A stretch of 64,000 bases of DNA, from NCBI GenBank assembly GCA_964612995.1, contig CAZTGE010000002.1, forward strand, positions 337 to 64,336. The letters run 5' to 3'. The first letter of the stretch is position 1. Each line of letters begins with the position of its first letter. Origin of the DNA: an uncultured candidatus Brocadiaceae bacterium. GTDB taxonomy: Bacteria > Planctomycetota > UBA11346. Made by a program: the position numbers and the translations under genes. The notes below the pieces were generated by a model. The model saw only the letters and a list, made by a program, of their open reading frames with translations, was not told the DNA's origin and did not search any database. This document shows positions 1 through 64,000 of this stretch, piece after piece.

Positions 1-498
1 GAGACCCCAGTTGTCGCGGAACTGCTTGACGGTGGCCGGGCGGGTGACCGGCGTGGAGTCGGTATGGCCTTCGACCACGATGATGGTGTCGGCGTATTCC
101 TCGCTGCGTAGCTTGGCTGCGATCTCGGCGATCGCGCTCTGGCCTTCGGCGGTGAGATCGGCCGAGCCGGTGGCGAACAGGAAATCGTCGCCGAGACGCA
201 GACCCTTGCCGCCGGGGATGATCTCGATGTCCGGTCCCCAGGTGTCTTCGGCCAGGGTCTTGCGGAGCTGCTGCTCCAGACCCTCCTTCTGTTCGCGCAA
301 CTTGACCAGCTCGTTGCGGGCCTCGTTGCGCTGGCGTTCCAGCTGGGCGGACTGTCGGTGGAGCTCAGCGAGCTCGCGGGTCAGGCGCTCGTTATCGGAC
401 TGGAGTTCGGCGACCGCGACATCGTCGCGCCGGGCGCAGCCGCCTGCGACCAACAGGCACAAGGCGGCGCCGATGTAGAGATGACGGTAGGAGATCAT
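1..498 (-). CDS. OmpA-family (peptidoglycan-associated) lipoprotein with signal peptide and lipobox (LVAGGC), a coiled-coil segment and a C-terminal OmpA-like domain (motif GHTDSTP). The 3' end lies beyond the window start.
   Basis: Manual translation of the minus strand from the ATG at about 498 gives MISYRHLYIGAALCLLVAGGCARRDD...EGHTDSTPVTRPATVKQFRDNWGL. A GGAG-like RBS lies upstream. The ORF is not in the track because it runs off the window edge. Confidence 0.55.
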   Translation of the reverse strand, partial: MISYRHLYIGAALCLLVAGGCARRDDVAVAELQSDNERLTRELAELHRQSAQLERQRNEARNELVKLREQKEGLEQQLRKTLAEDTWGPDIEIIPGGKGLRLGDDFLFATGSADLTAEGQSAIAEIAAKLRSEEYADTIIVVEGHTDSTPVTRPATVKQFRDNWGL

Positions 499-692
499 GA
501 TGGCTCCCGACGGGTAGCGAGGAAGGAAGGGGTTTCGTGGTACGTGAATTGGCGCCGGGGCGAGAATCCTTTCGGGAAAACCCGACGGCGGAAAAGCATC
601 GACCCGGCCACCTGAGTGACCGGGTCGATCGTAGGAGCGGCAAGGGGGAGCGCAAGCCTTTGGCACGTCTGCGCCTGCGTGATCCCTCGCCT

Positions 693-1922
693 CTACTTGT
701 GCGGGATGTCAACGTTCCAGTCGTCCAGGGCCTCTGTCTGCCCGGCACCTGTGTCGTCGACGCCCTGGAAGGTGCTGGTGGTCTTGCGTACCTGATAGGT
801 CCCGAGCGCACCGGTTTCAGGCTCCGTGACGGGCGCCGTGGGGCTCTGACCTTCGGGCAGGGCCTGGGCCTGCTCAGGAATGTACTGCCCTTCGTTCTCC
901 GGATCGGGCTGCTCCACGACCTTGTCGATGATCCAGCTCTCGAGTCGCATGTCCAGCGCCTCCTGCTTGTTGCCGTTGGCGGCTTGGAGGTACTGGCCGA
1001 GGAACTGCTTGTGACGCCAGAGATAGGGCTGGTTCGGGTCCTTCTCGCTGATGGGGATGTAGGTGGCGTCGGGGTCGTCCTGGTGGCGCGCCTCCCACTT
1101 GTCTCGATCCGGCTCGATGCTGAAGCCGGCGACGCCGGAGGCGAGGTCGGTGTACCAGTTGTCTTGGACACCGTGGTAGCGGTAGGTCACGGCGACGATG
1201 TCGCCTTCGCCGGTGCCGCGCAGGGTCACGTCGTCGACGGTGTACTTGACGATCTCGAGGTAGAAGTAGGGCGCGACGAAGAAGGCGAAGATAAGGATGT
1301 TGACCACCAGCAGCGAGGGCCAGATCCAGTGCGTCTTCGGCGCTTCGGTGCGTACGCGCTGGCTGCGCACGCTGCGGCGGACAGGGGCGCCAGCGCCGGC
1401 TTCCTCGTCTTCGTCGTATCCGTCTTCGTAGTCCACGGTCTGGAAGTCGGAGGTCGCGGTGGCGCTGCCGACCGCGGTTTGGTCGACGTCGGTGATCACC
1501 GCGGTGTTCTGGTCGGTGAAGCTGAGATTCTCGGTCCCGCCGGCATCCTCCTCGAAGGAGAGTTCCTCGGTGTTCCCATCGTCGAAGTTGACCACTTCGA
1601 GCTCGTCGCCGAAGGTGATCGGGTCGGCGCCCGCCTGCTGCGCGTTGCCCACGGCCGGCTGGACCATGGTCACCGCCTCGGAGTCGACCACTTCGCCGAG
1701 GTCGATCGACAGGTCCTCGCTGTCGCCCGAGAGCACGATGGTGCCGTCGTCGCTGTCGCTCGCCGCGCCGGTGGCCAGATTCGTCACGTCGTCACGGTTG
1801 AGCATCAGCTGACCGCCGACGCGCTGGGCACGGACTGTACCGTTGTTGACGTAGTTGCTGAGCGTTGCGTCGTCGCAGCCGAGCAGGCCCTTGGCTTCCT
1901 CGGCGTCGATCATATCGGCCAT
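693..1922 (-). CDS. Membrane protein with an N-terminal excisionase/MerR-like HTH domain, a long acidic low-complexity region, one TM helix and a C-terminal periplasmic domain.
   Basis: ORF 693..2015 trimmed to the ATG at M32 (MADMIDAEEAKGLLGCDDATLSNYVNNGTVRAQRVGG), which is preceded by GGAGAG. A D/E/T-rich tract and the TM helix WIWPSLLVVNILIFAFFVAPYFYL are present. Confidence 0.5.
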   Translation of the reverse strand: MADMIDAEEAKGLLGCDDATLSNYVNNGTVRAQRVGGQLMLNRDDVTNLATGAASDSDDGTIVLSGDSEDLSIDLGEVVDSEAVTMVQPAVGNAQQAGADPITFGDELEVVNFDDGNTEELSFEEDAGGTENLSFTDQNTAVITDVDQTAVGSATATSDFQTVDYEDGYDEDEEAGAGAPVRRSVRSQRVRTEAPKTHWIWPSLLVVNILIFAFFVAPYFYLEIVKYTVDDVTLRGTGEGDIVAVTYRYHGVQDNWYTDLASGVAGFSIEPDRDKWEARHQDDPDATYIPISEKDPNQPYLWRHKQFLGQYLQAANGNKQEALDMRLESWIIDKVVEQPDPENEGQYIPEQAQALPEGQSPTAPVTEPETGALGTYQVRKTTSTFQGVDDTGAGQTEALDDWNVDIPHK

Positions 1923-2215
1923 GACTCTCTCCGGGTGGACCGTAACCGCAGTCCAGGGGTTGGCTTGATGGTGCCAGGTGACCGGCCAGCGTAGGATCGC
2001 GGTCACAACCGGCAATCGGGGAGGACGGGCCCCGCACGCCCTGGCTCATACAGCCGCCCGGACCGATCACCAGCTCATAGCGCGGGCGCCGCCCGCACCC
2101 CAAGGAGCATTGTAGCGGTCGGCGCCCGCGCGGCTTTTTGTTCGCGGGGGCTCGCTCTGCGCTGCGCGCAGTCGCCCCGCTATGCCCCCACGCTGGTGTG
2201 GCGGTGGCCCCAGGG

Positions 2216-2360
2216 CCGCTCAAAGCTCGCAAATGAGGGCCATGCCTCGCCTCCGCCTGCGTCGCTATGACCCAAGCACCAAAGAGCCGGGCGGTTGGAC
2301 GCAGGCGATGCCAGGCATGCCGACCTGGCGATCGGCGCTCCCGGGGCGAGCTTTGAGCGG
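2216..2360 (+). repeat. Copy A of a conserved intergenic element about 115 nt long (candidate structured RNA). It lies in the 5' leader of the cold-shock gene and is enclosed by a perfect 15-bp long-range stem.
   Basis: The sequence agctcgcaaatgagggcc.tgcctcgcctcc..ctgcgtc.ctatg.ccca.gcaccaaagag.gcggggcggttggacgcagg is about 90% identical to 20876..20992. An inner 10-bp stem pairs cgcctgcgtc with gacgcaggcg. An outer stem pairs ccgctcaaagctcgc with gcgagctttgagcgg. Confidence 0.5.
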
Positions 2361-2475
2361 CCCTCGCGACGGTGTTGCACGCGAGGGGGGTGTCGGTAAC
2401 CTCCCGTGTCAGGGCTCCGCGGTATGGGAATCCGCGGGCCAAGATAGTTCACTTGAGATCCGAAAGGTGATAGCG

Positions 2476-2985
2476 GTGCCTACTGGTGTTGTCGCTCGTT
2501 TCGATTGTCGTCGCGGCTATGGATTCGTCGTGCCTGACGATGGCGGTGAAGATGTCTTCGTCCATCAGAACAATATCGTGATGGACGGGTTCCGATACCT
2601 CAAGACCGGCGAACATGTCAGCTACGAGCTCGAGGTCGGCGAGAAGGGCATGAAGGCGGTGCAGGTCAATCTGCTCGACGAACGCTCGGAGGAGGATCGC
2701 CCCTTCCCCGCCCGTGAGGGCGAGCGGCGTCGCGGGCGCGACGATGAGCGCGGCGGCTACGGTCGTCGCGAGCGGCGGCCCTCCCAGCGGCGTTCTGCCG
2801 ATTCGTCTTGGGGCGAGCGCGAGGCGCAGCAGCTCGAGCGTCTGCGACGCAAGCAGGAACGCCTGCTCAGCCTGCTGGTCGAGAAGGGCGTGCTCCAGCC
2901 CGGCGAAATCGACGGCCACGACGATGGCCTGACCGACGAGCTCGAGGACATGTCCGCCTCGGCCGCCGGTTACGATTACGACTGA
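2476..2985 (+). CDS. Cold-shock domain protein with an unusually long Arg/Gly/Glu-rich C-terminal extension (about 170 aa in total).
   Basis: The ORF 2182..2985 frame contains the CSD motif TGVVARFDCRRGYGFVVPDDGGEDVFVHQNNI. The start is placed at the GTG encoding VPTGVV, with AAAGG about 8 nt upstream. A GTG at 2467 is an alternative start. Confidence 0.7.
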   Translation: MPTGVVARFDCRRGYGFVVPDDGGEDVFVHQNNIVMDGFRYLKTGEHVSYELEVGEKGMKAVQVNLLDERSEEDRPFPAREGERRRGRDDERGGYGRRERRPSQRRSADSSWGEREAQQLERLRRKQERLLSLLVEKGVLQPGEIDGHDDGLTDELEDMSASAAGYDYD

Positions 2986-3204
2986 TCCTCGAGCCGGGCC
3001 CCACCAACGGCCGGCAGAGGTCTCTGCGACGCAGCGCATCTGCTGCGTCGCCGTACCCATGAGCCAGTGCTGTCGTGCGTGCGGGCAGGCCGCGGTGCAT
3101 CTGCCCGTCTGGCGCATCGAATGCCTCCGGGATCCTCCCTCGGACACGGCAGTGGTGGCGTTGACACTTCCTCCGCAGCCACACCGCGGCCGCGCTGTGC
3201 ATTA

Positions 3205-3260
3205 TTCCATTGCTCGGGAAAAGAGTGCATAATCATGCACTCTTTTCCCGAGCAATGGAA
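3205..3260. repeat. Perfect 26-bp inverted repeat with a 4-nt loop. It is AT-richer than the surrounding sequence.
   Basis: The arm ttccattgctcgggaaaagagtgcat, loop aatc and arm atgcactcttttcccgagcaatggaa were read directly from the sequence. It sits in the 500-bp csp-to-SNF2 intergenic region. Confidence 0.7.
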
Positions 3261-3488
3261 TCGGGGGCGTAGCGGGGGCGGCCCTGCGCAGCAGAGAGAA
3301 GAGCCCCCGCGAACAAAGAGTGGCGCAGGCTGCGATCGCTATGATGAGCCCTTGGGCTGCGGGCGGCGCCTGCGCTATGTGGCCGGGTGCATGGTGCTCC
3401 GCCCGCAATGCGCAGAAGCGGTCCAAGCTTCTGCCCCGCCGACGATTAGACCCGATACAACCCTGGACAGGATTCGCGGGGGCGGTTC

Positions 3489-6209
3489 ATGCCGGCTTGC
3501 GGTGGGGCGAAGGATGATATACTCAACCGACTGATGTCTCCTGGCAGCTCCACCGACCGCAAGAAGACCACCGGCACCGTGGCCCGCCGCACTGCGAGCC
3601 ACCGGGCGCACGAGGTAAGTCTGTCGTTGGGTCGCCCGGTGCCCAACTGCAAGCGCGTGCGCACGCTGGTGCTGCATGGGGCAACCGGGATCAAGCCGGA
3701 CCCCATGCGCGAGGTCGAGAGCATCAACCGCGCGCTCAATCAGGTGCGCGGGCTCCACCCACCGCCCGTATTCGATATCGACGGCCAGCAGTATCCGCTC
3801 GTCCTCGAAGGCAGTCCGCGTTCGCCGCGGCTGATGATGGAGGACAAGGGCGAGAACATGCGCCTCTATTTCGAGGTCGGCGGGGCGGCGATCGGCAAGG
3901 TCTGGGCCATTCCGGGACCGCACATCGTGTTCCGCGGCCGGATCATCCCGCTGGAATGGACCGGCCCGGCAGAGGATCTCGACCTGCTGTTCCTCGGCCC
4001 GGTGTTGATCAAGAAGTCGCTGCTGGCACGTCAGCCCTGGCGCAGTGTGCTGGCCCACGCCGGGCACGTGCCGCCGCAGACGGAGAAGGCGATCCCGGTG
4101 CGCGGCCGGCCCCAGCCGATCCTCGATATGTGGGAGGTCGACAGCCGGCTCTGCGGCCGGGTGACCTTCCGCTATCACGAGGATCTGCCCGAGATCGACC
4201 CGCTCGAGCGCATCGGCCTGATCGTGGCCGAGAGCCGCAAGGGCGAGGTGCTCAAGTGCGAGCGTGATCGCGATCAGGAATTCCAGCGCTGCAACGAGTT
4301 CATCAAGCGCGGCGCCCTGGTCCAGCGGCGCGGGGCGTTCGGCTTTGTCGCCGATGGGGATGCCGCCGATCGCTTTCTGGCCCAGGTGATCCCCAACCTC
4401 CAGGGCTGGGACGTCCGTGGCAAGGACGCCTTGCACCGCGGCCGGCCGCCGAAGGAGATCGAGATCCACACCCGGCTGGGGGCGACCAAGGACAATCTCG
4501 AGCTGTCGATCCTGGCCGAGGTCGAAGGGCGCCGGGTCCCCGTGAAGGACCTGCTGCGCAACGCCGCCCGCGGACAGAACGTGATGGTGTTCAAGGACGG
4601 CCTGCGCGCACAGATCAACGACGAGTGGCTCAGCCGTTACCGCACCCTGGTCGAGTTCGGCGGGATCGAGAAGAGCGGTACCCGGGTCAAGGTCCGCCGT
4701 CACGCCGCCGCGCTGGCTGTGGGCCTGGCCGAATCCGGCGGAACCATGGAGATGGACGAGGCCACCCGCGACCTCGCCTCGCTGGCCAAGGGCAGCGCCG
4801 AGATTCCGGAGACCCCGTTGCCCGACGGCCTGCAAGCGACCCTGCGCGAGTATCAGCAGGGCGGCTACAACTGGATGGTCTTCCTCTCCGAGCGGGGGCT
4901 GGGCGGCGTGCTTGCAGACGACATGGGCTTGGGCAAGACCGTGCAGTCGCTCGCCTACGTGCTCTATCGGCTCGAACAGAACCCGGGCGTCTGTCTGGTG
5001 GTCGCGCCGCGCTCGGTGGTCGACAACTGGGAAGAGGAGTGCCGGAAGTTCGCCCCGCAGCTCGACGTCTACATCCACCTCGGGCTCGACCGGACCAAGT
5101 CGCTCGATGACCTGCCGGCCACTGGCGTCTTGCTGACCAGCTACAACATCCTCCAGCGCGACATCAAGCTGCTGCAGCAGATCGAATACAGCAGCGTGAT
5201 CCTCGATGAGGCCCACATCATCCGCAACCCGGAGGCCAAGACCACGCGCGCGGCGCTCAAGCTCAACGCCCATCGGCGTATCTGCCTCTCCGGCACTCCG
5301 GTGCAGAACTGCGCCGAGGACCTGTGGCCGATATTCCATTTCCTGATGCCCGGGTTCCTCGGACGGCGCAAGACGCTCAAGGAGACCCTGCAGGAGGACA
5401 GCGCGGCGATCAAACGCCTCCGCGAACGCGTGGCCCCCTTCGTGCTGCGCCGACTCAAGGAAGAGGTGGCCAAGGAACTGCCGCAGAAGACCGAGATCCG
5501 CCTCCACGCGCAGATGAACGACGACCAGGAGCGTTTCTACCGCGAGCTCGAGGAGAAGGAGCGCGTCGGGGTCATGGACCTGCTTGGGGCCAAGGGCCTG
5601 GAGCGTTCGCGGGTGTCGATCCTCGCCGCGATCACCCGGCTGCGGCAGGCGGCCTGTCATCCGGCGCTGGTCGGCGGCGACAAGGTCTCCTCGGCCAAGA
5701 TGGAGACCTTCCTCGATCTGGTCGACGAACTGGTCAGCGAGGGTCACCGTGCGTTGGTCTTCTCGAGTTTCACCAAGTTCCTCGGTCTGGTGCGCGAATC
5801 GCTCGACGAACGCGGCTATACCTACCAGTACCTCGACGGGCGTACGCGCGACCGCGGTGGGCGGATCAAGGCCTTCCAGAACGGCGACGACCCGCTGTTC
5901 CTGATCTCGCTCAAGGCCGGCGGCGTCGGGCTCAACCTGACCGCGGCGGACTACGTGATCATCCTCGATCCCTGGTGGAACCCGGCGGCCGAACAGCAGG
6001 CTGCGGACCGCGCCTACCGTATCGGCCAGGACAAGCCGGTGATGGTCTACCGCATCGTCTCCGACAACTCGATCGAGGAGCGGGTGCTCAAGCTCCAGGA
6101 CGAGAAGACCCGTCTGATCGGGGACCTCGCCCTCGAGGGCCTGGCTCGGGCTCTGGACGCCGGCGACGTCGAGACCCTGTTCCGGGCCTCGATCCACGCC
6201 GGTTCCTGA
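3489..6209 (+). CDS. Swi2/Snf2-family helicase (RapA/HepA-like) with an N-terminal non-helicase domain of about 440 aa.
   Basis: SNF2_N motifs are present: GGVLADDMGLGKTVQSLA, the DEAH box VILDEAHIIRNPEAKT and SGTPVQN. Helicase_C motifs are FLISLKAGGVGLNLTAAD and QQAADRAYRIGQDKPV. The start is an ATG at 3489. Confidence 0.8.
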   Translation: MPACGGAKDDILNRLMSPGSSTDRKKTTGTVARRTASHRAHEVSLSLGRPVPNCKRVRTLVLHGATGIKPDPMREVESINRALNQVRGLHPPPVFDIDGQQYPLVLEGSPRSPRLMMEDKGENMRLYFEVGGAAIGKVWAIPGPHIVFRGRIIPLEWTGPAEDLDLLFLGPVLIKKSLLARQPWRSVLAHAGHVPPQTEKAIPVRGRPQPILDMWEVDSRLCGRVTFRYHEDLPEIDPLERIGLIVAESRKGEVLKCERDRDQEFQRCNEFIKRGALVQRRGAFGFVADGDAADRFLAQVIPNLQGWDVRGKDALHRGRPPKEIEIHTRLGATKDNLELSILAEVEGRRVPVKDLLRNAARGQNVMVFKDGLRAQINDEWLSRYRTLVEFGGIEKSGTRVKVRRHAAALAVGLAESGGTMEMDEATRDLASLAKGSAEIPETPLPDGLQATLREYQQGGYNWMVFLSERGLGGVLADDMGLGKTVQSLAYVLYRLEQNPGVCLVVAPRSVVDNWEEECRKFAPQLDVYIHLGLDRTKSLDDLPATGVLLTSYNILQRDIKLLQQIEYSSVILDEAHIIRNPEAKTTRAALKLNAHRRICLSGTPVQNCAEDLWPIFHFLMPGFLGRRKTLKETLQEDSAAIKRLRERVAPFVLRRLKEEVAKELPQKTEIRLHAQMNDDQERFYRELEEKERVGVMDLLGAKGLERSRVSILAAITRLRQAACHPALVGGDKVSSAKMETFLDLVDELVSEGHRALVFSSFTKFLGLVRESLDERGYTYQYLDGRTRDRGGRIKAFQNGDDPLFLISLKAGGVGLNLTAADYVIILDPWWNPAAEQQAADRAYRIGQDKPVMVYRIVSDNSIEERVLKLQDEKTRLIGDLALEGLARALDAGDVETLFRASIHAGS

Positions 6210-6230
6210 GTTCCTTCCGGTCCTCGGGAA

Positions 6231-7610
6231 TCAGGCCTCGTAGATGTCGCGCGCCTCGGCCAGGCGCCGGGGCGTACCGCCCCGGGCCTCGGCCTCGAGC
6301 CAGCCGTCTTCGAGCCGGGCCCGGATACGGGTGCCCGGAGGCGCCTGATCCAGGCGCCTGACGACCTCGCCCTCCTCGGTCCGGACCACGCTGTAACCCC
6401 GGGCGATGACCCCCAGCGGCGAGAGCGCATCGAGCCGCCCGACCAGGGCGCCGAGACGGTCCTCCGCACGGCGGGCGCGGTCCGCCATCGCGCGGACCAG
6501 GCGCCGCTGCAGCGCCCCGACCTGCTGATGCAGCCCGCTGCAGCGCAGGCCGGGGTGGAGATGGTTCAGCGTGCGGACGAGGTGGCCGAGCCGCAGCACG
6601 CGCTGGTGCAGCAGATCGTCGAGGGCTTCGTCGAGGCGTTGACCGAGTTCGTCGAGCCGCTGGCGTCGCATCGCGAGTTGGTGACCGGGGCCGGCCAGTG
6701 CGCGGTGTTGGGCGAGGTGCAGCAGTCGCGCCCGCCAGGCTGTGTACAGCGACCGCACGGCCTGATCGAGACGGTAGCGTCCGCGGGCCAGGCGTTCGAT
6801 GAGCTCGCTGAGCAGAGGCACGGCCAGTTCGCCCGCGGCGGTGGGCGTCTTGGCCCGGAGGTCGGCGACGTGGTCGCTGAGGGTGGTGTCGGTCTCGTGG
6901 CCGACGGCGCTGATCACCGGGATGGCGCAGGCGGCGATGGCGCGGACCACCGTTTCCTCGTTGAAGGCCCACAGGTCTTCGAGGCTGCCGCCGCCGCGAC
7001 CACAGATGATGACCTCGACTGCAGGATGACGGTCGAGCCGCGCGAGTGCGCTGGCGATGCTTCCCGCCGCCTCTGTGCCCTGGACCTGGCATGGTGCATG
7101 GACGATGCCGATCGCGGGGAAGCGGGTGCGCAGCGAGTCGACCATGTCGGCCAGGGCAGCGCTGCCGGGGGCGGTGGCCAGACCGACCACCCGTGGGCAG
7201 AACGGCAGCGGGCGCTTGCGGTCGGCGGCGAACAGCCCCTCGGCTTCGAGCCGGCGTTTGAGCGCCTCGAAGCGCGCGGCGAGGTCGCCAGCGCCCGCGG
7301 GGCTGATCCGGTTGGCCACCAGCTGGTATTGGCCGCGTGGGGCGTAGACCGCCAGGCGACCACGGACCAGCACCCGGTCGCCCTCGCGCGGCAGGCGCCC
7401 CTGGCGCGCGATCGTGGTGCGCCACATGACCACGCTGAGCACCGCGTCGGCATCCTTGAGCGTGGCGTAGAGGTGGCCCGACCGGTAGACCTCGGCGCGG
7501 GAGAGTTCGCCGCAGACGGTCACCGGACCGATGTCGGTGACCCGATCGTTGATCAGCGCGGTGAGCGCGCCGACGGAGAGCGGAACAGCGGCATCAGGCA
7601 TCCGGTCCAT
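6231..7610 (-). CDS. xseA: Exodeoxyribonuclease VII large subunit.
   Basis: The sequence shows XseA architecture: an OB fold, a catalytic region (GRGGGSLEDLWAFNEE, SAVGHETDTTLSD) and a C-terminal coiled coil. The start is an ATG at 7610. Confidence 0.85.
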   Translation of the reverse strand: MDRMPDAAVPLSVGALTALINDRVTDIGPVTVCGELSRAEVYRSGHLYATLKDADAVLSVVMWRTTIARQGRLPREGDRVLVRGRLAVYAPRGQYQLVANRISPAGAGDLAARFEALKRRLEAEGLFAADRKRPLPFCPRVVGLATAPGSAALADMVDSLRTRFPAIGIVHAPCQVQGTEAAGSIASALARLDRHPAVEVIICGRGGGSLEDLWAFNEETVVRAIAACAIPVISAVGHETDTTLSDHVADLRAKTPTAAGELAVPLLSELIERLARGRYRLDQAVRSLYTAWRARLLHLAQHRALAGPGHQLAMRRQRLDELGQRLDEALDDLLHQRVLRLGHLVRTLNHLHPGLRCSGLHQQVGALQRRLVRAMADRARRAEDRLGALVGRLDALSPLGVIARGYSVVRTEEGEVVRRLDQAPPGTRIRARLEDGWLEAEARGGTPRRLAEARDIYEA

Positions 7611-7621
7611 CCGCGACGACG

Positions 7622-8323
7622 CTACTCGTCGACGTAGAGGATGGCGTTGTTGGTGGCTTCCTTGACCAGGTTGCCGAGGCGGACCTGTTCGAGGTGGTTG
7701 TGGCTGATCACGTTGCCCAGCGGGGTCGCGCGCCGGGTCGGATCCACCCGCATCAGGGGCATCGGGTGGTTGGCCGCGATCAATCGCTCGTAGTGCTCGA
7801 GGAAGGCCGGATCGACCGCCTGCTTCTTCTCGTCGTAGATCCGCTGCAGCTCGACTTCGCTGTCGGCCTGTTCGTCGGCCCCGGCGAGCTCGGCGCTGGT
7901 CTCGGCGACCTTGGCCTTGAGTTCCTCGGCGTGGGTCTGCAGCCGCTCGGCTTCGGCCTGTAGTGCGCCGACCTGTTCGGTGAGCCCCGTCAGGCTCTGC
8001 TGGCGCAGTCTCATCTCGGCTTTCGATTCCTCGATGCCATTGATGATCGTCAGGTATTCCTTGTTGGTCTTGGCCGTCATCTGCTGTGCGCGCAGTTCGC
8101 CGATCCGGCTTTCGCAGCGTTCCACATCGGCAGTATACTGGCGGATCAGCGCGTCCATGTTCCCGGCCTTGGTCGCGGCTTCGTCGGCGAGCTGTTGGGC
8201 GGCCTCGTAGGCACGCTGGGCTTCGGCGATGGTGCTTTCGCGGCTTACGCGGTCCTTGATCAGGCGCTGCCGTTGGAGATTGACCTCATGGAGATCGAGT
8301 AGCGACTTCAGGTGGGGGTGCAT
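7622..8323 (-). CDS. COG1579-like coiled-coil protein without the Cys zinc ribbon.
   Basis: ORF 7622..8347 begins MHPHLKSLLDLHEVNLQRQRL (M9 preferred because GGAG lies 8 nt upstream). A heptad-rich coiled coil follows. The gene is immediately upstream of xseA on the same strand. Confidence 0.45.
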   Translation of the reverse strand: MHPHLKSLLDLHEVNLQRQRLIKDRVSRESTIAEAQRAYEAAQQLADEAATKAGNMDALIRQYTADVERCESRIGELRAQQMTAKTNKEYLTIINGIEESKAEMRLRQQSLTGLTEQVGALQAEAERLQTHAEELKAKVAETSAELAGADEQADSEVELQRIYDEKKQAVDPAFLEHYERLIAANHPMPLMRVDPTRRATPLGNVISHNHLEQVRLGNLVKEATNNAILYVDE

Positions 8324-8498
8324 ACGCTTGCTCCAGGGGGGTTTCATGCTGGCGCGGATCGTCGCCCTGCAAACCTATTTCGCCGCAGGAGGTGTGCTGT
8401 CGATGGCCAGATGGCCGGGAACCGCGACAGCCGCGCTTGCGACGCGCCGCGGGGGCCCATGATCACATGCTGTGGCGGTCAGGCTGACGGGTGGAGCG

Positions 8499-10514
8499 GT
8501 GCAACACAAAGGCAGACCCCGACGGTACGATCCCGACTACCCCCTGCTGAGCGAGACCCTTGGTTTGTGGAAGCTCATCGAGGGGGTGGGCCGTGGCGGG
8601 ATGGGCGAGGTCTATGCCGCGGAGTACGACTACCTCCATCTGCTCACTTTGCGCTACAAGCCCGAGGAGCGCGGCGTCATCCGTCGCGAGCTCGAACGCC
8701 TGCCGCGCGAGGAGCAGGCCCGGCTGGCCAGCGAGATGCTCGGCACGCCCCTGCCCGCTGACGCCCGCTTCGCGATCAAGGTATGCTCGGCCCGCAAGGG
8801 CACAGCCGGTCACCGTCGCTTCCTCCAGGAGGCCGAGCTGGCGCGACGCCTGGGCGACCACCCCTACATCGTCTCGGTCCACGCGATCAACTCGGGTGAG
8901 AGCGCCGATCCCCACGGCGGTCGAGAGGCGCTGAGCAGCACCTCGACCGCGGTCGCCGACCTCGCGCTGGAGACCGGCAAGTACAAGGACGTGGCCTTCA
9001 TGGTCATGGATCTGGCGGTACGCGACTACCGCCACGACGCGCTGAATCTCGAAGAAGCGGTCCATGTGGTGCGCTGCATCGCCACCGCGCTCGATCACGC
9101 GCACCAGTACGGCGTGGTCCATCGCGATCTCAAGCCGGAGAACATCCTCGGGAGCGTGCGCCACCCGCTGTTGACCGACTTCGGCATCGCCAAGGAGCTC
9201 GATCAGTCCCTGGGGCTGACCCGCACCGGCCAGATCATCGGCACGCTCGACTACATGAGTCCGGAACAGGCCACCGACGCCAAGAACGTCGATCATCTCA
9301 GCGACATCTACTCTCTCGGCGTGGTGCTCTACGAATTCGCGACCAGCGGCAGCCTGCCCTACATCCACCTCGCCGAGCGCGAGGCCTGCCTGGCCGCGAT
9401 CCGCAATGATCGCACCGAACCACGGTGGCCGCGCAATCACGCGCCCGATTTCCCGGTCGGTCTCGAACGCATCGTGCTCAAGGCGATGGCCAAGCGCAAA
9501 CGGGAGCGCTACCAGGAGATGTCCGAGTTCATCGGTGATCTCGACCGCTTCACCCGGGGCGAGCGCATCGGTGTCTGGGGTCATATGCCGTTGCGTCGCT
9601 GGATGCGGCACCAGCATCAGGTCCATCCGCGGATGGTGTGGTTCCTCGCGGCCACGGTGATCCTGGTCGTGGGCATCTGGGCATCCTTCGCCCTGCGCAG
9701 CTTCTTCGACCCCCGCGGCGGCGAGCTGCGTGATCGGCTCGACACCCTGCAGGCGGTGGTCGAGCGTATCGCCGTCGAACGGCGCCGCGACAGCCATGCC
9801 ACGCAGCAGCTCAGCCGTGAGGACAGCCAGTTCCTCGAGCGCCTGAGCGACGACCTCGAGAGCTACGGCGCCGACTATCCGGCCGAGGCGGCCCGATTCG
9901 AGTCGTTGCGTCGCCGGCTGCGGCGCAACCGCTATCTCTACGCCCGGTTCACAGGTTCACCCAATGTCGATTCCGGCTTCGCCAAACAGCAGCTGGCCCT
10001 GGCGGGCAATGTCGAGTCGCAGAACTGGAACAGCATCGCCTCCGGTCTGCTGATGATCGAGGACACCCCGCTGACCCTCGGCCCCTATATCGGGCACGGG
10101 ATCAAGATCTTCATCTGGGTCCAGTTCGCCAACCACCTGGATTTCAATCTCACCGTGACCGAGCACGACACGCTCAGCGCCAACCGTACCGGCTTCATCA
10201 CGGTCGGGGCCGAGAACGGTCGGCGCGAGTTGCAGCTGCGCCATCAGCCCTTCGCCGGCGGGCCGGAGGTGTTGGCGAGCAGCCCGGTGTGGCCCCGCCG
10301 CGACCTGCGACTGTGGCTCGAGGTCTATCCCGACCGCATCGACGCCACCTGGCCCAACCCCGACCAGCGCGCCTTCACGCCCTACTTCGGCAACGACTGG
10401 CAGCGCGATGCACTCCAGCTCGGCGCGGCGGAGGAGATCCCCATCGACGTCGAGCTACTCCTGCCCAAGGGCGCGATCCTCAAGCAGATCGAGATCTTCT
10501 CGGCCATCCGGTGA
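8499..10514 (+). CDS. Hanks-type Ser/Thr protein kinase with a long insertion in the N-lobe, one TM helix and a C-terminal extracytoplasmic domain of about 280 aa.
   Basis: Kinase motifs are GVGRGGMGEVY, FAIKV, HRDLKPENIL, DFGIAKE and YMSPEQ. The TM helix is VWFLAATVILVVGIWASFAL. The ORF 8472 start is a GTG. A GTG at 8499 has GGAG 4 nt upstream. Confidence 0.7.
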   Translation: MQHKGRPRRYDPDYPLLSETLGLWKLIEGVGRGGMGEVYAAEYDYLHLLTLRYKPEERGVIRRELERLPREEQARLASEMLGTPLPADARFAIKVCSARKGTAGHRRFLQEAELARRLGDHPYIVSVHAINSGESADPHGGREALSSTSTAVADLALETGKYKDVAFMVMDLAVRDYRHDALNLEEAVHVVRCIATALDHAHQYGVVHRDLKPENILGSVRHPLLTDFGIAKELDQSLGLTRTGQIIGTLDYMSPEQATDAKNVDHLSDIYSLGVVLYEFATSGSLPYIHLAEREACLAAIRNDRTEPRWPRNHAPDFPVGLERIVLKAMAKRKRERYQEMSEFIGDLDRFTRGERIGVWGHMPLRRWMRHQHQVHPRMVWFLAATVILVVGIWASFALRSFFDPRGGELRDRLDTLQAVVERIAVERRRDSHATQQLSREDSQFLERLSDDLESYGADYPAEAARFESLRRRLRRNRYLYARFTGSPNVDSGFAKQQLALAGNVESQNWNSIASGLLMIEDTPLTLGPYIGHGIKIFIWVQFANHLDFNLTVTEHDTLSANRTGFITVGAENGRRELQLRHQPFAGGPEVLASSPVWPRRDLRLWLEVYPDRIDATWPNPDQRAFTPYFGNDWQRDALQLGAAEEIPIDVELLLPKGAILKQIEIFSAIR

Positions 10515-10612
10515 CCCGATGTCAGCGGGCCCGGTCGTGGGGCCCGGGCTGGCCGGCTGCGGCTTGCGCGCCCTGCGGTTGCGTTGCTCTGCGGTAGCCG
10601 TGTAATGCGGTG

Positions 10613-11011
10613 ATGAGCAAGTTCACCGACCTCGCGGCGCTGGCGCGCCAGCATGGGCAGTATCCGGTCGAAGCCTATTCCTTCGTCGGCGAGGGCCTGC
10701 GCCACGCCGCCAGGACCCTCGGCAAGGAAACCGCGACCGGTGACGAGCGCCATCTGGCGGCGATAGAGCTGGTCGATGGCGTGCTGGATCTGGCCGCCGA
10801 GCGTTTCGGCCTGCTCGCGCGTGAGGTGTTGCGCTCATGGGGCCTGACCCGCAGCGAGGATATCGGCGCGATCACCTACCATCTGATCGAATGCGGCGTG
10901 TTCGGCCGCCAGAGCTCGGACAGCCGCAGCGATTTCGACAACGGCCCGGCTTTCGCGCACGCGCTCGAACAGCGCGTGCGCGCAGACCTCGAGGCCGTGT
11001 GTCGCCGCTGA
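10613..11011 (+). CDS. Hypothetical protein (133 aa).
   Basis: ORF 10610..11011 has varied composition and no recognisable motif. Confidence 0.35.
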   Translation: MSKFTDLAALARQHGQYPVEAYSFVGEGLRHAARTLGKETATGDERHLAAIELVDGVLDLAAERFGLLAREVLRSWGLTRSEDIGAITYHLIECGVFGRQSSDSRSDFDNGPAFAHALEQRVRADLEAVCRR

Positions 11012-11109
11012 ACTGAGCGGGGCCGTCGGCCTTGACGGGGCCCTCACAGCTCGCAGTGAAGCGTTCGCATGACACAAATCGTGGACAGCAGGTCGGTCGA
11101 CGGAGGGGT

Positions 11110-11247
11110 GGTTTTCGCCGAAAATGGGCCGAAGGCCCGGCGAAAACGCGGCCGCAGGCCGCGAACCCTGACCGAGGCCGGGGGGTACGCGCCGAAGGCG
11201 CGAGGGGGCAGCGCTCCCTGTGAGGGAAGCCTCGGCCTTGGCCGAGA
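11110..11247 (+). other. Cluster of short GC-rich hairpins, several with GAA triloops, in the leader of the AI-2E transporter gene.
   Basis: A 10-bp stem pairs gttttcgccg with cggcgaaaac. Smaller hairpins are gggccGAAggccc, gcggccGCAggccgc and gcgccGAAggcgc. All were read directly. Confidence 0.4.
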
Positions 11248-13367
11248 AATGGCTTTCCACCTTCCGCAACGGCGCCGATCATGGCGCGGTGCGCACGGAA
11301 GATGACGACTCGGAGCATGTCGGCTGGGTCGAGGAGATCTGGGACAACGTCTGGATCCGCGTCGGGGTGATCGCCGCCGCGGTCGCGATGGTCAGTTGGG
11401 CCGTGCGCGAGACCGCCTTCATCACCCGACCGGTGCTCCAGGCCCTCGGCATGATGGCCCTGCCCCTGGCCATCGGGTTCACCGTCGCCTACATCTGCTC
11501 GCCCCTGGTCGAGGTGATGCGGCGTTTCGGCATCAACCGGGTGCTCGGCTCGCTGGTGCTCTATTCGGTGTTGCTGGCCGGCGGGGGCCTCACCGTATCG
11601 ATGGTCATCCCGGCGATGATCCGGCAGTCGACCGACCTCGCCGAGCGCACCCTGCAGGACCACTGGTACCTCGATCGCAACCGCAACGAGCGGTACGACT
11701 CGGGTGACCTCGTGCTCCAGCTCGATAACATCGATCACGGTAGCTTCTTCGAGGACCGCGACAACGACGGAGAACGCGACCCCAGCGAGCCGGCCTACGA
11801 GCGCGAGGCCGATCGGCGGGTGCGGTACGAGCCCTCGCTGATCAAGCACACGGTCAGCTGGGTCAACGAACGCCAGCACCGGCTCGAACGGCTGATCGGC
11901 GGCGGCCTCGACCGACGGGGCCAGGTCTTCGTGTTGTTCTACCACCAGGCGATGCAGCCGGTGACCGATCGCCTCGATGCCGGGCTGCAGGTCGCGCGCG
12001 AGTCACGCCTGTTCACGCAGTGGCCTCCCTTCCTGCGCCAGGATCCCGAGCACCTGCCCGATCTCGACGCCGCGCTCGGCCGCGAGCTGGAATGGCCGCG
12101 CAGCTGGCCGCAGGTCCTGCGCGACGACTACGATGCGGTACACCAGAATCTGAGCGATGATTTCACCGTCGAGCAGCGTAAGGGCTGGCGTGCGGTCATG
12201 CGCTGGTACGGTCGTTGTTTCACCTATCGTCATCAGGAGCTGATGGCGGTGTGGGACGCCTGGAGCGCCGGCGACGAGCTGAGCGACCCGACGACCGCTT
12301 TGCCGCCGCTGCTCGCCGCGGCCGAGGGGCCGGCGGCGGCCTTCGTGCGCGAGTGGTTCATGCAGGACCGCGCCTTGCTGTTACGGTCGTTGCGCGCCTT
12401 CGATCGCGGCGAGGAGTCGAACGGCCGCCGTGAACTCACCGGGGACCAGCGCGAGCAGGCCGAGGCTCTCTACGACTTCATGCAGGAGGCGGCCGACGCC
12501 GAGCTGGCCTACGCCGAGCAGCTGGTGCAGCGGATCGTGCGTGGCCGCGATGGCGGCGGCAACGCCTTCCTCCGCTCGCTGGTCGATCGCGTCGATGGCC
12601 AGGTGCGTTCCGGCCTCCAGGCCGCCTCGGTCGCGGTGGGCAGCCGCATCCGCCACGTGTTCACCAACATCACCGGGCTACTGGGGTTCACCCTCGATCT
12701 GATCCTGATCCCGGTCTACGCCTTCTTCCTCACCCTGGCGATGCCCCGCATCCGGCTGACCTTGCGCACCTACATCCCCGAGCGCAACAAGGTGCGTACG
12801 CTGCGGATCCTGCACGACATCGAGAAGGTGGTCTCCGCGTTCTTCCGTGGCCGCCTGATCGTCTGTCTGCTCTGTGCCCTGCTGGTCTGGGCCGGGTTCG
12901 CTCCCCTGGGTGTGCCCTATGCCGGGCTGTTCGGCCTGCTTATCGGCCTGGCCACGGCGGTGCCGCTCTCCGGTCTGCTGTTCCTCGTGCCCGCCTGTCT
13001 GTTGGTGATGGTCGAGGGCGGTGACGCCATGGTCGTGCGCATCGCGCTGGTGGTCGCGGTCTACACCGTGGTCCAGGGGCTGGAGATGACGGTGTTCACC
13101 CCGACGATCATGGGCCGCGAGGTCGAACTGCATCCGGTGCTGCTGATCCTCGCGCTGCTGTTCTTCGGTTATCTGTGGGGCATTCTCGGGCTGATCCTCG
13201 CCGTGCCGATCGCCGCATCGCTGCGCATCCTGCTGCGTGAGTTCGTCCTGCCCCGGCTGCGCCGGATGGCGGCGCTGCCGGCGGACAGCCGGCGCTGGAC
13301 CCGGAGCGCGGATCCGCCGGCCGACGAGCCGGGCGAGGCGCTTGCCGAGCGCCCGTCCGGGGCATGA
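11220..13367 (+). CDS. AI-2E family (PerM/UPF0118) transporter with an insertion of about 300 aa in a soluble loop.
   Basis: The C-terminal region LLGFTLDLILIPVYAFFL...LIGLATAVPL...ILAVPIAASLRILLREF is typical of PF01594. The GTG start at 11220 has GAGGGGG upstream. The first in-frame ATG is at 11388. Confidence 0.65.
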   Translation: MREASALAEKWLSTFRNGADHGAVRTEDDDSEHVGWVEEIWDNVWIRVGVIAAAVAMVSWAVRETAFITRPVLQALGMMALPLAIGFTVAYICSPLVEVMRRFGINRVLGSLVLYSVLLAGGGLTVSMVIPAMIRQSTDLAERTLQDHWYLDRNRNERYDSGDLVLQLDNIDHGSFFEDRDNDGERDPSEPAYEREADRRVRYEPSLIKHTVSWVNERQHRLERLIGGGLDRRGQVFVLFYHQAMQPVTDRLDAGLQVARESRLFTQWPPFLRQDPEHLPDLDAALGRELEWPRSWPQVLRDDYDAVHQNLSDDFTVEQRKGWRAVMRWYGRCFTYRHQELMAVWDAWSAGDELSDPTTALPPLLAAAEGPAAAFVREWFMQDRALLLRSLRAFDRGEESNGRRELTGDQREQAEALYDFMQEAADAELAYAEQLVQRIVRGRDGGGNAFLRSLVDRVDGQVRSGLQAASVAVGSRIRHVFTNITGLLGFTLDLILIPVYAFFLTLAMPRIRLTLRTYIPERNKVRTLRILHDIEKVVSAFFRGRLIVCLLCALLVWAGFAPLGVPYAGLFGLLIGLATAVPLSGLLFLVPACLLVMVEGGDAMVVRIALVVAVYTVVQGLEMTVFTPTIMGREVELHPVLLILALLFFGYLWGILGLILAVPIAASLRILLREFVLPRLRRMAALPADSRRWTRSADPPADEPGEALAERPSGA

Positions 13368-13374
13368 TCCGGCC

Positions 13375-14385
13375 ATGCGGGTGGAGCGGATCCTCGATGC
13401 CGATGTCAATCGCGCGGCCGAAGGCCTGCGCGTGCTCGAAGAGGTCGCCCGCTTCCTCGGCGACGACCACACCCAGGCGGCCACGCTCAAGCATCTGCGT
13501 CACCGCCTGCGCGCGGCGATACCGGCCGCTGCAACCGCGTGGCGCGATACGCCCGGGGATGTCGGTACCACCATCGCCGCTGCCGACGAGGCGCGGCGCT
13601 GCGATCTGGTGGCGATCATCCGGGCCAACGCCCGGCGCGCGCAGGAGGCCCTGCGCGCGCTCGAAGAGTTCTCCAAGCTCAGCGGATTGGATGCCGCGTT
13701 CTTCGAGGCCATGCGTTACGCCTGCTACACCGCCGAATCCGAACTGCTCGCTCGCCTGCCGCAGCAGCGCCTGCGTGCGGCGCGGCTCTATGCATTGATC
13801 GACGTCGCATTGTGCGACGATCCGGTGGCCGTGGCCGGCGCGGTGGCGCACGGCGGGGCTGGCGTGGTGCAGTTGCGCGCCAAGCAGCTCGAACCGCGTA
13901 ATTACCTGGCTCTGGCCGAACGGATGCAGGCGGCGGTGCGTGCAGCCGGGGCGATGTTCGTGGTCAACGATCATGTCGCCGTGGCCGCGGCACTCGGTAG
14001 CGACGGCGTGCATATCGGTCAGGACGATCTCGCACCGGACCATGTGCGACGGGTGGTCGGCCCTGGGTGCGCCATCGGTCTGAGCGTGCATGCGCCCGAG
14101 CAGCTCGCGCCTGCGCGCAGCGGGGCGGTCGACTACATCGGCCTGGGTCCGGTTTTCACCACCACGACCAAGCCCCACGAACCGGTGCGCGGCCCCGAGC
14201 TCCTGCGTCGCGTCGCCGGCCTGTCGCTGCCGCCGTCCTACGCCATCGGCGGAATCACCCTCGAGCGGTTACCGCAGTTGCTCGGTCTGCTGCCGCACGG
14301 GGTGGCGGTGGCTGGCGACCTGTGCCGCGCCGCTGACCCGCAGGCCCGGGCCGCGGCCTACCGCGCGTTGCTCGACGATGGCTGA
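13375..14385 (+). CDS. thiE: Thiamine-phosphate synthase with an N-terminal extension.
   Basis: Motifs VHIGQDDL, IGLSVH and YIGLGPVFTTTTK are present. The ATG at 13375 lies immediately after the upstream TGA at 13365..13367. Confidence 0.8.
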   Translation: MRVERILDADVNRAAEGLRVLEEVARFLGDDHTQAATLKHLRHRLRAAIPAAATAWRDTPGDVGTTIAAADEARRCDLVAIIRANARRAQEALRALEEFSKLSGLDAAFFEAMRYACYTAESELLARLPQQRLRAARLYALIDVALCDDPVAVAGAVAHGGAGVVQLRAKQLEPRNYLALAERMQAAVRAAGAMFVVNDHVAVAAALGSDGVHIGQDDLAPDHVRRVVGPGCAIGLSVHAPEQLAPARSGAVDYIGLGPVFTTTTKPHEPVRGPELLRRVAGLSLPPSYAIGGITLERLPQLLGLLPHGVAVAGDLCRAADPQARAAAYRALLDDG

Positions 14386-14614
14386 GCGCTGCGTCAGCGC
14401 CGGCGCGCTGCGCCTGATCCTGACCCACTTCGTGCAGCTGCCGGCGGTGCTGCTGGTGCTATGGGGCACGGGGCCGACCGCCTGGTGGATCGCCGGGTTG
14501 TGGGGCTCGGTGGTCGCCTGCGCCGGGACCGACAGCGGCTGGGTCTGGCGCAACCGCCTGCTGGTCAGCGAGGCGGTCTGCTGGCTGGCGTTGCCCTTGT
14601 GTCTGATGCCCTGA
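14378..14614 (+). CDS. Possible small membrane protein (78 aa) overlapping the thiE stop.
   Basis: An ATG at 14378 begins MAERCVSAGALRLILTHFVQLPAVLLVLWGTGPTAWWIAGLWG, with two predicted TM helices. The protein has no homolog features, so this call is weak. Confidence 0.25.
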   Translation: MAERCVSAGALRLILTHFVQLPAVLLVLWGTGPTAWWIAGLWGSVVACAGTDSGWVWRNRLLVSEAVCWLALPLCLMP

Positions 14615-14632
14615 GCCGCCCTGCGCCGGGGA

Positions 14633-15292
14633 TCAGAAACGGTAGCCGACCGAGACGAAGGCGGAGGGGTAGTCCTGCTCGACCTCGATCTCGATGAGCG
14701 AGTCGTCAGCGTGGCGGAACTTGTTTCGGCTGCGCCACGAGGTGTAGGCGGCGCCGGCGCCGATGTCGATGCGGCCGAGATTGACGAAGGCCCCGAGCGT
14801 GGCGCCGACCTCGGTGATCAGGCCGGGCTCGCGGATGGCCAGTTGCGCAGTGTCGAGGTCGAGCCAGCCCAGGCCGATACCGACGTAGGGCATGAGCTCG
14901 ATGCGGGCGGAGTCGCCGAACTCATAGACCAGGCCGAGGTGGGCCCGGAGGGTGTTGCCGCTGTAGAAGATGTCCTGGTCGCCAGCTTCTGCGGTCTGGA
15001 AGGTGCTGAACAGGCCGAAGGCGGCGCCGAGCTTCCACGGGCTGGCGGGGGCGAAGGGGCGCCGGTGGTGCGAGAGGATCTCTGCCGCGATCGCGGTATC
15101 GATCTCCAGGCCGTCGACCAGGTCCTCGTCCACGATCGGGGTCGAGATGTCGAGGCGCAGGCCGGAGAGGGTGCGCACCTCGCTGTGGTAGGCCGTGGCC
15201 GCGTGACCACGCGCGATGGTCAGAAGCATGGCCAGAACGATGCCGGTGGCCAGGAGCGCACGGCGATTGGTGGCGACCAACGATCGATGCAT
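14633..15292 (-). CDS. Small outer-membrane beta-barrel protein (OMP_b-brl/OmpW-like) with a C-terminal aromatic residue. It is paralog 1.
   Basis: The signal peptide is MHRSLVATNRRALLATGIVLAMLLTIARGHA. Alternating amphipathic beta strands are present. The protein ends in SVGYRF and GGAG lies 9 nt upstream of the ATG. It is a paralog of 17770..18420. Confidence 0.55.
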   Translation of the reverse strand: MHRSLVATNRRALLATGIVLAMLLTIARGHAATAYHSEVRTLSGLRLDISTPIVDEDLVDGLEIDTAIAAEILSHHRRPFAPASPWKLGAAFGLFSTFQTAEAGDQDIFYSGNTLRAHLGLVYEFGDSARIELMPYVGIGLGWLDLDTAQLAIREPGLITEVGATLGAFVNLGRIDIGAGAAYTSWRSRNKFRHADDSLIEIEVEQDYPSAFVSVGYRF

Positions 15293-15656
15293 GGAAGGGA
15301 TCTCCCTCGGGGCTGGTGGCACACGCCAGGGGGCGGCCGCTGCCCGGCCGGCGAGACGCCGCCGCACGCCCGGGCACGGGGCGTCAAGGCTGCCGGACGG
15401 GCGCATGTCGCGTCCGCTCACATGCGTTTAGGTCCACCTCGCGGCCATCCAAGCGCCAACTGTGGCCATGGCGCGGGGTTCGGCGCACAGTCCGACCCCT
15501 CTACCAGCCCATACGCCCCCAGCTAGATAGGTGGTTTATCGGTTGTCCACATGCCGGCAGGGCTAAACTGACTGGTCGCCGCTTCGTGGTCGCGCAGATG
15601 ACAGCCTCTGTGCAGCCGAACGGGCCAAGCGGCGTATCGGTAACGAAGGGGAAGCC

Positions 15657-17465
15657 ATGCGCGCGATCGCTCATGCATTGATCGTCTGTGTCACCAGCGT
15701 CCTGGTCTGTGGCCTCACCGGCTGCGGTGGCGATGACAAGATCAGCAATCCCATCGGCGGCAAGTTGCAGGTCGATCATGCCGCCACTGGCGGTGGCGGC
15801 GGCGGCGGCGGCGGTGGTGGTGGTGGTGGTGATGACAGCGACGATCCGGCCGACGATCCGGTCGGCTCGGACAAGACCTGGACCTTCATGGTCTACATGG
15901 CGGCGGACAACAACCTCGCCGCAGCTGGCCTCGACGACATCAAGGAGATGATGGCGGTCGGCTCGAACGACAATGTCAATGTGATCGTCAAGGCCGAGTT
16001 CGGTACCGGCTATCTCGCCTCCAGCGGGATCAACACCCCGGCCGATGCCAACATCCCCGGTCTGCCCTCGTTCCAGACGACCACCTACCTGGTCAAAGCC
16101 GGCTCGGTCGAGCCGATCAGCGCCAGCGCCAATCAGGACATGGCCGACCCGGCCACCCTGTCTGGTTTCATCAGCCAGACCGTCGAGGACTACCCCGCAG
16201 ATCACACGGTGCTGGTGCTGTGGAATCACGGCCAGAACCTCGTCGGCGTGTGCCAGGACGAGACCGACAGCGGGTACGACATGATGGATCTGCTCGAGAT
16301 GCGGACCGCCGTCGTGGAGGCAGGCGTCCACCTCGACATCGTCGATATCGACGCCTGTCTGATGGCCCGGCTCGAGGTGGCCGAGGTCCTCTACGAGCAC
16401 TGCGACTACCTCGTCGCCTCGCTGTTGACCGAACCGTTCGATGGCGATCCCTACACCCCCATGCTGCAGCATCTGACCGCCAATCCGGACCAGACCCCCG
16501 AGGCCTACGCCGCCACCATCTGCCGCGACTATGTCGAGTCCTATGGCAGCCCGGATGACGGTTCGGTGACCAAGTCGGCGCTCGACATGGAAGTGTATCC
16601 ACTGTTCCGTTCGGCGCTCGACGACCTCGCTGCGGACATGGAGGCCGCGCTGCTCGACGGTTCGCGCTCGGAGATCGAGGCCGCGCGCGACGCGGCGGTC
16701 GCGATCGATGCCGAGGTCGATCGCGACCTCGGCCACTTCATCGCCGAGGTCAAGAACCGCGCTTCGGCCGCACTGCCCGCAGCCCTGTTCACCAGCACCG
16801 AGAACGCGCTGGACAGCATGGTGGTGGCCAACGAGTTCCGCGTCGTCGGCGGTACGCCGGCTGGTCTGGCCTCGTGTACCGGGCTCGGCGGGTTCCTGCC
16901 GAGCACCATCGGCGACGAAGGCCTGATCAGCATGGACAGCTTCGAGCAGATCATGCTCGGCAGCATGCCCAACTGGTGCAGCTTCGTGCGCGAGCTGCTC
17001 GGCAGCAGCATGTACGATGCCGAGAACCCCCCGGAGTTCGGTTTCCAACTCGAATGGAGCGATCCGAATGTCGACATCGATCTCTATGTCAAGGAGCCGA
17101 GCGTCAACGACTCGGGCAGTTTATGGGTCGCGCCGTTCATGGGCACTGTCTCTCCGCAGGGCTACATGGGGGGAGGCTGGGGCTGGGAAGGCTGGGTGTC
17201 GAAGGAATGGGTGATGGTCGGCGAGTTCGAGGCCTACGTCGCCCTGTACGACGACAACAGCGCTGGCACGCCGACGATCGAGGTGACCTGGTCGACCCTG
17301 GAGGGCGGAGACTGGGTCGAACAGGGGACCGTCGAGGTGAGCGACCTGCAGCCGATCAATGTCGATATCTGGACCGGTCCCACGCCGGGACAGGAAGATG
17401 CGATCGACGATGACCTGCACAGCAACTGGAAGTACCTCACCAGTGTGATCGTCAACAGCGGCTGA
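15657..17465 (+). CDS. Clostripain-family (peptidase C11) lipoprotein with a poly-Gly linker and a C-terminal PPC-like beta domain.
   Basis: The lipobox is VCGLTGCGGD. A run of 14 Gly residues follows. The C11 hallmark is DKTWTFMVYMAADNNLAAAGLDDI. The C-terminal WSDPNVDIDLYVKEP resembles a pre-peptidase C-terminal (PPC) domain. The RBS is GAAGGGGAAG. Confidence 0.6.
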   Translation: MRAIAHALIVCVTSVLVCGLTGCGGDDKISNPIGGKLQVDHAATGGGGGGGGGGGGGGDDSDDPADDPVGSDKTWTFMVYMAADNNLAAAGLDDIKEMMAVGSNDNVNVIVKAEFGTGYLASSGINTPADANIPGLPSFQTTTYLVKAGSVEPISASANQDMADPATLSGFISQTVEDYPADHTVLVLWNHGQNLVGVCQDETDSGYDMMDLLEMRTAVVEAGVHLDIVDIDACLMARLEVAEVLYEHCDYLVASLLTEPFDGDPYTPMLQHLTANPDQTPEAYAATICRDYVESYGSPDDGSVTKSALDMEVYPLFRSALDDLAADMEAALLDGSRSEIEAARDAAVAIDAEVDRDLGHFIAEVKNRASAALPAALFTSTENALDSMVVANEFRVVGGTPAGLASCTGLGGFLPSTIGDEGLISMDSFEQIMLGSMPNWCSFVRELLGSSMYDAENPPEFGFQLEWSDPNVDIDLYVKEPSVNDSGSLWVAPFMGTVSPQGYMGGGWGWEGWVSKEWVMVGEFEAYVALYDDNSAGTPTIEVTWSTLEGGDWVEQGTVEVSDLQPINVDIWTGPTPGQEDAIDDDLHSNWKYLTSVIVNSG

Positions 17466-17538
17466 TCGCGATGTCCACCGGTCCAGACGCGCGAACGGCC
17501 GGAGTACCCTCCGGCCGTTCGCATGTCCAGGGCAGCAT

Positions 17539-17585
17539 GCCCTGCCCCTGCCCCTGCCCCTGCCCCTGCCCTGCCCTGCCCTGCG
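17539..17585. repeat. Microsatellite (CCCCTG)4(CCCTG)3. It is G-rich on the minus strand.
   Basis: The repeat was read directly. It lies in the convergent intergenic region between the C11 gene and OMP paralog 2 and is followed by an imperfect hairpin pairing gcgcaagcg with cgcttgcg. Confidence 0.8.
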
Positions 17586-17769
17586 CAAGCGTGGCGTGGT
17601 AGCTCCGGCTTGGGCGCTTGCGTGGCGCACGATTCATCGACGCCCGGGTGGGCTCGGCTCCTGCAGCCGGCGCCCGGCTTGGACGGTACAGGCCTGAGTA
17701 CGCCATCCTGCGGCGGGGCGAAGGATGTGGAGGCGACGACGGGGGGAGGGCGCTACTGCGTCTGCAGCC

Positions 17770-18420
17770 TCAGAAGCGCCAGCCGCCGGTGAGGAAGGCG
17801 CAGAAGTATTCCTGGTCCACATCGAGCCTGACCACCGTGCTCTGTTCGAACACGAAGCGTTGCAGGCCCTGGCGGTTGACGTAGCCGGCGCCGCCACCGA
17901 ATTCGACGCTGCCGATGTTGGCGAACACGCCGAGATTGAGGCCGTATTCGACCGTCAGTCCGGGTTCGTATTCCTCGAACTCGGGCACGCTGATGTCGAG
18001 GAAGCCGAAGCCGATGCCGACGAAAGGCGTGGCTTCGATGCGCAAGTACTCGGTCAGTTCGGTCACCAGGCCGAGGTGATAGCGGACGATGGGGGCGGTG
18101 TAGTCGACAGTGATGCCTTGATCGTCAGCGCTCTGGACCACCACCGCCAGGGCGGGACTGCCGCTGAGTCGGAAGCGACTGAGCGGTTGGACCGGATAGG
18201 AATGGACCCAGGCGACCTCGGCGGTGAAGCTGTCGCCCGGCTCGACATTGCGCACGATCTCGATGTCTTCGAGCGGCGTGTAGACGTTGAGCCGCAACCC
18301 GCTACGGCCGGGGAACTCGCGCGGTGCGTATTCGAGCGCCGCGGCCTGTCCGGTGGCCAGCAGTGCGGCCAGGGCGGTGATCGACCGGATTCGGCGACGG
18401 GGTCCGTCACGCAATGCCAT
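17770..18420 (-). CDS. Small outer-membrane beta-barrel protein, paralog 2.
   Basis: The signal peptide is ITALAALLATGQAAA. The C-terminus is TGGWRF. The GAGGAGG RBS lies upstream. Its C-terminal half is similar to 14633..15292. Confidence 0.55.
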   Translation of the reverse strand: MALRDGPRRRIRSITALAALLATGQAAALEYAPREFPGRSGLRLNVYTPLEDIEIVRNVEPGDSFTAEVAWVHSYPVQPLSRFRLSGSPALAVVVQSADDQGITVDYTAPIVRYHLGLVTELTEYLRIEATPFVGIGFGFLDISVPEFEEYEPGLTVEYGLNLGVFANIGSVEFGGGAGYVNRQGLQRFVFEQSTVVRLDVDQEYFCAFLTGGWRF

Positions 18421-18539
18421 GGAAACCTCCTCGGATGGACGCGAGCGCTGTCCTGCGCAACCCCTCCTCTAGTCGACCGCCAACGCCGCTGAAGCCGAAA
18501 CTGCGTGCGCGCCGTCAGGCAGTTCGCACACCTGGCCGG

Positions 18540-20768
18540 TCATTCGCCCGCTGGCACCGAGCGCCGCCGCAGTTTGAAGGCGAGATGATGGCGGAACGGC
18601 GGAGGCCGCAGGACCAGTTCGCCGCCGGGATGGTCGATCTCGTCGCGTTCCCGGATGCGCCCTGAATCGGCATCCCACCACTCGACCTGCATCGCCCCGG
18701 CCGCGATCTGCGTGCCGACCCTCACCGTCGCCTCGCGGTGGAGCGCGTCGGCCTTGCCCGCGTAGCCCCAGCGCCGGGCGAGGATGTACCCGAGCATGTC
18801 GCCCGGCGCGAACCAGGCGTTGATCCACAACTCACCGGCACTGCTCCGGCCCGTGAGCGGTAGTGAGCGTTTGGCCTGGCCGCGCAGGTCTTCGCCAGCG
18901 AGGAACCGGGCCACCGCCGCGTAGGGGCCGTAGCGCTCGTTCTGGTCGACCCATTCGAACCACCACAGCATCGGGGTGCCGCCATGGCCCGAGGTGATCG
19001 CGGCCCAGGGGCCCGAGCGGTGTTCGGCGATCAGCTGCGGCTCGGGGCAGGCCTTGGAGCTGCCGCCGTACTCGGTCACCAGCACCGGTTTGCCGAAGCG
19101 GGCGAGTCCGGCGCCGGAATGCTGTGTGCTGTCGCGCAGCAGTTGCGCGAGGAGTTTGCCGCGATCGCGGCGGCGGCCGTGGTAGGCATCGATGCACACG
19201 TAATCGATCTGCGGCAGCCGGACGATCGTGCGGTCGGGGCTGCGGAAGTCGCCGGCCCAGTGGGTGGTCACCGGGTGGTCGTAGACATCGAGCGCATGCC
19301 AGCGCTCGCTGGCATGCCGGTGCCATTCACGCAGATGGCTGCCACCGGCAGTGAGGTTGATCTCGCTCCACAGCTTCCACCCCAGGATCGCCGGATGGTC
19401 GGCGTAGCGGGCGATGAGGTAGCGGCGGTACTGTTCCTGCTTGGCCAGGGCGAAGGGGCGGTGGAACAGGGCCGTGGCCGAGCGGAACGGACCACCATTG
19501 CGCTTGTTGTACGGGCTGTTCTGCCATTCGCGATCGACCCGTTCGCTGCCCATGCCGTGGTTGTGGATGACCAGGTTGACGCGCACGCCGTGGGCGTAGG
19601 CCTGATCGAGGATGCGATCGAGCCGTTGGGCGTTGGGTTGGTGATAGCGGCCGATGCCGTGGAAGTGCGGCCAGTCGTCGCGCCACTCCAGGGCCAGATT
19701 CCAGGAGCACATCCAGATCTCGGTCGCGTTGCCGCCGGCGGCGGCGAGGCGCGCGAGGTAGGCGGCGTAGGAATGGCTGCGCAGGTCCGGCGTCTCCCGC
19801 TTGATCGGTGTGCATCGGGCGCCGCGCGGATCGTTGACCGAGCGGATGTTCAGCCCGATCGGGTAATAGAAGCGTTCGCCGCCGGGACCGACGCCGAAGA
19901 ACCGCGGGTCGCGCGCATCCACGCGCACGTAGTCGTCCCAGGGGGCACCGGTCACCTGCAGGGGTGGCAGCGCGAGCGTCACGCGGCGTTCGTCGGCCAG
20001 CCCCTGGTTCCAGATTCCCACCAGTTCGATGGTATGGCGGCCCGGTAGCCGCGCTCGGTAGCGCACGGCGAAGCGGCCCTGGCCGCGGGGGATCGCCGCC
20101 TCGTGGTCGCCGGCGGGCTGCAGGTCCATCTCCTGGAGGAAGAAGCCGTCGATGGTGTGGACGCTGCCTCCCGGTGTGCGGATGTTCGCCAGGAGGCGGA
20201 AGCGCTCGTGGTCGTAGGGGTTGCTCGGGAATGGCGCGGGCACGCATTCCAGCTGCCAGCGGCGCCCGGTCTCGATCGCTCCGGTGGGCAGGTCCAGATC
20301 GAGCAGTCGCGGCCGGGTCGTTGCCTCGTTGGCCGCGGCGCGCGGGCGCGCGGTGAACGCGATCCGGGCGCGGGTCTCTTCGGCCGTGGCGAAGATCAGG
20401 CCGAGGCGTTGACTCAGGGCATAGCGGTAGGGGGTCCAGGCCGCGCTGTGCCCGGCGCTCGACATCCGGCTGCTCGCACCTGCCGCGACCTCCAGCACCA
20501 CCTGGTGACGGCCCGGGCCGAAGGTCTCGGGATGCATGGACTGGAACCAGTGGCCCTCCTGGTCGGTCACCCAGGCGCCGACCCGCAGGTCGCGCGGAGC
20601 GTCGTCTGGCACGCTCAAGGTGAGGTCGATCACCGCCAGGGCATCGGGCAGTTCCCAGCTGGCGATGGTCACCGGGGTGCTCAGTGGCCCACGCAGGCTG
20701 ACCGTGCGCTCGCCGCCGGTGGCGACGCTGCCGATGATCGCCAGCAGGACCAGACTCGCGGCGCGCAT
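18540..20768 (-). CDS. Secreted clan GH-A (GH5-like/DUF4038-type) glycoside hydrolase-like protein with an N-terminal beta-sandwich domain. It is paralog 1.
   Basis: The 1287-aa ORF was trimmed to the ATG at M546 (MRAASLVLLAIIGSVATG, a signal peptide), giving 742 aa. TIM-barrel motifs are NHG, WSEINL (acid/base) and VLVTEYGG (nucleophile). It is homologous to 32859..35210. Confidence 0.6.
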   Translation of the reverse strand: MRAASLVLLAIIGSVATGGERTVSLRGPLSTPVTIASWELPDALAVIDLTLSVPDDAPRDLRVGAWVTDQEGHWFQSMHPETFGPGRHQVVLEVAAGASSRMSSAGHSAAWTPYRYALSQRLGLIFATAEETRARIAFTARPRAAANEATTRPRLLDLDLPTGAIETGRRWQLECVPAPFPSNPYDHERFRLLANIRTPGGSVHTIDGFFLQEMDLQPAGDHEAAIPRGQGRFAVRYRARLPGRHTIELVGIWNQGLADERRVTLALPPLQVTGAPWDDYVRVDARDPRFFGVGPGGERFYYPIGLNIRSVNDPRGARCTPIKRETPDLRSHSYAAYLARLAAAGGNATEIWMCSWNLALEWRDDWPHFHGIGRYHQPNAQRLDRILDQAYAHGVRVNLVIHNHGMGSERVDREWQNSPYNKRNGGPFRSATALFHRPFALAKQEQYRRYLIARYADHPAILGWKLWSEINLTAGGSHLREWHRHASERWHALDVYDHPVTTHWAGDFRSPDRTIVRLPQIDYVCIDAYHGRRRDRGKLLAQLLRDSTQHSGAGLARFGKPVLVTEYGGSSKACPEPQLIAEHRSGPWAAITSGHGGTPMLWWFEWVDQNERYGPYAAVARFLAGEDLRGQAKRSLPLTGRSSAGELWINAWFAPGDMLGYILARRWGYAGKADALHREATVRVGTQIAAGAMQVEWWDADSGRIRERDEIDHPGGELVLRPPPFRHHLAFKLRRRSVPAGE

Positions 20769-20875
20769 GGTAGGGAGTGTCGGCGCCCAGGTCGGGGGGG
20801 CAACGTGCTGCCGGGGCATGCCCGGTTGTACGCCTGCGCCTGCGATCCGCTGAGGCTCGCACCAGCCGCAGGGCG

Positions 20876-20992
20876 ACTCAGAGCTCGCAAATGAGGGCCC
20901 CTGCCTCGCCTCCATCTGCGTCACTATGGCCCAGGCACCAAAGAGAGCGGGGCGGTTGGACGCAGGTGGAGGCGACGCAAGGCATGGAAACA
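20876..20992 (+). repeat. Copy B of the conserved intergenic element of about 115 nt. It carries a 16-bp stem with one G-U pair.
   Basis: It aligns with 2216..2330 at about 90% identity. The stem pairs cgcctccatctgcgtc with gacgcaggtggaggcg. Confidence 0.5.
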
Positions 20993-20993
20993 G

Positions 20994-21041
20994 GGGGTCA
21001 CAACATGGGACCATCACTCGATGGTCCCATGTTGTGACCCC
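20994..21041. other. Perfect 19-bp hairpin with a 10-nt loop, located between copy B and the kinase start.
   Basis: The arm ggggtcacaacatgggacc, loop atcactcgat and arm ggtcccatgttgtgacccc were read directly. Confidence 0.65.
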
Positions 21042-21122
21042 GTCATCCCTGGCTTTGAGCAGCCCTGGGCACCAGCCGTTCCCGTCGCTTGTCTGGCTGC
21101 GTGTGCGGGTCAGGATCGGACC

Positions 21123-22973
21123 ATGACCGCGGTATCTGCAGGCGGGGTGACGATCGATGCGCTCTGCGCCCTGGCGCGTCAGCAGGGGTTGCGCGATGCC
21201 GCGGCCCTGGAGCGGCTGGCCGAGGTCGCTCGTCGCGCCGGGGTCGATTCGCCGGCCACCATGCGCGCGTTCATCCTCGGCTCGGACATGCTCGGCGACG
21301 CCTTGCGTCGCGCGCTGACCCAGGCCCTGCCGCCGCGTGACGATCTGCGCTATGGCGCGATCACCATCGCCGGCCACCTCGCGGTCGGTGGCATGGGCGA
21401 TGTCTGGCTCGGGACGACGCCCGACGGCGCGCTGTGTGTGGTCAAGACCATCCGGCCGGACGTGGCGAATCCCGACTTCATCCGCCGCTTCGATCGCGAG
21501 GTGCGGCTCACCGCCCGTATCCGCAGCCCGCACGTGGTCCGTTGCATCGATTTCGGCATCGCTGGCGAGCGGTCCTATCTCGCGCTCGAGCACGTCGCCG
21601 GCGGTGATCTGCACCACCTGATCCGGCAGCACGGCCGGTTGAACGAGACCGAGGCGGTCTCGCTCGCGATCCAGATCGCCCGGGGGCTGCACGCGGCGCA
21701 CGCCTGCGATCTGGTCCATCGCGATCTCAAGCCGAAGAACGTGTTCATCACCGCCGCGGGCGTGGCCAAGCTCGGCGACTTCGGTCTCGCGCGCAGCACC
21801 TCGCAGCAGCGCACCATGTTGACGATGACCGGGACCACCGTCGGCACGCCGGCCTACATGTCGCCCGAACAGGTGCGCGGTCACGACGATCTCGATATCC
21901 GCACCGACATCTACGCGCTCGGGGTGGTGCTCTACGAATGCCTGATCGGCCGGCCGCCCTTCGCCGGTGGGCAGGCCGTGGTGTTGCGTGCGCATCTGTC
22001 GCAAGCGGTGGGCGATGTGCGCAGTCTGCGCCCCGAGCTGAGCGAGCGCGTGGCCCGCACGATTATCAAGTGCATGGCCAAGGAGCCCGGCCGCCGCTTC
22101 TCGAGTCCATCGCGGCTGGTCCACAGCCTCGAGCAGACCCTGCGCAGCTGTGCGCACGACGACGCCACGCTCGCGCCGGGAGTGGCCGCCGCGGCCGTGC
22201 CCGACGCCACGCTCTCCGGGGGCGAGGTGGTGGCCCGCGGCGCATCTCCGCCGCCGGTGGCGCCGGTCTTGCGACAGGGCTCGCCAGCCGGGATCGATCC
22301 GATGGCCCGCACCGCCACTGTGGCCGCGCCCGCTGCCGCCGGATACAGCGGCGATTGGCTGGTGCTCTGCGGCAGCGGGGCACTGGCCGGGCAGCTGATC
22401 CACTGCTTCGCGCGCTCGCGCCTGCTATTCGGCAAGAAGCGCAGCGAACCGGTCGACGTCTGCCTGCGGGTCTACCCGATCGCCGAGCACGATGCCGCCT
22501 GCCGTCGCATCAGTCGACAGCACTTCGAGCTCGCGTGGGATCCTGCGAACGGGGAGCTGCGTTGCAGCGATTGCGGCAGCGCCAACGGCACCACGCTCGA
22601 TGGTCAGGTCCTGCGCCGGTCCAGCTGTGTGCTGCAACCCGGCGGCCATCGCCTGAGCGTGCCGAGCTCGATCGCGCTCACCCTCGCGTGCCGACAGCCA
22701 GAGCACGTGATGCTCACCCGCGAAGGCAACCGCCCCTCGCTGGCCTACGTCATGGTCCTGCATCGGTTCACCATCGGCGGTCCGCTCGCCGATCTGGCCC
22801 TGCCGGCGGGCGGTGCGGGGCTGCCGATGCTCGAACTCGAACAGGTCGATGGCCGCTGGCGGTGGCGCCTCGATCGCTCCCAGCCCTGGGCACCGCTCGC
22901 GCTCGGCCAGGATTGGGAGTCCGCCGGGCTGCCCCTGCAGGCGGTCGCGGGGAGCCATGACCACTTTGTCTGA
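21123..22973 (+). CDS. Hanks-type Ser/Thr protein kinase with a C-terminal FHA domain.
   Basis: Kinase motifs are GGMGDVWLG, VVKTI, HRDLKPKNVF, DFGLAR and YMSPEQ. The C-terminal FHA-like segment is RRISRQHFELAWDPANGELRCSDCGSANGTTLDGQVL. The start is placed at the ATG at M35, downstream of the hairpin. Confidence 0.75.
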   Translation: MTAVSAGGVTIDALCALARQQGLRDAAALERLAEVARRAGVDSPATMRAFILGSDMLGDALRRALTQALPPRDDLRYGAITIAGHLAVGGMGDVWLGTTPDGALCVVKTIRPDVANPDFIRRFDREVRLTARIRSPHVVRCIDFGIAGERSYLALEHVAGGDLHHLIRQHGRLNETEAVSLAIQIARGLHAAHACDLVHRDLKPKNVFITAAGVAKLGDFGLARSTSQQRTMLTMTGTTVGTPAYMSPEQVRGHDDLDIRTDIYALGVVLYECLIGRPPFAGGQAVVLRAHLSQAVGDVRSLRPELSERVARTIIKCMAKEPGRRFSSPSRLVHSLEQTLRSCAHDDATLAPGVAAAAVPDATLSGGEVVARGASPPPVAPVLRQGSPAGIDPMARTATVAAPAAAGYSGDWLVLCGSGALAGQLIHCFARSRLLFGKKRSEPVDVCLRVYPIAEHDAACRRISRQHFELAWDPANGELRCSDCGSANGTTLDGQVLRRSSCVLQPGGHRLSVPSSIALTLACRQPEHVMLTREGNRPSLAYVMVLHRFTIGGPLADLALPAGGAGLPMLELEQVDGRWRWRLDRSQPWAPLALGQDWESAGLPLQAVAGSHDHFV

Positions 22974-24633
22974 TCGGCAGCGGCCGGGTCGGTCCTGCCG
23001 GTTGCTCCTTGCTTGCATGGTGGGCCTGACCGGGGCCGCTCTCGATGCGGCCGATCCCCCACCACGCGCGTTCGAGCTGCGCGACGCGGTGCTGCGTCTG
23101 CGCCTGTCGCAGCTGGTGCGGACCCGCGAGCGCTACGTGCGCAGCCCTCTGCGCGCACTCGCGCGACAGCTCGAGCTCGGACCGGCCGTGTGGCAAGGCC
23201 AGCTCGCGGCCATTGAGCTGAGCCCGGAGGAGGACCTGGCCGATCTGCTCACAGTCGTGCGCGCTGCCGGCGCCTCGTTGGCCTGGCCACCGCCGACGGC
23301 CGATGCGCCGGCCCCGCGCCCGGAGCAGGTGGTGTTCAACTGCGTGTTCGAGGCCGAACCGCTGCGGTGGCTCGCCCCGCGTCTGCGCCGCTTCGTGCCG
23401 CAACCGGCAGAGCGGCTTCCACCGGAGGGGGTCGATTGGCTCTGTGAGGGCGACGGCATCCAGCTCGCCCGGTGTGGCTCGCTGCTCAATCTCAGCTTGT
23501 GCCGGCGCTATGGCGATCCGTTCGCGCAGCGGGGCGTGATCCCCCGGCCGTTGGCTGACCCACCCTCGTTGTTCGATGCGCAGGCCGACGCCGAGGTGCT
23601 GGTCGCACTCGATCGGGTCTACCGCTGGGCCGCGCCGACGCTGCGCGCCGCGGTGCACACCGAACTCCATCCGCTGCTTCCCACCGACGAACAGCTGCGC
23701 GGTGCGCAGGCCGAAGTGAGCTGGCGGCTCGGCCCGGCGGGGTTGACCGAGCGGCTGCGTCTGGTGCATCCGCGCCTGGGTCCGCTCGCCGCCGGGCAAG
23801 AGGTCGATCGCACGCTGTTGGCCGGCCTGCCCGGCGACACGCTCTGGGCTCTGGCGCTGCGTCTGGGCCCGGAAGAGGCGGCATCCTGGGGCGAGGCGCT
23901 GATCGGGCGTCTGCCGCTCTCACGGCGTTTGTTGATCGATGGCGCCTTGCTGGTCGAGGGGCTGCCGCGGCTCAAGACCCTCTGCGCGCTGCCGTGCGGG
24001 CATGTCCTGTTCTACGCGCGCGAGGTCGGTGGGATCCCGGCGTTGACGCTGGCGCTGGAGGCCGATGGCGCGGTGGCGCGGGACCTGCTCGCAGGGCTGG
24101 CCGATCGGCTGGAGTGGATGGTCGACGGAACCGGCGATTGCCACGGCATGATCGGCATCCTGCCTGTGCACCTGGGGGTGCGCGAAGGTTGGTTGATCGC
24201 CACCACAGATGGTCGTGGAGTCGCGGCGCATGAGGCACGCGCGGGCGGCTTCCTGGACCATGCGGGTGTCAGCGCGGCGCTCGCGGCGCTGCCCGAAGGC
24301 CCGCTGCGGTTGATCGGGCTCAGCCGCAGCCCGGCGGTGTGGCAACGACTCGCCCGGATGGCGCGGGTCGCGGTGGCGCTCGATCCGGCGGTGGAGGCCT
24401 GCGCCCGTCCATTGCAGCTCGACACCCTGCCGGCCGCGCTGGAGGCGCTGGCGCCGAGCGCGGGCAGCTGCCATCTCATGCAGCACTCCGGCGCCTGGGA
24501 GGTGCACGCCAGCGGCCTGTGCGGTGGTCCGCTGAGCCAGGCCCTGCTCGGTGTCGGCCTGGTGGGGTGGTGGCGTTGGCGCCAGGCGACGCCCCAACGC
24601 GAACGGCCGGACCCAGCGGGCCCGGCCGAATGA
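22957..24633 (+). CDS. Hypothetical secreted Leu/Ala-rich protein (558 aa) translationally coupled to the kinase-FHA gene.
   Basis: The ATG at 22957 overlaps the kinase stop by 17 nt. The N-terminal hydrophobic segment is CRLLLACMVGLTGAALDAA. No motifs were recognised. Confidence 0.4.
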   Translation: MTTLSDRQRPGRSCRLLLACMVGLTGAALDAADPPPRAFELRDAVLRLRLSQLVRTRERYVRSPLRALARQLELGPAVWQGQLAAIELSPEEDLADLLTVVRAAGASLAWPPPTADAPAPRPEQVVFNCVFEAEPLRWLAPRLRRFVPQPAERLPPEGVDWLCEGDGIQLARCGSLLNLSLCRRYGDPFAQRGVIPRPLADPPSLFDAQADAEVLVALDRVYRWAAPTLRAAVHTELHPLLPTDEQLRGAQAEVSWRLGPAGLTERLRLVHPRLGPLAAGQEVDRTLLAGLPGDTLWALALRLGPEEAASWGEALIGRLPLSRRLLIDGALLVEGLPRLKTLCALPCGHVLFYAREVGGIPALTLALEADGAVARDLLAGLADRLEWMVDGTGDCHGMIGILPVHLGVREGWLIATTDGRGVAAHEARAGGFLDHAGVSAALAALPEGPLRLIGLSRSPAVWQRLARMARVAVALDPAVEACARPLQLDTLPAALEALAPSAGSCHLMQHSGAWEVHASGLCGGPLSQALLGVGLVGWWRWRQATPQRERPDPAGPAE

Positions 24634-24654
24634 CTGCACAGTTGTGGCGTCAGC

Positions 24655-24900
24655 TCAGTTGGCGTCGGCGACCACGTCGACGGTCCGCCCGCGGAAGGCG
24701 ATGCTGCCGTCGATCCGGGCGAACAGGGTGTAGTCCTTGCCGAGGCCGACGCCGGAGCCGGGCTTCCAGCGGGTACCGCACTGGCGGATGATGATGTTGC
24801 CTGCGCGCACGCGCTCGCCGCCGTACTTCTTGATGCCCCGGCGCTTGGAAATGCTGTCGCGGCCGTTGTTGGTCGAACCCTGACCGGTCTTGTGTGCCAT
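24655..24900 (-). CDS. rpmA: 50S ribosomal protein L27.
   Basis: The sequence is [72 protein letters not shown]. The 201-aa ORF was trimmed to M121. Confidence 0.9.
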
Positions 24901-25019
24901 GTCGCCCTGCCTTTCCTGCGAATGGGGAGCGGAGGATACGCGACAGCCCCTGCGATCAAGCGCTTTGTCCGCGCGGCGCACGGTGCCGCCGTGGAAGCGG
25001 AGCGGGCTCGCGGTCGGGC

Positions 25020-27659
25020 TCAGGAGACGGGATTGGTGTAGATCTCGTCGTCCTCGTCCCAGGTCAGCCCGCCGTTGGTCAGTTCGTCGAGCCAGTCCTC
25101 CCAGCCCTTGAGGAACTCGCGCGCTTTGGTGCCCTTGGCCGGCCCGAGAATGCCGAGGTCCTCCATCAGTTCGACGTACTGTGTCGCCTTGTTGTAGCCC
25201 ACCCCGAGCTTGCGGCGGAGGAAGTCGGCGCCGGTCTTGTTGTAGCGGAACATCGACCACACCGCCTCGTGGAACTGGCGGTCGGTGAGCCAGGCGCTGG
25301 CTTTCTCGTCACCCGAGCCGCCACCGCCGGCCATGCTCACAGCGTGGATCTTGCAGATCGACTCGTCGTATTCGGGTTCGCCCTGGCTGCGCGCATGGTC
25401 GACGATGGCGTCGATCTCGTGATCCTTGACCCAGACGCCCTGTCCGCGGATGAGGTTGGAGGAGCCAGGCGGCAGGAACAGCATGTCGCCACGGCCGAGC
25501 AGGTTCTCTGCCCCGCCGGAGTCGAGCACCACCCGCGAGTTGGACTTGTCTGCGACGCGGAAGCAGATCCGACAGGGGAGGTTCGATTTGATCAGCCCGG
25601 TGACCACGTCGGCCGAGGGCCGTTGGGTGGTCAGGATCACATGGATGCCGCAGGCGCGCGCCTTGGCCGTGAGGCGGACCAGGCTCTTCTCGACCTCCTT
25701 GTTGACCATCATCAGGTCGGCGTACTCGTCGACCACGATGATGGTGTAATGCATACGTACCGGCAGACCGGGCAGCTCCTCGAGGTTCTTGCCCTTGGCG
25801 GCGAGGCGTTCGGCGATCTTGCGTTCGCCGAGGCGGTTGTAGGTGCCGATGTCGCGCGCGCCGACCAGCCGTAGCGCGTAGAAGCGCTCGTCCATCTCGC
25901 GGCAGGCCCATTCGAGCGCGGCGTGGGCCTTGGTCATGTCGGTGATCGGCGGCGTGAGCAGGTGGGGGATGCCTTCGTAGCCGGCCAGCTCGACCTGCTT
26001 GGGGTCGACCATGATGAATTTGATCTCGTCGGGGTCGCGGAACAGCAGCAGCGAGCAGATGATCGCGTTGAGGCATACCGACTTGCCCATGCCGGTAGCG
26101 CCAGCGATCAACAAATGCGGCATCTTGTTCAGGTCGCCGACCAAGGCGGTGCCGAGGACATCGCGGCCGATCACCAAGGGCAGGGTGAGCTTGTGCGGGT
26201 CGAGCTCGTCGACCAGATCCCGCATCACCACCGCCTCTTTGTGCTGGTTGGGCACCTCGACCCCGACCGTACGCTTGTTGGGTAGCGGGGCGACGATGCG
26301 GATGCCTTCGCAACCGAGCTTGAGCGCGAGGTCCTTCTCGAAGCCCTCGAGCCGGTTGACCCGCAGGCCTGATTCGAGCAGCTCGAGCTCGTACTGGGTG
26401 ATCACCGGTCCGCGGGTGTGCCCGGCCACACGCACGCTGATGCGGTGTTCCTTGAACATCTCCTCGATCGCCTCGCCGGTCTCCTGGACCTCGGCCTGGT
26501 GCAGGCTCTGGTCGACCTCCGGGGCGTCCTCGAGCAGGCCGATGTCGGGTAGCGAGTAGTCCTCGCCGTTGCTGCGCAGCCGCGGTGCTGGCTTGGGGCG
26601 CGGCGGTCTGGGCGCCGGTTCCGGCGCCGGGGTCGGGCTCGCGGGCGCGGGGGTCGGCTCACGCGGCTCGGGTATCGGCGTAGGGGCGGGCTCGGCGGAG
26701 CCCGCATCCGTATTGCGCTGCGGCGCCACGTCCGTATCGGTCGGCTTGTTCGTTTCGTCCTGGGCGCCGTCGAGCTCGCGCCGACGTTGGCGGATGCGTT
26801 CGACCAGGTCCCGCGCATCGAGCGAGGTGGTTTCGCGGTCGGCGATGCGGCGCTGGACCTCATTGATATCGGTCCGGGCGCGCTCGTCATCGCGGTCGTC
26901 GGACTCGTCGCGATCGCTCTGGGGGTCGCGGACAGCGGCGGGGTTGGGCACCGCGGTCACCGGCGGTGGCCCGGGTTCGCGCAGGCCGCTGGGGTCGCGA
27001 GGGCGCACGACCTTGCGTCGTTGCTCGCAGCGGGCGTGGCGATGACGCCGCAGCGCTCGCCAGGCGCGGCGGGTGTAACGGACCAGATGCAGTTGCAGCA
27101 GGACGACGCACAGCGTCAGTAGCGCGAGCAGGAACAGCAGGGCCCCGTTGGTGTCGAGGAAGCGGGTCAGCAAGCCACCGGGATCGTTGGGGTGGGCCGC
27201 ACCAGGGGTCCGGGTAAGGAGGTTGCCCAGCGCACCCCCGAGTCCGCCGCCGTAACGGGCCAGATCCTGGTTCCAGCGCGCGAGCAACCAGGTGCTGACC
27301 GGATTCGGCGGCAGCAGATGCAGCAGACCGCAGATGACCGGTAGCAGCAGCAACGCGGCAGTCAGTCGCGTGCCGAGGTTCTCGAGCATCTTGCCACGCA
27401 GCAGGGCGATGCCGTAGCCGAATGCGATCAGCGGCAGCAGGAAGGCACCGAGCCCCCACATGGCCACCAGCAGATGGGCCGTATGGCCGCCAGGACTGCG
27501 ACAGAGATTCTGCGTCGGATTGGTGGTGCCGCCGACCTGATGATGGTCGAAACTCAGCAGGGCCAGGGCCAGGAAGGCAGCGAAGAGCAACAGCAGCAGG
27601 GCGAGTAGGACCCGCGCGACCCGATGGGGAACCGGCAGGGCGACCGTGGCCTCGTTCAT
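25020..27659 (-). CDS. ftsK: DNA translocase FtsK.
   Basis: N-terminal TM helices are followed by a Pro/Ala-rich linker. The C-terminal motor carries a Walker A (AGATGMGKS) and DEYADLMM. The ORF start at 27716 is a GTG. The preferred start is the ATG encoding MNEATVAL. Confidence 0.85.
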
Positions 27660-27743
27660 GCAGCGGAGTCTAGTGAGCCCAGGTGCTGTTTCTATGCCGG
27701 ATGCGGCGGCGCGCACAACGTGCAGGCCGCATCCGTCGCGGCT

Positions 27744-28160
27744 TCACAGCCAGTCCGGCCGATCCGAACCGTCTTGCGGTTCGCTCGCTGGCGGTTCGGG
27801 CGTGGAGTCGGGATCGCTCTGCCTGGCCTGGCGGATCAGCGCTTCCATCTCGTTACGCTGAGCCTCGGCGCTGTCGTAGGCGAAAGACAGGCGCGGCAGG
27901 CGTCGCAGCTTGACCTGCGGTGCGTAGCGGCGTTCGAGGAAGCCGCGCGCGCTGCGCAGGGCGTGCTCCGCGAGACGGCGTTGGCCCGAATCACCAAGGA
28001 CGGTATAGTAGGCGGTCACCTGCTGCAGATCTGCGGTGAGCTCGCAGCGGGTGATGGTGATGAAACCGAGACGCGGGTCACGCATCTCGGTGTTGATGGT
28101 GCCGGCGATCTCGCGGCGGAGCAGGCTTTCCAGCCGTTGCTTGCGTGACGGGGCGGGCAT
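27744..28160 (-). CDS. rbfA: Ribosome-binding factor A.
   Basis: The N-terminal RLESLLRREIAGTINTEMRDPRLGFITITRCELTADLQ matches the RbfA family. The gene lies downstream of infB. Confidence 0.85.
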   Translation of the reverse strand: MPAPSRKQRLESLLRREIAGTINTEMRDPRLGFITITRCELTADLQQVTAYYTVLGDSGQRRLAEHALRSARGFLERRYAPQVKLRRLPRLSFAYDSAEAQRNEMEALIRQARQSDPDSTPEPPASEPQDGSDRPDWL

Positions 28161-28241
28161 GGCGATCTCGTATCGACAGGCACCGTCGGTGCCGGGGCGC
28201 CGGGCTGGTCGGCCCGACGGCGCGGCAACCGGACGGGCGCG

Positions 28242-31200
28242 CTACAGCGTGCGAGCCTGGGCGCGGCGGGTGTAGAACTCCATCAGGTCGTTCTCGCGCA
28301 CATCGTTCCAGCCTTCGAGGGTCAGGCCGCATTCGTAACCGGAGCGCACTTCGCGTACATTCTCCTTGAAGCGGCGCAGGGTATTGACCTTGCCCTCGTG
28401 GAGGATCATTCCGTCGCGGGTCAGGCGCATGCGGCAATCGCGCAGGACCTTGCCATCGGTGACGTACAGACCGGCGATGGTACCGGCCTTCGAGGAGCGG
28501 AACACCGCGCGGACTTCGGCGTGGCCGATGGTCTCCTGGACCATCTCGGGGTCGAGCATGCCAGAGAGCGCCAGTTTGACGTCGTCGAGCATCTCGTAGA
28601 TCACCGAGTAGGTGTTGATCTCGACGTTGCGGTCCTCCGCCTGACGGCGGGCCTTGGCGTCGGCGATGACATGGAAGCCGATGACCAGCGCGTCGGAGGC
28701 CTCGGCCAGCGTGATGTCGCCGGTGGTGATGCAGCCCACGCCCGAGTGGATGATGTTGACCTTGACCTCGGCCTCGTCAGCGGCGATGTCGACCAGGCTC
28801 TTGCTGACCACTTCGAGCGAACCGGCGGCGTCGGCCTTGAGGATCAGGCGCAGTTCCTTCTTCTTGGCCTCGGCGAGATCCTCGAACAGGCTGGCCAGGG
28901 TGGTGGTGGTGTTGCGGGCGGCGAGTTCCTTCTCGCGGCTCTTGTGCTGCCGCTGGTCGGCGGCGTTTGCCGCGGTCTTGAGGTCCTCCATGACGTGGAA
29001 CCGGGCGCCGGCGCCGGGCAGTTCCGAGAGGCCGGTGACTTCGACCGCATGCGACGGGCCTGCGAGTTTGACCGGTTCGCCGGTCCAATCGAGCATCTGG
29101 CGCACCCGGCCGTAGCCACTGCCGGCGAGCAGGATGTCACCAACGGCGAGGCTGCCGCGTTGGACCAGCAGGGTGGCGGTGACGCCGCGACCTTCGCTGA
29201 GGTTGGCTTCGATCACGGTGCCCGAGGCCCTGGCGAAGTGGTTCGCCTGCAATTCCAGGACCTCGGACTCGAGCGACAGGCGCTCGAGCAGATCGTCGAT
29301 GCCTTCGCCAGTGATCGCGGAGCAGGGGATCACGCCGATGTCGCCGCCCCATTCCTCGGCCAGCAGGCCCTGTTCGGAAAGCTGACGCAGGACCTTCTCG
29401 CGATCGGCGTTGTCCTTGTCGACCTTGTTCATCGCCACCACCAGCGAGACCCCGGCGGCCTTGGCGTGGTTGATGGCTTCGATGGTCTGCGGCATGACGC
29501 CGTCGTCGGCCGCGATCACGATCACCGCGATGTCGGTGATGTGCGCGCCGCGGGCGCGCATCTCGGTGAAGGCCTCGTGGCCCGGGGTGTCGATGAAGGT
29601 GACCTCGAGCCCGGAGGGCGTCTCGACGGTGTAGGCGCCGACGTGCTGCGTGATGCCGCCGGCCTCGCCCTCGGTGACGTGCGTCTTGCGGATCGCGTCG
29701 AGCAGACTGGTCTTGCCGTGGTCGACGTGGCCGAGGATGGTCATCACCGGCGGACGCGGTGCCAGATCCTCTTCGTTGTCCTCTTCCTCGTGGAGCGCTT
29801 CGACCTCTTCCTCGACGTCGGCCTGCTCCTTGATGGAGACCTGTTTGTCGAACTCCTGCCCGAGCAACTCGATGGTGTCGCGGTCGAGGTTGGAGTTGAT
29901 GTTGGCCATCACGCCGGCCATGAACAGCTTGGCGATGACCACGCTCGACTTGAGGCCGGAGGCTTCGGAGAAGTCACGCACGGTGCACGGCAGCGCGACG
30001 GTGAACTCAGTCTTGCCCGAGAGATCCTCTTCCTCGGTCGAGAGGGTGCGGCGCTGCCGCACCCGGCGGGTCATCTGCTCCTCGCGCTCACGCTTGTCGG
30101 CGCGATGGCTGCGGCGATCACGACCACCGCCGCGTCCGCCGCGGCCGGCGCCCGGCCCGCCCGGACCACCAGGCCCCGGAGGCCCGCCGGCACCGGCGCG
30201 ACCGCGGTTGTCGATCGGACGGAAGGCGCGGCGACCCTTGCGGTCACGCGCCTTGGCCTCGGTCACCCGTTGCTGCATCGCGAGGTTGCGGCGGATGTTG
30301 TCCTGGATGATCTTGCGTCGGTCCTCGGCCGAGAGCTGTTCGCCCTGCTCGGGCGCGGCTGTCGGCGGGCGCGCGGACATCTCGGGCTTGGGCGCGTGAT
30401 CGGCCTTTCTGGCCGTGGCCTTGGCCAGTCCGGCGAGCTTGCTGCCCAGCGAGGAACGGGCGCCGGCCTTGGTCGGCTTGGCCGGCGCGGCTTCGGTCGC
30501 GGTGGCGTCGGCTTCGGCCGGCGGTGCCTCGGCCTCGGTTCCGGTCTCGGCGCTGGGCGCCTCGGCGACAGGAGCCGGGGGCTGCATCGCCTGCGCGCTG
30601 GGCGTCTCGGCGGCGGTCCCGGTGTCCGCCTCGCTCGGCATCGGCGCCTCGCTCGGTGCCGGGGCCTCGGACGAGGGCTCGGCACCGGCAGTGGCCCCGC
30701 CCGCGGCGGTGGCTGCGCCCACTGCGGCGGCGGACCGTGCAGCTTCGGCTTCGGCCGCCTGGGCCTCGCGCTGGAGGCGGGCGAGTTCCTCGCTCAGCCG
30801 CCGGGCTTCTTCCTCGCGCCGCCGGGCCTCTTCCTCGGCCTGGTGGCGGGCGAACTCCTCGGCCTCGACACGCAGCCGCTCGGCCTCCTCGGCCTTGCGG
30901 GCGGCTTCCTCTTCGGCCAGACGCCGTTCCTCGTCCTCGGCCTCGCGCTCCTTGAGCGCCTGCTCGTGCTTGCGCCGCTCCTCGGCGAGGCGGGCCTCGC
31001 GCTCGGCTTCGGCCTCGAGTTCCTTCTGCTGCTCCTTGCGTCGACGCGTGGCGGCGGCCTTCTTGGCCGCGAGCGAGCGCTTGTGCTTGAGCTCGAACTC
31101 CTCGGCGATGATCGGCGCGAAGGGCTGACCATCGGTGGTCTCGAGTCCGTCGCAGGCGAGCAGCCGCTTGACCTCGTCGGTGGGGAGGTCCGTGTCGATG

Positions 31201-31295
31201 CCGCCGGGCAGACGGATATCCAGGTCCTCCTCGCACACTTCGATGAGGAGTTCTTTGTCGAGGTTGTATTCTTCTGCCAGTTCAGCCAGCTTCAT
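28242..31295 (-). CDS. infB: Translation initiation factor IF-2.
   Basis: A Glu/Arg/Ala-rich N-terminal region is followed by the G domain ([21 protein letters not shown]) and a C-terminal beta-barrel. Confidence 0.95.
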
Positions 31296-31361
31296 AGATC
31301 TTCCGATGGGTTGTCGCCCGCTCCGGGAACATGTGGTCGCGCCTGCGGAAGTCCGCGCAAC

Positions 31362-32732
31362 CTAGGCCTCGTCCCCACCAGGTGAAGCGGAATGTATGTC
31401 GGCCTCGGCGGGGGATGGCGCAGCATCCGCGGAGAGGAACGGATCGCTGCTCTGGGCGCTGTCGAGCGCGAGGCGAGCGGCCTCGAGGGCCTCTTGTTCC
31501 TCGCGACGCCGCTCCTCTTCTTCCGCCTGTACGCGGCGATGAACAATCTCGTCGCGTTCGGCCCGCTCCTCGTCATCGAGCAGCTCGTCGGCCTTGTCGA
31601 TGAGCTGCTGGGCTTTGGCGTAGTCGAGATTGTACTCTTCCATCGCCTCGGCCAGCAGCTCCGGGGTCTGCGCCGCGAGCACGGCGTAGCCGTCGAGGTG
31701 GTTGTCGAGGAAGATCTCGCGCATGAAGTCCTCCATCAGCCCGAGGCGGATGAACTCCTGCAGCTTCTCGGCGCCGGTGGTCCGCTGTTCACGCGCCTGT
31801 TCCTCGCTCATCACGTCGATCTTGTAGCGCGTCAGCCGGGCGGCGAGGCGGACGTTCTGCCCCGCCTTGCCGATGGCCAGCGGGAGCTGGTCCTGGCTCA
31901 CCACCACCTTGGCGCGGTCGCGGAAGGTGTCGTAGCTGACCGAGAGGATGCCGGCCGGCTTGAGGCTGTTGATGATGAACTGAGCCGGATCGTCGGACCA
32001 GGGGATGATGTCGATCTTCTCGCCACCGAGTTCATCGGCGATCTTGGTGATCCGGCTGCCACGCATGCCGACGCAGGCGCCGACCGGATCGACGCGCATG
32101 TCGTGGCTCTCGACCGCGATCTTGGTCCGGCGGCCGGCTTCGCGGACGATGCCCTTGATCTCGATCAGCGCGTCTGCGACCTCGGGGATCTCGGCCATGA
32201 ACAGCTCGCGCACGAAGGCCGAATGGGTGCGCGAGAGCACCAGGCGCACCCGCTGGCCCTTCTTGGCCACGTTGAGCAGGTAGGCGCGGATCGCGGCGCC
32301 GGGACGGTAGATCTCGCCGGGAATCTGCTCCTCGCGCGGGAGGATGGCCTCGGCACGTCCGAGCTGGACGATGACCACCCCGCGTTCGGCGCGCTGGATG
32401 GTGCCGGAAACGATGGTGTGCATCCGCTTCTCGAACTCGTCGAACAGGATGTCGCGTTCGTTCTCGCGCAGGCGTTGCATGATCACCTGCTTGGCGACGT
32501 TGGCCACGATCCGGCCCAGCGATTCGAGCGCCACCGGCTCGTTGCCCTCGAAGGCCCGCATCTCGCCGGTCTCGCGATCGATGGTCAGACTGAACTCGTC
32601 GCGGGGGTTGAATCGCTTCTGCGCCGCCTGCAGCAGGGCCCGCTCGATGTCGGCGAGGATCTCTTCCTTGTCCAGGCCGCGATCGCGGCTGATGGAATCG
32701 ACCAGACGCATGAATTCCGCGGAATCGACCAT
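31362..32732 (-). CDS. nusA: Transcription termination/antitermination factor NusA.
   Basis: S1, KH and acidic C-terminal domains are present. The start was trimmed to the ATG encoding MVDSAEFMRLVDSISRDRGLDKEEI. Confidence 0.9.
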   Translation of the reverse strand: MVDSAEFMRLVDSISRDRGLDKEEILADIERALLQAAQKRFNPRDEFSLTIDRETGEMRAFEGNEPVALESLGRIVANVAKQVIMQRLRENERDILFDEFEKRMHTIVSGTIQRAERGVVIVQLGRAEAILPREEQIPGEIYRPGAAIRAYLLNVAKKGQRVRLVLSRTHSAFVRELFMAEIPEVADALIEIKGIVREAGRRTKIAVESHDMRVDPVGACVGMRGSRITKIADELGGEKIDIIPWSDDPAQFIINSLKPAGILSVSYDTFRDRAKVVVSQDQLPLAIGKAGQNVRLAARLTRYKIDVMSEEQAREQRTTGAEKLQEFIRLGLMEDFMREIFLDNHLDGYAVLAAQTPELLAEAMEEYNLDYAKAQQLIDKADELLDDEERAERDEIVHRRVQAEEEERRREEQEALEAARLALDSAQSSDPFLSADAAPSPAEADIHSASPGGDEA

Positions 32733-32858
32733 ATCCGGTTTCCTGTGTGGTGCTAAAAAAGCGTGGGCCGTCTGGCCCACGCTACCTGTTGCTCAGAAGT
32801 GCGTGGCGCGCAGCCTACGATCGGGGTGCTCCGAACGCAAGCCAATCCCGCTGCGGCT

Positions 32859-35210
32859 TCAGCCTTCGCCCGCGCCCGGCGCCGCCGTGTCCGTGTCGTC
32901 CTGCCGCAGCAGCTTGAAGGCGAGATGGCGGCGGAAGGTGGGGATTGCGAGCGCGAGCTCGCCGCCGGGGTGTTGCCAGGAGTGCTGGGAGAGCATGGTG
33001 CCGGCCTCTGCATCCCACCATTCCACCGTCATTGCGCCGGAGCCGATGTTGGTGCCGATCACGCAGCGCCCGTCGCGCAACGGCGGGGCCGCGCCGCCGC
33101 TGCGCCCCCAGCGTTCGTCGAGCAGATAGCCGAGGATGCGTCCCGGCCGGCACCACAATTGGGCCCAGACCGGTCGGTCGGCGATGGTGAGATCGAGATG
33201 GACCGCTCGCGCCGTGCTGCTCGGATGGCTGCGCAGGTCCTCGCCGGTGAGGAAGGCCGCTAGCGCGCGATAGGGGGCCCAGCGGCCCCCCTGGTCGACC
33301 CATTCGAACCACCACAGCATCGGTCCGCCGCCGTAGCCTGAAGTCAGCGCGGCCCAGGGCCCGGAACGGTGTTCCGCGATCAGTTGCGGTTCGGGGCAGG
33401 CGTTCCAGTTGCCGCCGTACTCGGTCACCAGCACCGGTTTGCCATGACGGGCGAGTCCGGCACCGGGCTCGAGCGTGCCTTGCCACAGCAACTGCGCCAG
33501 CAGGATGCCTTCACCGCCACCGCCGCCGTGGTAGGCGTCGATGCAGACATAGTCGAGCCCCGCGTCGCCGTCGATCGCGACCAGGCTCCGGTCGGGCGTG
33601 CGGTAGTTGCCCGACCAGTGGCTGGTGACCGGATGCCCATAGGGATCGAGCGCATGCCAGCGGCGACAGGCCTGGGCATGCCAGTCGCGTAGTTCAGCGC
33701 GACCGGCACCGGTAAGATTCATCTCGCTCCACAGCTTCCAGCCGAGGATCGCCGGGTGATCGGCGTAGCGCGCGATGATGTAGCGCCGCAGCCGCTCCTG
33801 CCCGGCGAGTGCGCGTGCGTCGGTGAAGAAATCACTGGTCGAGGCGATCGGGCCGGGGGCGACAGGATCGGCATCGGGGCTCTGGCGCAGCTTGGCGTTC
33901 CAGGGATTGTCGGCCCATTCGGCGTCGGTCTTGTGCGAGCCCTGGCCGTGGTTGCGGATGACCAGATTCACCCGTACGCCCCGCCGCCAGCAGTGATCGA
34001 GCAGGGCGTCGAGGCGTTCGGCGTTGGCTTGGTTGTAGCGTCCGATGCCGTGGTAGCCCGGCCAGTCGGCGCGCCACTCCAGGGCCAGGTTCCAACTCGC
34101 CATCCATACCTCGATCGCGTTGCCGCCGTTGGCGGCGAAACGATCGATGTAGGCGCGGTAGGCGTACATGCCACGGTCGGGCGTGATGCGCGAATCGGTG
34201 CGTCTGGCCCCGCGCAGGTCCCAGGTCGAACGCAGGTTGAGGCCGATCGGCCAGTAGAAGCGGGTGGTCCCGGTGGCCTGGCCGGTGCTGAAAAACCGCG
34301 GATCGGCGGTGTCGACGCGGACGTAGTCGTCCCAGATCGCCCCGGTGACGGTGATTGGCGGCAGCGGTAGTCGCACCGTGGTCTGCTGGTTCCAGCACGC
34401 TTCGAGCCGGGCGGTGTACTGGCCGGGGCGGCGGGGGCGCCAGCGCAGCTCGAAGTGCCCGGGCGCCGAGGCCGTGGCGACCTCGGTGTCGCCACGGTCG
34501 TGGAAGCTGTGCGGTTCGCGGTAGAAGCCGGCGATGGTCTCCGTCGGCCCCCCGTCCTGGTGGGTGAACACCGCCTGCAGCGTGAACCGCTCGCGGTGAT
34601 GCGGCAGGTGGGGGGACGGCTGGGGGATACAGGTGAGCGTCCAGCGTTCGCCGGTGGCGATGGCGACGCGCCCGTCGGCGAGGTTCCGCAACTGCAGATC
34701 CGCCAGGCGGTGGTCGGCCGGAGCAGGGATCGCGCGCTTGCCGGTGACCTGCAGTTCGCTGACCGTCACCCGGGCGTCGGATCCGCTGGAGCTCCAGAAG
34801 AACAGCCCGGCGCCATGGGTCAGCGCCGCCGCGGTGGCCGACCAGCCGCCGTGATGGTCCACGGCCTGGAGCGGCTGCTCTGCGATCGGGAAGACCAGCC
34901 GGTGCTCGCCCGGGTTCAACGGCTGCGGATGCACGGACTCGAACCGCTTGCCGTGGCGGTCGACCAGATACGCGCCGGCGCCGAGGTCCGCCGGCGCTCC
35001 GGCGGGGATGCGTACGGTGGCGCGGATGCTCGCTGGCTGCTCGGGAAGCGGATCGGTGCAGGGGACCATCGTGTTCAGCGGCGCACGCAGTTGCACGCTG
35101 CGCGCCGCCTCGGCGCCGGGCAGGGCCGCGCAGAGTGCGAGCAGCAGCGCGCAGGCCGCCGGTATGCGGCGTCGGATCAAGCAGGGGCGCAGGGAGGTCG
35201 GGTCCGGCAT
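32859..35210 (-). CDS. Secreted clan GH-A (GH5-like/DUF4038-type) glycoside hydrolase-like protein, paralog 2.
   Basis: The signal peptide is IPAACALLLALCAALPGAEA. The motifs IRNHGQG, WSEMNL and VLVTEYGG are present. The gene lies 127 bp upstream of nusA on the same strand. Confidence 0.6.
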   Translation of the reverse strand: MPDPTSLRPCLIRRRIPAACALLLALCAALPGAEAARSVQLRAPLNTMVPCTDPLPEQPASIRATVRIPAGAPADLGAGAYLVDRHGKRFESVHPQPLNPGEHRLVFPIAEQPLQAVDHHGGWSATAAALTHGAGLFFWSSSGSDARVTVSELQVTGKRAIPAPADHRLADLQLRNLADGRVAIATGERWTLTCIPQPSPHLPHHRERFTLQAVFTHQDGGPTETIAGFYREPHSFHDRGDTEVATASAPGHFELRWRPRRPGQYTARLEACWNQQTTVRLPLPPITVTGAIWDDYVRVDTADPRFFSTGQATGTTRFYWPIGLNLRSTWDLRGARRTDSRITPDRGMYAYRAYIDRFAANGGNAIEVWMASWNLALEWRADWPGYHGIGRYNQANAERLDALLDHCWRRGVRVNLVIRNHGQGSHKTDAEWADNPWNAKLRQSPDADPVAPGPIASTSDFFTDARALAGQERLRRYIIARYADHPAILGWKLWSEMNLTGAGRAELRDWHAQACRRWHALDPYGHPVTSHWSGNYRTPDRSLVAIDGDAGLDYVCIDAYHGGGGGEGILLAQLLWQGTLEPGAGLARHGKPVLVTEYGGNWNACPEPQLIAEHRSGPWAALTSGYGGGPMLWWFEWVDQGGRWAPYRALAAFLTGEDLRSHPSSTARAVHLDLTIADRPVWAQLWCRPGRILGYLLDERWGRSGGAAPPLRDGRCVIGTNIGSGAMTVEWWDAEAGTMLSQHSWQHPGGELALAIPTFRRHLAFKLLRQDDTDTAAPGAGEG

Positions 35211-35351
35211 GGCATGGGTCGCGACAACGGGCCGGCGCGACGGCGGCGGGCGATCAACAGGGAGACGTCGATGGTCTGTGGCGGCTTACGGTGGGACCCC
35301 GTGTGTGCGTGCGTCGCTTCACCCGTGTCGTGGGAGCGCCATCATGGGCCC

Positions 35352-35726
35352 ATGGCCAGGAAGGGGAAGCAGGGAGGCCGTCGCCGGCCGGCATGGCGAC
35401 GGTGGATCAACCATCGCCGTATGCTCGGCGTCGAAGCGGTGCTGCTGGTCGGTGCGATCGAGATGTGGTGCGAGGATCAGATCACCGCCTATCCCAACCT
35501 GCCGGAGTGGACCAGGGTCCTGTTCGTGATGCTGCTGGTCGCGGGCCTGTTCGGCGCGGTGCTGCTGTTCCTGCAGCGCCTCGCCTACGGCTCAATGAAC
35601 CGGGCGCACAAGGTGGTCGATGCGCTGCCCCTGCCGACGCCGACGCTGATGGTCCATGCCCTGGCCATCGGCGCGCTGTTTGTGTTCTACGCCTGGGTGC
35701 TCAGGATACAGCCGTGGGCATCGTGA
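35352..35726 (+). CDS. Possible small membrane protein (124 aa, two TM helices).
   Basis: The start is an ATG at 35352. The two TM helices are VLFVMLLVAGLFGAVLLFL and LMVHALAIGALFVFYAWVL. Confidence 0.3.
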   Translation: MARKGKQGGRRRPAWRRWINHRRMLGVEAVLLVGAIEMWCEDQITAYPNLPEWTRVLFVMLLVAGLFGAVLLFLQRLAYGSMNRAHKVVDALPLPTPTLMVHALAIGALFVFYAWVLRIQPWAS

Positions 35727-36298
35727 TCCGATTCATCCTGGCGGGGCTGATCGCCTTTTTCGTTATCCCCTGGTGCGCGACCTACTTCTGGCAGGGGGCG
35801 CATCTGGTCGGGTGGCCCGACGCGGGCTGGTGGACCATCGGCGGCGTGGCCCTGGCCGCGGTCATGGTCTGGTGGCGCAAGCCGAACTGGTTGATCCACA
35901 CCATGATCCATGAGGCCAGCCACGCGATCGTGTGCTGGGCCTTGCTGGTGCGGGTGCGCAGTTTCCAGGCCAGTGACGGCCAGGGCGGGAAGGTCATCCA
36001 CGACAAGACCGATCCGGTGCGGACCACCGTGATCGCGCTCGCGCCCTACACCGTGCCGCTGTTGCTGATTCCGGCACTGGTGGCGCACCACTTCGTCAGC
36101 GGCGGCGCGCGCGACTGGGCCGCGGCTCTGGTCGGTTTCCTCTACGTCCACCACCTGCACGGCCTCTACCACAACGCCCGACTCAATCGCCGGTGCGCCC
36201 AGGCCGACCTCGTGCGATCCGGACGCCTGCTGAGTCTGGTGGTGATCGTCGGTGCCCTGATGGTGGTGAGCGGTTACGTCCTGCGCGTCTTGTTCTGA
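35714..36298 (+). CDS. Polytopic membrane protein with an HExxH motif (DUF3267-like putative zincin).
   Basis: The GTG at 35714 has AGGA upstream and overlaps the previous ORF. The sequence includes the HExxH-bearing segment MIHEASHAIVCWALL and multiple TM helices. Confidence 0.4.
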   Translation: MGIVIRFILAGLIAFFVIPWCATYFWQGAHLVGWPDAGWWTIGGVALAAVMVWWRKPNWLIHTMIHEASHAIVCWALLVRVRSFQASDGQGGKVIHDKTDPVRTTVIALAPYTVPLLLIPALVAHHFVSGGARDWAAALVGFLYVHHLHGLYHNARLNRRCAQADLVRSGRLLSLVVIVGALMVVSGYVLRVLF

Positions 36299-37329
36299 TC
36301 CGTGGCCCGCGGGCCGGCTGCGCCGGTGGGCAGGGGAATGCAGTCCGGCGCCGCGATCCGGCCCGCGCACAGGTGGCGGTGGCCGAGCGCGGCGACCATC
36401 GCCGCATTGTCGGCGCAGTGTCGCGGCGCGGGCAGGAACAGCGCGAGTCCGGCCGCGGCGCAGTCGGTCTCCAGCCGCTGCCGCAGGGCACGGTTGCAGG
36501 CAACGCCGCCGCCGACAGCCACCGCCGGCACGCCGCATTGCTGCGCCGCGAGGAGCAGTTTGCCCGCGAGGCAATCAACCACCGCCGCCTGGAACGATGC
36601 GCAGGCGTCGGCGATCCCTTGTGCATCGAGCGTGAGCGGGTCGCGGCCGCGCGGTCCGCGGACCTTGTACAGCAATGCGGTCTTCAGCCCGGCGAAGCTC
36701 AGCCGGATCTGTGGCTCGCGCAGGAAGCTGCGCGGCAGCGCGAAGGCGGCGGGATCGCCGCTCGCCGCCAACCGGTCGACGATCGGGCCCCCGGGGTAGC
36801 CGAGCTCGAGCATCGCCGCCGCCTTGTCGAAGGCCTCGCCGGCCGCGTCGTCGATGGTCCCGCCCAGCGGCTCGAGCGCATCGGGGCGCGGGCAATGATA
36901 ATAGTGGCTGTGGCCGCCCGAGGCGACCAGGCCGACCAGCGGCGGCAGCGCGTCGTTCCGCTCGAGGGCGACCGCCGCGAGATGGGCTTCGACGTGATCG
37001 ACCGTCAGCAGGGGCAGGTCCCGCGCGAGCGCGATGGTCTTGGCGCAGGTGAAGGCGCCGAGCAGGCTGCCGAGCAGGCCTGGCCAGGCGGCGACCGCGA
37101 CCGCGTCAACGGCCGCGAGGGTGCAGCCGGCGTCGGTCAGGACCGCTTCGACCAGGCCCGGTAGCCAGGCCACATGACCCCGGGCAGCGATCTCGGGCAC
37201 CACCCCGCCCCAATCGGTGAAGGTCTCGGCCTGGCTGGCCACGCGCTCGGCGAGCACGGTGCGTCCATCGCGCACCAGCGCGGCGGCGGTCTCGTCGCAG
37301 CTGCTCTCGAGCCCGAGGATCAGCGCCAT
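36274..37329 (-). CDS. tsaD: tRNA N6-adenosine threonylcarbamoyltransferase (Kae1/Gcp family).
   Basis: The sequence begins MALILGLESSCDETAAALV and contains GHVAWLPG and VAAWPGLLGSLLGAFTCAKTIAL. The ORF was trimmed to M30. Confidence 0.85.
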   Translation of the reverse strand: MALILGLESSCDETAAALVRDGRTVLAERVASQAETFTDWGGVVPEIAARGHVAWLPGLVEAVLTDAGCTLAAVDAVAVAAWPGLLGSLLGAFTCAKTIALARDLPLLTVDHVEAHLAAVALERNDALPPLVGLVASGGHSHYYHCPRPDALEPLGGTIDDAAGEAFDKAAAMLELGYPGGPIVDRLAASGDPAAFALPRSFLREPQIRLSFAGLKTALLYKVRGPRGRDPLTLDAQGIADACASFQAAVVDCLAGKLLLAAQQCGVPAVAVGGGVACNRALRQRLETDCAAAGLALFLPAPRHCADNAAMVAALGHRHLCAGRIAAPDCIPLPTGAAGPRATDQNKTRRT

Positions 37330-37430
37330 GGTCGGGCTCCGGCGCCGGGGCGCGCAGCGGGGAAGACGGTTGGCCCGAGACGTTCGGCGGGTACCATGCG
37401 TCCAGCAGACCCGCACCGACCGGACTGTCC

Positions 37431-38642
37431 ATGTCTGATCGGCTTCGCGAACCGAGGTGCCATGTGAGCGATGCCTCCGAAACGCCGGACGCGGCGAGCC
37501 TGGCTGCGCGTCTGGCCGAGCGTGAGTGCGAGTTGATCGATCTGCGGCAGCGGGTGCAGCGCTATGCCGAGGATCTGGCCTGGGCCGAATCCCAGGGCTT
37601 CCTCACAGAGCTGGTACGCGGCCTGGCGCACGAGCTCAACAACCCGCTGGCGGTCATTCTCGGCCACGCCCAGCGCATGGGCTATCGTCTCGACGACCGC
37701 GACGACTGCCGCCGGCGGCTGCAGCTGATCTGCAACGAGGTTGACAGTTGTATCGGCCTGGTCGAACGGCTGCGGCGTTACGCAGCGCCGCCGCGCGAGG
37801 AGGTCGTGCCCTGCGATCTGGCGTTGGCGTTGGCCCGGGCGACCGAACGGCTGCAGCAGCGCGGTGTGCGGTTGCCGCGGGTGATCGTGGCCGAGACCCT
37901 GCCCCCGGTGCTCGCCGGGCCGCGTGCCCTGGCCCGGGTGCTCGAGCAGGTGCTCGACAACGCCAGTGGCGCCCAGGCGTGGCAGGTGCGGGTGAGCGGC
38001 TCGCGTCGGGAGGACGAAGTGCTGCTGCACCTCGACAACGACGGTCGCGCGCCGAGCGAGGAGGAGATCGCGAACGCTTCCAAGCCGTTCTACACCACTC
38101 GCGCCGAGGACGGGCACCGCGGCTTGGGCGTGGCCCTGGCCACCCAGCTGGTGCGCGACATGGGCGGTACGATCCATCTCGATCGCATTCCAGGTTCCGA
38201 TGGCGCGCGGGTGCGCATCAGCCTGCCCGCACCCGGCCTTGCACCCGCCGTCGAGCCGGCTGCGCGGGCGACCGTCGGCGCATCGGCCGGACCGGTGCTG
38301 ATCGTCGATGACCAGCCGTTGATCGCGGAACTGCTGCGCGATGCGCTCGAGGAGTGCTCCCATCCGGTGATCGTCTGCAACAGCTGCGCCGAGGCCGAGG
38401 CGGTGCGTACGCGCGGCGGCCTCGGCGCGATGTTCTGCGACCTGCGCCTGCCTGATGGCAGCGGGGCCGAACTGCTGCGCGCCGCTGCCGATACCGCCTT
38501 GCGCGGCCATCTGGTCCTGGTCACCGGCGATCCGGAGGCGCCGGAGGTGCGCCAGGTGGTGTCCGAGACCGGCTGCGCCGTCCTGGCCAAGCCGTTCCGG
38601 CATGCCGAGGTCTTCGCGTTGAGCCGTCAGGTGCTCGGTTGA
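37431..38642 (+). CDS. Soluble hybrid histidine kinase (HisKA, HATPase and a C-terminal receiver).
   Basis: The H box is LAHELNNPLAVILGHAQ. The G boxes are HRGLGVALATQLV. The receiver is VLIVDDQPLIAELLRDALE...VTGDPEAP. No TM or sensor domain was found. Confidence 0.7.
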   Translation: MSDRLREPRCHVSDASETPDAASLAARLAERECELIDLRQRVQRYAEDLAWAESQGFLTELVRGLAHELNNPLAVILGHAQRMGYRLDDRDDCRRRLQLICNEVDSCIGLVERLRRYAAPPREEVVPCDLALALARATERLQQRGVRLPRVIVAETLPPVLAGPRALARVLEQVLDNASGAQAWQVRVSGSRREDEVLLHLDNDGRAPSEEEIANASKPFYTTRAEDGHRGLGVALATQLVRDMGGTIHLDRIPGSDGARVRISLPAPGLAPAVEPAARATVGASAGPVLIVDDQPLIAELLRDALEECSHPVIVCNSCAEAEAVRTRGGLGAMFCDLRLPDGSGAELLRAAADTALRGHLVLVTGDPEAPEVRQVVSETGCAVLAKPFRHAEVFALSRQVLG

Positions 38643-39106
38643 GGCGATGCCGCGGGCTCGCCCGGCTTCGCGCCCTGGCGCCGATCGCGGTACTCATGCA
38701 GCAGATGGACGCAGAGCACGGTCCCGGCGATCAGCGTGGCGCCGATGGTCGCCCCCCAGCCACCGCTGAACCACAGCGAGGTGAGCGCGATGATCCCACC
38801 AACGATGAGGATCGCCAGGTGGGTCCCATCGCGTTTGTCCGGTTCGTCGACCCAGCTGCGGCCGAAGTGGATGATCAGCAGCGAGAACAGCGCGAGCCCC
38901 AGCAGGTACCAACGGTAGTGGGCGGGGCCGGCGTCGGTGGTCCTTTCGTAGACGATCATTCGCCAGGCACAGGCGAAGCCCATCGCCGCGCCGAGCACCG
39001 CCACCACCTGGCCAGCGGCGACATCGCGTTCGCCTTGTGGCTGGCTGTCCGCGTCCTGCTCGGCGGCCTTGGGGTCGTCTGCCGAATCCTGTGTCGTCGC
39101 GTTCAT
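38627..39106 (-). CDS. Hypothetical membrane protein (159 aa).
   Basis: The ATG at M27 has GGAGG about 7 nt upstream. Three or four TM helices are predicted. It is convergent with the histidine kinase gene and overlaps it by about 16 nt. Confidence 0.35.
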   Translation of the reverse strand: MNATTQDSADDPKAAEQDADSQPQGERDVAAGQVVAVLGAAMGFACAWRMIVYERTTDAGPAHYRWYLLGLALFSLLIIHFGRSWVDEPDKRDGTHLAILIVGGIIALTSLWFSGGWGATIGATLIAGTVLCVHLLHEYRDRRQGAKPGEPAASPQPST

Positions 39107-39392
39107 GCCGGCCTCCGTTGCCTGTCGTTGCCGGGAGCGCAGCGTGGCGGGTGGCGAGCGGTGTGCAACGACGGCTCGGCCCAACTCCGACAGGGCGACC
39201 GGGTGCCGGCGCCGATCTGGTGATCGTCACGCTGCGTCGGAGTCATTCTGGAATCGCGTCGCACCCCGATGTATGACCCCGGGGCTCAACGTGCACTCGC
39301 CACTGGGGTATCACTTGCCACCAGTCAACGCTTCACACCGAACCGTGGGTCCGATCCACGTCACACCAATTCCATCCGGGAGAAACACCATC

Positions 39393-40235
39393 ATGCGCTG
39401 GATGTCCATTTTGTTGCTCACGCCCCTGCTGCTGTTGGCGGCCTTCGCCCCAGTGACGGCTGAAGAGGGCTCCGGCGGGGCCGAGGCCGCTGCTGGCGCA
39501 GCGGCCGAGGAGGACGCCGCGACGGGTCCCCAGAACATCACGGCCGACTCGGAGGCCGAAGAGGAGGCCTTGACCGCCGCTGAGCGCAAAGAGAAGCTCA
39601 ACGAAGGCAATGCTTTCATTCAGCAGATCAAGAACGGCGGCGTGCCGATGGGCTTCCTCATCGCATTGGCGGTGGTCGGCGTGGTCATCATCATCGAGCG
39701 CCTCGCCCGGCTCAATCGCGGCAACATCGCCCCGCCGGAACTGGCTGAGCGGGCTGACGAGATGTGGTCCGCCGGCGACACCGATGGCGTGAAGCAGCTG
39801 GCCGAGAGCGACAACAGCGCGCTGGGTCGGGTGATCGCCTTCCTCGCCGAGAACAAGGACGCCGACTACATCGCGCTCAACGAAGGCGCCGGCGAGGTCG
39901 CCGCGCGTGAAATCCAGAAGCAACAGCAGATGAACTACTGGCTGGCCGTGGTCGCCACCATCTCGCCGCTGCTGGGTCTGCTGGGTACGGTGCTCGGTAT
40001 GATCTCGGCCTTCAAGACGGTGGCTGTGGCCGGCGATATCGGCGACACCTCGATGGTCGCCGAGGGCATCTACATGGCGCTCTCGACCACCGCTGCCGGT
40101 CTGATCATCGCCATCCCCACCCTCGGCTTCTTCCATTATCTCAAAGGCCGCGCCAGCCAGCTCGCACTCGAGCTCGAGGACACCAGCAACCGGCTGATCC
40201 TCAAGTGGTTCGGCAAGGCCAAGGGGGCCGCCTGA
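39393..40235 (+). CDS. exbB: MotA/TolQ/ExbB proton-channel protein with a cleavable signal peptide and an Ala/Glu-rich periplasmic N-terminal extension.
   Basis: The ATG at M109 of ORF 39069.. has GGGAGAAAC upstream. The signal peptide is MRWMSILLLTPLLLLAAFAPVTA. The MotA_ExbB core motif is YWLAVVATISPLLGLLGTVLGMISAF. Confidence 0.8.
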   Translation: MRWMSILLLTPLLLLAAFAPVTAEEGSGGAEAAAGAAAEEDAATGPQNITADSEAEEEALTAAERKEKLNEGNAFIQQIKNGGVPMGFLIALAVVGVVIIIERLARLNRGNIAPPELAERADEMWSAGDTDGVKQLAESDNSALGRVIAFLAENKDADYIALNEGAGEVAAREIQKQQQMNYWLAVVATISPLLGLLGTVLGMISAFKTVAVAGDIGDTSMVAEGIYMALSTTAAGLIIAIPTLGFFHYLKGRASQLALELEDTSNRLILKWFGKAKGAA

Positions 40236-40236
40236 G

Positions 40237-40713
40237 ATGCGGAGCAACCGCGAACCGGACCAGACGCCATTGATCATGATGGAACCGATGATCGACGTCG
40301 TGTTCCTGCTGCTGATCTTCTTCCTCGTCTCGGCCACCATCCGCAAGAAGCACAGCGAACTGCCGCTGGAGCTGCCGCACCTGACCCACGCCGAGACCGA
40401 GAAGGATCCGGACAATACGGTGGTGGTGAGCATCATGCCCACCAGCGGTGGCGGTGGCGGTGGCGGGGTCCACTACCGCTGCACCACCGTGGGCGAGGCG
40501 CTGCGCTCCACCGGCGGCGCCCGTGAGGACGTGACGCTGCAGGAACTGATCACCAAGCTACGGGTCGCGGCCAGGCAGAAACCCGGTCGCAAGGTGCGTA
40601 TCGACGCCGACAGCGCGGTGCCCTATCACATAGTCAGCCAGGTGATCGATCACTGCGAGCTCTATCGTCTGACAACCATCGGTCTGCGGACCCACGACAA
40701 CTTCAGCAGCTGA
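40237..40713 (+). CDS. exbD: ExbD/TolR biopolymer transport protein, copy 1.
   Basis: The TM segment is IMMEPMIDVVFLLLIFFLVSATI. A periplasmic domain follows. The start is 2 nt after the exbB stop. Confidence 0.8.
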   Translation: MRSNREPDQTPLIMMEPMIDVVFLLLIFFLVSATIRKKHSELPLELPHLTHAETEKDPDNTVVVSIMPTSGGGGGGGVHYRCTTVGEALRSTGGAREDVTLQELITKLRVAARQKPGRKVRIDADSAVPYHIVSQVIDHCELYRLTTIGLRTHDNFSS

Positions 40714-40750
40714 ATCGGGGCCGGGCCCGGCCCGGCGCGGAGACAACGCC

Positions 40751-41221
40751 ATGCGCAGCAAGCACAAGGAAGACGAGTCGCCCGGCATCATGATGGAGCC
40801 GATGATCGACTGCGTCTTCCTGCTCCTGATCTTCTTTCTGGTCGCCGCGACCATCCGCAAGAAGCACAAGGAGATCCCCGTCGACCTGCCGACCTTCGGC
40901 AATACTGCCGAGGCACCGGTCGGGGAAGCGGACAAGCCACCGCTGTACCTGCGGGTCAGCGGTATCGAGGCCGACGACACCGGTCGGGTCACCGACGTAG
41001 GCCTGTTCCTGCGCGAGGGCGTGGCCGTCGGTGAGCTCGGACCGGGGCGTCAGGTCGGTTATCACGATCTGGCCGGCGAGATCGGTCCGCAGCGCCCGGT
41101 ATTCATAGAGGTCTTCGGCGATGTCCGGTACGGTCACGTGATGAAGATCATCGGTCTGCTCCAACTCCATGACCACAAGGTGCTCGGGCTGCGGGTGGCC
41201 AACCCCCACAACCCGGCCTGA
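40751..41221 (+). CDS. exbD: ExbD/TolR biopolymer transport protein, copy 2.
   Basis: The TM segment is IMMEPMIDCVFLLLIFFLVAATI and the C-terminal region contains FIEVFGDVRYGHVMKIIGLL. Confidence 0.8.
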   Translation: MRSKHKEDESPGIMMEPMIDCVFLLLIFFLVAATIRKKHKEIPVDLPTFGNTAEAPVGEADKPPLYLRVSGIEADDTGRVTDVGLFLREGVAVGELGPGRQVGYHDLAGEIGPQRPVFIEVFGDVRYGHVMKIIGLLQLHDHKVLGLRVANPHNPA

Positions 41222-41241
41222 ATGGAACGAAGGGACGCACC

Positions 41242-42534
41242 ATGGTAGCACACTCCAAGAACTACAGCGGCCTGCTGATGCCCCTGGCCGTGGTCGCGGT
41301 CAGCGCCCTGGTCATCTGGGGTTTCGGCGGCGGCGATGGCTCCGGCTTCGCCATCTCGGCCGGCGACATCGATGACATCGTCAAGCGTATCCGCGACACC
41401 ACCCGCGAACGGTGGCTCGAGAAGACGCGCGACCTGATCAGCATGACGCGGCGGATCGACCAGATCCGCGACAAACGCTTCGCCGATATCCGTGAGGGGG
41501 TGCAGGGCGAGAGCTACCTCGAGCGCTTCATCCAGCTCGCGCGTGAGAAGCACGCGCCGATCGACGCCGGACTGTACGAGCGGATCGACGAACCCGGCGT
41601 GCCGCTGTCGGTGGTCTTCGAGGCGACCAAGGCGGCCGAGCTGCAGCTGACCAACAGCTATCGCGATATCCGCGGCGCGCTCAACGCCATCCGGCTCGAG
41701 GTGCCGGCGATCGACGCCATCGGCTGGGTCAAGGTGGTCCAGCCACGACGGATCACGCTCGCGGCCGACGGGATCGATAACGACTCCGTCCGCAGTCAGG
41801 ATGCGCTCGAGACCTTCAAGCACGAGGTCAACCGCGGCGCGTCCGAGATCGACGCCATGCTGCAGCACGCTGAGAAGATCGTCGAGAAGGCCGAGGAGGC
41901 CGACGAGGGCGGCGGCGGCGGCGCCGGCGTTCCAATGATCAGTGATACCGGTTTCGGCAGTACGCGCGGCGCGACCCTGCGTCCGGACGAGCTCTTCGAA
42001 TCGCGTAGCACATCCGATGGCGGCTTCGACGCCCGCCCTGGCCGGGTGGTGGCCGACGACGGCCGGCGCCAGGACTGGATGTACGTCGACAAGTGGTACG
42101 TCATGGGCCCGTTCGAGAACCGCTTCCGCTCCAACCTCGATGCCTCCTTCCTGCCCGAGACGGTGGTCGATCTCGACAACGTCACCCTGGGCAAGGACGA
42201 CCGCGAGATCGGCTGGAAATACTGGGACTGCAAGGCCCAGCGGATCGAGCCGAGCTGGGCCCCGCGTGGCTGCATCTACTACGGCTGGACCGAAGTCTAC
42301 ATGGAGGACGCCGCCAAGTACTGGGTCGCGCTGGGCAGCGACGACTACGGCAAGGTGTGGATCAACGGCAAGGAGGTCTGGAAGTCGGACACGGTGCCCA
42401 AGCCCTACCGCGCCGACGAGCATGTGGCCGAATTCGAGTTCAAGCAGGGCGTCAACGAAATCCTGTTCCGCTGCGAGAACAACGGTGGCACCATGGGCTG
42501 GTCGATGGTGATCTGCACCATGGCCAACCAGTAG
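41242..42534 (+). CDS. Bitopic inner-membrane protein (paralog A): an N-terminal TM anchor, a helical periplasmic region, a Gly-rich linker and a C-terminal jelly-roll domain of about 150 aa (GH2-N/PA14-like).
   Basis: The TM segment is SGLLMPLAVVAVSALVIWGF. The C-terminal domain is DWMYVDKWYVMGPFEN...DDYGKVWINGKEVWKSD...ILFRCENNGGTMGWSM. The RBS context is GAAGGGAC. The start lies 21 nt after exbD2. Confidence 0.6.
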   Translation: MVAHSKNYSGLLMPLAVVAVSALVIWGFGGGDGSGFAISAGDIDDIVKRIRDTTRERWLEKTRDLISMTRRIDQIRDKRFADIREGVQGESYLERFIQLAREKHAPIDAGLYERIDEPGVPLSVVFEATKAAELQLTNSYRDIRGALNAIRLEVPAIDAIGWVKVVQPRRITLAADGIDNDSVRSQDALETFKHEVNRGASEIDAMLQHAEKIVEKAEEADEGGGGGAGVPMISDTGFGSTRGATLRPDELFESRSTSDGGFDARPGRVVADDGRRQDWMYVDKWYVMGPFENRFRSNLDASFLPETVVDLDNVTLGKDDREIGWKYWDCKAQRIEPSWAPRGCIYYGWTEVYMEDAAKYWVALGSDDYGKVWINGKEVWKSDTVPKPYRADEHVAEFEFKQGVNEILFRCENNGGTMGWSMVICTMANQ

Positions 42535-42629
42535 CGCGACGTTGCTGGCCGGCGCGATCGCGCGACACCCGGATCAGGCGCGGCCGAACGCCTTCATCAC
42601 GGCCTGAATCTCCGTACGAAGGGACGTCC

Positions 42630-43925
42630 ATGGCAACCAGCTCGAACAACCACAGTGGGCTGTTGATGCCCCTGGCGGTTGTCACGGTCAGCGCCTTGGT
42701 CATCTGGGGCTTCAGCGGCGGCGACAGCTCCGGGTTCGCCATCTCGCCGGGCGACATCGACGAGGTCGTCAAACGTATCCGCGACACCAAGCGCGAACAG
42801 TGGCTCGCGCAGACCCACGATCTGATCGGCATGACGCGGCGGATCGACCAGGTCCGGGACAAGCGCTTCGCCGAGATCCGTGAGGGGGCACAGGGCGAGA
42901 GCTACCTGGAGCATTTCATCCAGCTCGCGCGCGAGAAGCATGCCCCCGTCGAGGCCGGGCTGTTCGAGCGCATCGACGATCCCGACGTGCCGCTGTCGGT
43001 GGTGTTCGAGGCGGCCAAGGCGGCAGAGCTGCATCTGACCAACAGCTACCGCGACATCCGCGGGGCGCTCACCGCCATCCGGCTCGAGGTGCCAGCGATC
43101 GATGCCATCCGCTGGATCAAGGTGGTCCGGCCACGGCGGATCACACTCGTGGCTGGCGACATCGACAGCGACTCGATCCGTGGGCAGGATGCGCTCGAGG
43201 CCTTCAAGCACGAAGTCAACCGCGGCGCGTCCGAAATCGACGCCATGCTGCAACACGCAGAGAAGATCGTCGAGAAGGCCGAGGCGGTCGACCGGCACGG
43301 TGGCGGTGGCGACCATGTCCCGCTGATCAGCGAAGCCGGTTTCGACAGCACGCGCGGCCCGACCCTGCGCCCGGACGAGACCACCAGTGCACATCGCGGC
43401 ACCGCCGACGGTGGCTTCGACGCCCGCCCCGGCCGGGTGGTGGCTGACGACGGCCGGCGCCAAGACTGGATGTACGTCGACAAGTGGTACGTCATGGGCC
43501 CGTTCGAGAACCGCTTCCGCTCCAACCTCGATGCCTCCTTCCTGCCCGAGACGGTGGTCGATCTCGACAACGTCACCCTGGGCAAGGACGACCGCGAGAT
43601 CGGCTGGAAATACTGGGACTGCAAGGCCCAGCGGATCGAGCCGAGCTGGGCCCCGCGTGGCTGCATCTACTACGGCTGGACCGAAGTCTACATGGAGGAC
43701 GCCGCCAAGTACTGGGTCGCGCTGGGCAGCGACGACTACGGCAAGGTGTGGATCAACGGCAAGGAGGTCTGGAAGTCCGATACGGTGCCCAAGCCTTACC
43801 GCGCCGACGAGTACGTGGGCGAATTCGAATTCAGACAGGGCGCCAACGAGGTCCTGTTCCGCTGTGAGAACAACGGCGGTACCATGGGGTGGTCGATGGT
43901 AATCTGCACCATGGCCAGCCAGTAA
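42630..43925 (+). CDS. Bitopic inner-membrane protein (paralog B), about 88% identical to paralog A.
   Basis: The ATG at 42630 has the same GAAGGGAC RBS context. The architecture is the same as paralog A. A 314-nt tract is identical to paralog A. Confidence 0.6.
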   Translation: MATSSNNHSGLLMPLAVVTVSALVIWGFSGGDSSGFAISPGDIDEVVKRIRDTKREQWLAQTHDLIGMTRRIDQVRDKRFAEIREGAQGESYLEHFIQLAREKHAPVEAGLFERIDDPDVPLSVVFEAAKAAELHLTNSYRDIRGALTAIRLEVPAIDAIRWIKVVRPRRITLVAGDIDSDSIRGQDALEAFKHEVNRGASEIDAMLQHAEKIVEKAEAVDRHGGGGDHVPLISEAGFDSTRGPTLRPDETTSAHRGTADGGFDARPGRVVADDGRRQDWMYVDKWYVMGPFENRFRSNLDASFLPETVVDLDNVTLGKDDREIGWKYWDCKAQRIEPSWAPRGCIYYGWTEVYMEDAAKYWVALGSDDYGKVWINGKEVWKSDTVPKPYRADEYVGEFEFRQGANEVLFRCENNGGTMGWSMVICTMASQ

Positions 43926-44023
43926 TCCGTATCGCGTCCGGTCCGCGCATGGGCACCGTTCACTCCGCCCCGTGTTGCGCGATCGTTCGCGCGTTTTCAA
44001 CGACCACGGTTCCGGGAGGACCC

Positions 44024-46444
44024 ATGCTTCGTCATCATCTCGCCATCGGCATCCTCTGTATCGCCGCCAGCCTGCCCGGCGCGGACGGGCCACTCGCCCA
44101 CACCGCAGCCCTGCGAGTATGGCAGGATCTGCCCTCGGAGTTCCTGATCGAACTCAACCGCACCCTCGACGACGAACAACGACTGGCGTGGTACGTCGAC
44201 CCGGCGAGCGAGACCGCGGCCTACCCCGGCGCCACCCTGCCCGATGAGACCCGCAGCCTTGCAGATCACATAGAGCGCTACTGCGAGCAGGCCGGCCTGG
44301 AGTGGAAGCACGACGGCCGGGCACTGTGGCTCTATCGCCCGATGGCAGAAGCCGAGCAGAACGCACTCATCGAGCGGTTCCGCACCGGCGAGGAGGACGC
44401 ACGCGTCGCCGCTCGCAACGCGCTGTTGGCGCATCCCACGCCGGCGGGGATCGAAGCGCTGTTGCTCGCGCTCGGCGGCGAGGATGCCACCGCGGCACGG
44501 CTCGCGCACGAGGGGATCTACTCGCTGCTCGGCGCGAGCAACGAGTGGGTCGGCAGCGACATCCGCCTCGCCTTCAAGCTGTTCTCGGATCCCAACCGGG
44601 TGCTCAACACCCTCGCCGGTTTCTCGCAGACCGATACCGACCTGCCCGCGCCCTGGGCGATGTTCGAGATCGTCGGCCGCGACCCGACGGTGCGCACCGC
44701 GATCGAGGCCGCCGTCGCCGCGCGCGATGGCGATCAGGCTGGGCGCGACCTCGGCCTGGCGGTGGTCGCCGCTGCGGCGCGGGTCGCATCGGGCGCCGAT
44801 CTGCTCGCGTGGTGGCAGCAGCACCCCGGTGGCGACTGGCAGTGGCGCTACGTGCGTGGGCGAGCGCTCAACGCTGCGCGGTGGGCCGGCTATATCGATG
44901 CCGCCGAAGTCGTTGATCCGGCAGCGGTCGCCAAGGCCTTCGATAACGCGATGGGTGCGGTGCCGGCGATCGACGATCAGCTCTCCGAGCGCAAGCTCGA
45001 CAAGCAGACCCGCAGAGACCTCGAAGATCGGGTCGATGCGCTCTTCAGCGCGATCAAGGCCACCGCCGCTCCGGCGGTGGCGCGCAAGCTCGCCGCGGTG
45101 GCGGCCAACGCGGAGTTGCACCAGCAGATCCGTCAGGCCGCGCTCGCGGCCCTGCACGGTGTCGACGACACGGCGACGATGGAGCGGCTGGTCGCGCTGC
45201 GCAGCACGGTCGAGGACCGCCAGCTGGCCAAGGCGATCGATCGCACCCTCGCCGCCTCGGACAGCCCGGTGGCGATCGCTGATCTGAGCCAGCGTGCCCT
45301 GGCACAGATCCAGGCCACCAACACGGCCTGGCGTGCGAAGAGCGATGCGATCGCCGAGAAGCGCAAGACGGCGGAATCCTTGGGCGAGGCCGGGGAGCTG
45401 GCACCGCCGCAGCGCAAGCAGCTCAAGCAGCTGGGCAAGGACATCGATCATCTCAACAACGACATGCAGAAGCTGCTCAAGGAGGCGCGCGAGACGGTGC
45501 AGGAGCTCGGCGAGCTGCGCGGCACGGCCGCGGTCACCGCGCTGGGTACGGTGCTGGTCGACGCGCAGATGCATCAGGAACTGCGCAAGAGCGCCGCCGA
45601 GGCGCTGATCGTCAAGCGCGATCCGGCGATGGTCGAGCCGCTGATCGCCGCCTTCACCGACGATGAATGGGCCGCGGTGCGCAAGGTCGCGGCCGAGGCG
45701 CTCGGCCGCTGTCGCCAGCCGGAGGCGATCGCCGCACTGCGTTCGGGCCTGACCGGGGCCAAGAGCCCGCTGACGCGTCAGGCCGCCGCCCGTGGGCTGG
45801 CCATGTCGCGCCACCCGGAGGCCTACGCCCTGATCAAGCAGCGCCTCTCCACGGCCGGGACCTCGCGCGAACGGATCATGCTGATCCTGTCGCTGGCGGC
45901 CACGCGCGATCCGGCCGCACTGGAGACCCTGACCGGTATCCTCCAGGACGCCACCGCGGCCCTCGACGACCGCCTGGGTGCCGCGCGCGCGCTGGCGCTG
46001 ATTCCGACCCAGGGCGCCCGCGACGCCCTGACCGGGATTATGGCCGGCGATCAGCCGATTGAGCTCAAACGCATGACCCTGGACAGCCTCAAGCCGATGA
46101 GCAAGGCCGACGTGCCGGTGTTCGCTCCGATCCTGCTCGAGGTCCTGGCCGCACGGCCGCAGGGCGAGCTGCTGGTCATGGCGGTCGAGAATCTGCGCCG
46201 CTGCATGTTCGGCCTGCCTGGTGGCGATCCGATCAAGGCCGAGATCGAGGCCGCGATCCTCGACCTGATCGCCGGATCGGACAACAACAACGCGCGCAAG
46301 GCCGCGCTCAATGTGTTCAAATACAGCGACGATCCCGCGGGTGTGGTCGCGCGTCTGGAGACGGTGGCGCAGCGGGAACGCAATCCGGTGATGCGCTCCT
46401 TCCTCAACCGGGCGGTCGCCCAGCTCAAGGCGACGGGGCAGTGA
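44024..46444 (+). CDS. Secreted HEAT/PBS-lyase-repeat protein (806 aa).
   Basis: The ATG at 44024 has GGGAGGA upstream. The signal peptide is MLRHHLAIGILCIAASLPGADG. Repeated helical-repeat units of the form PEAIAALRSGLTGAKSPLTRQAAARGLAM are present. The stop is adjacent to the convergent hisS. Confidence 0.6.
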   Translation: MLRHHLAIGILCIAASLPGADGPLAHTAALRVWQDLPSEFLIELNRTLDDEQRLAWYVDPASETAAYPGATLPDETRSLADHIERYCEQAGLEWKHDGRALWLYRPMAEAEQNALIERFRTGEEDARVAARNALLAHPTPAGIEALLLALGGEDATAARLAHEGIYSLLGASNEWVGSDIRLAFKLFSDPNRVLNTLAGFSQTDTDLPAPWAMFEIVGRDPTVRTAIEAAVAARDGDQAGRDLGLAVVAAAARVASGADLLAWWQQHPGGDWQWRYVRGRALNAARWAGYIDAAEVVDPAAVAKAFDNAMGAVPAIDDQLSERKLDKQTRRDLEDRVDALFSAIKATAAPAVARKLAAVAANAELHQQIRQAALAALHGVDDTATMERLVALRSTVEDRQLAKAIDRTLAASDSPVAIADLSQRALAQIQATNTAWRAKSDAIAEKRKTAESLGEAGELAPPQRKQLKQLGKDIDHLNNDMQKLLKEARETVQELGELRGTAAVTALGTVLVDAQMHQELRKSAAEALIVKRDPAMVEPLIAAFTDDEWAAVRKVAAEALGRCRQPEAIAALRSGLTGAKSPLTRQAAARGLAMSRHPEAYALIKQRLSTAGTSRERIMLILSLAATRDPAALETLTGILQDATAALDDRLGAARALALIPTQGARDALTGIMAGDQPIELKRMTLDSLKPMSKADVPVFAPILLEVLAARPQGELLVMAVENLRRCMFGLPGGDPIKAEIEAAILDLIAGSDNNNARKAALNVFKYSDDPAGVVARLETVAQRERNPVMRSFLNRAVAQLKATGQ

Positions 46445-47725
46445 TCAGACCGTGGTGAGCGCGAGTTCCTCCTCGTCGCGCTCGCCGACCCGGCGGCGTT
46501 TGCACATCCCGCGCGCGAGTTCGTCGTCGCCGATGATGTAACAGTATTCTGCGCGGTCCTGCTCGGCGGCCTTGATCACGTGCTTGAAGCGACGGCAGGA
46601 GTAGTCGACCACCACCCGCCGGCCGCGCGCGCGCAGCGTGGCGGCGATGCGGTTGGCCGCGAGGAACTGCGCTTGCTGCATCGGGAATACCACATCATCG
46701 ACAGCCCGCGCGGGCGCGGGCAGCAGTCCATGCTCCGCGAGCAGGTCGAGAATCACCACGTCACCGAAGCCGAAGCCGACCATCGGCACAGCCCGCCCGC
46801 CGAGGGTCGCCATCAGCGCATCGTAGCGTCCGCCGCCGGCGATCGCGCGCATCGAGCCGCTGGTCGCGAACAGCTCCCAGACCACGCCGGTGTAGTAGGA
46901 CAGGCCGCGGACCACCGAGAGGTCGATCTCCAGCAGGTGGCCGAAGCCAGCCGCCGCGGCCAGCTCGCCGAGTTCGCGCAGCTCGTCGATTCCCGGCAGC
47001 TCGTCGCCCAACCGGGCGACGAGCGCATCGAGCCCGCGCAGCTCGAGCAGGTCGAGCACCCGCTCGGTGGTGGGCGTGGCAACGCCGGTGGCCACCAGCT
47101 GCTCGGCGGTGGCGTCGCGGCCGATCTTGTCGCGCTTGTCGATGATCACGCAAACGGCGGCGAAATCCTCGCCGGTCACGCCTTCGCGTTCGAGCACGCC
47201 CTGGAGGATGCGGCGGTTGGATACCCGGATGCGTACAGCCGGGTCGCCGTCGAGGTCCAGCCCGGTGCGGCGGAGGAAAGCGATCTGGGCCGCCATCAGC
47301 TCGGCCTCGGCGGCGACGTGGGCCAGGCCGACCACGTCCATGTTCCATTGGAAGTGCTCGCGCTTGCGCCCCTTCTGCATCCGCTCGTAACGGAAACACT
47401 GGGGGATGGCGTACCAGCGTAGTGGCAGCGCGAGCGAGCCCGCACGCGCCATGACCATCCGCGCGAGGCTCGGGGTCATCTCCGGGCGCAATGCCACCTG
47501 ACGCCCGCCCTTGTCGGTGAAATTGTACAGTTGGCCGGTGATCTCGTCACCCGCTTTGCGGGTGTAGAGCTCCTCGTGTTCGAGGACGCAGGCATCGTAT
47601 TCGACGTAGCCGAACGCGGCCGCGACCTCGCGCCACTGCGCGAACAGCCAGCTGCGCACGGCCAGGTCTTCGGGATAGAAATCGCGGGTGCCCTTGACCG
47701 CTTGGGTGCTGATGCCCTCGCCCAT
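46445..47725 (-). CDS. hisS: Histidine--tRNA ligase.
   Basis: Class II motifs are VKGTRDFYPED, LRPEMTPSLARM and RWYAIPQCFRYER. The ORF was trimmed to M25. Confidence 0.9.
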   Translation of the reverse strand: MGEGISTQAVKGTRDFYPEDLAVRSWLFAQWREVAAAFGYVEYDACVLEHEELYTRKAGDEITGQLYNFTDKGGRQVALRPEMTPSLARMVMARAGSLALPLRWYAIPQCFRYERMQKGRKREHFQWNMDVVGLAHVAAEAELMAAQIAFLRRTGLDLDGDPAVRIRVSNRRILQGVLEREGVTGEDFAAVCVIIDKRDKIGRDATAEQLVATGVATPTTERVLDLLELRGLDALVARLGDELPGIDELRELGELAAAAGFGHLLEIDLSVVRGLSYYTGVVWELFATSGSMRAIAGGGRYDALMATLGGRAVPMVGFGFGDVVILDLLAEHGLLPAPARAVDDVVFPMQQAQFLAANRIAATLRARGRRVVVDYSCRRFKHVIKAAEQDRAEYCYIIGDDELARGMCKRRRVGERDEEELALTTV

Positions 47726-47874
47726 GGCGCGTCTCCCTCTGCTGTGGCCGGCGTCTGGCGCCGGCGCAGCATCCTCATCGCGCACGCAGGCGGGCAAGCG
47801 GTTGTCGGCCGGGCGCGATGGGCTCTGGCCTATCGTGGCCTGGCCGCTAGCTTGCAGCCCGTATCGGAGGACCT

Positions 47875-49185
47875 ATGGCTGATCTGCGGGTGTGCAAGTT
47901 CGGAGGAACCTCGGTGGCGACGGCCGAGCGTCTGCGTGCGGTGCAGGCGATCTGTGACGCTGAACCGGCGCGGCGGGTGGTGGTGCCCTCGGCGCCGGGC
48001 AAGGCCCACTGCGATGACACCAAGGTCACCGATCTGCTCTACCTCGCGCATGAGCTGGCGAGCAAGCAGCAGCCCTTCGACACCATATGGCGCCAGATCG
48101 AAGCCCGCTTCACCGGTCTTGTCGTTGACCTCGGTCTCGATCTGGACCTGGGTCCGGTGCTCGACGAGATCCGTGAGGCCATCGCCGGCGGAGCCAGCGC
48201 CGCCTACGCCGCCAGCCGCGGGGAGGCGGTCAACGGCCGCATCGTCGCGGCCTTGCTCGGCGCGCGCTATGTCGACGCGGCAGATGTGATCCGCTTCGGC
48301 GCTGCCGGGCGGGTCGCCCCGGCCACCTTCGGCCTGGTGCGCGAGGCCTGCGCCGGCACAGAGCGCGTCGTGATCCCCGGTTTCTACGGCAGCGATCGCC
48401 ACGGGCGGGTGCGTACCTTCACCCGCGGCGGCAGCGATGTCACTGGCGCGGTGATCGCCGCCGCGATCGATGCCACGCTCTACGAGAACTGGACCGACGT
48501 GCCGGGCGTGCTGGCCACCGATCCGCGCATCGTCACCAGTGCGCGGCCGATCACCGAGATCACCTACGACGAGCTGCGCGAGCTCGCCTACATGGGCGCC
48601 AACGTGCTGCACGAGGAGGCGGTGTTCCCGGTGCGGGACAAAGGCATCCCCATCAACATCCGCAGCACCGGCGAGCCCGAGCACCCGGGCACGGTGATCG
48701 TCGCCGATCGCGACGTCGGCGATCAGGTGGTCGTCGGCATCGCTGGTCGGGCGGGTTTCACCGTATTCCAGTTCCACAAGCCGATGATGAACAGCGAGGT
48801 CGGCTTCGGCCGCCGGGTGCTCGACGTGTTCGAGCGCTTCGGCATCAGCTACGAGCACACCCCGACGGGGATCGACACCATGTCGGTGGTGGTCGCGGAT
48901 GAGACGCTGGGCGAGGACCGCGAGGAGCAGATCCTCGAGGACCTGCGCGCGGCGGTGAAGACCGACGATATCACCCTGTTGCCGGGCATGGCGCTGATCG
49001 CCACGGTGGGCAAGGGCATGAACCACAACGTCGGCGTCGCCGGGCGCCTGTTCAGCGCGCTGGGCAAGGCGGCGGTCAACGTGCGGATGATCGATCAGGG
49101 TTCCTCGGAGCAGAACATCATCGTCGGGGTCGACGCCGCCGATCTGCCCAAGGCGATCCAGGCGATCTACGAGGAATTCGCCTGA
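47875..49185 (+). CDS. lysC: Aspartate kinase.
   Basis: The N-terminal MADLRVCKFGGTSVATAERL is followed by an amino-acid kinase fold with C-terminal ACT domains. Confidence 0.8.
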   Translation: MADLRVCKFGGTSVATAERLRAVQAICDAEPARRVVVPSAPGKAHCDDTKVTDLLYLAHELASKQQPFDTIWRQIEARFTGLVVDLGLDLDLGPVLDEIREAIAGGASAAYAASRGEAVNGRIVAALLGARYVDAADVIRFGAAGRVAPATFGLVREACAGTERVVIPGFYGSDRHGRVRTFTRGGSDVTGAVIAAAIDATLYENWTDVPGVLATDPRIVTSARPITEITYDELRELAYMGANVLHEEAVFPVRDKGIPINIRSTGEPEHPGTVIVADRDVGDQVVVGIAGRAGFTVFQFHKPMMNSEVGFGRRVLDVFERFGISYEHTPTGIDTMSVVVADETLGEDREEQILEDLRAAVKTDDITLLPGMALIATVGKGMNHNVGVAGRLFSALGKAAVNVRMIDQGSSEQNIIVGVDAADLPKAIQAIYEEFA

Positions 49186-49195
49186 CCCGTCGGTC

Positions 49196-50449
49196 TCAAC
49201 CCGGTTCGAGGTACAGCTCGACCGTCCGCTCTTCGCCTTCGGGGTCGGCCAGCTCCAGGGTCACCCGGTCGCCGATCTGCTTGTCGCGCAGTGCGCGGTA
49301 GATGTCCAGCGCGCTGCGGATGGCTCGGCCTTCGATGCTGATGACCCGGGCCCCGACCGTGACCCCGGCGCGCGCAGCCGGGCTGCCGGGTGCCACCGCC
49401 TCGACCTTCTGGCAGCGCTGGCGGGTGCCGTTCTCGTCGTGCCAGGTGCTGGCGGTGAACTGCAACCCGTGCGCGGCCGAGCCCGGGATCGGCAGGCGAC
49501 CGGCTGGTAGCGCGAACTCGTGTTGCTGGCCGTCACGTTCCACCGTCACCGTGATCGTCGCGCCCGCGTGCCAGGGCCGGTCGGCGAAGCAGCCCTCGGC
49601 CTCGGCCACCGAATGCACCCGGCGACCCGCGACCCGCAGCAGCAGGTCGCGGGCGGCGAGCTTGTCGGCGGCCGTGCCCGGCGCGGCGACACGCACCCCG
49701 GTCGGCGCGATTTCGAGTTCGAGGCCCGCTGGCGCCGCGGTGCGACTGACGTAGCGTCCTGGCGCGTCGCGCAACGCAGGCAGGAACACGGCGAGCGCGC
49801 GGCAGCTGATGGCCAACCCGATGCCCGAGTTGATCCGCATGCCGGTGCGGGTGCGTATCTGGCCGTTGATGCCGAGCAGCCGCCCCTCGATGTCGAGCAA
49901 CGGTCCGCCGCTGTTGCCGGGATTGAGTGGCGCGTCGACCTGGATGCAGTCGGTGTAGGTGCCGCGGACCACCCCGGCCGCGCCGAGGATGCCCTGGCTG
50001 ACGCTCGGGGTGTTGTCGACGTCGCCGAGATCGAAGGGGTTGCCGATGGCGAAGACCCGCATGCCCAGTCGCAGATCGGCCTGGCTCGCGAGTTCGACGT
50101 GGTCGAGTGGGGGCAACTGCTCGTCGGGCTCGGGTTGGATCTGCAGCAGGGTCAGGTCGCCGACCGGGTCGGTGGCCACGAGGGTGGCGGCGTAGTTGCG
50201 CCCGTCGTGGAACCGGACCCGCCAGCCGGTCTGCCCGCCGGCGACGTGGTGGTTGGTCAGCACCTCGCCCTGGGGCGAGACGACCACGCCGCTGCCGCCG
50301 CCGACGAAGACGTAGGCCTGTTGCAGCAGATCGGCGACCCGGCGCTGGGCCGAACGCAGCGCGAGCGGGTCGTGGGTCGGTGTCGCCGCTCTCGCGACCG
50401 CCACCGGCACGAGGACGAGCATGGTGACGAGGAGCCGCTCAACGCGCAT
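49196..50449 (-). CDS. HtrA/DegP-family serine protease with a PDZ domain.
   Basis: The motifs NPGNSGGPLLDIEGRLLGINGQI and a C-terminal PDZ domain are present. The start is placed at M16, a signal peptide. Confidence 0.75.
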   Translation of the reverse strand: MRVERLLVTMLVLVPVAVARAATPTHDPLALRSAQRRVADLLQQAYVFVGGGSGVVVSPQGEVLTNHHVAGGQTGWRVRFHDGRNYAATLVATDPVGDLTLLQIQPEPDEQLPPLDHVELASQADLRLGMRVFAIGNPFDLGDVDNTPSVSQGILGAAGVVRGTYTDCIQVDAPLNPGNSGGPLLDIEGRLLGINGQIRTRTGMRINSGIGLAISCRALAVFLPALRDAPGRYVSRTAAPAGLELEIAPTGVRVAAPGTAADKLAARDLLLRVAGRRVHSVAEAEGCFADRPWHAGATITVTVERDGQQHEFALPAGRLPIPGSAAHGLQFTASTWHDENGTRQRCQKVEAVAPGSPAARAGVTVGARVISIEGRAIRSALDIYRALRDKQIGDRVTLELADPEGEERTVELYLEPG

Positions 50450-52193
50450 CGAACACCTGTAATTCCACCTCCAGCTCGCGAGGTTCGCCATCACGCTCGA
50501 CGCGCACGCGCACCACCGCCCCGGCGCTGCGCCCGACCAGCAGACGGCTGATGTCCGCGTGTTCGCGCACCGGCTTGTCGTTGATCGCGAGGATGAGGTC
50601 GTCGACCTCCATCCCGGCCGCCGCGGCGCCGAGATCCGGATTCACCAGCGACACGCGTGGGGGCCCTTTGCGTGATTCCACGCGGATGCCCAGTCCGACG
50701 ATCGGCAGCTCGAGTACGTCGGTGCCATCGCGCAGGGTGGGCAGGACGTCGGCGATGGTTCCGGTGTCGACGAACATGGCCACGCCGGAGTTGATGCCCC
50801 AGGGTCGCCGCGGGCCGAGATGGCAGGTCACCCCGACCACCGCGCCGGTGCAGTCGATCACCGCCCCGCCCAGGCTGCCGTAGTTGACCAGCGCGTCTGT
50901 CTGATGGAGATGGTAGCGGCTCTGGGTCCGGCGGCGTTCGGTCGCGCTGACCACGCCTGCGGTCATGGTGAAGCCTCCGCCGTCGCGGTGCCGCCCGACC
51001 ACCGCCACCGGATCACCGGCATGGAGGTCCGGCGCCGCGGCCAACTCCACCACGGCGAAGGGCAGCGATCCTTCGGCCTGCAGCAGGGCGAGGTCGAGCA
51101 CTTTGTGCACCGCGAGCACGCTGCAGGACACATAGGGGGTCTCGGCTGCTGGGGTGAGCACGCGACCGTGGCGGGCATCACCGTGGAGGTTGCTCGCCGC
51201 GGTCAGCAGCAAGCCGGCCTGCGGGTCGATGCACAGCGCCGGCACGGCCTGATCGGTGTAGAACACCTGCTGCGCGTGGTAGTAGATTCCCCAGGCCTGC
51301 TCAAGGGCTTCGCGCATGTAGGGTGGGATCGCGGCGCTGAGCGGCCGTGGCCGTGGCGGTCCATCGGGGTTGCCGGGTCCGCGCGGCCGTTCCAGATAGA
51401 CCAGCGCGATGCCCGCCGCGATCGAGCCCGCCGCGTCGACCAGTGCGTCGGTGAGCGGGTCGGCGGTCACCTGCGGGGCATGCGGCACCGGGCCGAGCTC
51501 GAGTTCGGCGGCGACCCGCGCGATGGGCACCACGGTGCCGACGCGCCGTTGGCGGACCACGCCGAGGCTGACGATGCCCACCACCCGGCCTGCGGCATCG
51601 AGCAAGGGGCCACCCTGATTGCCGTCGTTGATCGCGGCGTCGGTTTCGATCACCGGTCCGCGGTAGTGGCTGAGCACGCGGCCGAGCCGGCCGCGCATCG
51701 GCGGTTCGCTCGGTGGAATGGCGTAGCGCCCGCTGACGATGCCCCGGCTCAGCGCCGCGCGGCCGTCGGTCTCCAGGGCGCCGAAGGGGTTGCCGGCGGT
51801 CCATACGTGATCGCCGATGCGCAGTTGCTCGCTGTCCGCCAGCTCCAGCGGCCGCGGCGCGGTCGTGCCGTCCCGCTGCACGGTGAACAGCAGGGCGGTG
51901 CTCCGCTCGCCACGCCGTTCCACCCGGGCCTGGAGCCGCCGGCCACCGGGAAGGACTACGGTGAATGCGTCGGCGTCTGACGGCACCGCCTCGGCCAGGG
52001 TCAACCCGGTGAGGGTCTGCGCATCGGCGGCGATGATGAACCCCGCACCGCCGAGGGCGGCATCCGGAACCTCGGAACTGTCCGCGAGTGCTGGGATGGC
52101 GACCACAGCATCCGTGGCCAGTTCCGCCGCCGGTGCGGTGATCGCCACAACGAGCATCAGCAGCGATGTGGGCAGACGCATGAGTCGCATCAT
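50439..52193 (-). CDS. Secreted protein with two tandem trypsin-like protease domains and a C-terminal PDZ domain.
   Basis: The motifs DGNQGGPLLDAAGRVVGIVSLG and YGSLGGAVIDCTGAVVGV appear in separate halves. A PDZ-like C-terminal domain follows. The start is ambiguous (M1, M10 or M14). Confidence 0.6.
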   Translation of the reverse strand: MMRLMRLPTSLLMLVVAITAPAAELATDAVVAIPALADSSEVPDAALGGAGFIIAADAQTLTGLTLAEAVPSDADAFTVVLPGGRRLQARVERRGERSTALLFTVQRDGTTAPRPLELADSEQLRIGDHVWTAGNPFGALETDGRAALSRGIVSGRYAIPPSEPPMRGRLGRVLSHYRGPVIETDAAINDGNQGGPLLDAAGRVVGIVSLGVVRQRRVGTVVPIARVAAELELGPVPHAPQVTADPLTDALVDAAGSIAAGIALVYLERPRGPGNPDGPPRPRPLSAAIPPYMREALEQAWGIYYHAQQVFYTDQAVPALCIDPQAGLLLTAASNLHGDARHGRVLTPAAETPYVSCSVLAVHKVLDLALLQAEGSLPFAVVELAAAPDLHAGDPVAVVGRHRDGGGFTMTAGVVSATERRRTQSRYHLHQTDALVNYGSLGGAVIDCTGAVVGVTCHLGPRRPWGINSGVAMFVDTGTIADVLPTLRDGTDVLELPIVGLGIRVESRKGPPRVSLVNPDLGAAAAGMEVDDLILAINDKPVREHADISRLLVGRSAGAVVRVRVERDGEPRELEVELQVFDAR

Positions 52194-52298
52194 CCCAGAT
52201 TCTAACGCCGAGCCAACCATGTTCGTTTGCTCGTTTCGACACGATCGTCGATCGCTGCGTCAGTCAGGAGGCCGCAGGGCCGGCCACGCTGCGCCCTG

Positions 52299-53867
52299 CT
52301 ACATCCGTTCCATGCGGATCTGGTCGGTCCAGTGCGTGCCCAGGCTCTCGAGCGCGGCGCGATGCATGATCCCGAGCGGCGGTTGCAGACCGGTCCAATA
52401 GCAGTACTGGGCCACGGCCTGATGCTCGAGCATGTTCAGTCCGCAGACGGTGGTCGCGCCCTGGTCGGCGGCGTCGCGCAACAGGCGGGTCTGCAGCGGG
52501 GTGTAGACGGTGTCGAACACCACGCTGTCTTCGCGGTGACGGTCGGCCGGCCAGGGTGAGCTGTCCGTATCGTTCATCCCCACCGAAGTGCCGTTGAGCA
52601 GGATGTCGTAGGGCAGGTCGTGGGCCGTCTCCAGGCTGCTGGCGGTACAGCCGAGCCGGTCGGCCAGGGCCTCGGCGCGGGACTCGGTACGGTTGGCGAT
52701 GACCACCTCGGCCCCGGCCGTGACCAGCGCGTAGGCCAGGGCATGGCTGACCCCGCCGGCGCCGAGGACCAGTGCGCGCTTGCCCTGGACCGAGCCGCCG
52801 GCCTCCTCGAGGCAGGCGATCGCCGCCGGGGCATCGGTGTTCGCGCCGATCGCGCGGCCGGTGTCGTCGCGATAGACGGTGTTCATCGCCCCGATGCGCT
52901 GCACCGGGTCCTCGACCGTGTCCATCGTCCCGATCAGCGCCGCCTTGTGCGGGATGGTGATCGACAGCCCGTCGATCCAGCTGTGGCAGGCCTGCCAGAA
53001 CGCGGCCGCGTCGTGGACCAGGAAGGGCACGTAGACCGCGTCGACCCCGTGGCCGGCGAACGCGGCGTTGTGCATCGCCGGCGACAGGCTGTGCGCTACC
53101 GGGTCGCCGATGACGCCGAAGATGCAGGTGTCCGCGCCCTGCATCTGCAGGCGGTAGCGGCGGGTCAGCTCGCGGGTGGTCGGCTGGCCCGGCGCCGAGC
53201 CGGTCGGATCGATCGACAGCCGGGCGAAGGTCATCCCGCAGCCCCAGGCACCGGCCAGCAACCGGGTCGGCAGGCCGATCTCGCCCATACCCAGGGCGAC
53301 CAGTTCGCGGTGGCGCTGATGCTTGCTGCCGAAGCGGCCGTAATTGGCGCAGAGCTCGGCCAGCACGTCGAGCTGGGCGGCGTCGGCGAGCGTTACCGCG
53401 ACCTTGGCCACGGCGGCGCCAGCGGCGTACATCGCTTCCACGATGTCTGCCAGGTCCGACCCCAACCCGTCGAAGTCGTGATGGCTGAGGATCAGCCGCG
53501 CGGTGCCGGGTCGTTCGCGCAGCGCGCCCAGCCGGGCCAGTTCGACATCGATGTAGGCCGCCCCGCGGCGGTCGGCCTCGAGGAGCAGCGCGAGGCGGTC
53601 TTCCTCCGAGCCTTCCCACTGCCCCTGCTCACTCGCGTGGCGGTTGGTTGCGATGACCGGTAACGGCCACTCCGAGATCGCCGCGATCACGTCGTGGATC
53701 GGCGCGCCGGCGCGGGCGCACATATCCAAACGCAACTCGACCAGATCGGCGTGCTCGGCCCGGGCATGGTGGACCTTGCGATCGATGTCTTCGAGGGTGC
53801 GGCCGGAAACGGGAACGACGATGCGGGTCACGATGTTCCGTTCTCTGGGCGTGGGCCGACGCGACAA
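52299..53867 (-). CDS. aroDE: Bifunctional 3-dehydroquinate dehydratase (type I) and shikimate dehydrogenase.
   Basis: The N-terminal half is AroD-like (LVELRLD, SHHDF). The C-terminal half is AroE-like (ALVLGAGGVSHALAYAL, NGTSVGM). Confidence 0.75.
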   Translation of the reverse strand: MSRRPTPRERNIVTRIVVPVSGRTLEDIDRKVHHARAEHADLVELRLDMCARAGAPIHDVIAAISEWPLPVIATNRHASEQGQWEGSEEDRLALLLEADRRGAAYIDVELARLGALRERPGTARLILSHHDFDGLGSDLADIVEAMYAAGAAVAKVAVTLADAAQLDVLAELCANYGRFGSKHQRHRELVALGMGEIGLPTRLLAGAWGCGMTFARLSIDPTGSAPGQPTTRELTRRYRLQMQGADTCIFGVIGDPVAHSLSPAMHNAAFAGHGVDAVYVPFLVHDAAAFWQACHSWIDGLSITIPHKAALIGTMDTVEDPVQRIGAMNTVYRDDTGRAIGANTDAPAAIACLEEAGGSVQGKRALVLGAGGVSHALAYALVTAGAEVVIANRTESRAEALADRLGCTASSLETAHDLPYDILLNGTSVGMNDTDSSPWPADRHREDSVVFDTVYTPLQTRLLRDAADQGATTVCGLNMLEHQAVAQYCYWTGLQPPLGIMHRAALESLGTHWTDQIRMERM

Positions 53868-53989
53868 GGGAGAACCCGCGAGCGCGCCGGGCCGCTGGTC
53901 AACCGCGCATTCCCGCTGGCCTGTCTGTCAGCGCGCTGCTATCCTGGGTAGGTGGCTCGTCTTGTGACGAGGCGAGCCAGGGGAGGGAA

Positions 53990-56647
53990 ATGGAGCGACA
54001 GGTGCTCGATCAGATCCCCGAGTCCATCGGTCGATATCGGATCCTCGACGTGCTCGGGCAGGGCGGGATGGGGCGGGTCTACCGTGCCCAGGACGAATCG
54101 CTCGGCCGCACGGTCGCGCTCAAGGTGCTCCTGCCGGTGCCGGGAGCCCCGGCGGATTTCGCCAAGCGCTTCCTGCGCGAGGCGCGGGCGGCGGCGAGCA
54201 TCAATCATCCCAACGTCATCACCTGCTACGATGTCGGCGACGCCGACGGCACGCTGTACATGGCGCTGGAGCTGGTCACCGGCGGCGATGCCGCGCGCCT
54301 GATGGCGCACCGCGGTGGACGCCTGAGCGAGCGCGAGGCGCTGCTGGTGGTGCGCGGCGCGGCCGCCGGGCTGCTGGCGATCGAGCAGGCGGGCCTGCTG
54401 CATCGCGACATCAAGCCGGCGAACATCTTCCTCACAGACGCAGGTGAAGCAAAGCTTGCCGATCTCGGCCTGGTGCGTTCGCACCTCGATCAGGACCAGT
54501 TGACCCAGGTCGGCGCGCCGATGGGCACGCCCGCCTACATGTCGCCCGAACAGGCCCGCGGCGAGGCCGATCTGGATATCCGTAGCGACATCTTCTCGCT
54601 CGGCTGTTCGCTCTACGCCATGCTCAGCGGCGCGAGCCCCTTTCTCGCCGACAGCCCGGTCGCCACCCTCAGCCGGGTGCTCAGCGATGAGATGCCCGAT
54701 ATCACCCAGGCCGGTCCCGACCTGAGTCCGGAGACCTGCCGCTTGCTCGCCGGAACCCTCGCGAAGGACCGCAGCCGGCGGATCGCCGGAGCTGGCGCGT
54801 TGGTCTCGCAGGCGCAGAGCGCCCTGACCGAATTGCGCGGCGCCCAGCGCGCGCGCACCACCACCGCGCGTCGTGCGAACGATCAGACCCCGGCCACCGG
54901 TCACGCCGCGCGGCAGGCCACGCCGGCGCCGGATACCGATCGCCGCCGGGCGGTCGGCACCCGTAGCAGCAGCCGGCGGCGGGAGACCACGCGCTCGCAG
55001 GCGGATCTCCGTGCGTTGGCCAAGCGCGTCCACGTCGCCCCGGACGGTCTGCGCGCTTGGATCAATCTCGCGCCGCAGGTCAGCTTTCCCCGGGTCCTGC
55101 TCGATAAGGTGCTCGACACCGCCGGCGTCTGTCACGGGCTGCAGCACGCTGCGCTGCTCCAGGCCACCCGCGGCGTCAACAGCGTGCGGCGGCTGGTCAT
55201 CGCGCTCGGCGATCCACCGTTGCCGGACCAGGAGGGCACCGATGTCTGCGGCCAGCGGATCCCGCCGGTGCAGAACGATGTGGTCATCGTGGTCGCGGCC
55301 GACTACATGGAGGCGCACGCGATCTTCCGCCCTGGAACCCTGTGCGACCAGATGCAGGTCAAGCTGGCCCTGTTGCAGGCCGGCGTGCGCTACGGCATCG
55401 ACCGCACCGGCCTGCTCCGGTTGTGGGAGGGCCCGCCCGATCAGAGCGGACGACGCGGCATCGCCCGGGGTACGGCGATGATCCCCGGCGAGCCCGCCGG
55501 GTTCCGGCTCGCGGCCAACGTGAGCGAGCAGAGTCTCGGCGCGGAAACCGTCGAGCACATGAGCCAGGTACGCCAGGGCCAGATGCTGGCCCGCTGGAGC
55601 GAGGAGGTCCGCGGGCGCGCGGGAATGGACGTCCACGGCCGCGAGATCATCCCGCCGCGCCTGGCGAGCCCCGATATCTCGCGGATGGTCGGCGAGGGCT
55701 GTCGCGTGGAACGCAATCGCGATGGGGTCCAGATGCTGGTGGCCGAACGCGCTGGCTATGTGCAGCAGCAGGTCGACGGACGCATCCGGGTGATCTCGGC
55801 GGTAGAGGTGCCGGGTGATTGCGGTCCCGACAGCCCCGCGATCGATACCGACGATGTGGTCCTGGTTCGCGGAAACGTGTTGCCCGGCGCGCGGATCAAC
55901 AGTTCGAACGATGTGGTCATCATGGGCGATCTGCAGGACGCGGCGATCGAGGCCGGCGGGTCCTTGCAGGTGCAGGGCAACATCGGCGCTGGTGATCAAG
56001 CAGTGCTGGCCGGCGACGGCGTGGCGGTCGGCGGCGACGTGGCCCGACGCGTGGTCACCGGATCGCTGCGCGTCGACGGCGCGGTCGAGAACTGCGAGAT
56101 CGTCGCCACCGGTGACATCGAGGTCCATCGGGTGGTCGGCGGGTCGCTGATCGCGGGCGGCAACATCACGGTACAGTACGCCGGCGACGATCGGGGCGCG
56201 ACGACAGAGATGTGGGCCGGACACCTGCCGGAATCGGACGATCGGGCGGAGGTGATCCGGGTCAACGAACGGCGGATCCACACCGAATACCGCCAGGCGA
56301 TGGAACGCCTGCACTCGGCCGATGCCGAGGTGTATCAGAAACGCAAGCGTATGGAGTTGATCGAACGCTCCGATTACCGCTCCGAACACTTTGCGCGGGA
56401 GCGCAAGGAGAAGCTCGACCACGCCGATGCGCAGCGGCGGCAGCACGAGGCCGAGGCCGACGAAGTACGCCAGCGCCTTGCGGCCCAGCGTCAGGCGTTG
56501 GCCGACCTGCGCCGCCGCGGCGAGAACGCCGAGGCGGTGATCGAGGCGCGGGTGATCGCCTATCGCGGCGTGGTCGCCTGCATCGGTGATGCCGAACCGC
56601 TCGCGTTGCGGATGGATCGCGCACCGTTCAAGATGCGCCTGCAATAG
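53990..56647 (+). CDS. Hanks-type Ser/Thr kinase fused to a FapA/DUF342-like beta-helix domain with a C-terminal coiled coil.
   Basis: Kinase motifs are GQGGMGRVY, HRDIKPANIF, DLGLVR and YMSPEQ. The C-terminal half has repetitive VxGxVxAG beta-helix units followed by a coiled coil (ERRIHTEYRQAMERL...). Confidence 0.7.
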   Translation: MERQVLDQIPESIGRYRILDVLGQGGMGRVYRAQDESLGRTVALKVLLPVPGAPADFAKRFLREARAAASINHPNVITCYDVGDADGTLYMALELVTGGDAARLMAHRGGRLSEREALLVVRGAAAGLLAIEQAGLLHRDIKPANIFLTDAGEAKLADLGLVRSHLDQDQLTQVGAPMGTPAYMSPEQARGEADLDIRSDIFSLGCSLYAMLSGASPFLADSPVATLSRVLSDEMPDITQAGPDLSPETCRLLAGTLAKDRSRRIAGAGALVSQAQSALTELRGAQRARTTTARRANDQTPATGHAARQATPAPDTDRRRAVGTRSSSRRRETTRSQADLRALAKRVHVAPDGLRAWINLAPQVSFPRVLLDKVLDTAGVCHGLQHAALLQATRGVNSVRRLVIALGDPPLPDQEGTDVCGQRIPPVQNDVVIVVAADYMEAHAIFRPGTLCDQMQVKLALLQAGVRYGIDRTGLLRLWEGPPDQSGRRGIARGTAMIPGEPAGFRLAANVSEQSLGAETVEHMSQVRQGQMLARWSEEVRGRAGMDVHGREIIPPRLASPDISRMVGEGCRVERNRDGVQMLVAERAGYVQQQVDGRIRVISAVEVPGDCGPDSPAIDTDDVVLVRGNVLPGARINSSNDVVIMGDLQDAAIEAGGSLQVQGNIGAGDQAVLAGDGVAVGGDVARRVVTGSLRVDGAVENCEIVATGDIEVHRVVGGSLIAGGNITVQYAGDDRGATTEMWAGHLPESDDRAEVIRVNERRIHTEYRQAMERLHSADAEVYQKRKRMELIERSDYRSEHFARERKEKLDHADAQRRQHEAEADEVRQRLAAQRQALADLRRRGENAEAVIEARVIAYRGVVACIGDAEPLALRMDRAPFKMRLQ

Positions 56648-56700
56648 CGGCGGGGGTGCGGCCTTGCCCCGGTGGCGCCGGCGCCCACCCTGCCGCCGCG

Positions 56701-57489
56701 ATGGAAGCCCTGCAGCTCGACCCCGCGGCCTGGATCTGCGCCGTGCTCGCCGCGGTGTGCATCGGCTGTGCCAAGACCGGCCTGCCGGGGCTGGGGATCC
56801 TCGCGGTCGCCTTGATGGCCAGCGGGATCCCCGGCAAGCGCTCGGTCGGCGTGGTGCTGCCGTTGTTGATCGTCGCCGACTGTTGCGCCGTGGCCTGGTA
56901 CCGCCGTCACGCCGACGTCCACCGGCTGGTCGACCTCGCCGGATGGGTGGCGGTGGGTCTGGCTTTCGGCGCGTTGGCCCTGTGGGCGGTCGATCTGGTG
57001 CCGTGTGCCGCGGTGGCCTTCCGGCCGATCATCGGCGGCGTGGTGCTGCTGATGCTGCTCACGGTGCTGGTCCGCCAACGCCTGGCACGGCGGGTCGAGC
57101 ACGGCGGGCGTGGCGCCGCGGCGCTGACCGGCACCGCCGCCGGCACGGCCACCGTGCTGGCCAATGCCGCCGGACCGTTGATGGGGCTCTACCTCGCCAG
57201 CAAGGGGCTGAGCAAGGCGCAGTTCCTCGGCACCATGGCCTGGTTCTTCCTGCTGCTCAACCTGAGCAAGGTGCCGATCCACCTCGTGGTGGGGTGGCTG
57301 CAGCCACACGCGCCACTGATCGACGCGGCTTCGCTGCTGCTGGATCTGTACCTGCTGCCCGCGTTACTCGCCGGGGTCCTGCTCGGGCGCTTCGTCCTCT
57401 TCCGGTTGCCGCGACGCTGGTTCTTCGGCGCCGTGTTCACCCTCGCCGGCGCGAGCGCGGTCAAGCTGTTGCTCGCGCCCTGGATCTGA
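56701..57489 (+). CDS. Sulfite exporter TauE/SafE-family membrane protein.
   Basis: There are eight predicted TM helices with an internal repeat and a Gly-rich segment AVCIGCAKTGLPGLGILAV. The ATG is at 56701. Confidence 0.6.
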   Translation: MEALQLDPAAWICAVLAAVCIGCAKTGLPGLGILAVALMASGIPGKRSVGVVLPLLIVADCCAVAWYRRHADVHRLVDLAGWVAVGLAFGALALWAVDLVPCAAVAFRPIIGGVVLLMLLTVLVRQRLARRVEHGGRGAAALTGTAAGTATVLANAAGPLMGLYLASKGLSKAQFLGTMAWFFLLLNLSKVPIHLVVGWLQPHAPLIDAASLLLDLYLLPALLAGVLLGRFVLFRLPRRWFFGAVFTLAGASAVKLLLAPWI

Positions 57490-58632
57490 GTCCACCGCGT
57501 CGGTCGCCGGCGGCGCGAACAGGTCGGCAGAAGCCGGCTGGGGTTCGCCGTAGTCCCAGTCCCAGACGAAAAGCTGTTCGCGTTCGGCATCGTAGGCGGC
57601 CCAGCGGCCACGATCGACCCGTCCGGTACCGGGTCGCGCGAGGGCGTAGCCCCAGCGCGGGCCCGCGTGCGGCGCGAACCACACCGGCAGCTCGCCGCCC
57701 ACCGCCGTGGCCGGCAGGGCGAAAGCCCAGCGCTTGACCGGCGGGGGGGTATCGGGTGCGAGCGGCCGCATGGCGATCTCAGAGATGAGCTCGTAGGCGC
57801 GCGCGCTGTCGAGCCCGTGGATGCGCATGAAATAGCGGAAGCGCTGGGGCTCCTTCTTCCAGGGGAACAGCAGCGCGTCGATGCGGGTGACCCCCGGTGG
57901 GATCATCTCTTCCGGCAGGCCGAGGGTGCGGGGGTCGAGCCCCGGGGCGTCGTACCAGCCCTCGATATGGGGGTGCTGGTCCTGCCGCAGGGTGTTGGAG
58001 ATGTTGCTCGCGAGGTAGTCGACCACCAGTTCGCCACGGCTGAGCGGCGGCGGCTGGATGCCGCGCCGTTTGAACTGCCAGAGGTGGGCCCGGCCGGTGG
58101 CCGGATGGTAGTGCAGATAGGCGCCGAAGAGATAGCCACCCTCTATAGGGGTGACGTAGTAGGAGCCCACGCCGGCTGGATTCGGCGCCCACCAGTCCGG
58201 CACCCGCCAGGGAGAGTCGTCCGCGTCACGCTCCCAGGGAAACCAGTCCGGCGGCAGGTCGTCGACCGGGCGGCGCCGGCCCGGATTGGTGAAGAACCCC
58301 TTGGCGATGTGTTCGATCTCGTTGCCATCGATCAGGCAGTCCATGACCTGGAGTTTCTCGCCTCCGTGCCAGTAGACCCGCAGGCTGATGTCGTCCCAGG
58401 TCTGGGGTGCGTGGGCCTGACGGCGGAAGCCGGGCCGGTCCTTGCCGGCAGCGAATTCCTCGAACAGCTCCTGCGGCGAGACGTGACGCAGCTCGATGTC
58501 GGGCAGTTCGCCGGAGAACACCTCCTCGCTGCGGTTGCGCCCGACCATGCTCATCAGCTTGAAGGTGATCAGCACGCCGATCACCGCGGCGAAGGTGGCG
58601 AAGACGGTCTGGTGCGCGTTGCGGCGGGCCAT
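57364..58632 (-). CDS. Hypothetical N-terminally anchored protein (422 aa) with an acidic C-terminal tail.
   Basis: The ATG is at 58632. The TM segment is VFATFAAVIGVLITFKLM. No motifs were recognised. It overlaps the convergent TauE-like gene by about 126 nt. Confidence 0.4.
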   Translation of the reverse strand: MARRNAHQTVFATFAAVIGVLITFKLMSMVGRNRSEEVFSGELPDIELRHVSPQELFEEFAAGKDRPGFRRQAHAPQTWDDISLRVYWHGGEKLQVMDCLIDGNEIEHIAKGFFTNPGRRRPVDDLPPDWFPWERDADDSPWRVPDWWAPNPAGVGSYYVTPIEGGYLFGAYLHYHPATGRAHLWQFKRRGIQPPPLSRGELVVDYLASNISNTLRQDQHPHIEGWYDAPGLDPRTLGLPEEMIPPGVTRIDALLFPWKKEPQRFRYFMRIHGLDSARAYELISEIAMRPLAPDTPPPVKRWAFALPATAVGGELPVWFAPHAGPRWGYALARPGTGRVDRGRWAAYDAEREQLFVWDWDYGEPQPASADLFAPPATDAVDSDPGREQQLDRARAGEGEHGAEEPASRQPEEDEAPEQDPGE

Positions 58633-58640
58633 GGCGGCGA

Positions 58641-59762
58641 TCAGTCGAGGCCGATGCGCTCAGACGACCAGCCGTTGGCGATCGCCTGTTGGACGGCGTT
58701 CTCGGCCGCGAATCCGAGCTTGGTGGTGCGGAAGCTGTCGGTGGCGCTGTGCAGCGGGGGGCGGCCGTCGCGCATCCGCAGGCAGAATTCGATGATCATC
58801 CGCGGGGTATTGTGGTGCGAGGCGTTGGGATGCTGGTGGCCGAAGTGCTCACTGCGCAGGTAGCGGGTCTCGTGCTCGTCGTAGTCGAACTGGTTCAGGT
58901 GCAGCTGTTCGCGGTAGATTTCGGCCACCGCCGATCCGCCGGTGCCGGTGATCACGATATCGAGCCCGTGACCGGGCACGGCGTGGTAGTTTGGGGTATG
59001 CGGTGCCAGCGGGCGATACCAGGTCGGCGCGATGTTGTGGTAGAGGCTGAAGCTGCCGGTGCAGCCGTTGGCGAAGCGCAGCTGGAGGTTGACGTGGTCC
59101 GGGATCTGCTCGGGGTAGAAACCGATCGAACGCTGTGGCACGAAGGCCTGGAGCTCGGTGACCTCGCCGGCGTAGTAGCGCAGCAGGTCCAATTCGTGGA
59201 TCCCGCAGTGGATGATCGGTCCGCCACCGATCTCGGGATTGAGCCGCCAGACCCGCTCCACCGGGGTGTCGGGATCGTCGGGCCACCAATGGCCGCGGCT
59301 GTCGATGATGTCGATGCAGCGCGTCTCGCCGAAGAAGCCCTGTTCCTGCAGTTCCTTGAGTCGCGAGGTCATGGTGCCGTAACGGTATTCGAAGCCGATC
59401 TGCAGACACCGGCCGCTGGCCCGTTCCGCCGCGAGCATCGCCTCGCAGTCGGGCAGGTTCATGGCCATCGGCTTCTCGCAGAAGACGTGCAGGCCGGCCT
59501 CCAGCGCGGCGGTGGCGAAATCCCGATGCGTCGGGTTGGCCGTGGCGATGACCACCGCCTCTGGCCGACGCTGCGTGTTGGCGAGCAGATCAGCGAGGTC
59601 GGCGTAACCGGCGACGCCGGTATCGACCGCGACGCGTTCACGCCGCTCGACGCTGCGGTTGGTGAAGCCGACCACTTCGAGCCTCCAGTCGGCCAGCAGA
59701 CATTTGAGGTAGTTGTGGCCGGCCGGACCGCCGCCCATCACGCAGATCGGATATCGCTCCAT
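58641..59762 (-). CDS. Gfo/Idh/MocA-family NAD(P)-dependent oxidoreductase.
   Basis: The Rossmann motif is ICVMGGGPAGHNY. The EKPMA motif is present along with a C-terminal alpha/beta domain. Confidence 0.8.
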   Translation of the reverse strand: MERYPICVMGGGPAGHNYLKCLLADWRLEVVGFTNRSVERRERVAVDTGVAGYADLADLLANTQRRPEAVVIATANPTHRDFATAALEAGLHVFCEKPMAMNLPDCEAMLAAERASGRCLQIGFEYRYGTMTSRLKELQEQGFFGETRCIDIIDSRGHWWPDDPDTPVERVWRLNPEIGGGPIIHCGIHELDLLRYYAGEVTELQAFVPQRSIGFYPEQIPDHVNLQLRFANGCTGSFSLYHNIAPTWYRPLAPHTPNYHAVPGHGLDIVITGTGGSAVAEIYREQLHLNQFDYDEHETRYLRSEHFGHQHPNASHHNTPRMIIEFCLRMRDGRPPLHSATDSFRTTKLGFAAENAVQQAIANGWSSERIGLD

Positions 59763-59825
59763 GGGCCGGATGATAGGCCGGTGGGCGCGATGTACACCGA
59801 CAGCCGGTGCCGGCGTACGCGTGGC

Positions 59826-61109
59826 TCAGTACGGTGTGGCGGTGACGGTGCAGTCGAAGATGTGCCAGGCGTCGAGGTCTTTGCCGTCGCGGCGGCCACC
59901 GAGATCCGGGAAGCGTAGCAGGCGGCCGGCGTAGCCGAGGCCGCGGTCGCGGCCGGCAGGGGTGAGCAGGGTGCCGTTGCTGCCTTCGAAGGGACAGAGC
60001 TCCATGCGTTGGGGGCCGCGGCCGTTGAGGAACATGGTGCGCAGGAAGTTGCGGCCCATGGCGTCGGTGGCGCCGTGGAGGATCCGGTCGAGGACCGCGG
60101 CGGCCTCCGGTTGCAGTTCGGTCTGAGCCAGGGCGGTTGCGACCGCGTCGGTGCTCAGGTGGGGGATCTCGCCAGCGGTGAGCAGCTGTTGCCGGCGCCG
60201 CGGGTCGGCCCCGGCGAGTTTGACCTCCGCGCGCTCGGGGATCCAGACGCGCGGAGAATCGAGCAGGATGTGCTCGGCGAGGTTCTCGCTGATCCACTGC
60301 TGTCCGGGGCCGAGGTCGTAGGAGGTGGTCTCGCCGATCTCGGCCTCGTCGAGGTTGGTGAGTACCGGCTGGTTGGGATCGTAGAGCCACATGCGCTCGC
60401 GCAGCGCGCGGATCCGCTGGGTCAGACCGGTCTGTTGCTCGAGCAGGGCGTATTCCCTCAACGCGGTGCGGGCCGGGCCCTCCCCTCCGGTCAACAAAAC
60501 GATGAGCAGGACCAGCACCGCAGCGCCGGTGAGAGCGAGCAGCCAGACTTGGGTGGTCCGCGCTTCCTCCTCGCCGGTGCCGGTGAGCACGGCTGGGCCG
60601 ATCTCGCGGGTGCCGCTGCCGCTGCTGCGGCCCTGGTCCCGGCCCTTCTGGATCCGCCGGGTCTCGCGCCGGACGGTGTCCGATTTGAGCGCCTTGCTGG
60701 CGGCCGAGGTCAGCGTCGAGGCCATGGTCCGTCGGGCCTGCTCGTGCTTGCGCCGGATCTCCTCGCTGCGGTGAGTCGTGGTCTGGCGCGGCGAGGCCGG
60801 CGGGCGGGCCGGGGCTGTCGGTTGCTCGACCGCGGCCGCGGCCGCCGCCGCCGCGGCTGCCAGATCGTCCGCGCCGCGGGGCGGGGCGGGGCGTTCGGGC
60901 GCCTGCGGTTGCGGCGGTTGCTGTTGCGCCGGTGGTGGTTCTTGTGCCGCCGGCTGTTGCGGTGCGGCAGGGGCCACGGGGTCGGCGATGCCGTCCTCGC
61001 GCAGGCGGAAGGCGTGTTTGCAGGCGGTGCAGCGCACCGCCCGGCCGACCAACACCGGTTTGAAGGGGTATTCCGCTCCGCAATGCGGGCAGTCGAAAGT
61101 CGACGCCAT
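59826..61109 (-). CDS. Zinc-ribbon (MJ0042-type) protein with a Pro/Ala/Gln-rich linker, one TM helix and a periplasmic domain.
   Basis: The zinc-ribbon segment is MASTFDCPHCGAEYPF...RCTACKHAFRL. The TM segment is VWLLALTGAAVLVLLIVLL. Confidence 0.5.
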   Translation of the reverse strand: MASTFDCPHCGAEYPFKPVLVGRAVRCTACKHAFRLREDGIADPVAPAAPQQPAAQEPPPAQQQPPQPQAPERPAPPRGADDLAAAAAAAAAAVEQPTAPARPPASPRQTTTHRSEEIRRKHEQARRTMASTLTSAASKALKSDTVRRETRRIQKGRDQGRSSGSGTREIGPAVLTGTGEEEARTTQVWLLALTGAAVLVLLIVLLTGGEGPARTALREYALLEQQTGLTQRIRALRERMWLYDPNQPVLTNLDEAEIGETTSYDLGPGQQWISENLAEHILLDSPRVWIPERAEVKLAGADPRRRQQLLTAGEIPHLSTDAVATALAQTELQPEAAAVLDRILHGATDAMGRNFLRTMFLNGRGPQRMELCPFEGSNGTLLTPAGRDRGLGYAGRLLRFPDLGGRRDGKDLDAWHIFDCTVTATPY

Positions 61110-61173
61110 GCGGGCATGGTGCCCCGGACCGTCTCGGGGCGCAAGATGGATCCCCCGCCCTGGCGGGGCCCTG

Positions 61174-62028
61174 TCAGTCGGACCAGTCGCCGTCTGCGAG
61201 CATCCGCACCCGGGTGGCGTTCAGGAGTCGCGAACCGGCGTGCAGCGCGCGTACGGCCGGGCTGCTGTGGATGGCGATCGCCGCCGAAAGCTCCAATGGG
61301 GTGCCACCGCTGGCGGCGGCGCAGAGCTCGTCGGCTGGGAGCAGGCCGGTCTCGGCGTCGCGCCGGACGACCAGGAGCTCGACCGGCGGCAGGGCGAAGT
61401 CGGCCGCGGGGTCGGCCCACAGCGCCGCGGTCCGGGCGCGGTCTGCGTGCAGCAGCACAGTCGCCTCCGGCCAATGGAGTTCGGGATGACGCTCGCTCGC
61501 GGCGTGCCGTTCGCGGCGATAGCGCCACAGCGCCAGGCTGGCCGCCCGGTCGAGCCGGTGCAGATCGCTGCGGTCTGCTGTCTGGGCGTAGTGCAGCTGC
61601 TCCCAGGTGGCGAGCACGCCGGTGCGGTCGAGCGGACCGGGTCCGGGCTCGTCGTTGGCGCCGATGGTGTCTTCGGTGTTGAGTACCTGCAGGCCCGGCA
61701 GGCGGTCGAGCAGCCGTGCGACCAGCCCCAGGGCCTCCACGCAGTGCCAGTGCGGCGTGGCCAGGGGCAGGTGGAGTGCCAACGGAACCGCGCGCCAGCC
61801 GGGATAGGCCGTGGGCGGATTGATGGTGTCCTCTTCCAGCGGCGGGTTGCCGATGTCGCCGGTGCAGCGGGCGCGGCTGGCCGGATCGCACCAGGCGAAT
61901 GGCAGGTAGGCGCCCTGGCGACGGCCGAAGACCATGCCGACCTCAGCGCTGAGCGCGTCCTCCACCTGACTCGAGCTGGTCGGCGGCTCGACGGTCTCGG
62001 GTTCGTAGAACAACAGGTCGAGATTCAC
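61174..62028 (-). CDS. Hypothetical protein.
   Basis: The ORF 61174..62142 was trimmed to a GTG overlapping the NUDIX stop. The first ATG is at M69. No motifs were found. Confidence 0.3.
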   Translation of the reverse strand: MNLDLLFYEPETVEPPTSSSQVEDALSAEVGMVFGRRQGAYLPFAWCDPASRARCTGDIGNPPLEEDTINPPTAYPGWRAVPLALHLPLATPHWHCVEALGLVARLLDRLPGLQVLNTEDTIGANDEPGPGPLDRTGVLATWEQLHYAQTADRSDLHRLDRAASLALWRYRRERHAASERHPELHWPEATVLLHADRARTAALWADPAADFALPPVELLVVRRDAETGLLPADELCAAASGGTPLELSAAIAIHSSPAVRALHAGSRLLNATRVRMLADGDWSD

Positions 62029-62029
62029 A

Positions 62030-62461
62030 TCAGCTCCCGGGATACGCCTGGCGGTAGCGATCGAACAGTCGGACCATGCTGGCGAAGGGCAACAGTGACC
62101 GGACCTCGGCCGCCGTGGCCCAGCGGTGGTCGTCGTGTTCATGGCTCAGGCGTACGCGTTCCTGCCGCGTGACCGCGGGGAAGTAGTGCACCACCTTGTT
62201 GCCGTTGCGCCCGCCGCGTCGCACGATGTAGGACAGCTCGAGGGCCGGGCCCTCGACCGCCAACAGGGCGATGCCGGTCTCCTCGGCGCACTCGCGTAGT
62301 GCGGCCGTGGCGAGGGCCTCGTCGGGATCGAGGTGGCCCTTGGGAAAGCCCCAGTTGCCCCATTTGACGTCGTGGATCACCAGATAGCGCAGCCCATCGG
62401 GGGTGGCGCGGCGGAGGATGTACCCGGCAGCGATGCGCGGCAGGCCGGGGATGGCGGGCAT
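62030..62461 (-). CDS. NUDIX hydrolase.
   Basis: The Nudix box is GFPKGHLDPDEALATAALRECAEETG. Confidence 0.75.
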   Translation of the reverse strand: MPAIPGLPRIAAGYILRRATPDGLRYLVIHDVKWGNWGFPKGHLDPDEALATAALRECAEETGIALLAVEGPALELSYIVRRGGRNGNKVVHYFPAVTRQERVRLSHEHDDHRWATAAEVRSLLPFASMVRLFDRYRQAYPGS

Positions 62462-62462
62462 G

Positions 62463-62879
62463 TCAGTCGCCCTCCAGCAGTGCGGTGGCCATGGCCGGTG
62501 AGAGCTTGGTCATCAGCGTGCCCGGCAGGGTCACCGAGCTGGTCCAGGGCACGGCGTAGCTGACGTCCATCCGTCGGCGGTAGACCAGGTAGAGCACGCC
62601 GCTGGCGGCGACGGCGAGCTCGACCGATTCGAGCGCGTACATGGTGTCGATGTCGGCATCGGCGGTGAGTACCGCGAGCTGCAGCCGGGCCGGCCGGGCG
62701 GTGGTGGTGGCGATGTCGATGATCTCGGGCGTCGCCTGTGCGGCCGCGGTCAGGGCGCTGCGCAGCTCGCTTTCGAGCGTATCGCGCAGCGGAGGCGGAT
62801 AGGGGCGCTCGCGCCAGCGCTGGAGCACCTGCGCCAGCAGGGCCTGCAGGGGGTCACCCGGTTCCGCCGTCTCACTCAT
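62463..62879 (-). CDS. Hypothetical small protein (138 aa).
   Basis: The ATG encodes MSETAEPG and is taken from the C-terminal part of ORF 62463..63344. The stop abuts the NUDIX start. Confidence 0.3.
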   Translation of the reverse strand: MSETAEPGDPLQALLAQVLQRWRERPYPPPLRDTLESELRSALTAAAQATPEIIDIATTTARPARLQLAVLTADADIDTMYALESVELAVAASGVLYLVYRRRMDVSYAVPWTSSVTLPGTLMTKLSPAMATALLEGD

Positions 62880-62972
62880 GCTGCGATTCTGCTCCGCGCT
62901 GCGCCAGCACAACCCTGTCCGGGAAGCGCGCTGCGGGTTTGACCGGCCGGGCACGGGCTCGAGACTGCCGGG

Positions 62973-63365
62973 ATGGGATCGCGAGCTTCGGTGCGTCTGG
63001 AGAGCCACGGTATCTATGCGACCTGGACCGGCGATCGTCGGCGGGTGCCGCAGATTCTCGAATTCACCGAGGTCGTGCCCGCTCGCGTGGGCATCGAGTT
63101 CGGCTGCGTGGTCCGCTTGCGCGGCTACAAGGGCAAGGTGCTCGACTGGCGCATCGCCCATCCACCCTTTCGTGACAGTGACGGTCGCCGCACACCGGAT
63201 TTCACCGGCGAGGAGCACGTGCGCACCAACGACTACGCCTTCTACCTTGGCGATGCGGTCTGGGAGCCCTGCGACGACAAGCTCGGCGGCTGGACCATGT
63301 CGGTCGACTGTCAGGGCGAACGGCTCGCTACGGTGACCTTCCACGTGGTGCCGGACACCGCCTGA
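62973..63365 (+). CDS. Hypothetical small beta-rich protein (130 aa).
   Basis: The ATG is at 62973. The composition is balanced (W/Y/F/K/D), in contrast to the overlapping minus-frame ORF. Confidence 0.4.
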   Translation: MGSRASVRLESHGIYATWTGDRRRVPQILEFTEVVPARVGIEFGCVVRLRGYKGKVLDWRIAHPPFRDSDGRRTPDFTGEEHVRTNDYAFYLGDAVWEPCDDKLGGWTMSVDCQGERLATVTFHVVPDTA

Positions 63366-63387
63366 CGCGGGCTGCGGCCGGCAGTGC

Positions 63388-63756
63388 TCAGCCCTGCGCG
63401 ACCCAGGCCTCGGCCTTGCTCCGGTCGAGGAAGGCCTTGAGTCGCAGCGGCGAGGTGGTCCAGAGCATCTCGTACATCTTGGCCATGCCGAAGATCATGG
63501 TGGTCGGGCAGAGGATGGCGCAGCGTGGGTGGCCGATGATCTTGGCCTCGGCCGCCTGGAACTGCGGCAGGGCGGCGCGGTAGTCGGCGCTGAGTTTGAT
63601 TTCATTGCTGTGCGACAGGTCCCAGAACTCGTTCTGCCCCCGATAGGCCGGATCGTCGTAGATCGCGTTCATGGTCGCGATGACCTCCGGGAACAGGATG
63701 CGCGCGGGGGCGTGAATGGTGACACGATCGTCAGCGGGGTCGAAGCTGTAGTCCAC
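63388..63756 (-). CDS. Hypothetical protein (122 aa).
   Basis: A GTG start encoding VDYSFDP is preceded by GAGGAGGA. It overlaps the PadR stop. Confidence 0.4.
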   Translation of the reverse strand: MDYSFDPADDRVTIHAPARILFPEVIATMNAIYDDPAYRGQNEFWDLSHSNEIKLSADYRAALPQFQAAEAKIIGHPRCAILCPTTMIFGMAKMYEMLWTTSPLRLKAFLDRSKAEAWVAQG

Positions 63757-64000
63757 GGTGGTCCTCCTCGGTATCAGCGCGGGGGTCCGGGGCGGCATCG
63801 AGCGTGGCGGCGAGTGCGCTCCGGACCTGCGCCAGCTGCGTAGCGTAGCGTTCCAGCGTGGCGGACCACACCTGAAGGCAATGCCGGCCCCGATCGGTCA
63901 GCGCGTAGCGATGACGCGCCGGCCCCGCCTCGCCGCTCTGCCAGCGCGAGCGTGCCAGCCCGTCACTTGCCAGGCGTCGCAGCAGACGGTAGACGCCGGC
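63731..64000 (-). CDS. PadR-family transcriptional regulator. The 5' end lies beyond the window end.
   Basis: Reverse-strand translation gives YRLLRRLASDGLARSRWQSGEAGPARHRYALTDRGRHCLQVW, which matches the PadR wHTH signature. Confidence 0.55.
   Translation of the reverse strand, partial: AGVYRLLRRLASDGLARSRWQSGEAGPARHRYALTDRGRHCLQVWSATLERYATQLAQVRSALAATLDAAPDPRADTEEDHRGLQLRPR

What the first reader, a model, noticed from the sequence alone, without database searches (positions are those of the whole stretch)
39393..46444. ExbB-ExbD-ExbD motor operon followed by two jelly-roll paralogs and a secreted HEAT-repeat protein
Six plus-strand genes are packed with gaps of 2 to 99 nt. The first is a signal-peptide-bearing ExbB/TolQ, followed by two ExbD/TolR genes. 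Next come two tandem 430-aa bitopic proteins. Each has an N-terminal TM anchor, a helical periplasmic region, a Gly-rich linker and a C-terminal jelly-roll domain. The motifs DDYGKVWINGKEV and FRCENNGGTMG recall GH2-N/PA14/galactose-binding folds. The last gene encodes a secreted 806-aa HEAT/PBS-lyase-repeat protein. No TonB C-terminal domain, TolA, TolB, Pal or TonB-dependent receptor is encoded in or beside the operon. The motor may therefore energise the two jelly-roll anchor proteins in place of TonB, which would make this a candidate uncharacterised proton-motive-force-driven envelope machine.
Basis: partly seen in the sequence, partly recalled or inferred. Interest (0 to 1): 0.8.

Follow-up and report, generated by a model that had tools for sequence, protein, structure and literature searches.

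The report
ExbBD motor with lectin-headed TonB-like partner
A planctomycete operon pairs a proton-driven ExbB/ExbD membrane motor with an unannotated, membrane-anchored protein family that sits where TonB normally would but ends in a sugar-binding-type beta-sandwich; this points to a widespread, undescribed kind of energy-coupled envelope machine in Planctomycetes and Verrucomicrobia.

Summary
Six co-directional genes at 39393-46444 encode ExbB, two ExbD, two 85%-identical 430-aa bitopic paralogs ("X") and an 806-aa HEAT-repeat protein. No TonB, TolA, TolB, Pal or TonB-dependent receptor domain was detected in any large ORF of the 64-kb window.

- **Family size:** X has no Pfam or NCBIfam model, yet about 4,000 cluster representatives exist. 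All named ones are Planctomycetota, Verrucomicrobiota or PVC MAGs.
- **Synteny:** in every readable locus X directly follows exbB-exbD, including 54 of 54 metagenome loci with enough upstream DNA.
- **TM motif:** most relatives, including 700-900-aa long forms with a TolA-like coiled coil, carry the TonB/TolA-type S-x3-H motif. The window's own clade has lost that His.
- **HEAT protein:** it is a co-conserved partner in the short-form clade.

Best reading (confidence 0.6): a non-canonical proton-motive-force transducer, parallel to the vWA-headed transducers described in 2025 but with a lectin-like head. Its target and function are unknown. A glycan link is suggested but weak. I rate it a new variant of a known kind.

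The parts
39393..40235 (+). ExbB/TolQ-family proton-channel subunit, 280 aa. It has an N-terminal signal-peptide-like segment and an acidic periplasmic extension.
   Evidence: Pfam MotA_ExbB 4.4e-24. Sub-threshold NCBIfam hits to TolQ (69.8 bits) and ExbB (43 bits). PDB TolQ 2e-9 and ExbB 6e-8, with the GLLGTV and STTAAGL Thr motifs aligned. Four hydrophobic segments.
40237..40713 (+). ExbD/TolR-family subunit 1, 158 aa. One TM helix with the conserved Asp (MIDVVF).
   Evidence: Pfam ExbD 1.1e-21; TM segment at residues 13-31.
40751..41221 (+). ExbD/TolR-family subunit 2, 156 aa, heterologous to subunit 1. One TM helix with the conserved Asp (MIDCVF).
   Evidence: Pfam ExbD 1.9e-12; TM segment at residues 17-35. 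A second ExbD gene is also present in L001, L007-L010, L013, L014 and L098.
41242..42534 (+). Paralog A of family X, 430 aa. TM helix at aa 10-28 (41269-41325), helical domain at aa 40-222 (41359-41907), Gly-rich linker, beta-sandwich head at aa 263-430 (42028-42531).
42630..43925 (+). Paralog B of family X, 431 aa, 85% identical to paralog A.
   Evidence: BLASTP; family HMM hit at 2e-194.
42073..42386 (+). 314-nt tract of paralog A that is base-for-base identical to 43464-43777 in paralog B (aa 278-381 of the sandwich). The genes are 89% identical overall.
   Evidence: Longest-common-substring and sliding-identity computation. This is either gene conversion or assembly collapse.
44024..46444 (+). 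Secreted HEAT-repeat protein, 806 aa. It has a conserved N-terminal region (aa ~23-200), a coiled-coil hairpin (aa ~415-497) and HEAT repeats (aa ~500-804).
   Evidence: Pfam HEAT_2 1.9e-26 and HEAT_PBS 2e-5. AF2 pLDDT is 76-94 over aa ~410-600 and 54-85 over aa ~600-800, and below 50 for aa 1-83 and 164-300. Foldseek returns generic HEAT/alphaRep hits. Colinear with the HEAT protein that follows X in L021, and with the split N-terminal gene in L003.

Best explanation
The six genes form one module, a non-canonical proton-motive-force transducer specific to the PVC superphylum.

**Proposed mechanism.**
- ExbB and the two ExbD proteins build a TolQR/ExbBD-type 5:2 proton-driven motor in the inner membrane.
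- Family X takes the place that TonB or TolA occupies in canonical systems. X is anchored next to the motor by its N-terminal TM helix.
- X reaches into the periplasm through a helical stalk and a flexible Gly-rich tether.
- X ends in a GH2-N/PA14/CBM35-type beta-sandwich head. This head, rather than a TonB-box-binding domain, grips the target.
- The secreted HEAT-repeat protein is a co-evolving periplasmic partner, acting as scaffold, adaptor or target. This parallels the TPR proteins that accompany Tol, Bacteroidota Ton and vWA-transducer clusters.
- Motor movement would pull on or reposition whatever the head holds at the outer part of the envelope. That is most plausibly a glycan or a glycan-bearing or outer-membrane component.

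**Shown here.**
- Gene order and domain identities.
- The motor's key residues.
- The fold of the head.
- Near-obligate exbB-exbD-X synteny.
- The TonB-type S-x3-H helix in most relatives.
- Co-conservation of the HEAT protein in the short-form clade.

**Inferred, not shown.**
- Physical coupling of X to the motor.
- Force transmission.
- The ligand and the physiological role.

The window's two copies belong to a derived short-form clade that has lost the His. Their mode of coupling is the least secure step.
For: **Synteny.**
- ExbB-ExbD(1-2)-X(1-2) is contiguous and co-directional in all 16 loci from the first two searches (L001-L016, which include a few duplicate contigs). These share only 31-94% X identity.
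- The same order holds in 5 of 5 annotated wider-family loci.
- It also holds in 54 of 54 metagenome loci with at least 1.5 kb upstream. Gene ends often overlap.

**TM helix.** In 80 of 87 long forms, and in most short forms outside the window clade, the TM helix reads WWxxSxxxH...FTPLR. Ser and His are invariant in 15 aligned long forms. This motif binds TonB, TolA and the vWA transducers to their motors (PMC12204202).

**Architecture.** X has the three-part TMH, periplasm-spanning region and globular head layout. Long forms insert an Ala/Gln/Glu-rich coiled coil like E. coli TolA domain II.

**Motor.** The proton-binding Asp in both ExbDs and the Thr motifs in ExbB are intact.

**Head.** It is a carbohydrate-module-type sandwich with invariant GSDD, W and EN residues.

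**HEAT partner.** An orthologous HEAT protein follows X in the window, in L001/L002/L012 (by Pfam), and in L003, L005-L011, L021 and L098.

**No canonical partner nearby.** No TonB, TolA or TonB-dependent receptor gene is found in the window or the annotated loci.
Against: - The window clade (P0001-P0026) lacks the His inside the TM helix. ParB has H8 at the cytoplasmic edge and parA has Y8, so the canonical motor-binding determinant is missing in exactly these two proteins.
- No complex prediction or experiment links X to ExbB.
- The N-terminal resemblance to TonB/TolA is at motif level only, with no Pfam TonB hit.
- The head's similarity to sugar-binding modules is at fold level only. Sequence profiles find nothing significant, and GH2-N-type domains are often structural rather than lectins.
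- The link to carbohydrate genes is partial. Four annotated long-form loci sit among lyases, sulfatases or sugar ABC transporters. Only about 15-20 of 211 sampled neighbour ORFs are carbohydrate-related, in CAZyme-rich phyla.
- The window's own flanks are housekeeping genes.
- A canonical TonB could be encoded elsewhere in the genome.
Confidence: 0.6

Rival explanations
1. This is a divergent Tol-Pal-like envelope-tethering or constriction system rather than an uptake machine. X would be a TolA analogue that links the inner membrane to the outer membrane or cell wall. HEAT would play the CpoB-like solenoid role. The large PQQ beta-propeller proteins seen in some loci would play a TolB-like role.
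For: - The best sub-threshold NCBIfam hits of the motor genes are TolQ and TolR rather than ExbB and ExbD.
- PDB TolQ scores slightly better than ExbB.
- Long forms have a TolA-II-like coiled coil.
- The window flanks are housekeeping genes, not nutrient loci.
- PQQ_2 beta-propeller giants adjoin the module in L001, L003, L015 and L021. Those in L003, L015 and L021 carry an X-type sandwich.
Against: - No Pal, OmpA-like or TolB family is present in any locus.
- PQQ neighbours occur in only a minority of loci and are absent from the window.
- The scores cannot separate TolQ from ExbB, since all are far below the equivalog cut-offs.
- Several long-form loci lie among polysaccharide-degradation and sugar-transport genes.
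Confidence: 0.15
2. X is not mechanically coupled to the motor. It would be a membrane-anchored periplasmic lectin, chaperone or substrate-capture protein that is merely co-transcribed with ExbBD. In the window clade the ancestral coupling would have been lost along with the His.
For: - The His is absent from the TM helix in the window clade.
- The head resembles passive carbohydrate-binding modules.
- There is no direct evidence of an interaction.
Against: - Synteny with exbB-exbD is retained throughout the His-less clade across 43-94% identity. This is hard to explain without functional dependence.
- The cytoplasmic N-terminus is only 5-18 residues long, so X has no signalling module of its own.
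- TM helix features are conserved within the clade.
Confidence: 0.12
3. This is an ordinary Ton system whose tonB and receptors are encoded elsewhere. X and HEAT would be accessory or unrelated genes.
For: - Only 64 kb of the genome is visible.
- Some Planctomycetes do encode TonB and a few receptors (PMC3422733).
Against: - X occupies the tonB position in all loci examined.
- X itself carries the TonB-type helix in most relatives.
- Most planctomycete genomes examined in 2012 lacked TonB and receptors.
Confidence: 0.08

Closest known systems
vWA-headed force transducers next to TPR-tolQ-tolR-tolR in PVC and other phyla (Origin and Evolution of Bacterial Periplasmic Force Transducers, Mol Biol Evol 2025, PMC12204202)
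   Same: - Both are bitopic proteins encoded right after a tolQ/exbB-like gene and, in PVC, a pair of heterologous tolR/exbD-like genes.
- Both have the TMH, linker and globular non-TonB head layout.
- Both have an S-H-L-S-type helix (in most X relatives).
- Both have an accompanying solenoid-repeat protein.
- The function of both is unknown.
   Different: - The head is a GH2-N/PA14/CBM35-type beta-sandwich, not a vWA Rossmann fold.
- X has a structured ~180-aa helical domain instead of a disordered Pro-rich linker.
- The solenoid partner is HEAT and lies downstream, rather than TPR upstream.
- The window clade lacks the His.
- The paper does not mention a sandwich-headed family.
TonB (Ton system)
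   Same: - X is encoded with ExbB-ExbD.
- It has an N-in single TM anchor.
- The S-x3-H motif is present in most family members.
- A periplasm-spanning region leads to a globular head.
   Different: - There is no TonB_C domain.
- There is no Pro-rich spacer.
- No TonB-dependent receptor is nearby.
- The window copies lack the His.
TolA (Tol-Pal system)
   Same: - The gene order is TolQ/TolR-like genes followed by a bitopic protein.
- Long forms have an Ala/Glu/Gln-rich helical domain II.
- A solenoid-repeat partner is present (CpoB versus HEAT).
   Different: - There is no TolA C-terminal fold.
- There are no tolB or pal genes.
- The head is a carbohydrate-module-type sandwich.
PA14 lectin domains, GH2 N-terminal 'sugar-binding' domains and CBM35/36
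   Same: - The strand motif GSDDxGKxWxNG resembles the PA14 'sDDg..lwvdG' signature.
   Different: - There is no significant sequence-level match.
- Ca2+ and sugar binding are untested.
- The context is an inner-membrane-anchored protein rather than an enzyme or adhesin.

Membership tests
MotA/TolQ/ExbB - ExbD/TolR motor | MotA_ExbB-family and ExbD-family domains encoded side by side | tested here: met
   Pfam MotA_ExbB 4e-24; ExbD 1e-21 and 2e-12.
MotA/TolQ/ExbB - ExbD/TolR motor | Conserved Asp in the ExbD/TolR TM helix and Thr residues in the last two ExbB/TolQ TM helices | tested here: met
   MIDVVF and MIDCVF in the ExbD TM segments. GLLGTV and STTAAGL align to TolQ.
MotA/TolQ/ExbB - ExbD/TolR motor | Assignment to the ExbB/ExbD or the TolQ/TolR equivalog | tested here: not met
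   All NCBIfam equivalog scores are far below cut-off. For example, TolQ scores 69.8 against a cut-off of 221, and ExbB scores 43 against 206.
TonB | C-terminal TonB_C domain that binds TonB boxes | tested here: not met
   [not shown]
TonB | TM helix with the S-x3-H (SHLS) motor-binding motif | tested here: not met
   It is absent from parA, parB and their clade. It is present in 80 of 87 long-form relatives and in P0027.
TonB | Genetic linkage to exbB-exbD | tested here: met
TonB | Partner TonB-dependent receptors in the genome | not testable with these tools
   Only 64 kb is visible. No receptor was found in the 36 window ORFs scanned.
TolA / Tol-Pal | TolA C-terminal domain and neighbouring tolB-pal genes | tested here: not met
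   No such Pfam families appear in the window or the annotated loci.
vWA force transducers (PMC12204202) | vWA-fold C-terminal domain | tested here: not met
   The head is a beta-sandwich.
vWA force transducers (PMC12204202) | Position directly after tolQ-like and paired tolR-like genes, with a solenoid-repeat partner | tested here: met
   The window order is exbB-exbD-exbD-X-X-HEAT.
PA14 / GH2_N / CBM35 sugar-binding modules | Beta-sandwich fold of the galactose-binding-like type | tested here: met
   [not shown]
PA14 / GH2_N / CBM35 sugar-binding modules | Sequence-level family membership | tested here: not met
   No Pfam hit at E<=1. The family profile against PDB sequences gives a best relevant E of 0.2-0.5.
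PA14 / GH2_N / CBM35 sugar-binding modules | Ca2+ or carbohydrate binding | not testable with these tools
   The invariant DD lies in the strand motif that corresponds to the PA14 signature. This correspondence is from my recollection of the PA14 DcisD motif and is a lead only.
HEAT-repeat proteins | Tandem HEAT/PBS-lyase-type repeats | tested here: met
   HEAT_2 1.9e-26 in five stretches. The modelled helical repeats at aa 500-804 have pLDDT mostly 54-92.
Zorya-type MotAB-like defence systems | ZorA/ZorB-like proteins | tested here: not met
   PADLOC gives no hit for the five motor and X proteins.

The most novel reading that the evidence does not exclude
Family X would be a third, PVC-wide class of proton-motive-force transducers, after TonB/TolA and the vWA type. 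Its lectin-like head would capture or haul glycans, or a glycan-handling outer-membrane partner. It would then supply the energy coupling for the TonB- and SusCD-independent uptake of whole polysaccharides into the enlarged periplasm of Planctomycetes.
Probability: 0.15. Interest if true: 0.9.

Novelty: new variant of a known kind. Interest (0 to 1): 0.68.

Why it matters
- **Missing energiser.** Planctomycetes mostly lack TonB and TonB-dependent receptors (PMC3422733), yet they take up macromolecules by an unknown, energy-requiring route (PMC5520146).
- **A candidate with numbers behind it.** An unannotated family with thousands of members is always welded to an ExbBD-type motor. It carries the TonB-type anchor helix and a carbohydrate-module-type head. 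That makes it a concrete, testable candidate for the missing energiser.
- **Broader principle.** More generally, 5:2 motors would be modular engines that can be fitted with different periplasmic heads.
- **Annotation.** The result defines a family that deserves a Pfam or NCBIfam model. At present every member is labelled 'hypothetical protein'.

Tried and rejected
- **afdb50 Foldseek search.** The library was not available.
- **HEAT homolog search.** The word-index search returned only 2 close relatives. The HEAT model therefore rests on 3 sequences, and its N-terminal 300 residues are unreliable. An STN-like reading of the conserved N-terminal region could not be tested.
- **Long-form profile search.** The word-index search with the long-form alignment was swamped by low-complexity coiled coil and gave 9 hits, all unnamed.
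- **Head profile against PDB sequences.** Nothing was significant. Weak PQQ-blade-like and PA14 matches were the only hits.
- **Defence-system reading.** Rejected, because PADLOC was empty for the five motor and X proteins.
- **Anti-sigma (RsgI-like) sensor reading.** Rejected, because the cytoplasmic N-terminus is only 5-18 residues long.
- **Promoter and terminator scan.** Uninformative in this 68% GC genome.
- **Neighbour-gene enrichment for carbohydrate functions.** Suggestive but not decisive.
- **Number of ExbD genes versus the His.** No correlation was seen.


Full report
**Observation**

The window has about 68% G+C. Its paralog A is 100% identical to a protein of a Planctomycetota MAG.

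Start-codon and ORF analysis gives six co-directional genes:

| Gene | Coordinates | Length |
|---|---|---|
| exbB | 39393-40235 | 280 aa |
| exbD1 | 40237-40713 | 158 aa |
| exbD2 | 40751-41221 | 156 aa |
| parA | 41242-42534 | 430 aa |
| parB | 42630-43925 | 431 aa |
| HEAT | 44024-46444 | 806 aa |

- The intergenic gaps are 1, 37, 20, 95 and 98 nt.
- Pfam confirms MotA_ExbB, ExbD twice and HEAT_2. The paralogs match no Pfam or NCBIfam model.
- ExbB keeps the two Thr-bearing motifs that align to TolQ and ExbB structures.
- Both ExbDs keep the TM Asp.
- The paralogs are 85% identical.
- They contain a 314-nt tract of perfect DNA identity: 42073-42386 equals 43464-43777.
- Pfam scans of 30 further large ORFs across the window found housekeeping and regulatory genes: IF-2, NusA, TsaD, HisRS, aspartokinase, DegP-like proteases, FtsK and kinases.
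- None of the ORFs scanned has a TonB_C, TolA, TolB, Pal, Plug or TonB_dep_Rec domain.

**Structure of the paralogs**

An AF2 model built on 24 homologues (pLDDT 77) shows four parts:
- a TM helix at residues 9-28;
- a confident helical domain at residues 40-222;
- a disordered Gly-rich linker;
- a beta-sandwich at residues 265-430.

- CBM35/36/6 modules.

Foldseek agrees, with CBM35, MpPA14, GH2, GH3 and GH31 accessory domains. No TonB or TolA C-terminal domain appears in either list. The helical part hits only generic bundles.

At sequence level the head matches nothing significantly. Membership in those families is therefore at fold level only.

**Conserved context of the close family**

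The word-index search found 28 homologues, all from Planctomycetota MAGs or metagenomes. Annotated contigs for five of them and ten GTDB loci were examined. All show MotA_ExbB, then one or two ExbD genes, then one or two X genes, on one strand. The outer flanks are unrelated to each other.

A HEAT_2 protein follows X in most loci.
- It is colinear with the window's HEAT protein over its whole length in L021.
- In L003 and L005 its conserved N-terminal region is a separate gene.

Large PQQ_2 beta-propeller proteins adjoin the module in four lineages. Those in L003, L015 and L021 contain an internal X-type sandwich. The window has no such copy.

**The family is far larger than it first looked**

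A full HMMER profile search against 1.84 billion cluster representatives gave 4067 hits at E<=1e-3 and 515 at E<=1e-30.
- Besides ~430-aa short forms there are many 700-900-aa long forms. Their C-terminal ~165 residues match at 200-250 bits.
- None of ten tested has a Pfam hit.
- Five of six tested have no NCBIfam hit. The sixth gave only a far sub-threshold SMC match to its coiled coil.
- All named members are 'hypothetical protein' from Planctomycetota or Verrucomicrobiota.
- Long forms insert an Ala/Gln/Glu-rich coiled coil between the TM helix and the conserved helical-plus-sandwich module.

The TM helix of these relatives reads WWxxSxxxH...FTPLR.
- S-x3-H occurs in 80 of 87 long forms and in most short forms outside the window clade.
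- Ser and His are invariant in 15 aligned long forms.
- This is the motif through which TonB, TolA and the recently described vWA transducers bind their motors (PMC12204202).

The window clade is the exception.
- Only P0012 and P0027 keep a His in the helix. P0027 has a full S-H-I-S spacing.
- ParB has H8 at the cytoplasmic edge of the helix, and parA has Y8 there.

**Synteny of the wider family**

- Five annotated loci (L017-L021) all have MotA_ExbB-ExbD immediately before X, often with overlapping gene ends.
- A metagenome scan found more than 530 relatives. Of the 80 loci kept, 54 had enough upstream DNA. All 54 carry exbB and exbD directly upstream on the same strand.

**Hints about function**

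Four annotated long-form loci sit among carbohydrate genes:
- LacI regulators;
- sulfatases;
- an RGI lyase;
- pectate lyases;
- a CBM9 protein;
- an ABC sugar importer.

A broader Pfam census of 211 neighbour ORFs is mixed.
- Hits included GH16 x2, CBM9 x2, CBM_4_9 x2, and single GH2, GH5, GH115, fucosidase, pectic lyase and AXE1 hits.
- GFO_IDH_MocA x3 and FAD_oxidored x4 also appeared.
- Many housekeeping genes were present as well.
- No TonB-related family was shared by two or more neighbours.

The carbohydrate link is a lead, not a finding.

**HEAT protein**

The model is confident for a coiled-coil hairpin (aa ~415-497) and moderately to well supported for the HEAT repeats (aa ~500-804, pLDDT 54-92). 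It is unreliable for the conserved N-terminal region. Fold hits are generic HEAT/alphaRep.

**Interpretation**

The module is best read as a non-canonical proton-motive-force transducer. An ExbBD/TolQR-type motor is paired with a TonB/TolA-analogous anchor protein whose head is a lectin-type sandwich, plus a periplasmic HEAT partner.

The closest published precedent is the vWA-headed transducer family next to TPR-tolQ-tolR-tolR in PVC bacteria (PMC12204202). That paper does not mention a sandwich-headed family. Other literature searches found none either.

X fails the TonB and TolA membership tests on the C-terminal domain. In the window clade it also fails on the His. It should therefore not be filed as TonB or TolA.

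Three main rivals remain open and are scored accordingly:
- a Tol-like tether;
- an uncoupled periplasmic lectin;
- an ordinary Ton system with tonB encoded elsewhere.

**Verdict**

- Novelty is 'new variant of a known kind'.
- Interest is about 0.68.
- The main weaknesses are the missing His in these particular copies, the unknown target, and the absence of any interaction evidence.

Noticed in passing
window 42073-42386 and 43464-43777: There is a 314-nt perfectly identical tract inside two paralogs that are otherwise about 89% identical at DNA level. It covers the N-terminal two thirds of the sandwich. The cause is either recent gene conversion or a MAG assembly collapse.
   Followed up: partly
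L015:4342-8538, L021:11290-15177, L003:5930-7234: Large secreted PQQ_2 beta-propeller proteins lie next to the module in several lineages. They contain an internal copy of the X-type sandwich (hhalign 96%; HMM i-E from 1e-10 to 8e-5). They may be partners or targets.
   Followed up: partly
L009 and L010 (same MAG, GEM2.Bin36): One MAG carries two complete exbB-exbD-exbD-X-HEAT modules on different contigs. The whole module duplicates, not only X.
   Followed up: no
L019:4440-10421: Two consecutive ExbB-ExbD pairs precede a 401-aa unknown secreted protein and a long-form X. The locus lies inside a pectin-lyase and CBM9 neighbourhood.
   Followed up: no
window 32859-35210 (-): A 783-aa signal-peptide-bearing ORF has strong coding GC3 bias but no Pfam hit. 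It lies 4 kb upstream of the operon on the opposite strand.
   Followed up: no
window 53990-56647 (+): A Ser/Thr protein kinase is fused to FapA_N and FapA (flagellar assembly protein A) domains. This is an unusual combination.
   Followed up: no
window 18540-22403 (-): A 1287-aa ORF has coding-type composition and no Pfam family.
   Followed up: no
window 44090-44620 (HEAT residues ~23-200): The HEAT protein has a conserved N-terminal region, and in L003 and L005 it is a separate gene. Its motif S-l-x-D-x-l-x-x-y-x-x-x-x-G-l-e-x-x-x-x-G-R-x-v-W-x-y is reminiscent of STN-type domains. Pfam gives no hit and the model there is of low confidence.
   Followed up: partly

Follow-up and report, generated by a model that had tools for sequence, protein, structure and literature searches.

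What made two neighbouring genes identical over 314 nucleotides when they differ along the rest of their length? This is the question raised by paralogs A and B, which lie in tandem in the 64,000-nucleotide stretch of DNA analysed here (the window). A sequence-only reading had attributed the identity to gene conversion and had gone on to propose selection for an identical binding module on two proteins, an interpretation which is partly supported by our results.

Organisation of the A-B region and architecture of the encoded proteins

The genes surrounding the two paralogs are listed in Table 1. The ExbB gene was also called at 8152-8994 in the identical contig L003, and the first 141 nt of the second ExbD gene were 77% identical to the first ExbD gene. 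An ExbB/TolQ-ExbD/TolR operon adjoined the gene in 19 of the 19 related loci inspected, and the HEAT-repeat gene was a conserved downstream operon partner, with synteny in L001 and in L005-L008. No terminator-like site was found in the A-B spacer, and the scan for terminators and promoters gave no plus-strand signals between the genes. A and B are probably co-transcribed with the ExbB-ExbD-ExbD genes and with the HEAT-repeat gene.

Table 1. Genes, tract copies and haplotype sites of the A-B region (window coordinates)
Feature	Position	Strand	Remarks
ExbB/TolQ/MotA-family proton-channel gene, first of the operon	39393..40235	+	Pfam PF01618, E=4e-24
ExbD/TolR-family gene 1	40237..40713	+	Pfam PF02472, E=1e-21
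ExbD/TolR-family gene 2, heterologous partner of gene 1	40751..41221	+	Pfam PF02472, E=2e-12
Paralog A, 430 aa	41242..42534	+	ORF; 28 full-length homologs
Tract copy in A	42073..42386	+	codons 278-382
X/Y sites in the A tract	42144, 42218, 42267, 42271, 42294, 42307, 42309, 42314	+	window vs L002
A-B intergenic spacer	42535..42629	+	only the last ~25-30 nt, RBS (GAAGGGAC) included, shared with the region upstream of A
Paralog B, 431 aa	42630..43925	+	architecture as A; one extra linker codon
Tract copy in B	43464..43777	+	codons 279-383
X/Y sites in the B tract	43535, 43609, 43658, 43662, 43685, 43698, 43700, 43705	+	window vs L002
HEAT-repeat protein gene, signal-peptide-like N-terminus	44024..46444	+	Pfam HEAT_2, E=2e-26

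Paralog A has an N-terminal transmembrane (TM) helix followed by a long helical stalk; a Gly-rich linker then leads to a C-terminal PA14/CBM-like beta-sandwich. Its AF2 model (mean pLDDT 78, and ~80-94 over residues 330-430) contained helices H6-28, the predicted TM helix, and H40-222, as well as strands within residues 265-428. At the spacing of SHLS, the TM-helix motif of TonB/TolA-type force transducers that carries their essential His, B has S4-H8-L15-T19 and its counterpart in L001 has H8/L15/T19, whereas A and its counterpart have Y8/A19; the SHLS His was not conserved across the wider family.

The best Foldseek matches in the PDB were the PA14 inserts of GH3/GH31 enzymes (3ac0, 5jou, 2xvk), the PA14 domain of MpAFP (6x8a, 5j6y), CBM35 (2wz8, 2w3j) and CBM6, with E values of 4e-5 to 1e-3 and prob 1.0, the TM-scores being low because they were normalised to the full-length model. 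GH2 sugar-binding domains were also among the fold matches. This modelled similarity suggests that the head of A and B is a beta-sandwich of the PA14/CBM type, putatively of a sugar-binding kind. The identical tract (residues 278-382) sits inside this jelly-roll-type domain, which extends over residues ~262-430, in agreement with the previous proposal that it encodes the jelly-roll core. In the searches based on sequence, neither Pfam (E<=0.01) nor NCBIfam assigned A or B to a family, neither protein reached the gathering score of PA14 (PF07691), no Pfam match to TonB_C or TolA was obtained with either of them, and the PDB sequence-profile search yielded only noise (E of 0.06 or worse). Weak PA14 Pfam matches were detected in 12 of 26 family members (best E 9e-4).

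Identification of the identical tract

When paralog A (1293 nt) was aligned with paralog B (1296 nt) using MAFFT, 149 of 1296 columns differed, one 3-nt indel included, and the differences were unevenly spread. The longest identical run was the 314-nt tract and the runner-up measured 25 nt, confirming the tract noticed from the letters alone; its position in A had been given correctly, while the one proposed in B (43463..43776) was one base too low. Mismatches at A 42072 / B 43463 and at A 42387 / B 43778 bound the tract sharply, so that divergence resumes directly past it, as had been described. Outside the tract, A and B were 84.4% identical over codons 1-255 and 88% identical at the 3' end, which agrees with the earlier estimate of about 85-90%, and the nucleotide identity in the stalk was 84%. 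In the Gly-rich linker, 5' of the tract, there were up to 38 differences per 120 nt and an indel, and on its 3' side ~16 differences per 120 nt. Searching the whole window for the tract with BLAST returned exactly two copies and no third one.

After the positions of the differences were shuffled 20,000 times, the longest run was never above 123 nt (analytic bound ~6e-18), and with third codon positions only, the observed run was 104 versus a maximum of 67 in the shuffles (bound ~5e-10). A GENECONV-style test was carried out on the sites polymorphic among four sequences, the paralogs of the window (W_A and W_B) and the corresponding pair of the related genome L001 (L1_A and L1_B). In this test, 31 consecutive sites were concordant between W_A and W_B, versus a maximum of 15 in 5,000 permutations (p<2e-4). 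Neither chance nor selection at the protein level can explain the 314-nt run.

The tract boundaries were seen again in other samples, because the k=31 Logan assemblies of public runs broke 30 nt (k-1) inside both ends, with L087 and L088 ending at window position 42102 and L090 corresponding to 42357..43493; these breaks corroborate the boundaries and not the identity of the tract interior. No partial Logan proteins from the tract interior were returned by the protein search with the 169-aa C-terminal domain, and the scan of JGI metagenomes with a 50-nt degenerate pattern taken from the tract gave 0 matches.

Synonymous divergence and phylogeny of the tract

Proportions of synonymous (pS) and non-synonymous (pN) differences were estimated by NG86. 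Leaving the boundary codon aside, A and B showed 0 synonymous differences over the ~62 synonymous sites of the tract, whereas outside it pS was 0.31 and pN 0.096, with flank pS values of 0.30-0.375. The pN/pS ratio of the A/B stalk was ~0.3, and both genes are still under purifying selection. Between species the tract was not identical, so that the outcome which the sequence-only reading had named as its own refutation did not occur: pS between W_A and its ortholog L1_A was 0.32 in the tract and 0.30 in the stalk, and the third-position identity of the tract to the ortholog in L001 was 0.81, as in the rest of the gene. The tract of the window had 21 nt differences with L1_A and 25 with L1_B, and the distance between the paralogs was 0% (2.5% if the haplotypes X and Y described below are really those of A and B) versus 6.7-8.0% between orthologs.

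In the neighbour-joining tree of the tract, W_A was paired with W_B (100% bootstrap) and L1_A with L1_B (64%). In the tree of codons 1-255, W_A grouped with L1_A and L1_B (100% for the clade) and W_B was left outside. The topology therefore switched: sequences grouped by ortholog in the flanks and by genome in the tract, the pairing of W_A and W_B being absent from the flanks. The two L001 paralogs showed 17 nt differences within the tract, with a pS of 0.159 versus 0.261 in the stalk, and columns 545-605 of the alignment gave a second candidate tract for this pair (p=0.012). As the L001 pair is likewise more similar in the tract and has this second candidate, concerted evolution appears to be recurrent in this gene pair. 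The tandem pairs of L001, L005 and L008 differed by 5, 17 and 33 amino acids, respectively, in the tract segment.

The loss of synonymous divergence in the tract, its normal pS between species and the changed tree topology together give good support to the gene conversion proposed from the sequence alone, and date it after the split from the L001 lineage. It is thus very probable that the tract was homogenised from one paralog to the other, and that the overwriting of one copy by the other left 314 nt without differences. L001 was uninformative as an outgroup for the donor copy, its own copies being partly homogenised.

The event can be pictured as follows. A and B are tandem duplicates of a ~1.39 kb unit, which opens ~25 nt ahead of the start codon and closes with the stop codon. 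In the best-conserved stretch of the sequence for the C-terminal beta-sandwich domain, a piece no longer than 314 nt was very probably copied non-reciprocally between them. We infer that the pathway was homologous recombination or repair of the RecA type, with the direct repeats lying on one chromosome or on sister chromosomes, and that it involved heteroduplex correction or synthesis-dependent copying. Conversion probably began in the tract segment, where the copies are most alike, since the protein is under strong purifying selection that preserves the longest perfect-match runs there, and probably ended where divergence rises, in the Gly-rich linker at the 5' side and in the region of ~16 differences per 120 nt at the 3' side. 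Such a process would not need selection for its outcome.

Other origins of the identity were weighed against these data. Extreme purifying selection, or a nucleotide-level element embedded in the gene, might be thought to act in place of conversion, given that the domain is very conserved, with low pN and many columns invariant across 26 homologs; nevertheless, the synonymous sites of the tract diverge normally between species and the L001 paralogs differ there, which makes this explanation hardly credible. The possibility that B is a recent duplicate of A, whose flanks were replaced from a diverged allele of another lineage so that the tract is a surviving remnant, would fit the W_B stalk being the most divergent of the four and falling outside the well-supported clade of the other three. 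Two separate imports flanking the tract would nonetheless be needed, a plausible donor sequence was absent from the protein search results, and the B-type residues of the TM helix (H8, T19) are common to W_B and L1_B, pointing to an old B lineage. Furthermore, the pS between W_B and W_A (0.30) equals that between the window and L001; as the excess divergence of W_B is non-synonymous (pN 0.131 vs 0.037), faster protein evolution fits better than a foreign origin, and we consider the remnant scenario very unlikely. The idea that natural selection specifically keeps the binding module identical on both proteins is just as improbable. Both copies were identical in the assemblies of haplotype X and of haplotype Y alike (see below), but selection on the protein cannot yield identity at silent sites, the other tandem pairs differ in the tract segment, and the 4 residue differences between X and Y show that no one sequence is being maintained. 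The selective part of the sequence-only reading was consequently left unsupported, since conversion is mechanical and favours the most similar segment, and residues differ both in other pairs and between the two haplotypes.

No Rfam matches were found in the window, and an embedded RNA element or other constraint at the nucleotide level was rejected on this basis and on the normal pS between species.

A second haplotype of the tract

All the sequences compared were metagenome assemblies, and a 314-nt repeat exceeds typical k-mers and reads. L002, another assembly from the near-clonal population of the window, matched the window over 3,798 nt with the exception of 16 mismatches, which corresponded to 8 linked SNPs occurring identically in both tract copies (C/A, A/G, T/C, T/A, A/G, G/C, C/G and C/G). 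We designated the tract of the window haplotype X and that of L002 haplotype Y; they are 2.5% apart and differ at four residues (K326R, C344S, D356Q and A358G). Two assemblies had X in both copies and one had Y in both copies, and elsewhere 1 SNP was found across ~27 kb of other assemblies from different samples. The planctomycete population is present in several public datasets. A target of a diversity-generating retroelement was discarded, because there was no third tract copy in the 64-kb window and the X/Y changes were not adenine-specific.

The presence of the 8 SNPs in both copies of L002 implies either two opposite conversions or a short-read collapse of copies that are ~97.5% identical, and the 100% identity of the tract may partly be an assembly artefact. 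We give about even chances to the collapse, in which one paralog has X and the other Y, at least 8 sites apart (at most 97.5% identity), and short-read de Bruijn assemblers would have merged them into one consensus written into both copies. The linked SNPs recurring in both copies of L002, on a background that is otherwise near-clonal between samples, are in favour of this. With L001 as the reference, X and Y each hold roughly half of the ancestral states, and this proportion, the 2.5% distance and the four amino-acid changes make them look like long-separated lineages and not strain-level mutation. At codon 356, the sole X/Y site differing between the L001 copies, X is of the A type (GAC) and Y resembles the B type (CAG vs CAC). 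All 8 sites lie at least 72 nt from the nearest A/B-specific flank difference, so that graphs with k of 55 or less can collapse them, and the X/Y combination was present in no assembly, as expected when one collapsed node is used twice. On the other hand, with k above ~75 each tract k-mer would include a copy-distinguishing site and no collapse is expected, the three assemblies were pure X or pure Y, with no mosaic, despite the two separate bubbles expected at k=55, and X was common to two long contigs (105 and 113 kb). A collapse would modify gene conversion and not replace it: the tract would still be far closer than the flanks, the event would date further back, and today's identity would be ~97.5% instead of 100%. 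Since the distance between paralogs, be it 0% or 2.5%, is smaller than that between orthologs, conversion after speciation is required even under assembly collapse. It is possible, but doubtful, that X/X and Y/Y are both real and arose from an X+Y ancestor by two independent, very recent conversions in opposite directions in different sublineages, in which case conversion would be ongoing, frequent and bidirectional. Each assembly had the same haplotype in both copies, the flanks were identical among assemblies, and tandem repeats already 97.5% alike in the tract are a very good recombination substrate. Against it, two rare events would be needed without any other substitution in 3.2 kb of flanks and with ~1 in 27 kb elsewhere, the presumed X/Y ancestor was never observed, and the scenario is less parsimonious than collapse by the assembler. 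Were X/X and Y/Y real, the tandem genes could swap a PA14-like head cassette of ~0.2-0.3 kb faster than point mutation in an otherwise clonal population, an unlikely behaviour in our judgement, which would turn the pair into a two-cassette allele-switching system for a putative ligand-binding head.

As two assemblies of one clonal population disagreed only inside the repeat, and did so alike in both copies, identical tracts in paralogs of metagenome-assembled genomes (MAGs) should not be trusted at face value.

Comparison with known systems

Duplicated bacterial genes are known to evolve in concert, as do tufA/tufB in Salmonella and E. coli and the rRNA operons, and gene conversion reportedly takes place between such duplicates. 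As in these cases, the process at the A-B locus is a non-reciprocal homogenisation of a segment between paralogs of one genome, the tract brings the paralogs closer together than either is to its ortholog, its silent sites are homogenised, and it spans a few hundred nt of the best-conserved portion of the gene. In contrast, A and B stand next to each other as tandem copies of an uncharacterised gene and are homogenised over only about a quarter of it, and their evidence comes from metagenome assemblies and not from isolates. Conversion is a well-known and ordinary process, and the A-B pair is a clean and statistically strong textbook case of partial concerted evolution in tandem bacterial paralogs, which leaves existing knowledge unchanged. 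Gene conversion has been surveyed throughout the prokaryotes (PMC6053082). In two reports, conversion between paralogs of the PE/PPE and ESX loci of Mycobacterium tuberculosis was resolved by long reads (PMC13061034, PMC12046097). According to those reports, short tracts give clustered, linked SNPs on a clonal background in regions known to be misrepresented by short-read data, as at the A-B locus, and the M. tuberculosis events were verified on complete long-read genomes, whereas the 8-SNP cluster of A and B is known from unphased assemblies.

The setting of the two genes resembles that of the TonB, TolA and vWA transducers. The vWA-headed force transducers of the PVC group are encoded downstream of tolQ and two heterologous tolR genes (PMC12204202), and A and B similarly follow directly after ExbB/TolQ and two different ExbD/TolR genes. 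They also share with these transducers a topology in which a spacer, extended and either helical or disordered, links an N-terminal TM helix to a globular C-terminal head. Unlike in TonB and the vWA transducers, the head of A and B is a PA14/CBM-like beta-sandwich instead of TonB_C or vWA, it is likewise distinct from the fold of TolA domain III, and the coupling to the motor is putative. The fold matched the jelly rolls of PA14 (PF07691) and CBM6/CBM35 with prob 1.0, and also those of GH2. In sequence, A and B were 7-19% identical to the solved structures, and neither reached any Pfam threshold.

A and B belong to a large, unannotated family of ~4,400 cluster representatives with no Pfam model, whose members are TM-anchored, bear a PA14/CBM-like head and are always encoded after ExbB-ExbD(-ExbD). 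They seem to form a PA14-headed class of ExbB/ExbD-coupled envelope proteins that has yet to be described, and the family is a candidate for one more class of motor-driven envelope proteins among PVC bacteria, beside TonB, TolA and the recently proposed vWA transducers. The synteny with ExbB-ExbD was conserved across Planctomycetota, Verrucomicrobiota, Kiritimatiellia, Lentisphaerae and Armatimonadota.

Extent of the identical tract in the two paralogs

A and B are genuine ORFs and form a tandem duplicate pair. Their nucleotide alignment showed differences in 149 of 1296 columns, one 3-nt indel among them, and the longest uninterrupted identical run was 314 nt (codons 278-382 of A, 279-383 of B), the second longest being 25 nt. 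The nearest mismatches on either side of the tract lay at A 42072 / B 43463 and A 42387 / B 43778; its existence, length and A coordinates were as reported in the sequence-only reading, which had set the B coordinates 1 nt too low. A BLAST search of the full 64-kb window with the tract gave no third copy.

Coordinates of the paralogs, the tract and the ORFs with dispersed segments in the window
Feature	Coordinates	Strand	Remark
Paralog A	41242..42534	+	ORF, 430 aa
Paralog B	42630..43925	+	ORF, 431 aa
Tract copies	A 42073..42386 = B 43464..43777	+	alignment
Large ORFs sharing dispersed segments	18540..22403; 32859..35210	-	paralogous segments

When the difference positions were shuffled 20,000 times the longest run never exceeded 123 nt (analytic bound ~6e-18), and at third codon positions only, a run of 104 was found against a shuffle maximum of 67 (bound ~5e-10). 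A GENECONV-style test, using the sites polymorphic among four sequences, gave 31 consecutive concordant sites, while none of 5,000 permutations exceeded 15. The k=31 contigs of Logan (assemblies of public sequencing runs) stopped exactly 30 nt inside both tract ends; these breaks confirm the tract boundaries and are silent on its interior.

Silent-site divergence and timing of the homogenisation

Outside the tract, A and B differed with a pS of 0.31 and a pN of 0.096, while inside it there were no differences over ~62 synonymous sites, which rules out protein selection as the cause of the identity. The same operon was found in a related genome, L001 (GCA_041641915.1), at ~88% nucleotide identity. 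Between the A copies of the window and L001, pS was 0.32 in the tract and 0.30 in the helical stalk (third-position identity, 0.81 and 0.77), showing that the silent sites of the tract evolve at a normal rate between species and ruling out a nucleotide-level constraint. The earlier proposal of gene conversion thus withstood the comparison that could have overturned it, since the tract was not identical across species. Within the tract, the two L001 copies differed by 17 nt and 5 residues; therefore, the perfect identity is specific to the lineage of the window.

Neighbour-joining trees were rooted with the more distant homologs L005-L007. In the tract tree the two window copies grouped together with 100% bootstrap, whereas in the tree of codons 1-255 the window A copy grouped with both L001 copies (clade support 100%) and the window B copy fell outside. 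The paralog distances in the tract (0% in the window, 5.4% in L001) were below the ortholog distances (6.7-8.0%), which indicates that the homogenisation postdates the species split. We consider gene conversion between A and B very probable, as a fresh instance of a well-known process.

The L001 pair had a further candidate tract (alignment columns 545-605, p=0.012), and its pS was reduced both in the tract and at the 3' end, suggesting distinct, earlier conversions in the L001 lineage; concerted evolution of this gene pair thus appears to be recurrent and patchy. The L001 candidate tract lies at ~5605-5670 and 6995-7060, with 13 concordant polymorphic sites in a run in the permutation test. 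In the stalk, the B copies of the window (42630-43400) and L001 (6452-7220) differed with a pN of 0.131 against 0.037 for the A copies; pS was alike for both (~0.30), the protein-level evolution of B being much faster.

Two haplotypes of the tract

The assembly L003 (GCA_048617035.1), from the same population, equalled the window over 21.3 kb. Logan contigs (SRR11308339, SRR19844290 and SRR21542054) and a further MAG showed 1 SNP across ~27 kb, and another two contigs (SRR19844290 and SRR29060565), which take in the 3' end of A as well as the 5' part of B, matched the window exactly. Window 40298-59185 recurred at 100% or near-100% identity in L003, L083-L085 and L087-L091, the organism being present in several MAGs as well as four SRA runs whose accession numbers lie far apart; the population is strikingly clonal and may be a culture- or reactor-associated strain.

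L002 (GCA_048615975.1, 3,798 nt), another assembly of this population, equalled window 40491..44288 apart from 16 mismatches, which were 8 linked SNPs repeated in the A and the B tract. Four of the eight were silent and the rest caused K326R, C344S, D356Q and A358G. A and B were thus identical in the tract in both assemblies, but as haplotype X (window) or Y (L002), 2.5% apart. The ancestral states relative to L001 were split roughly half and half between X and Y, and at codon 356 X matched the A type and Y resembled the B type, so that X and Y look like long-separate lineages, most naturally the two paralogs themselves.

One explanation is that in the real genome one copy is X, the other is Y, and short-read assemblers merged the interior. 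All 8 sites are at least 72 nt from the nearest copy-specific site and could be collapsed with k up to 55, but not with k beyond ~75; we give this collapse an even chance, and the exact identity of A and B is to that extent uncertain. A pair of opposite conversions, both very recent and leading to X/X and Y/Y sublineages, seems rather unlikely. Either way, the two paralogs are at most 2.5% apart in the tract, with flanks at 12-16%, and because this is well below the flank and ortholog distances, both explanations require conversion after speciation.

Conversion would be expected to begin in the region of greatest similarity between the paralogs, here the strongly conserved domain, and to end where they differ more; in the linker 5' of the tract, divergence reached 38 differences per 120 nt. 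Selection need not be invoked to explain the conversion. The claim that an identical binding module was selected for is unsupported, and we reject it, because tandem pairs differed in this segment by 5 (L001), 17 (L005) and 33 (L008) amino acids, and X and Y by four residues.

Protein architecture and operon context

No Pfam or NCBIfam family was found for the A or B proteins. With 26 homologs as input, AF2 gave a model (mean pLDDT 78) with a TM helix (residues 6-28) followed by long helices (40-222), then a Gly-rich, disordered linker (224-239) leading to a beta-sandwich (~262-430). Foldseek against PDB matched PA14 inserts of GH3 and GH31 enzymes and the MpAFP PA14 domain, as well as CBM35/CBM6 and GH2 sugar-binding domains (E 4e-5 to 1e-3), and weak PA14 matches were obtained in 12 of the 26 relatives. 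Tract residues 278-382 span most of the beta-sandwich strands, making its description as the jelly-roll core a fair one.

In the TM helix (window 41242-41325 for A and 42630-42713 for B; L001 5063-5125 and 6452-6514), the B copies of window and L001 alike carry S4-H8-L15-T19 at the spacing of the TonB/TolA SHLS motif, whereas the A copies have Y8/A19. Only B might couple to the motor in the TonB manner. The sequence-only idea of differently anchored stalks survives in small part, in these residues, but the His is not conserved across the wider family.

The gene order was ExbB, ExbD, a second ExbD, A, B and a HEAT-repeat protein (window 39393-46444), and no terminator-like site was found between these genes on the + strand. 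ExbB-ExbD(-ExbD) was directly upstream of the homolog in 19 of 19 related loci inspected (Planctomycetota, Verrucomicrobiota, Kiritimatiellia, Armatimonadota and others), while the downstream HEAT-repeat gene was detectable in the closest relatives only. This family, with its N-terminal TM helix, helical stalk and PA14/CBM-like head, lacks a Pfam model but comprised 4,357 cluster representatives at E<=1e-3 and 520 at E<=1e-30.

Transducers headed by vWA were recently proposed for PVC bacteria (PMC12204202). These and TonB/TolA parallel A and B in architecture and gene position, but differ in the head, which is PA14/CBM-like in A and B. We infer A and B to be putative motor-associated envelope proteins whose head is of a carbohydrate-binding type, and their family, as an analogue of the vWA transducers, is a candidate for one more class of motor-coupled envelope proteins.

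The adjacent ExbD genes were 77% identical in their first 141 nt (TM segment; 40237-40377 and 40751-40891) and far more diverged in the rest; they constitute another, older pair of tandem duplicates within this operon. The MAG GEM2.Bin36 carried the whole operon (ExbB-ExbD-ExbD-homolog-HEAT) twice, each copy complete and on its own contig (L006 and L007; REDP01000321.1 and REDP01000262.1), the two being ~77-84% identical, reflecting either whole-operon duplication or two strains binned together.

Other features of the window

Dispersed paralogous segments at 18877-19972 and 33226-34366 shared 72-77% identity; the product of the second large ORF (783 aa) had no Pfam annotation. A near-perfect hairpin-type inverted repeat (20971-21064; 45-nt arms 78% complementary, 4-nt spacer) was located just upstream of an ORF starting at 21021.
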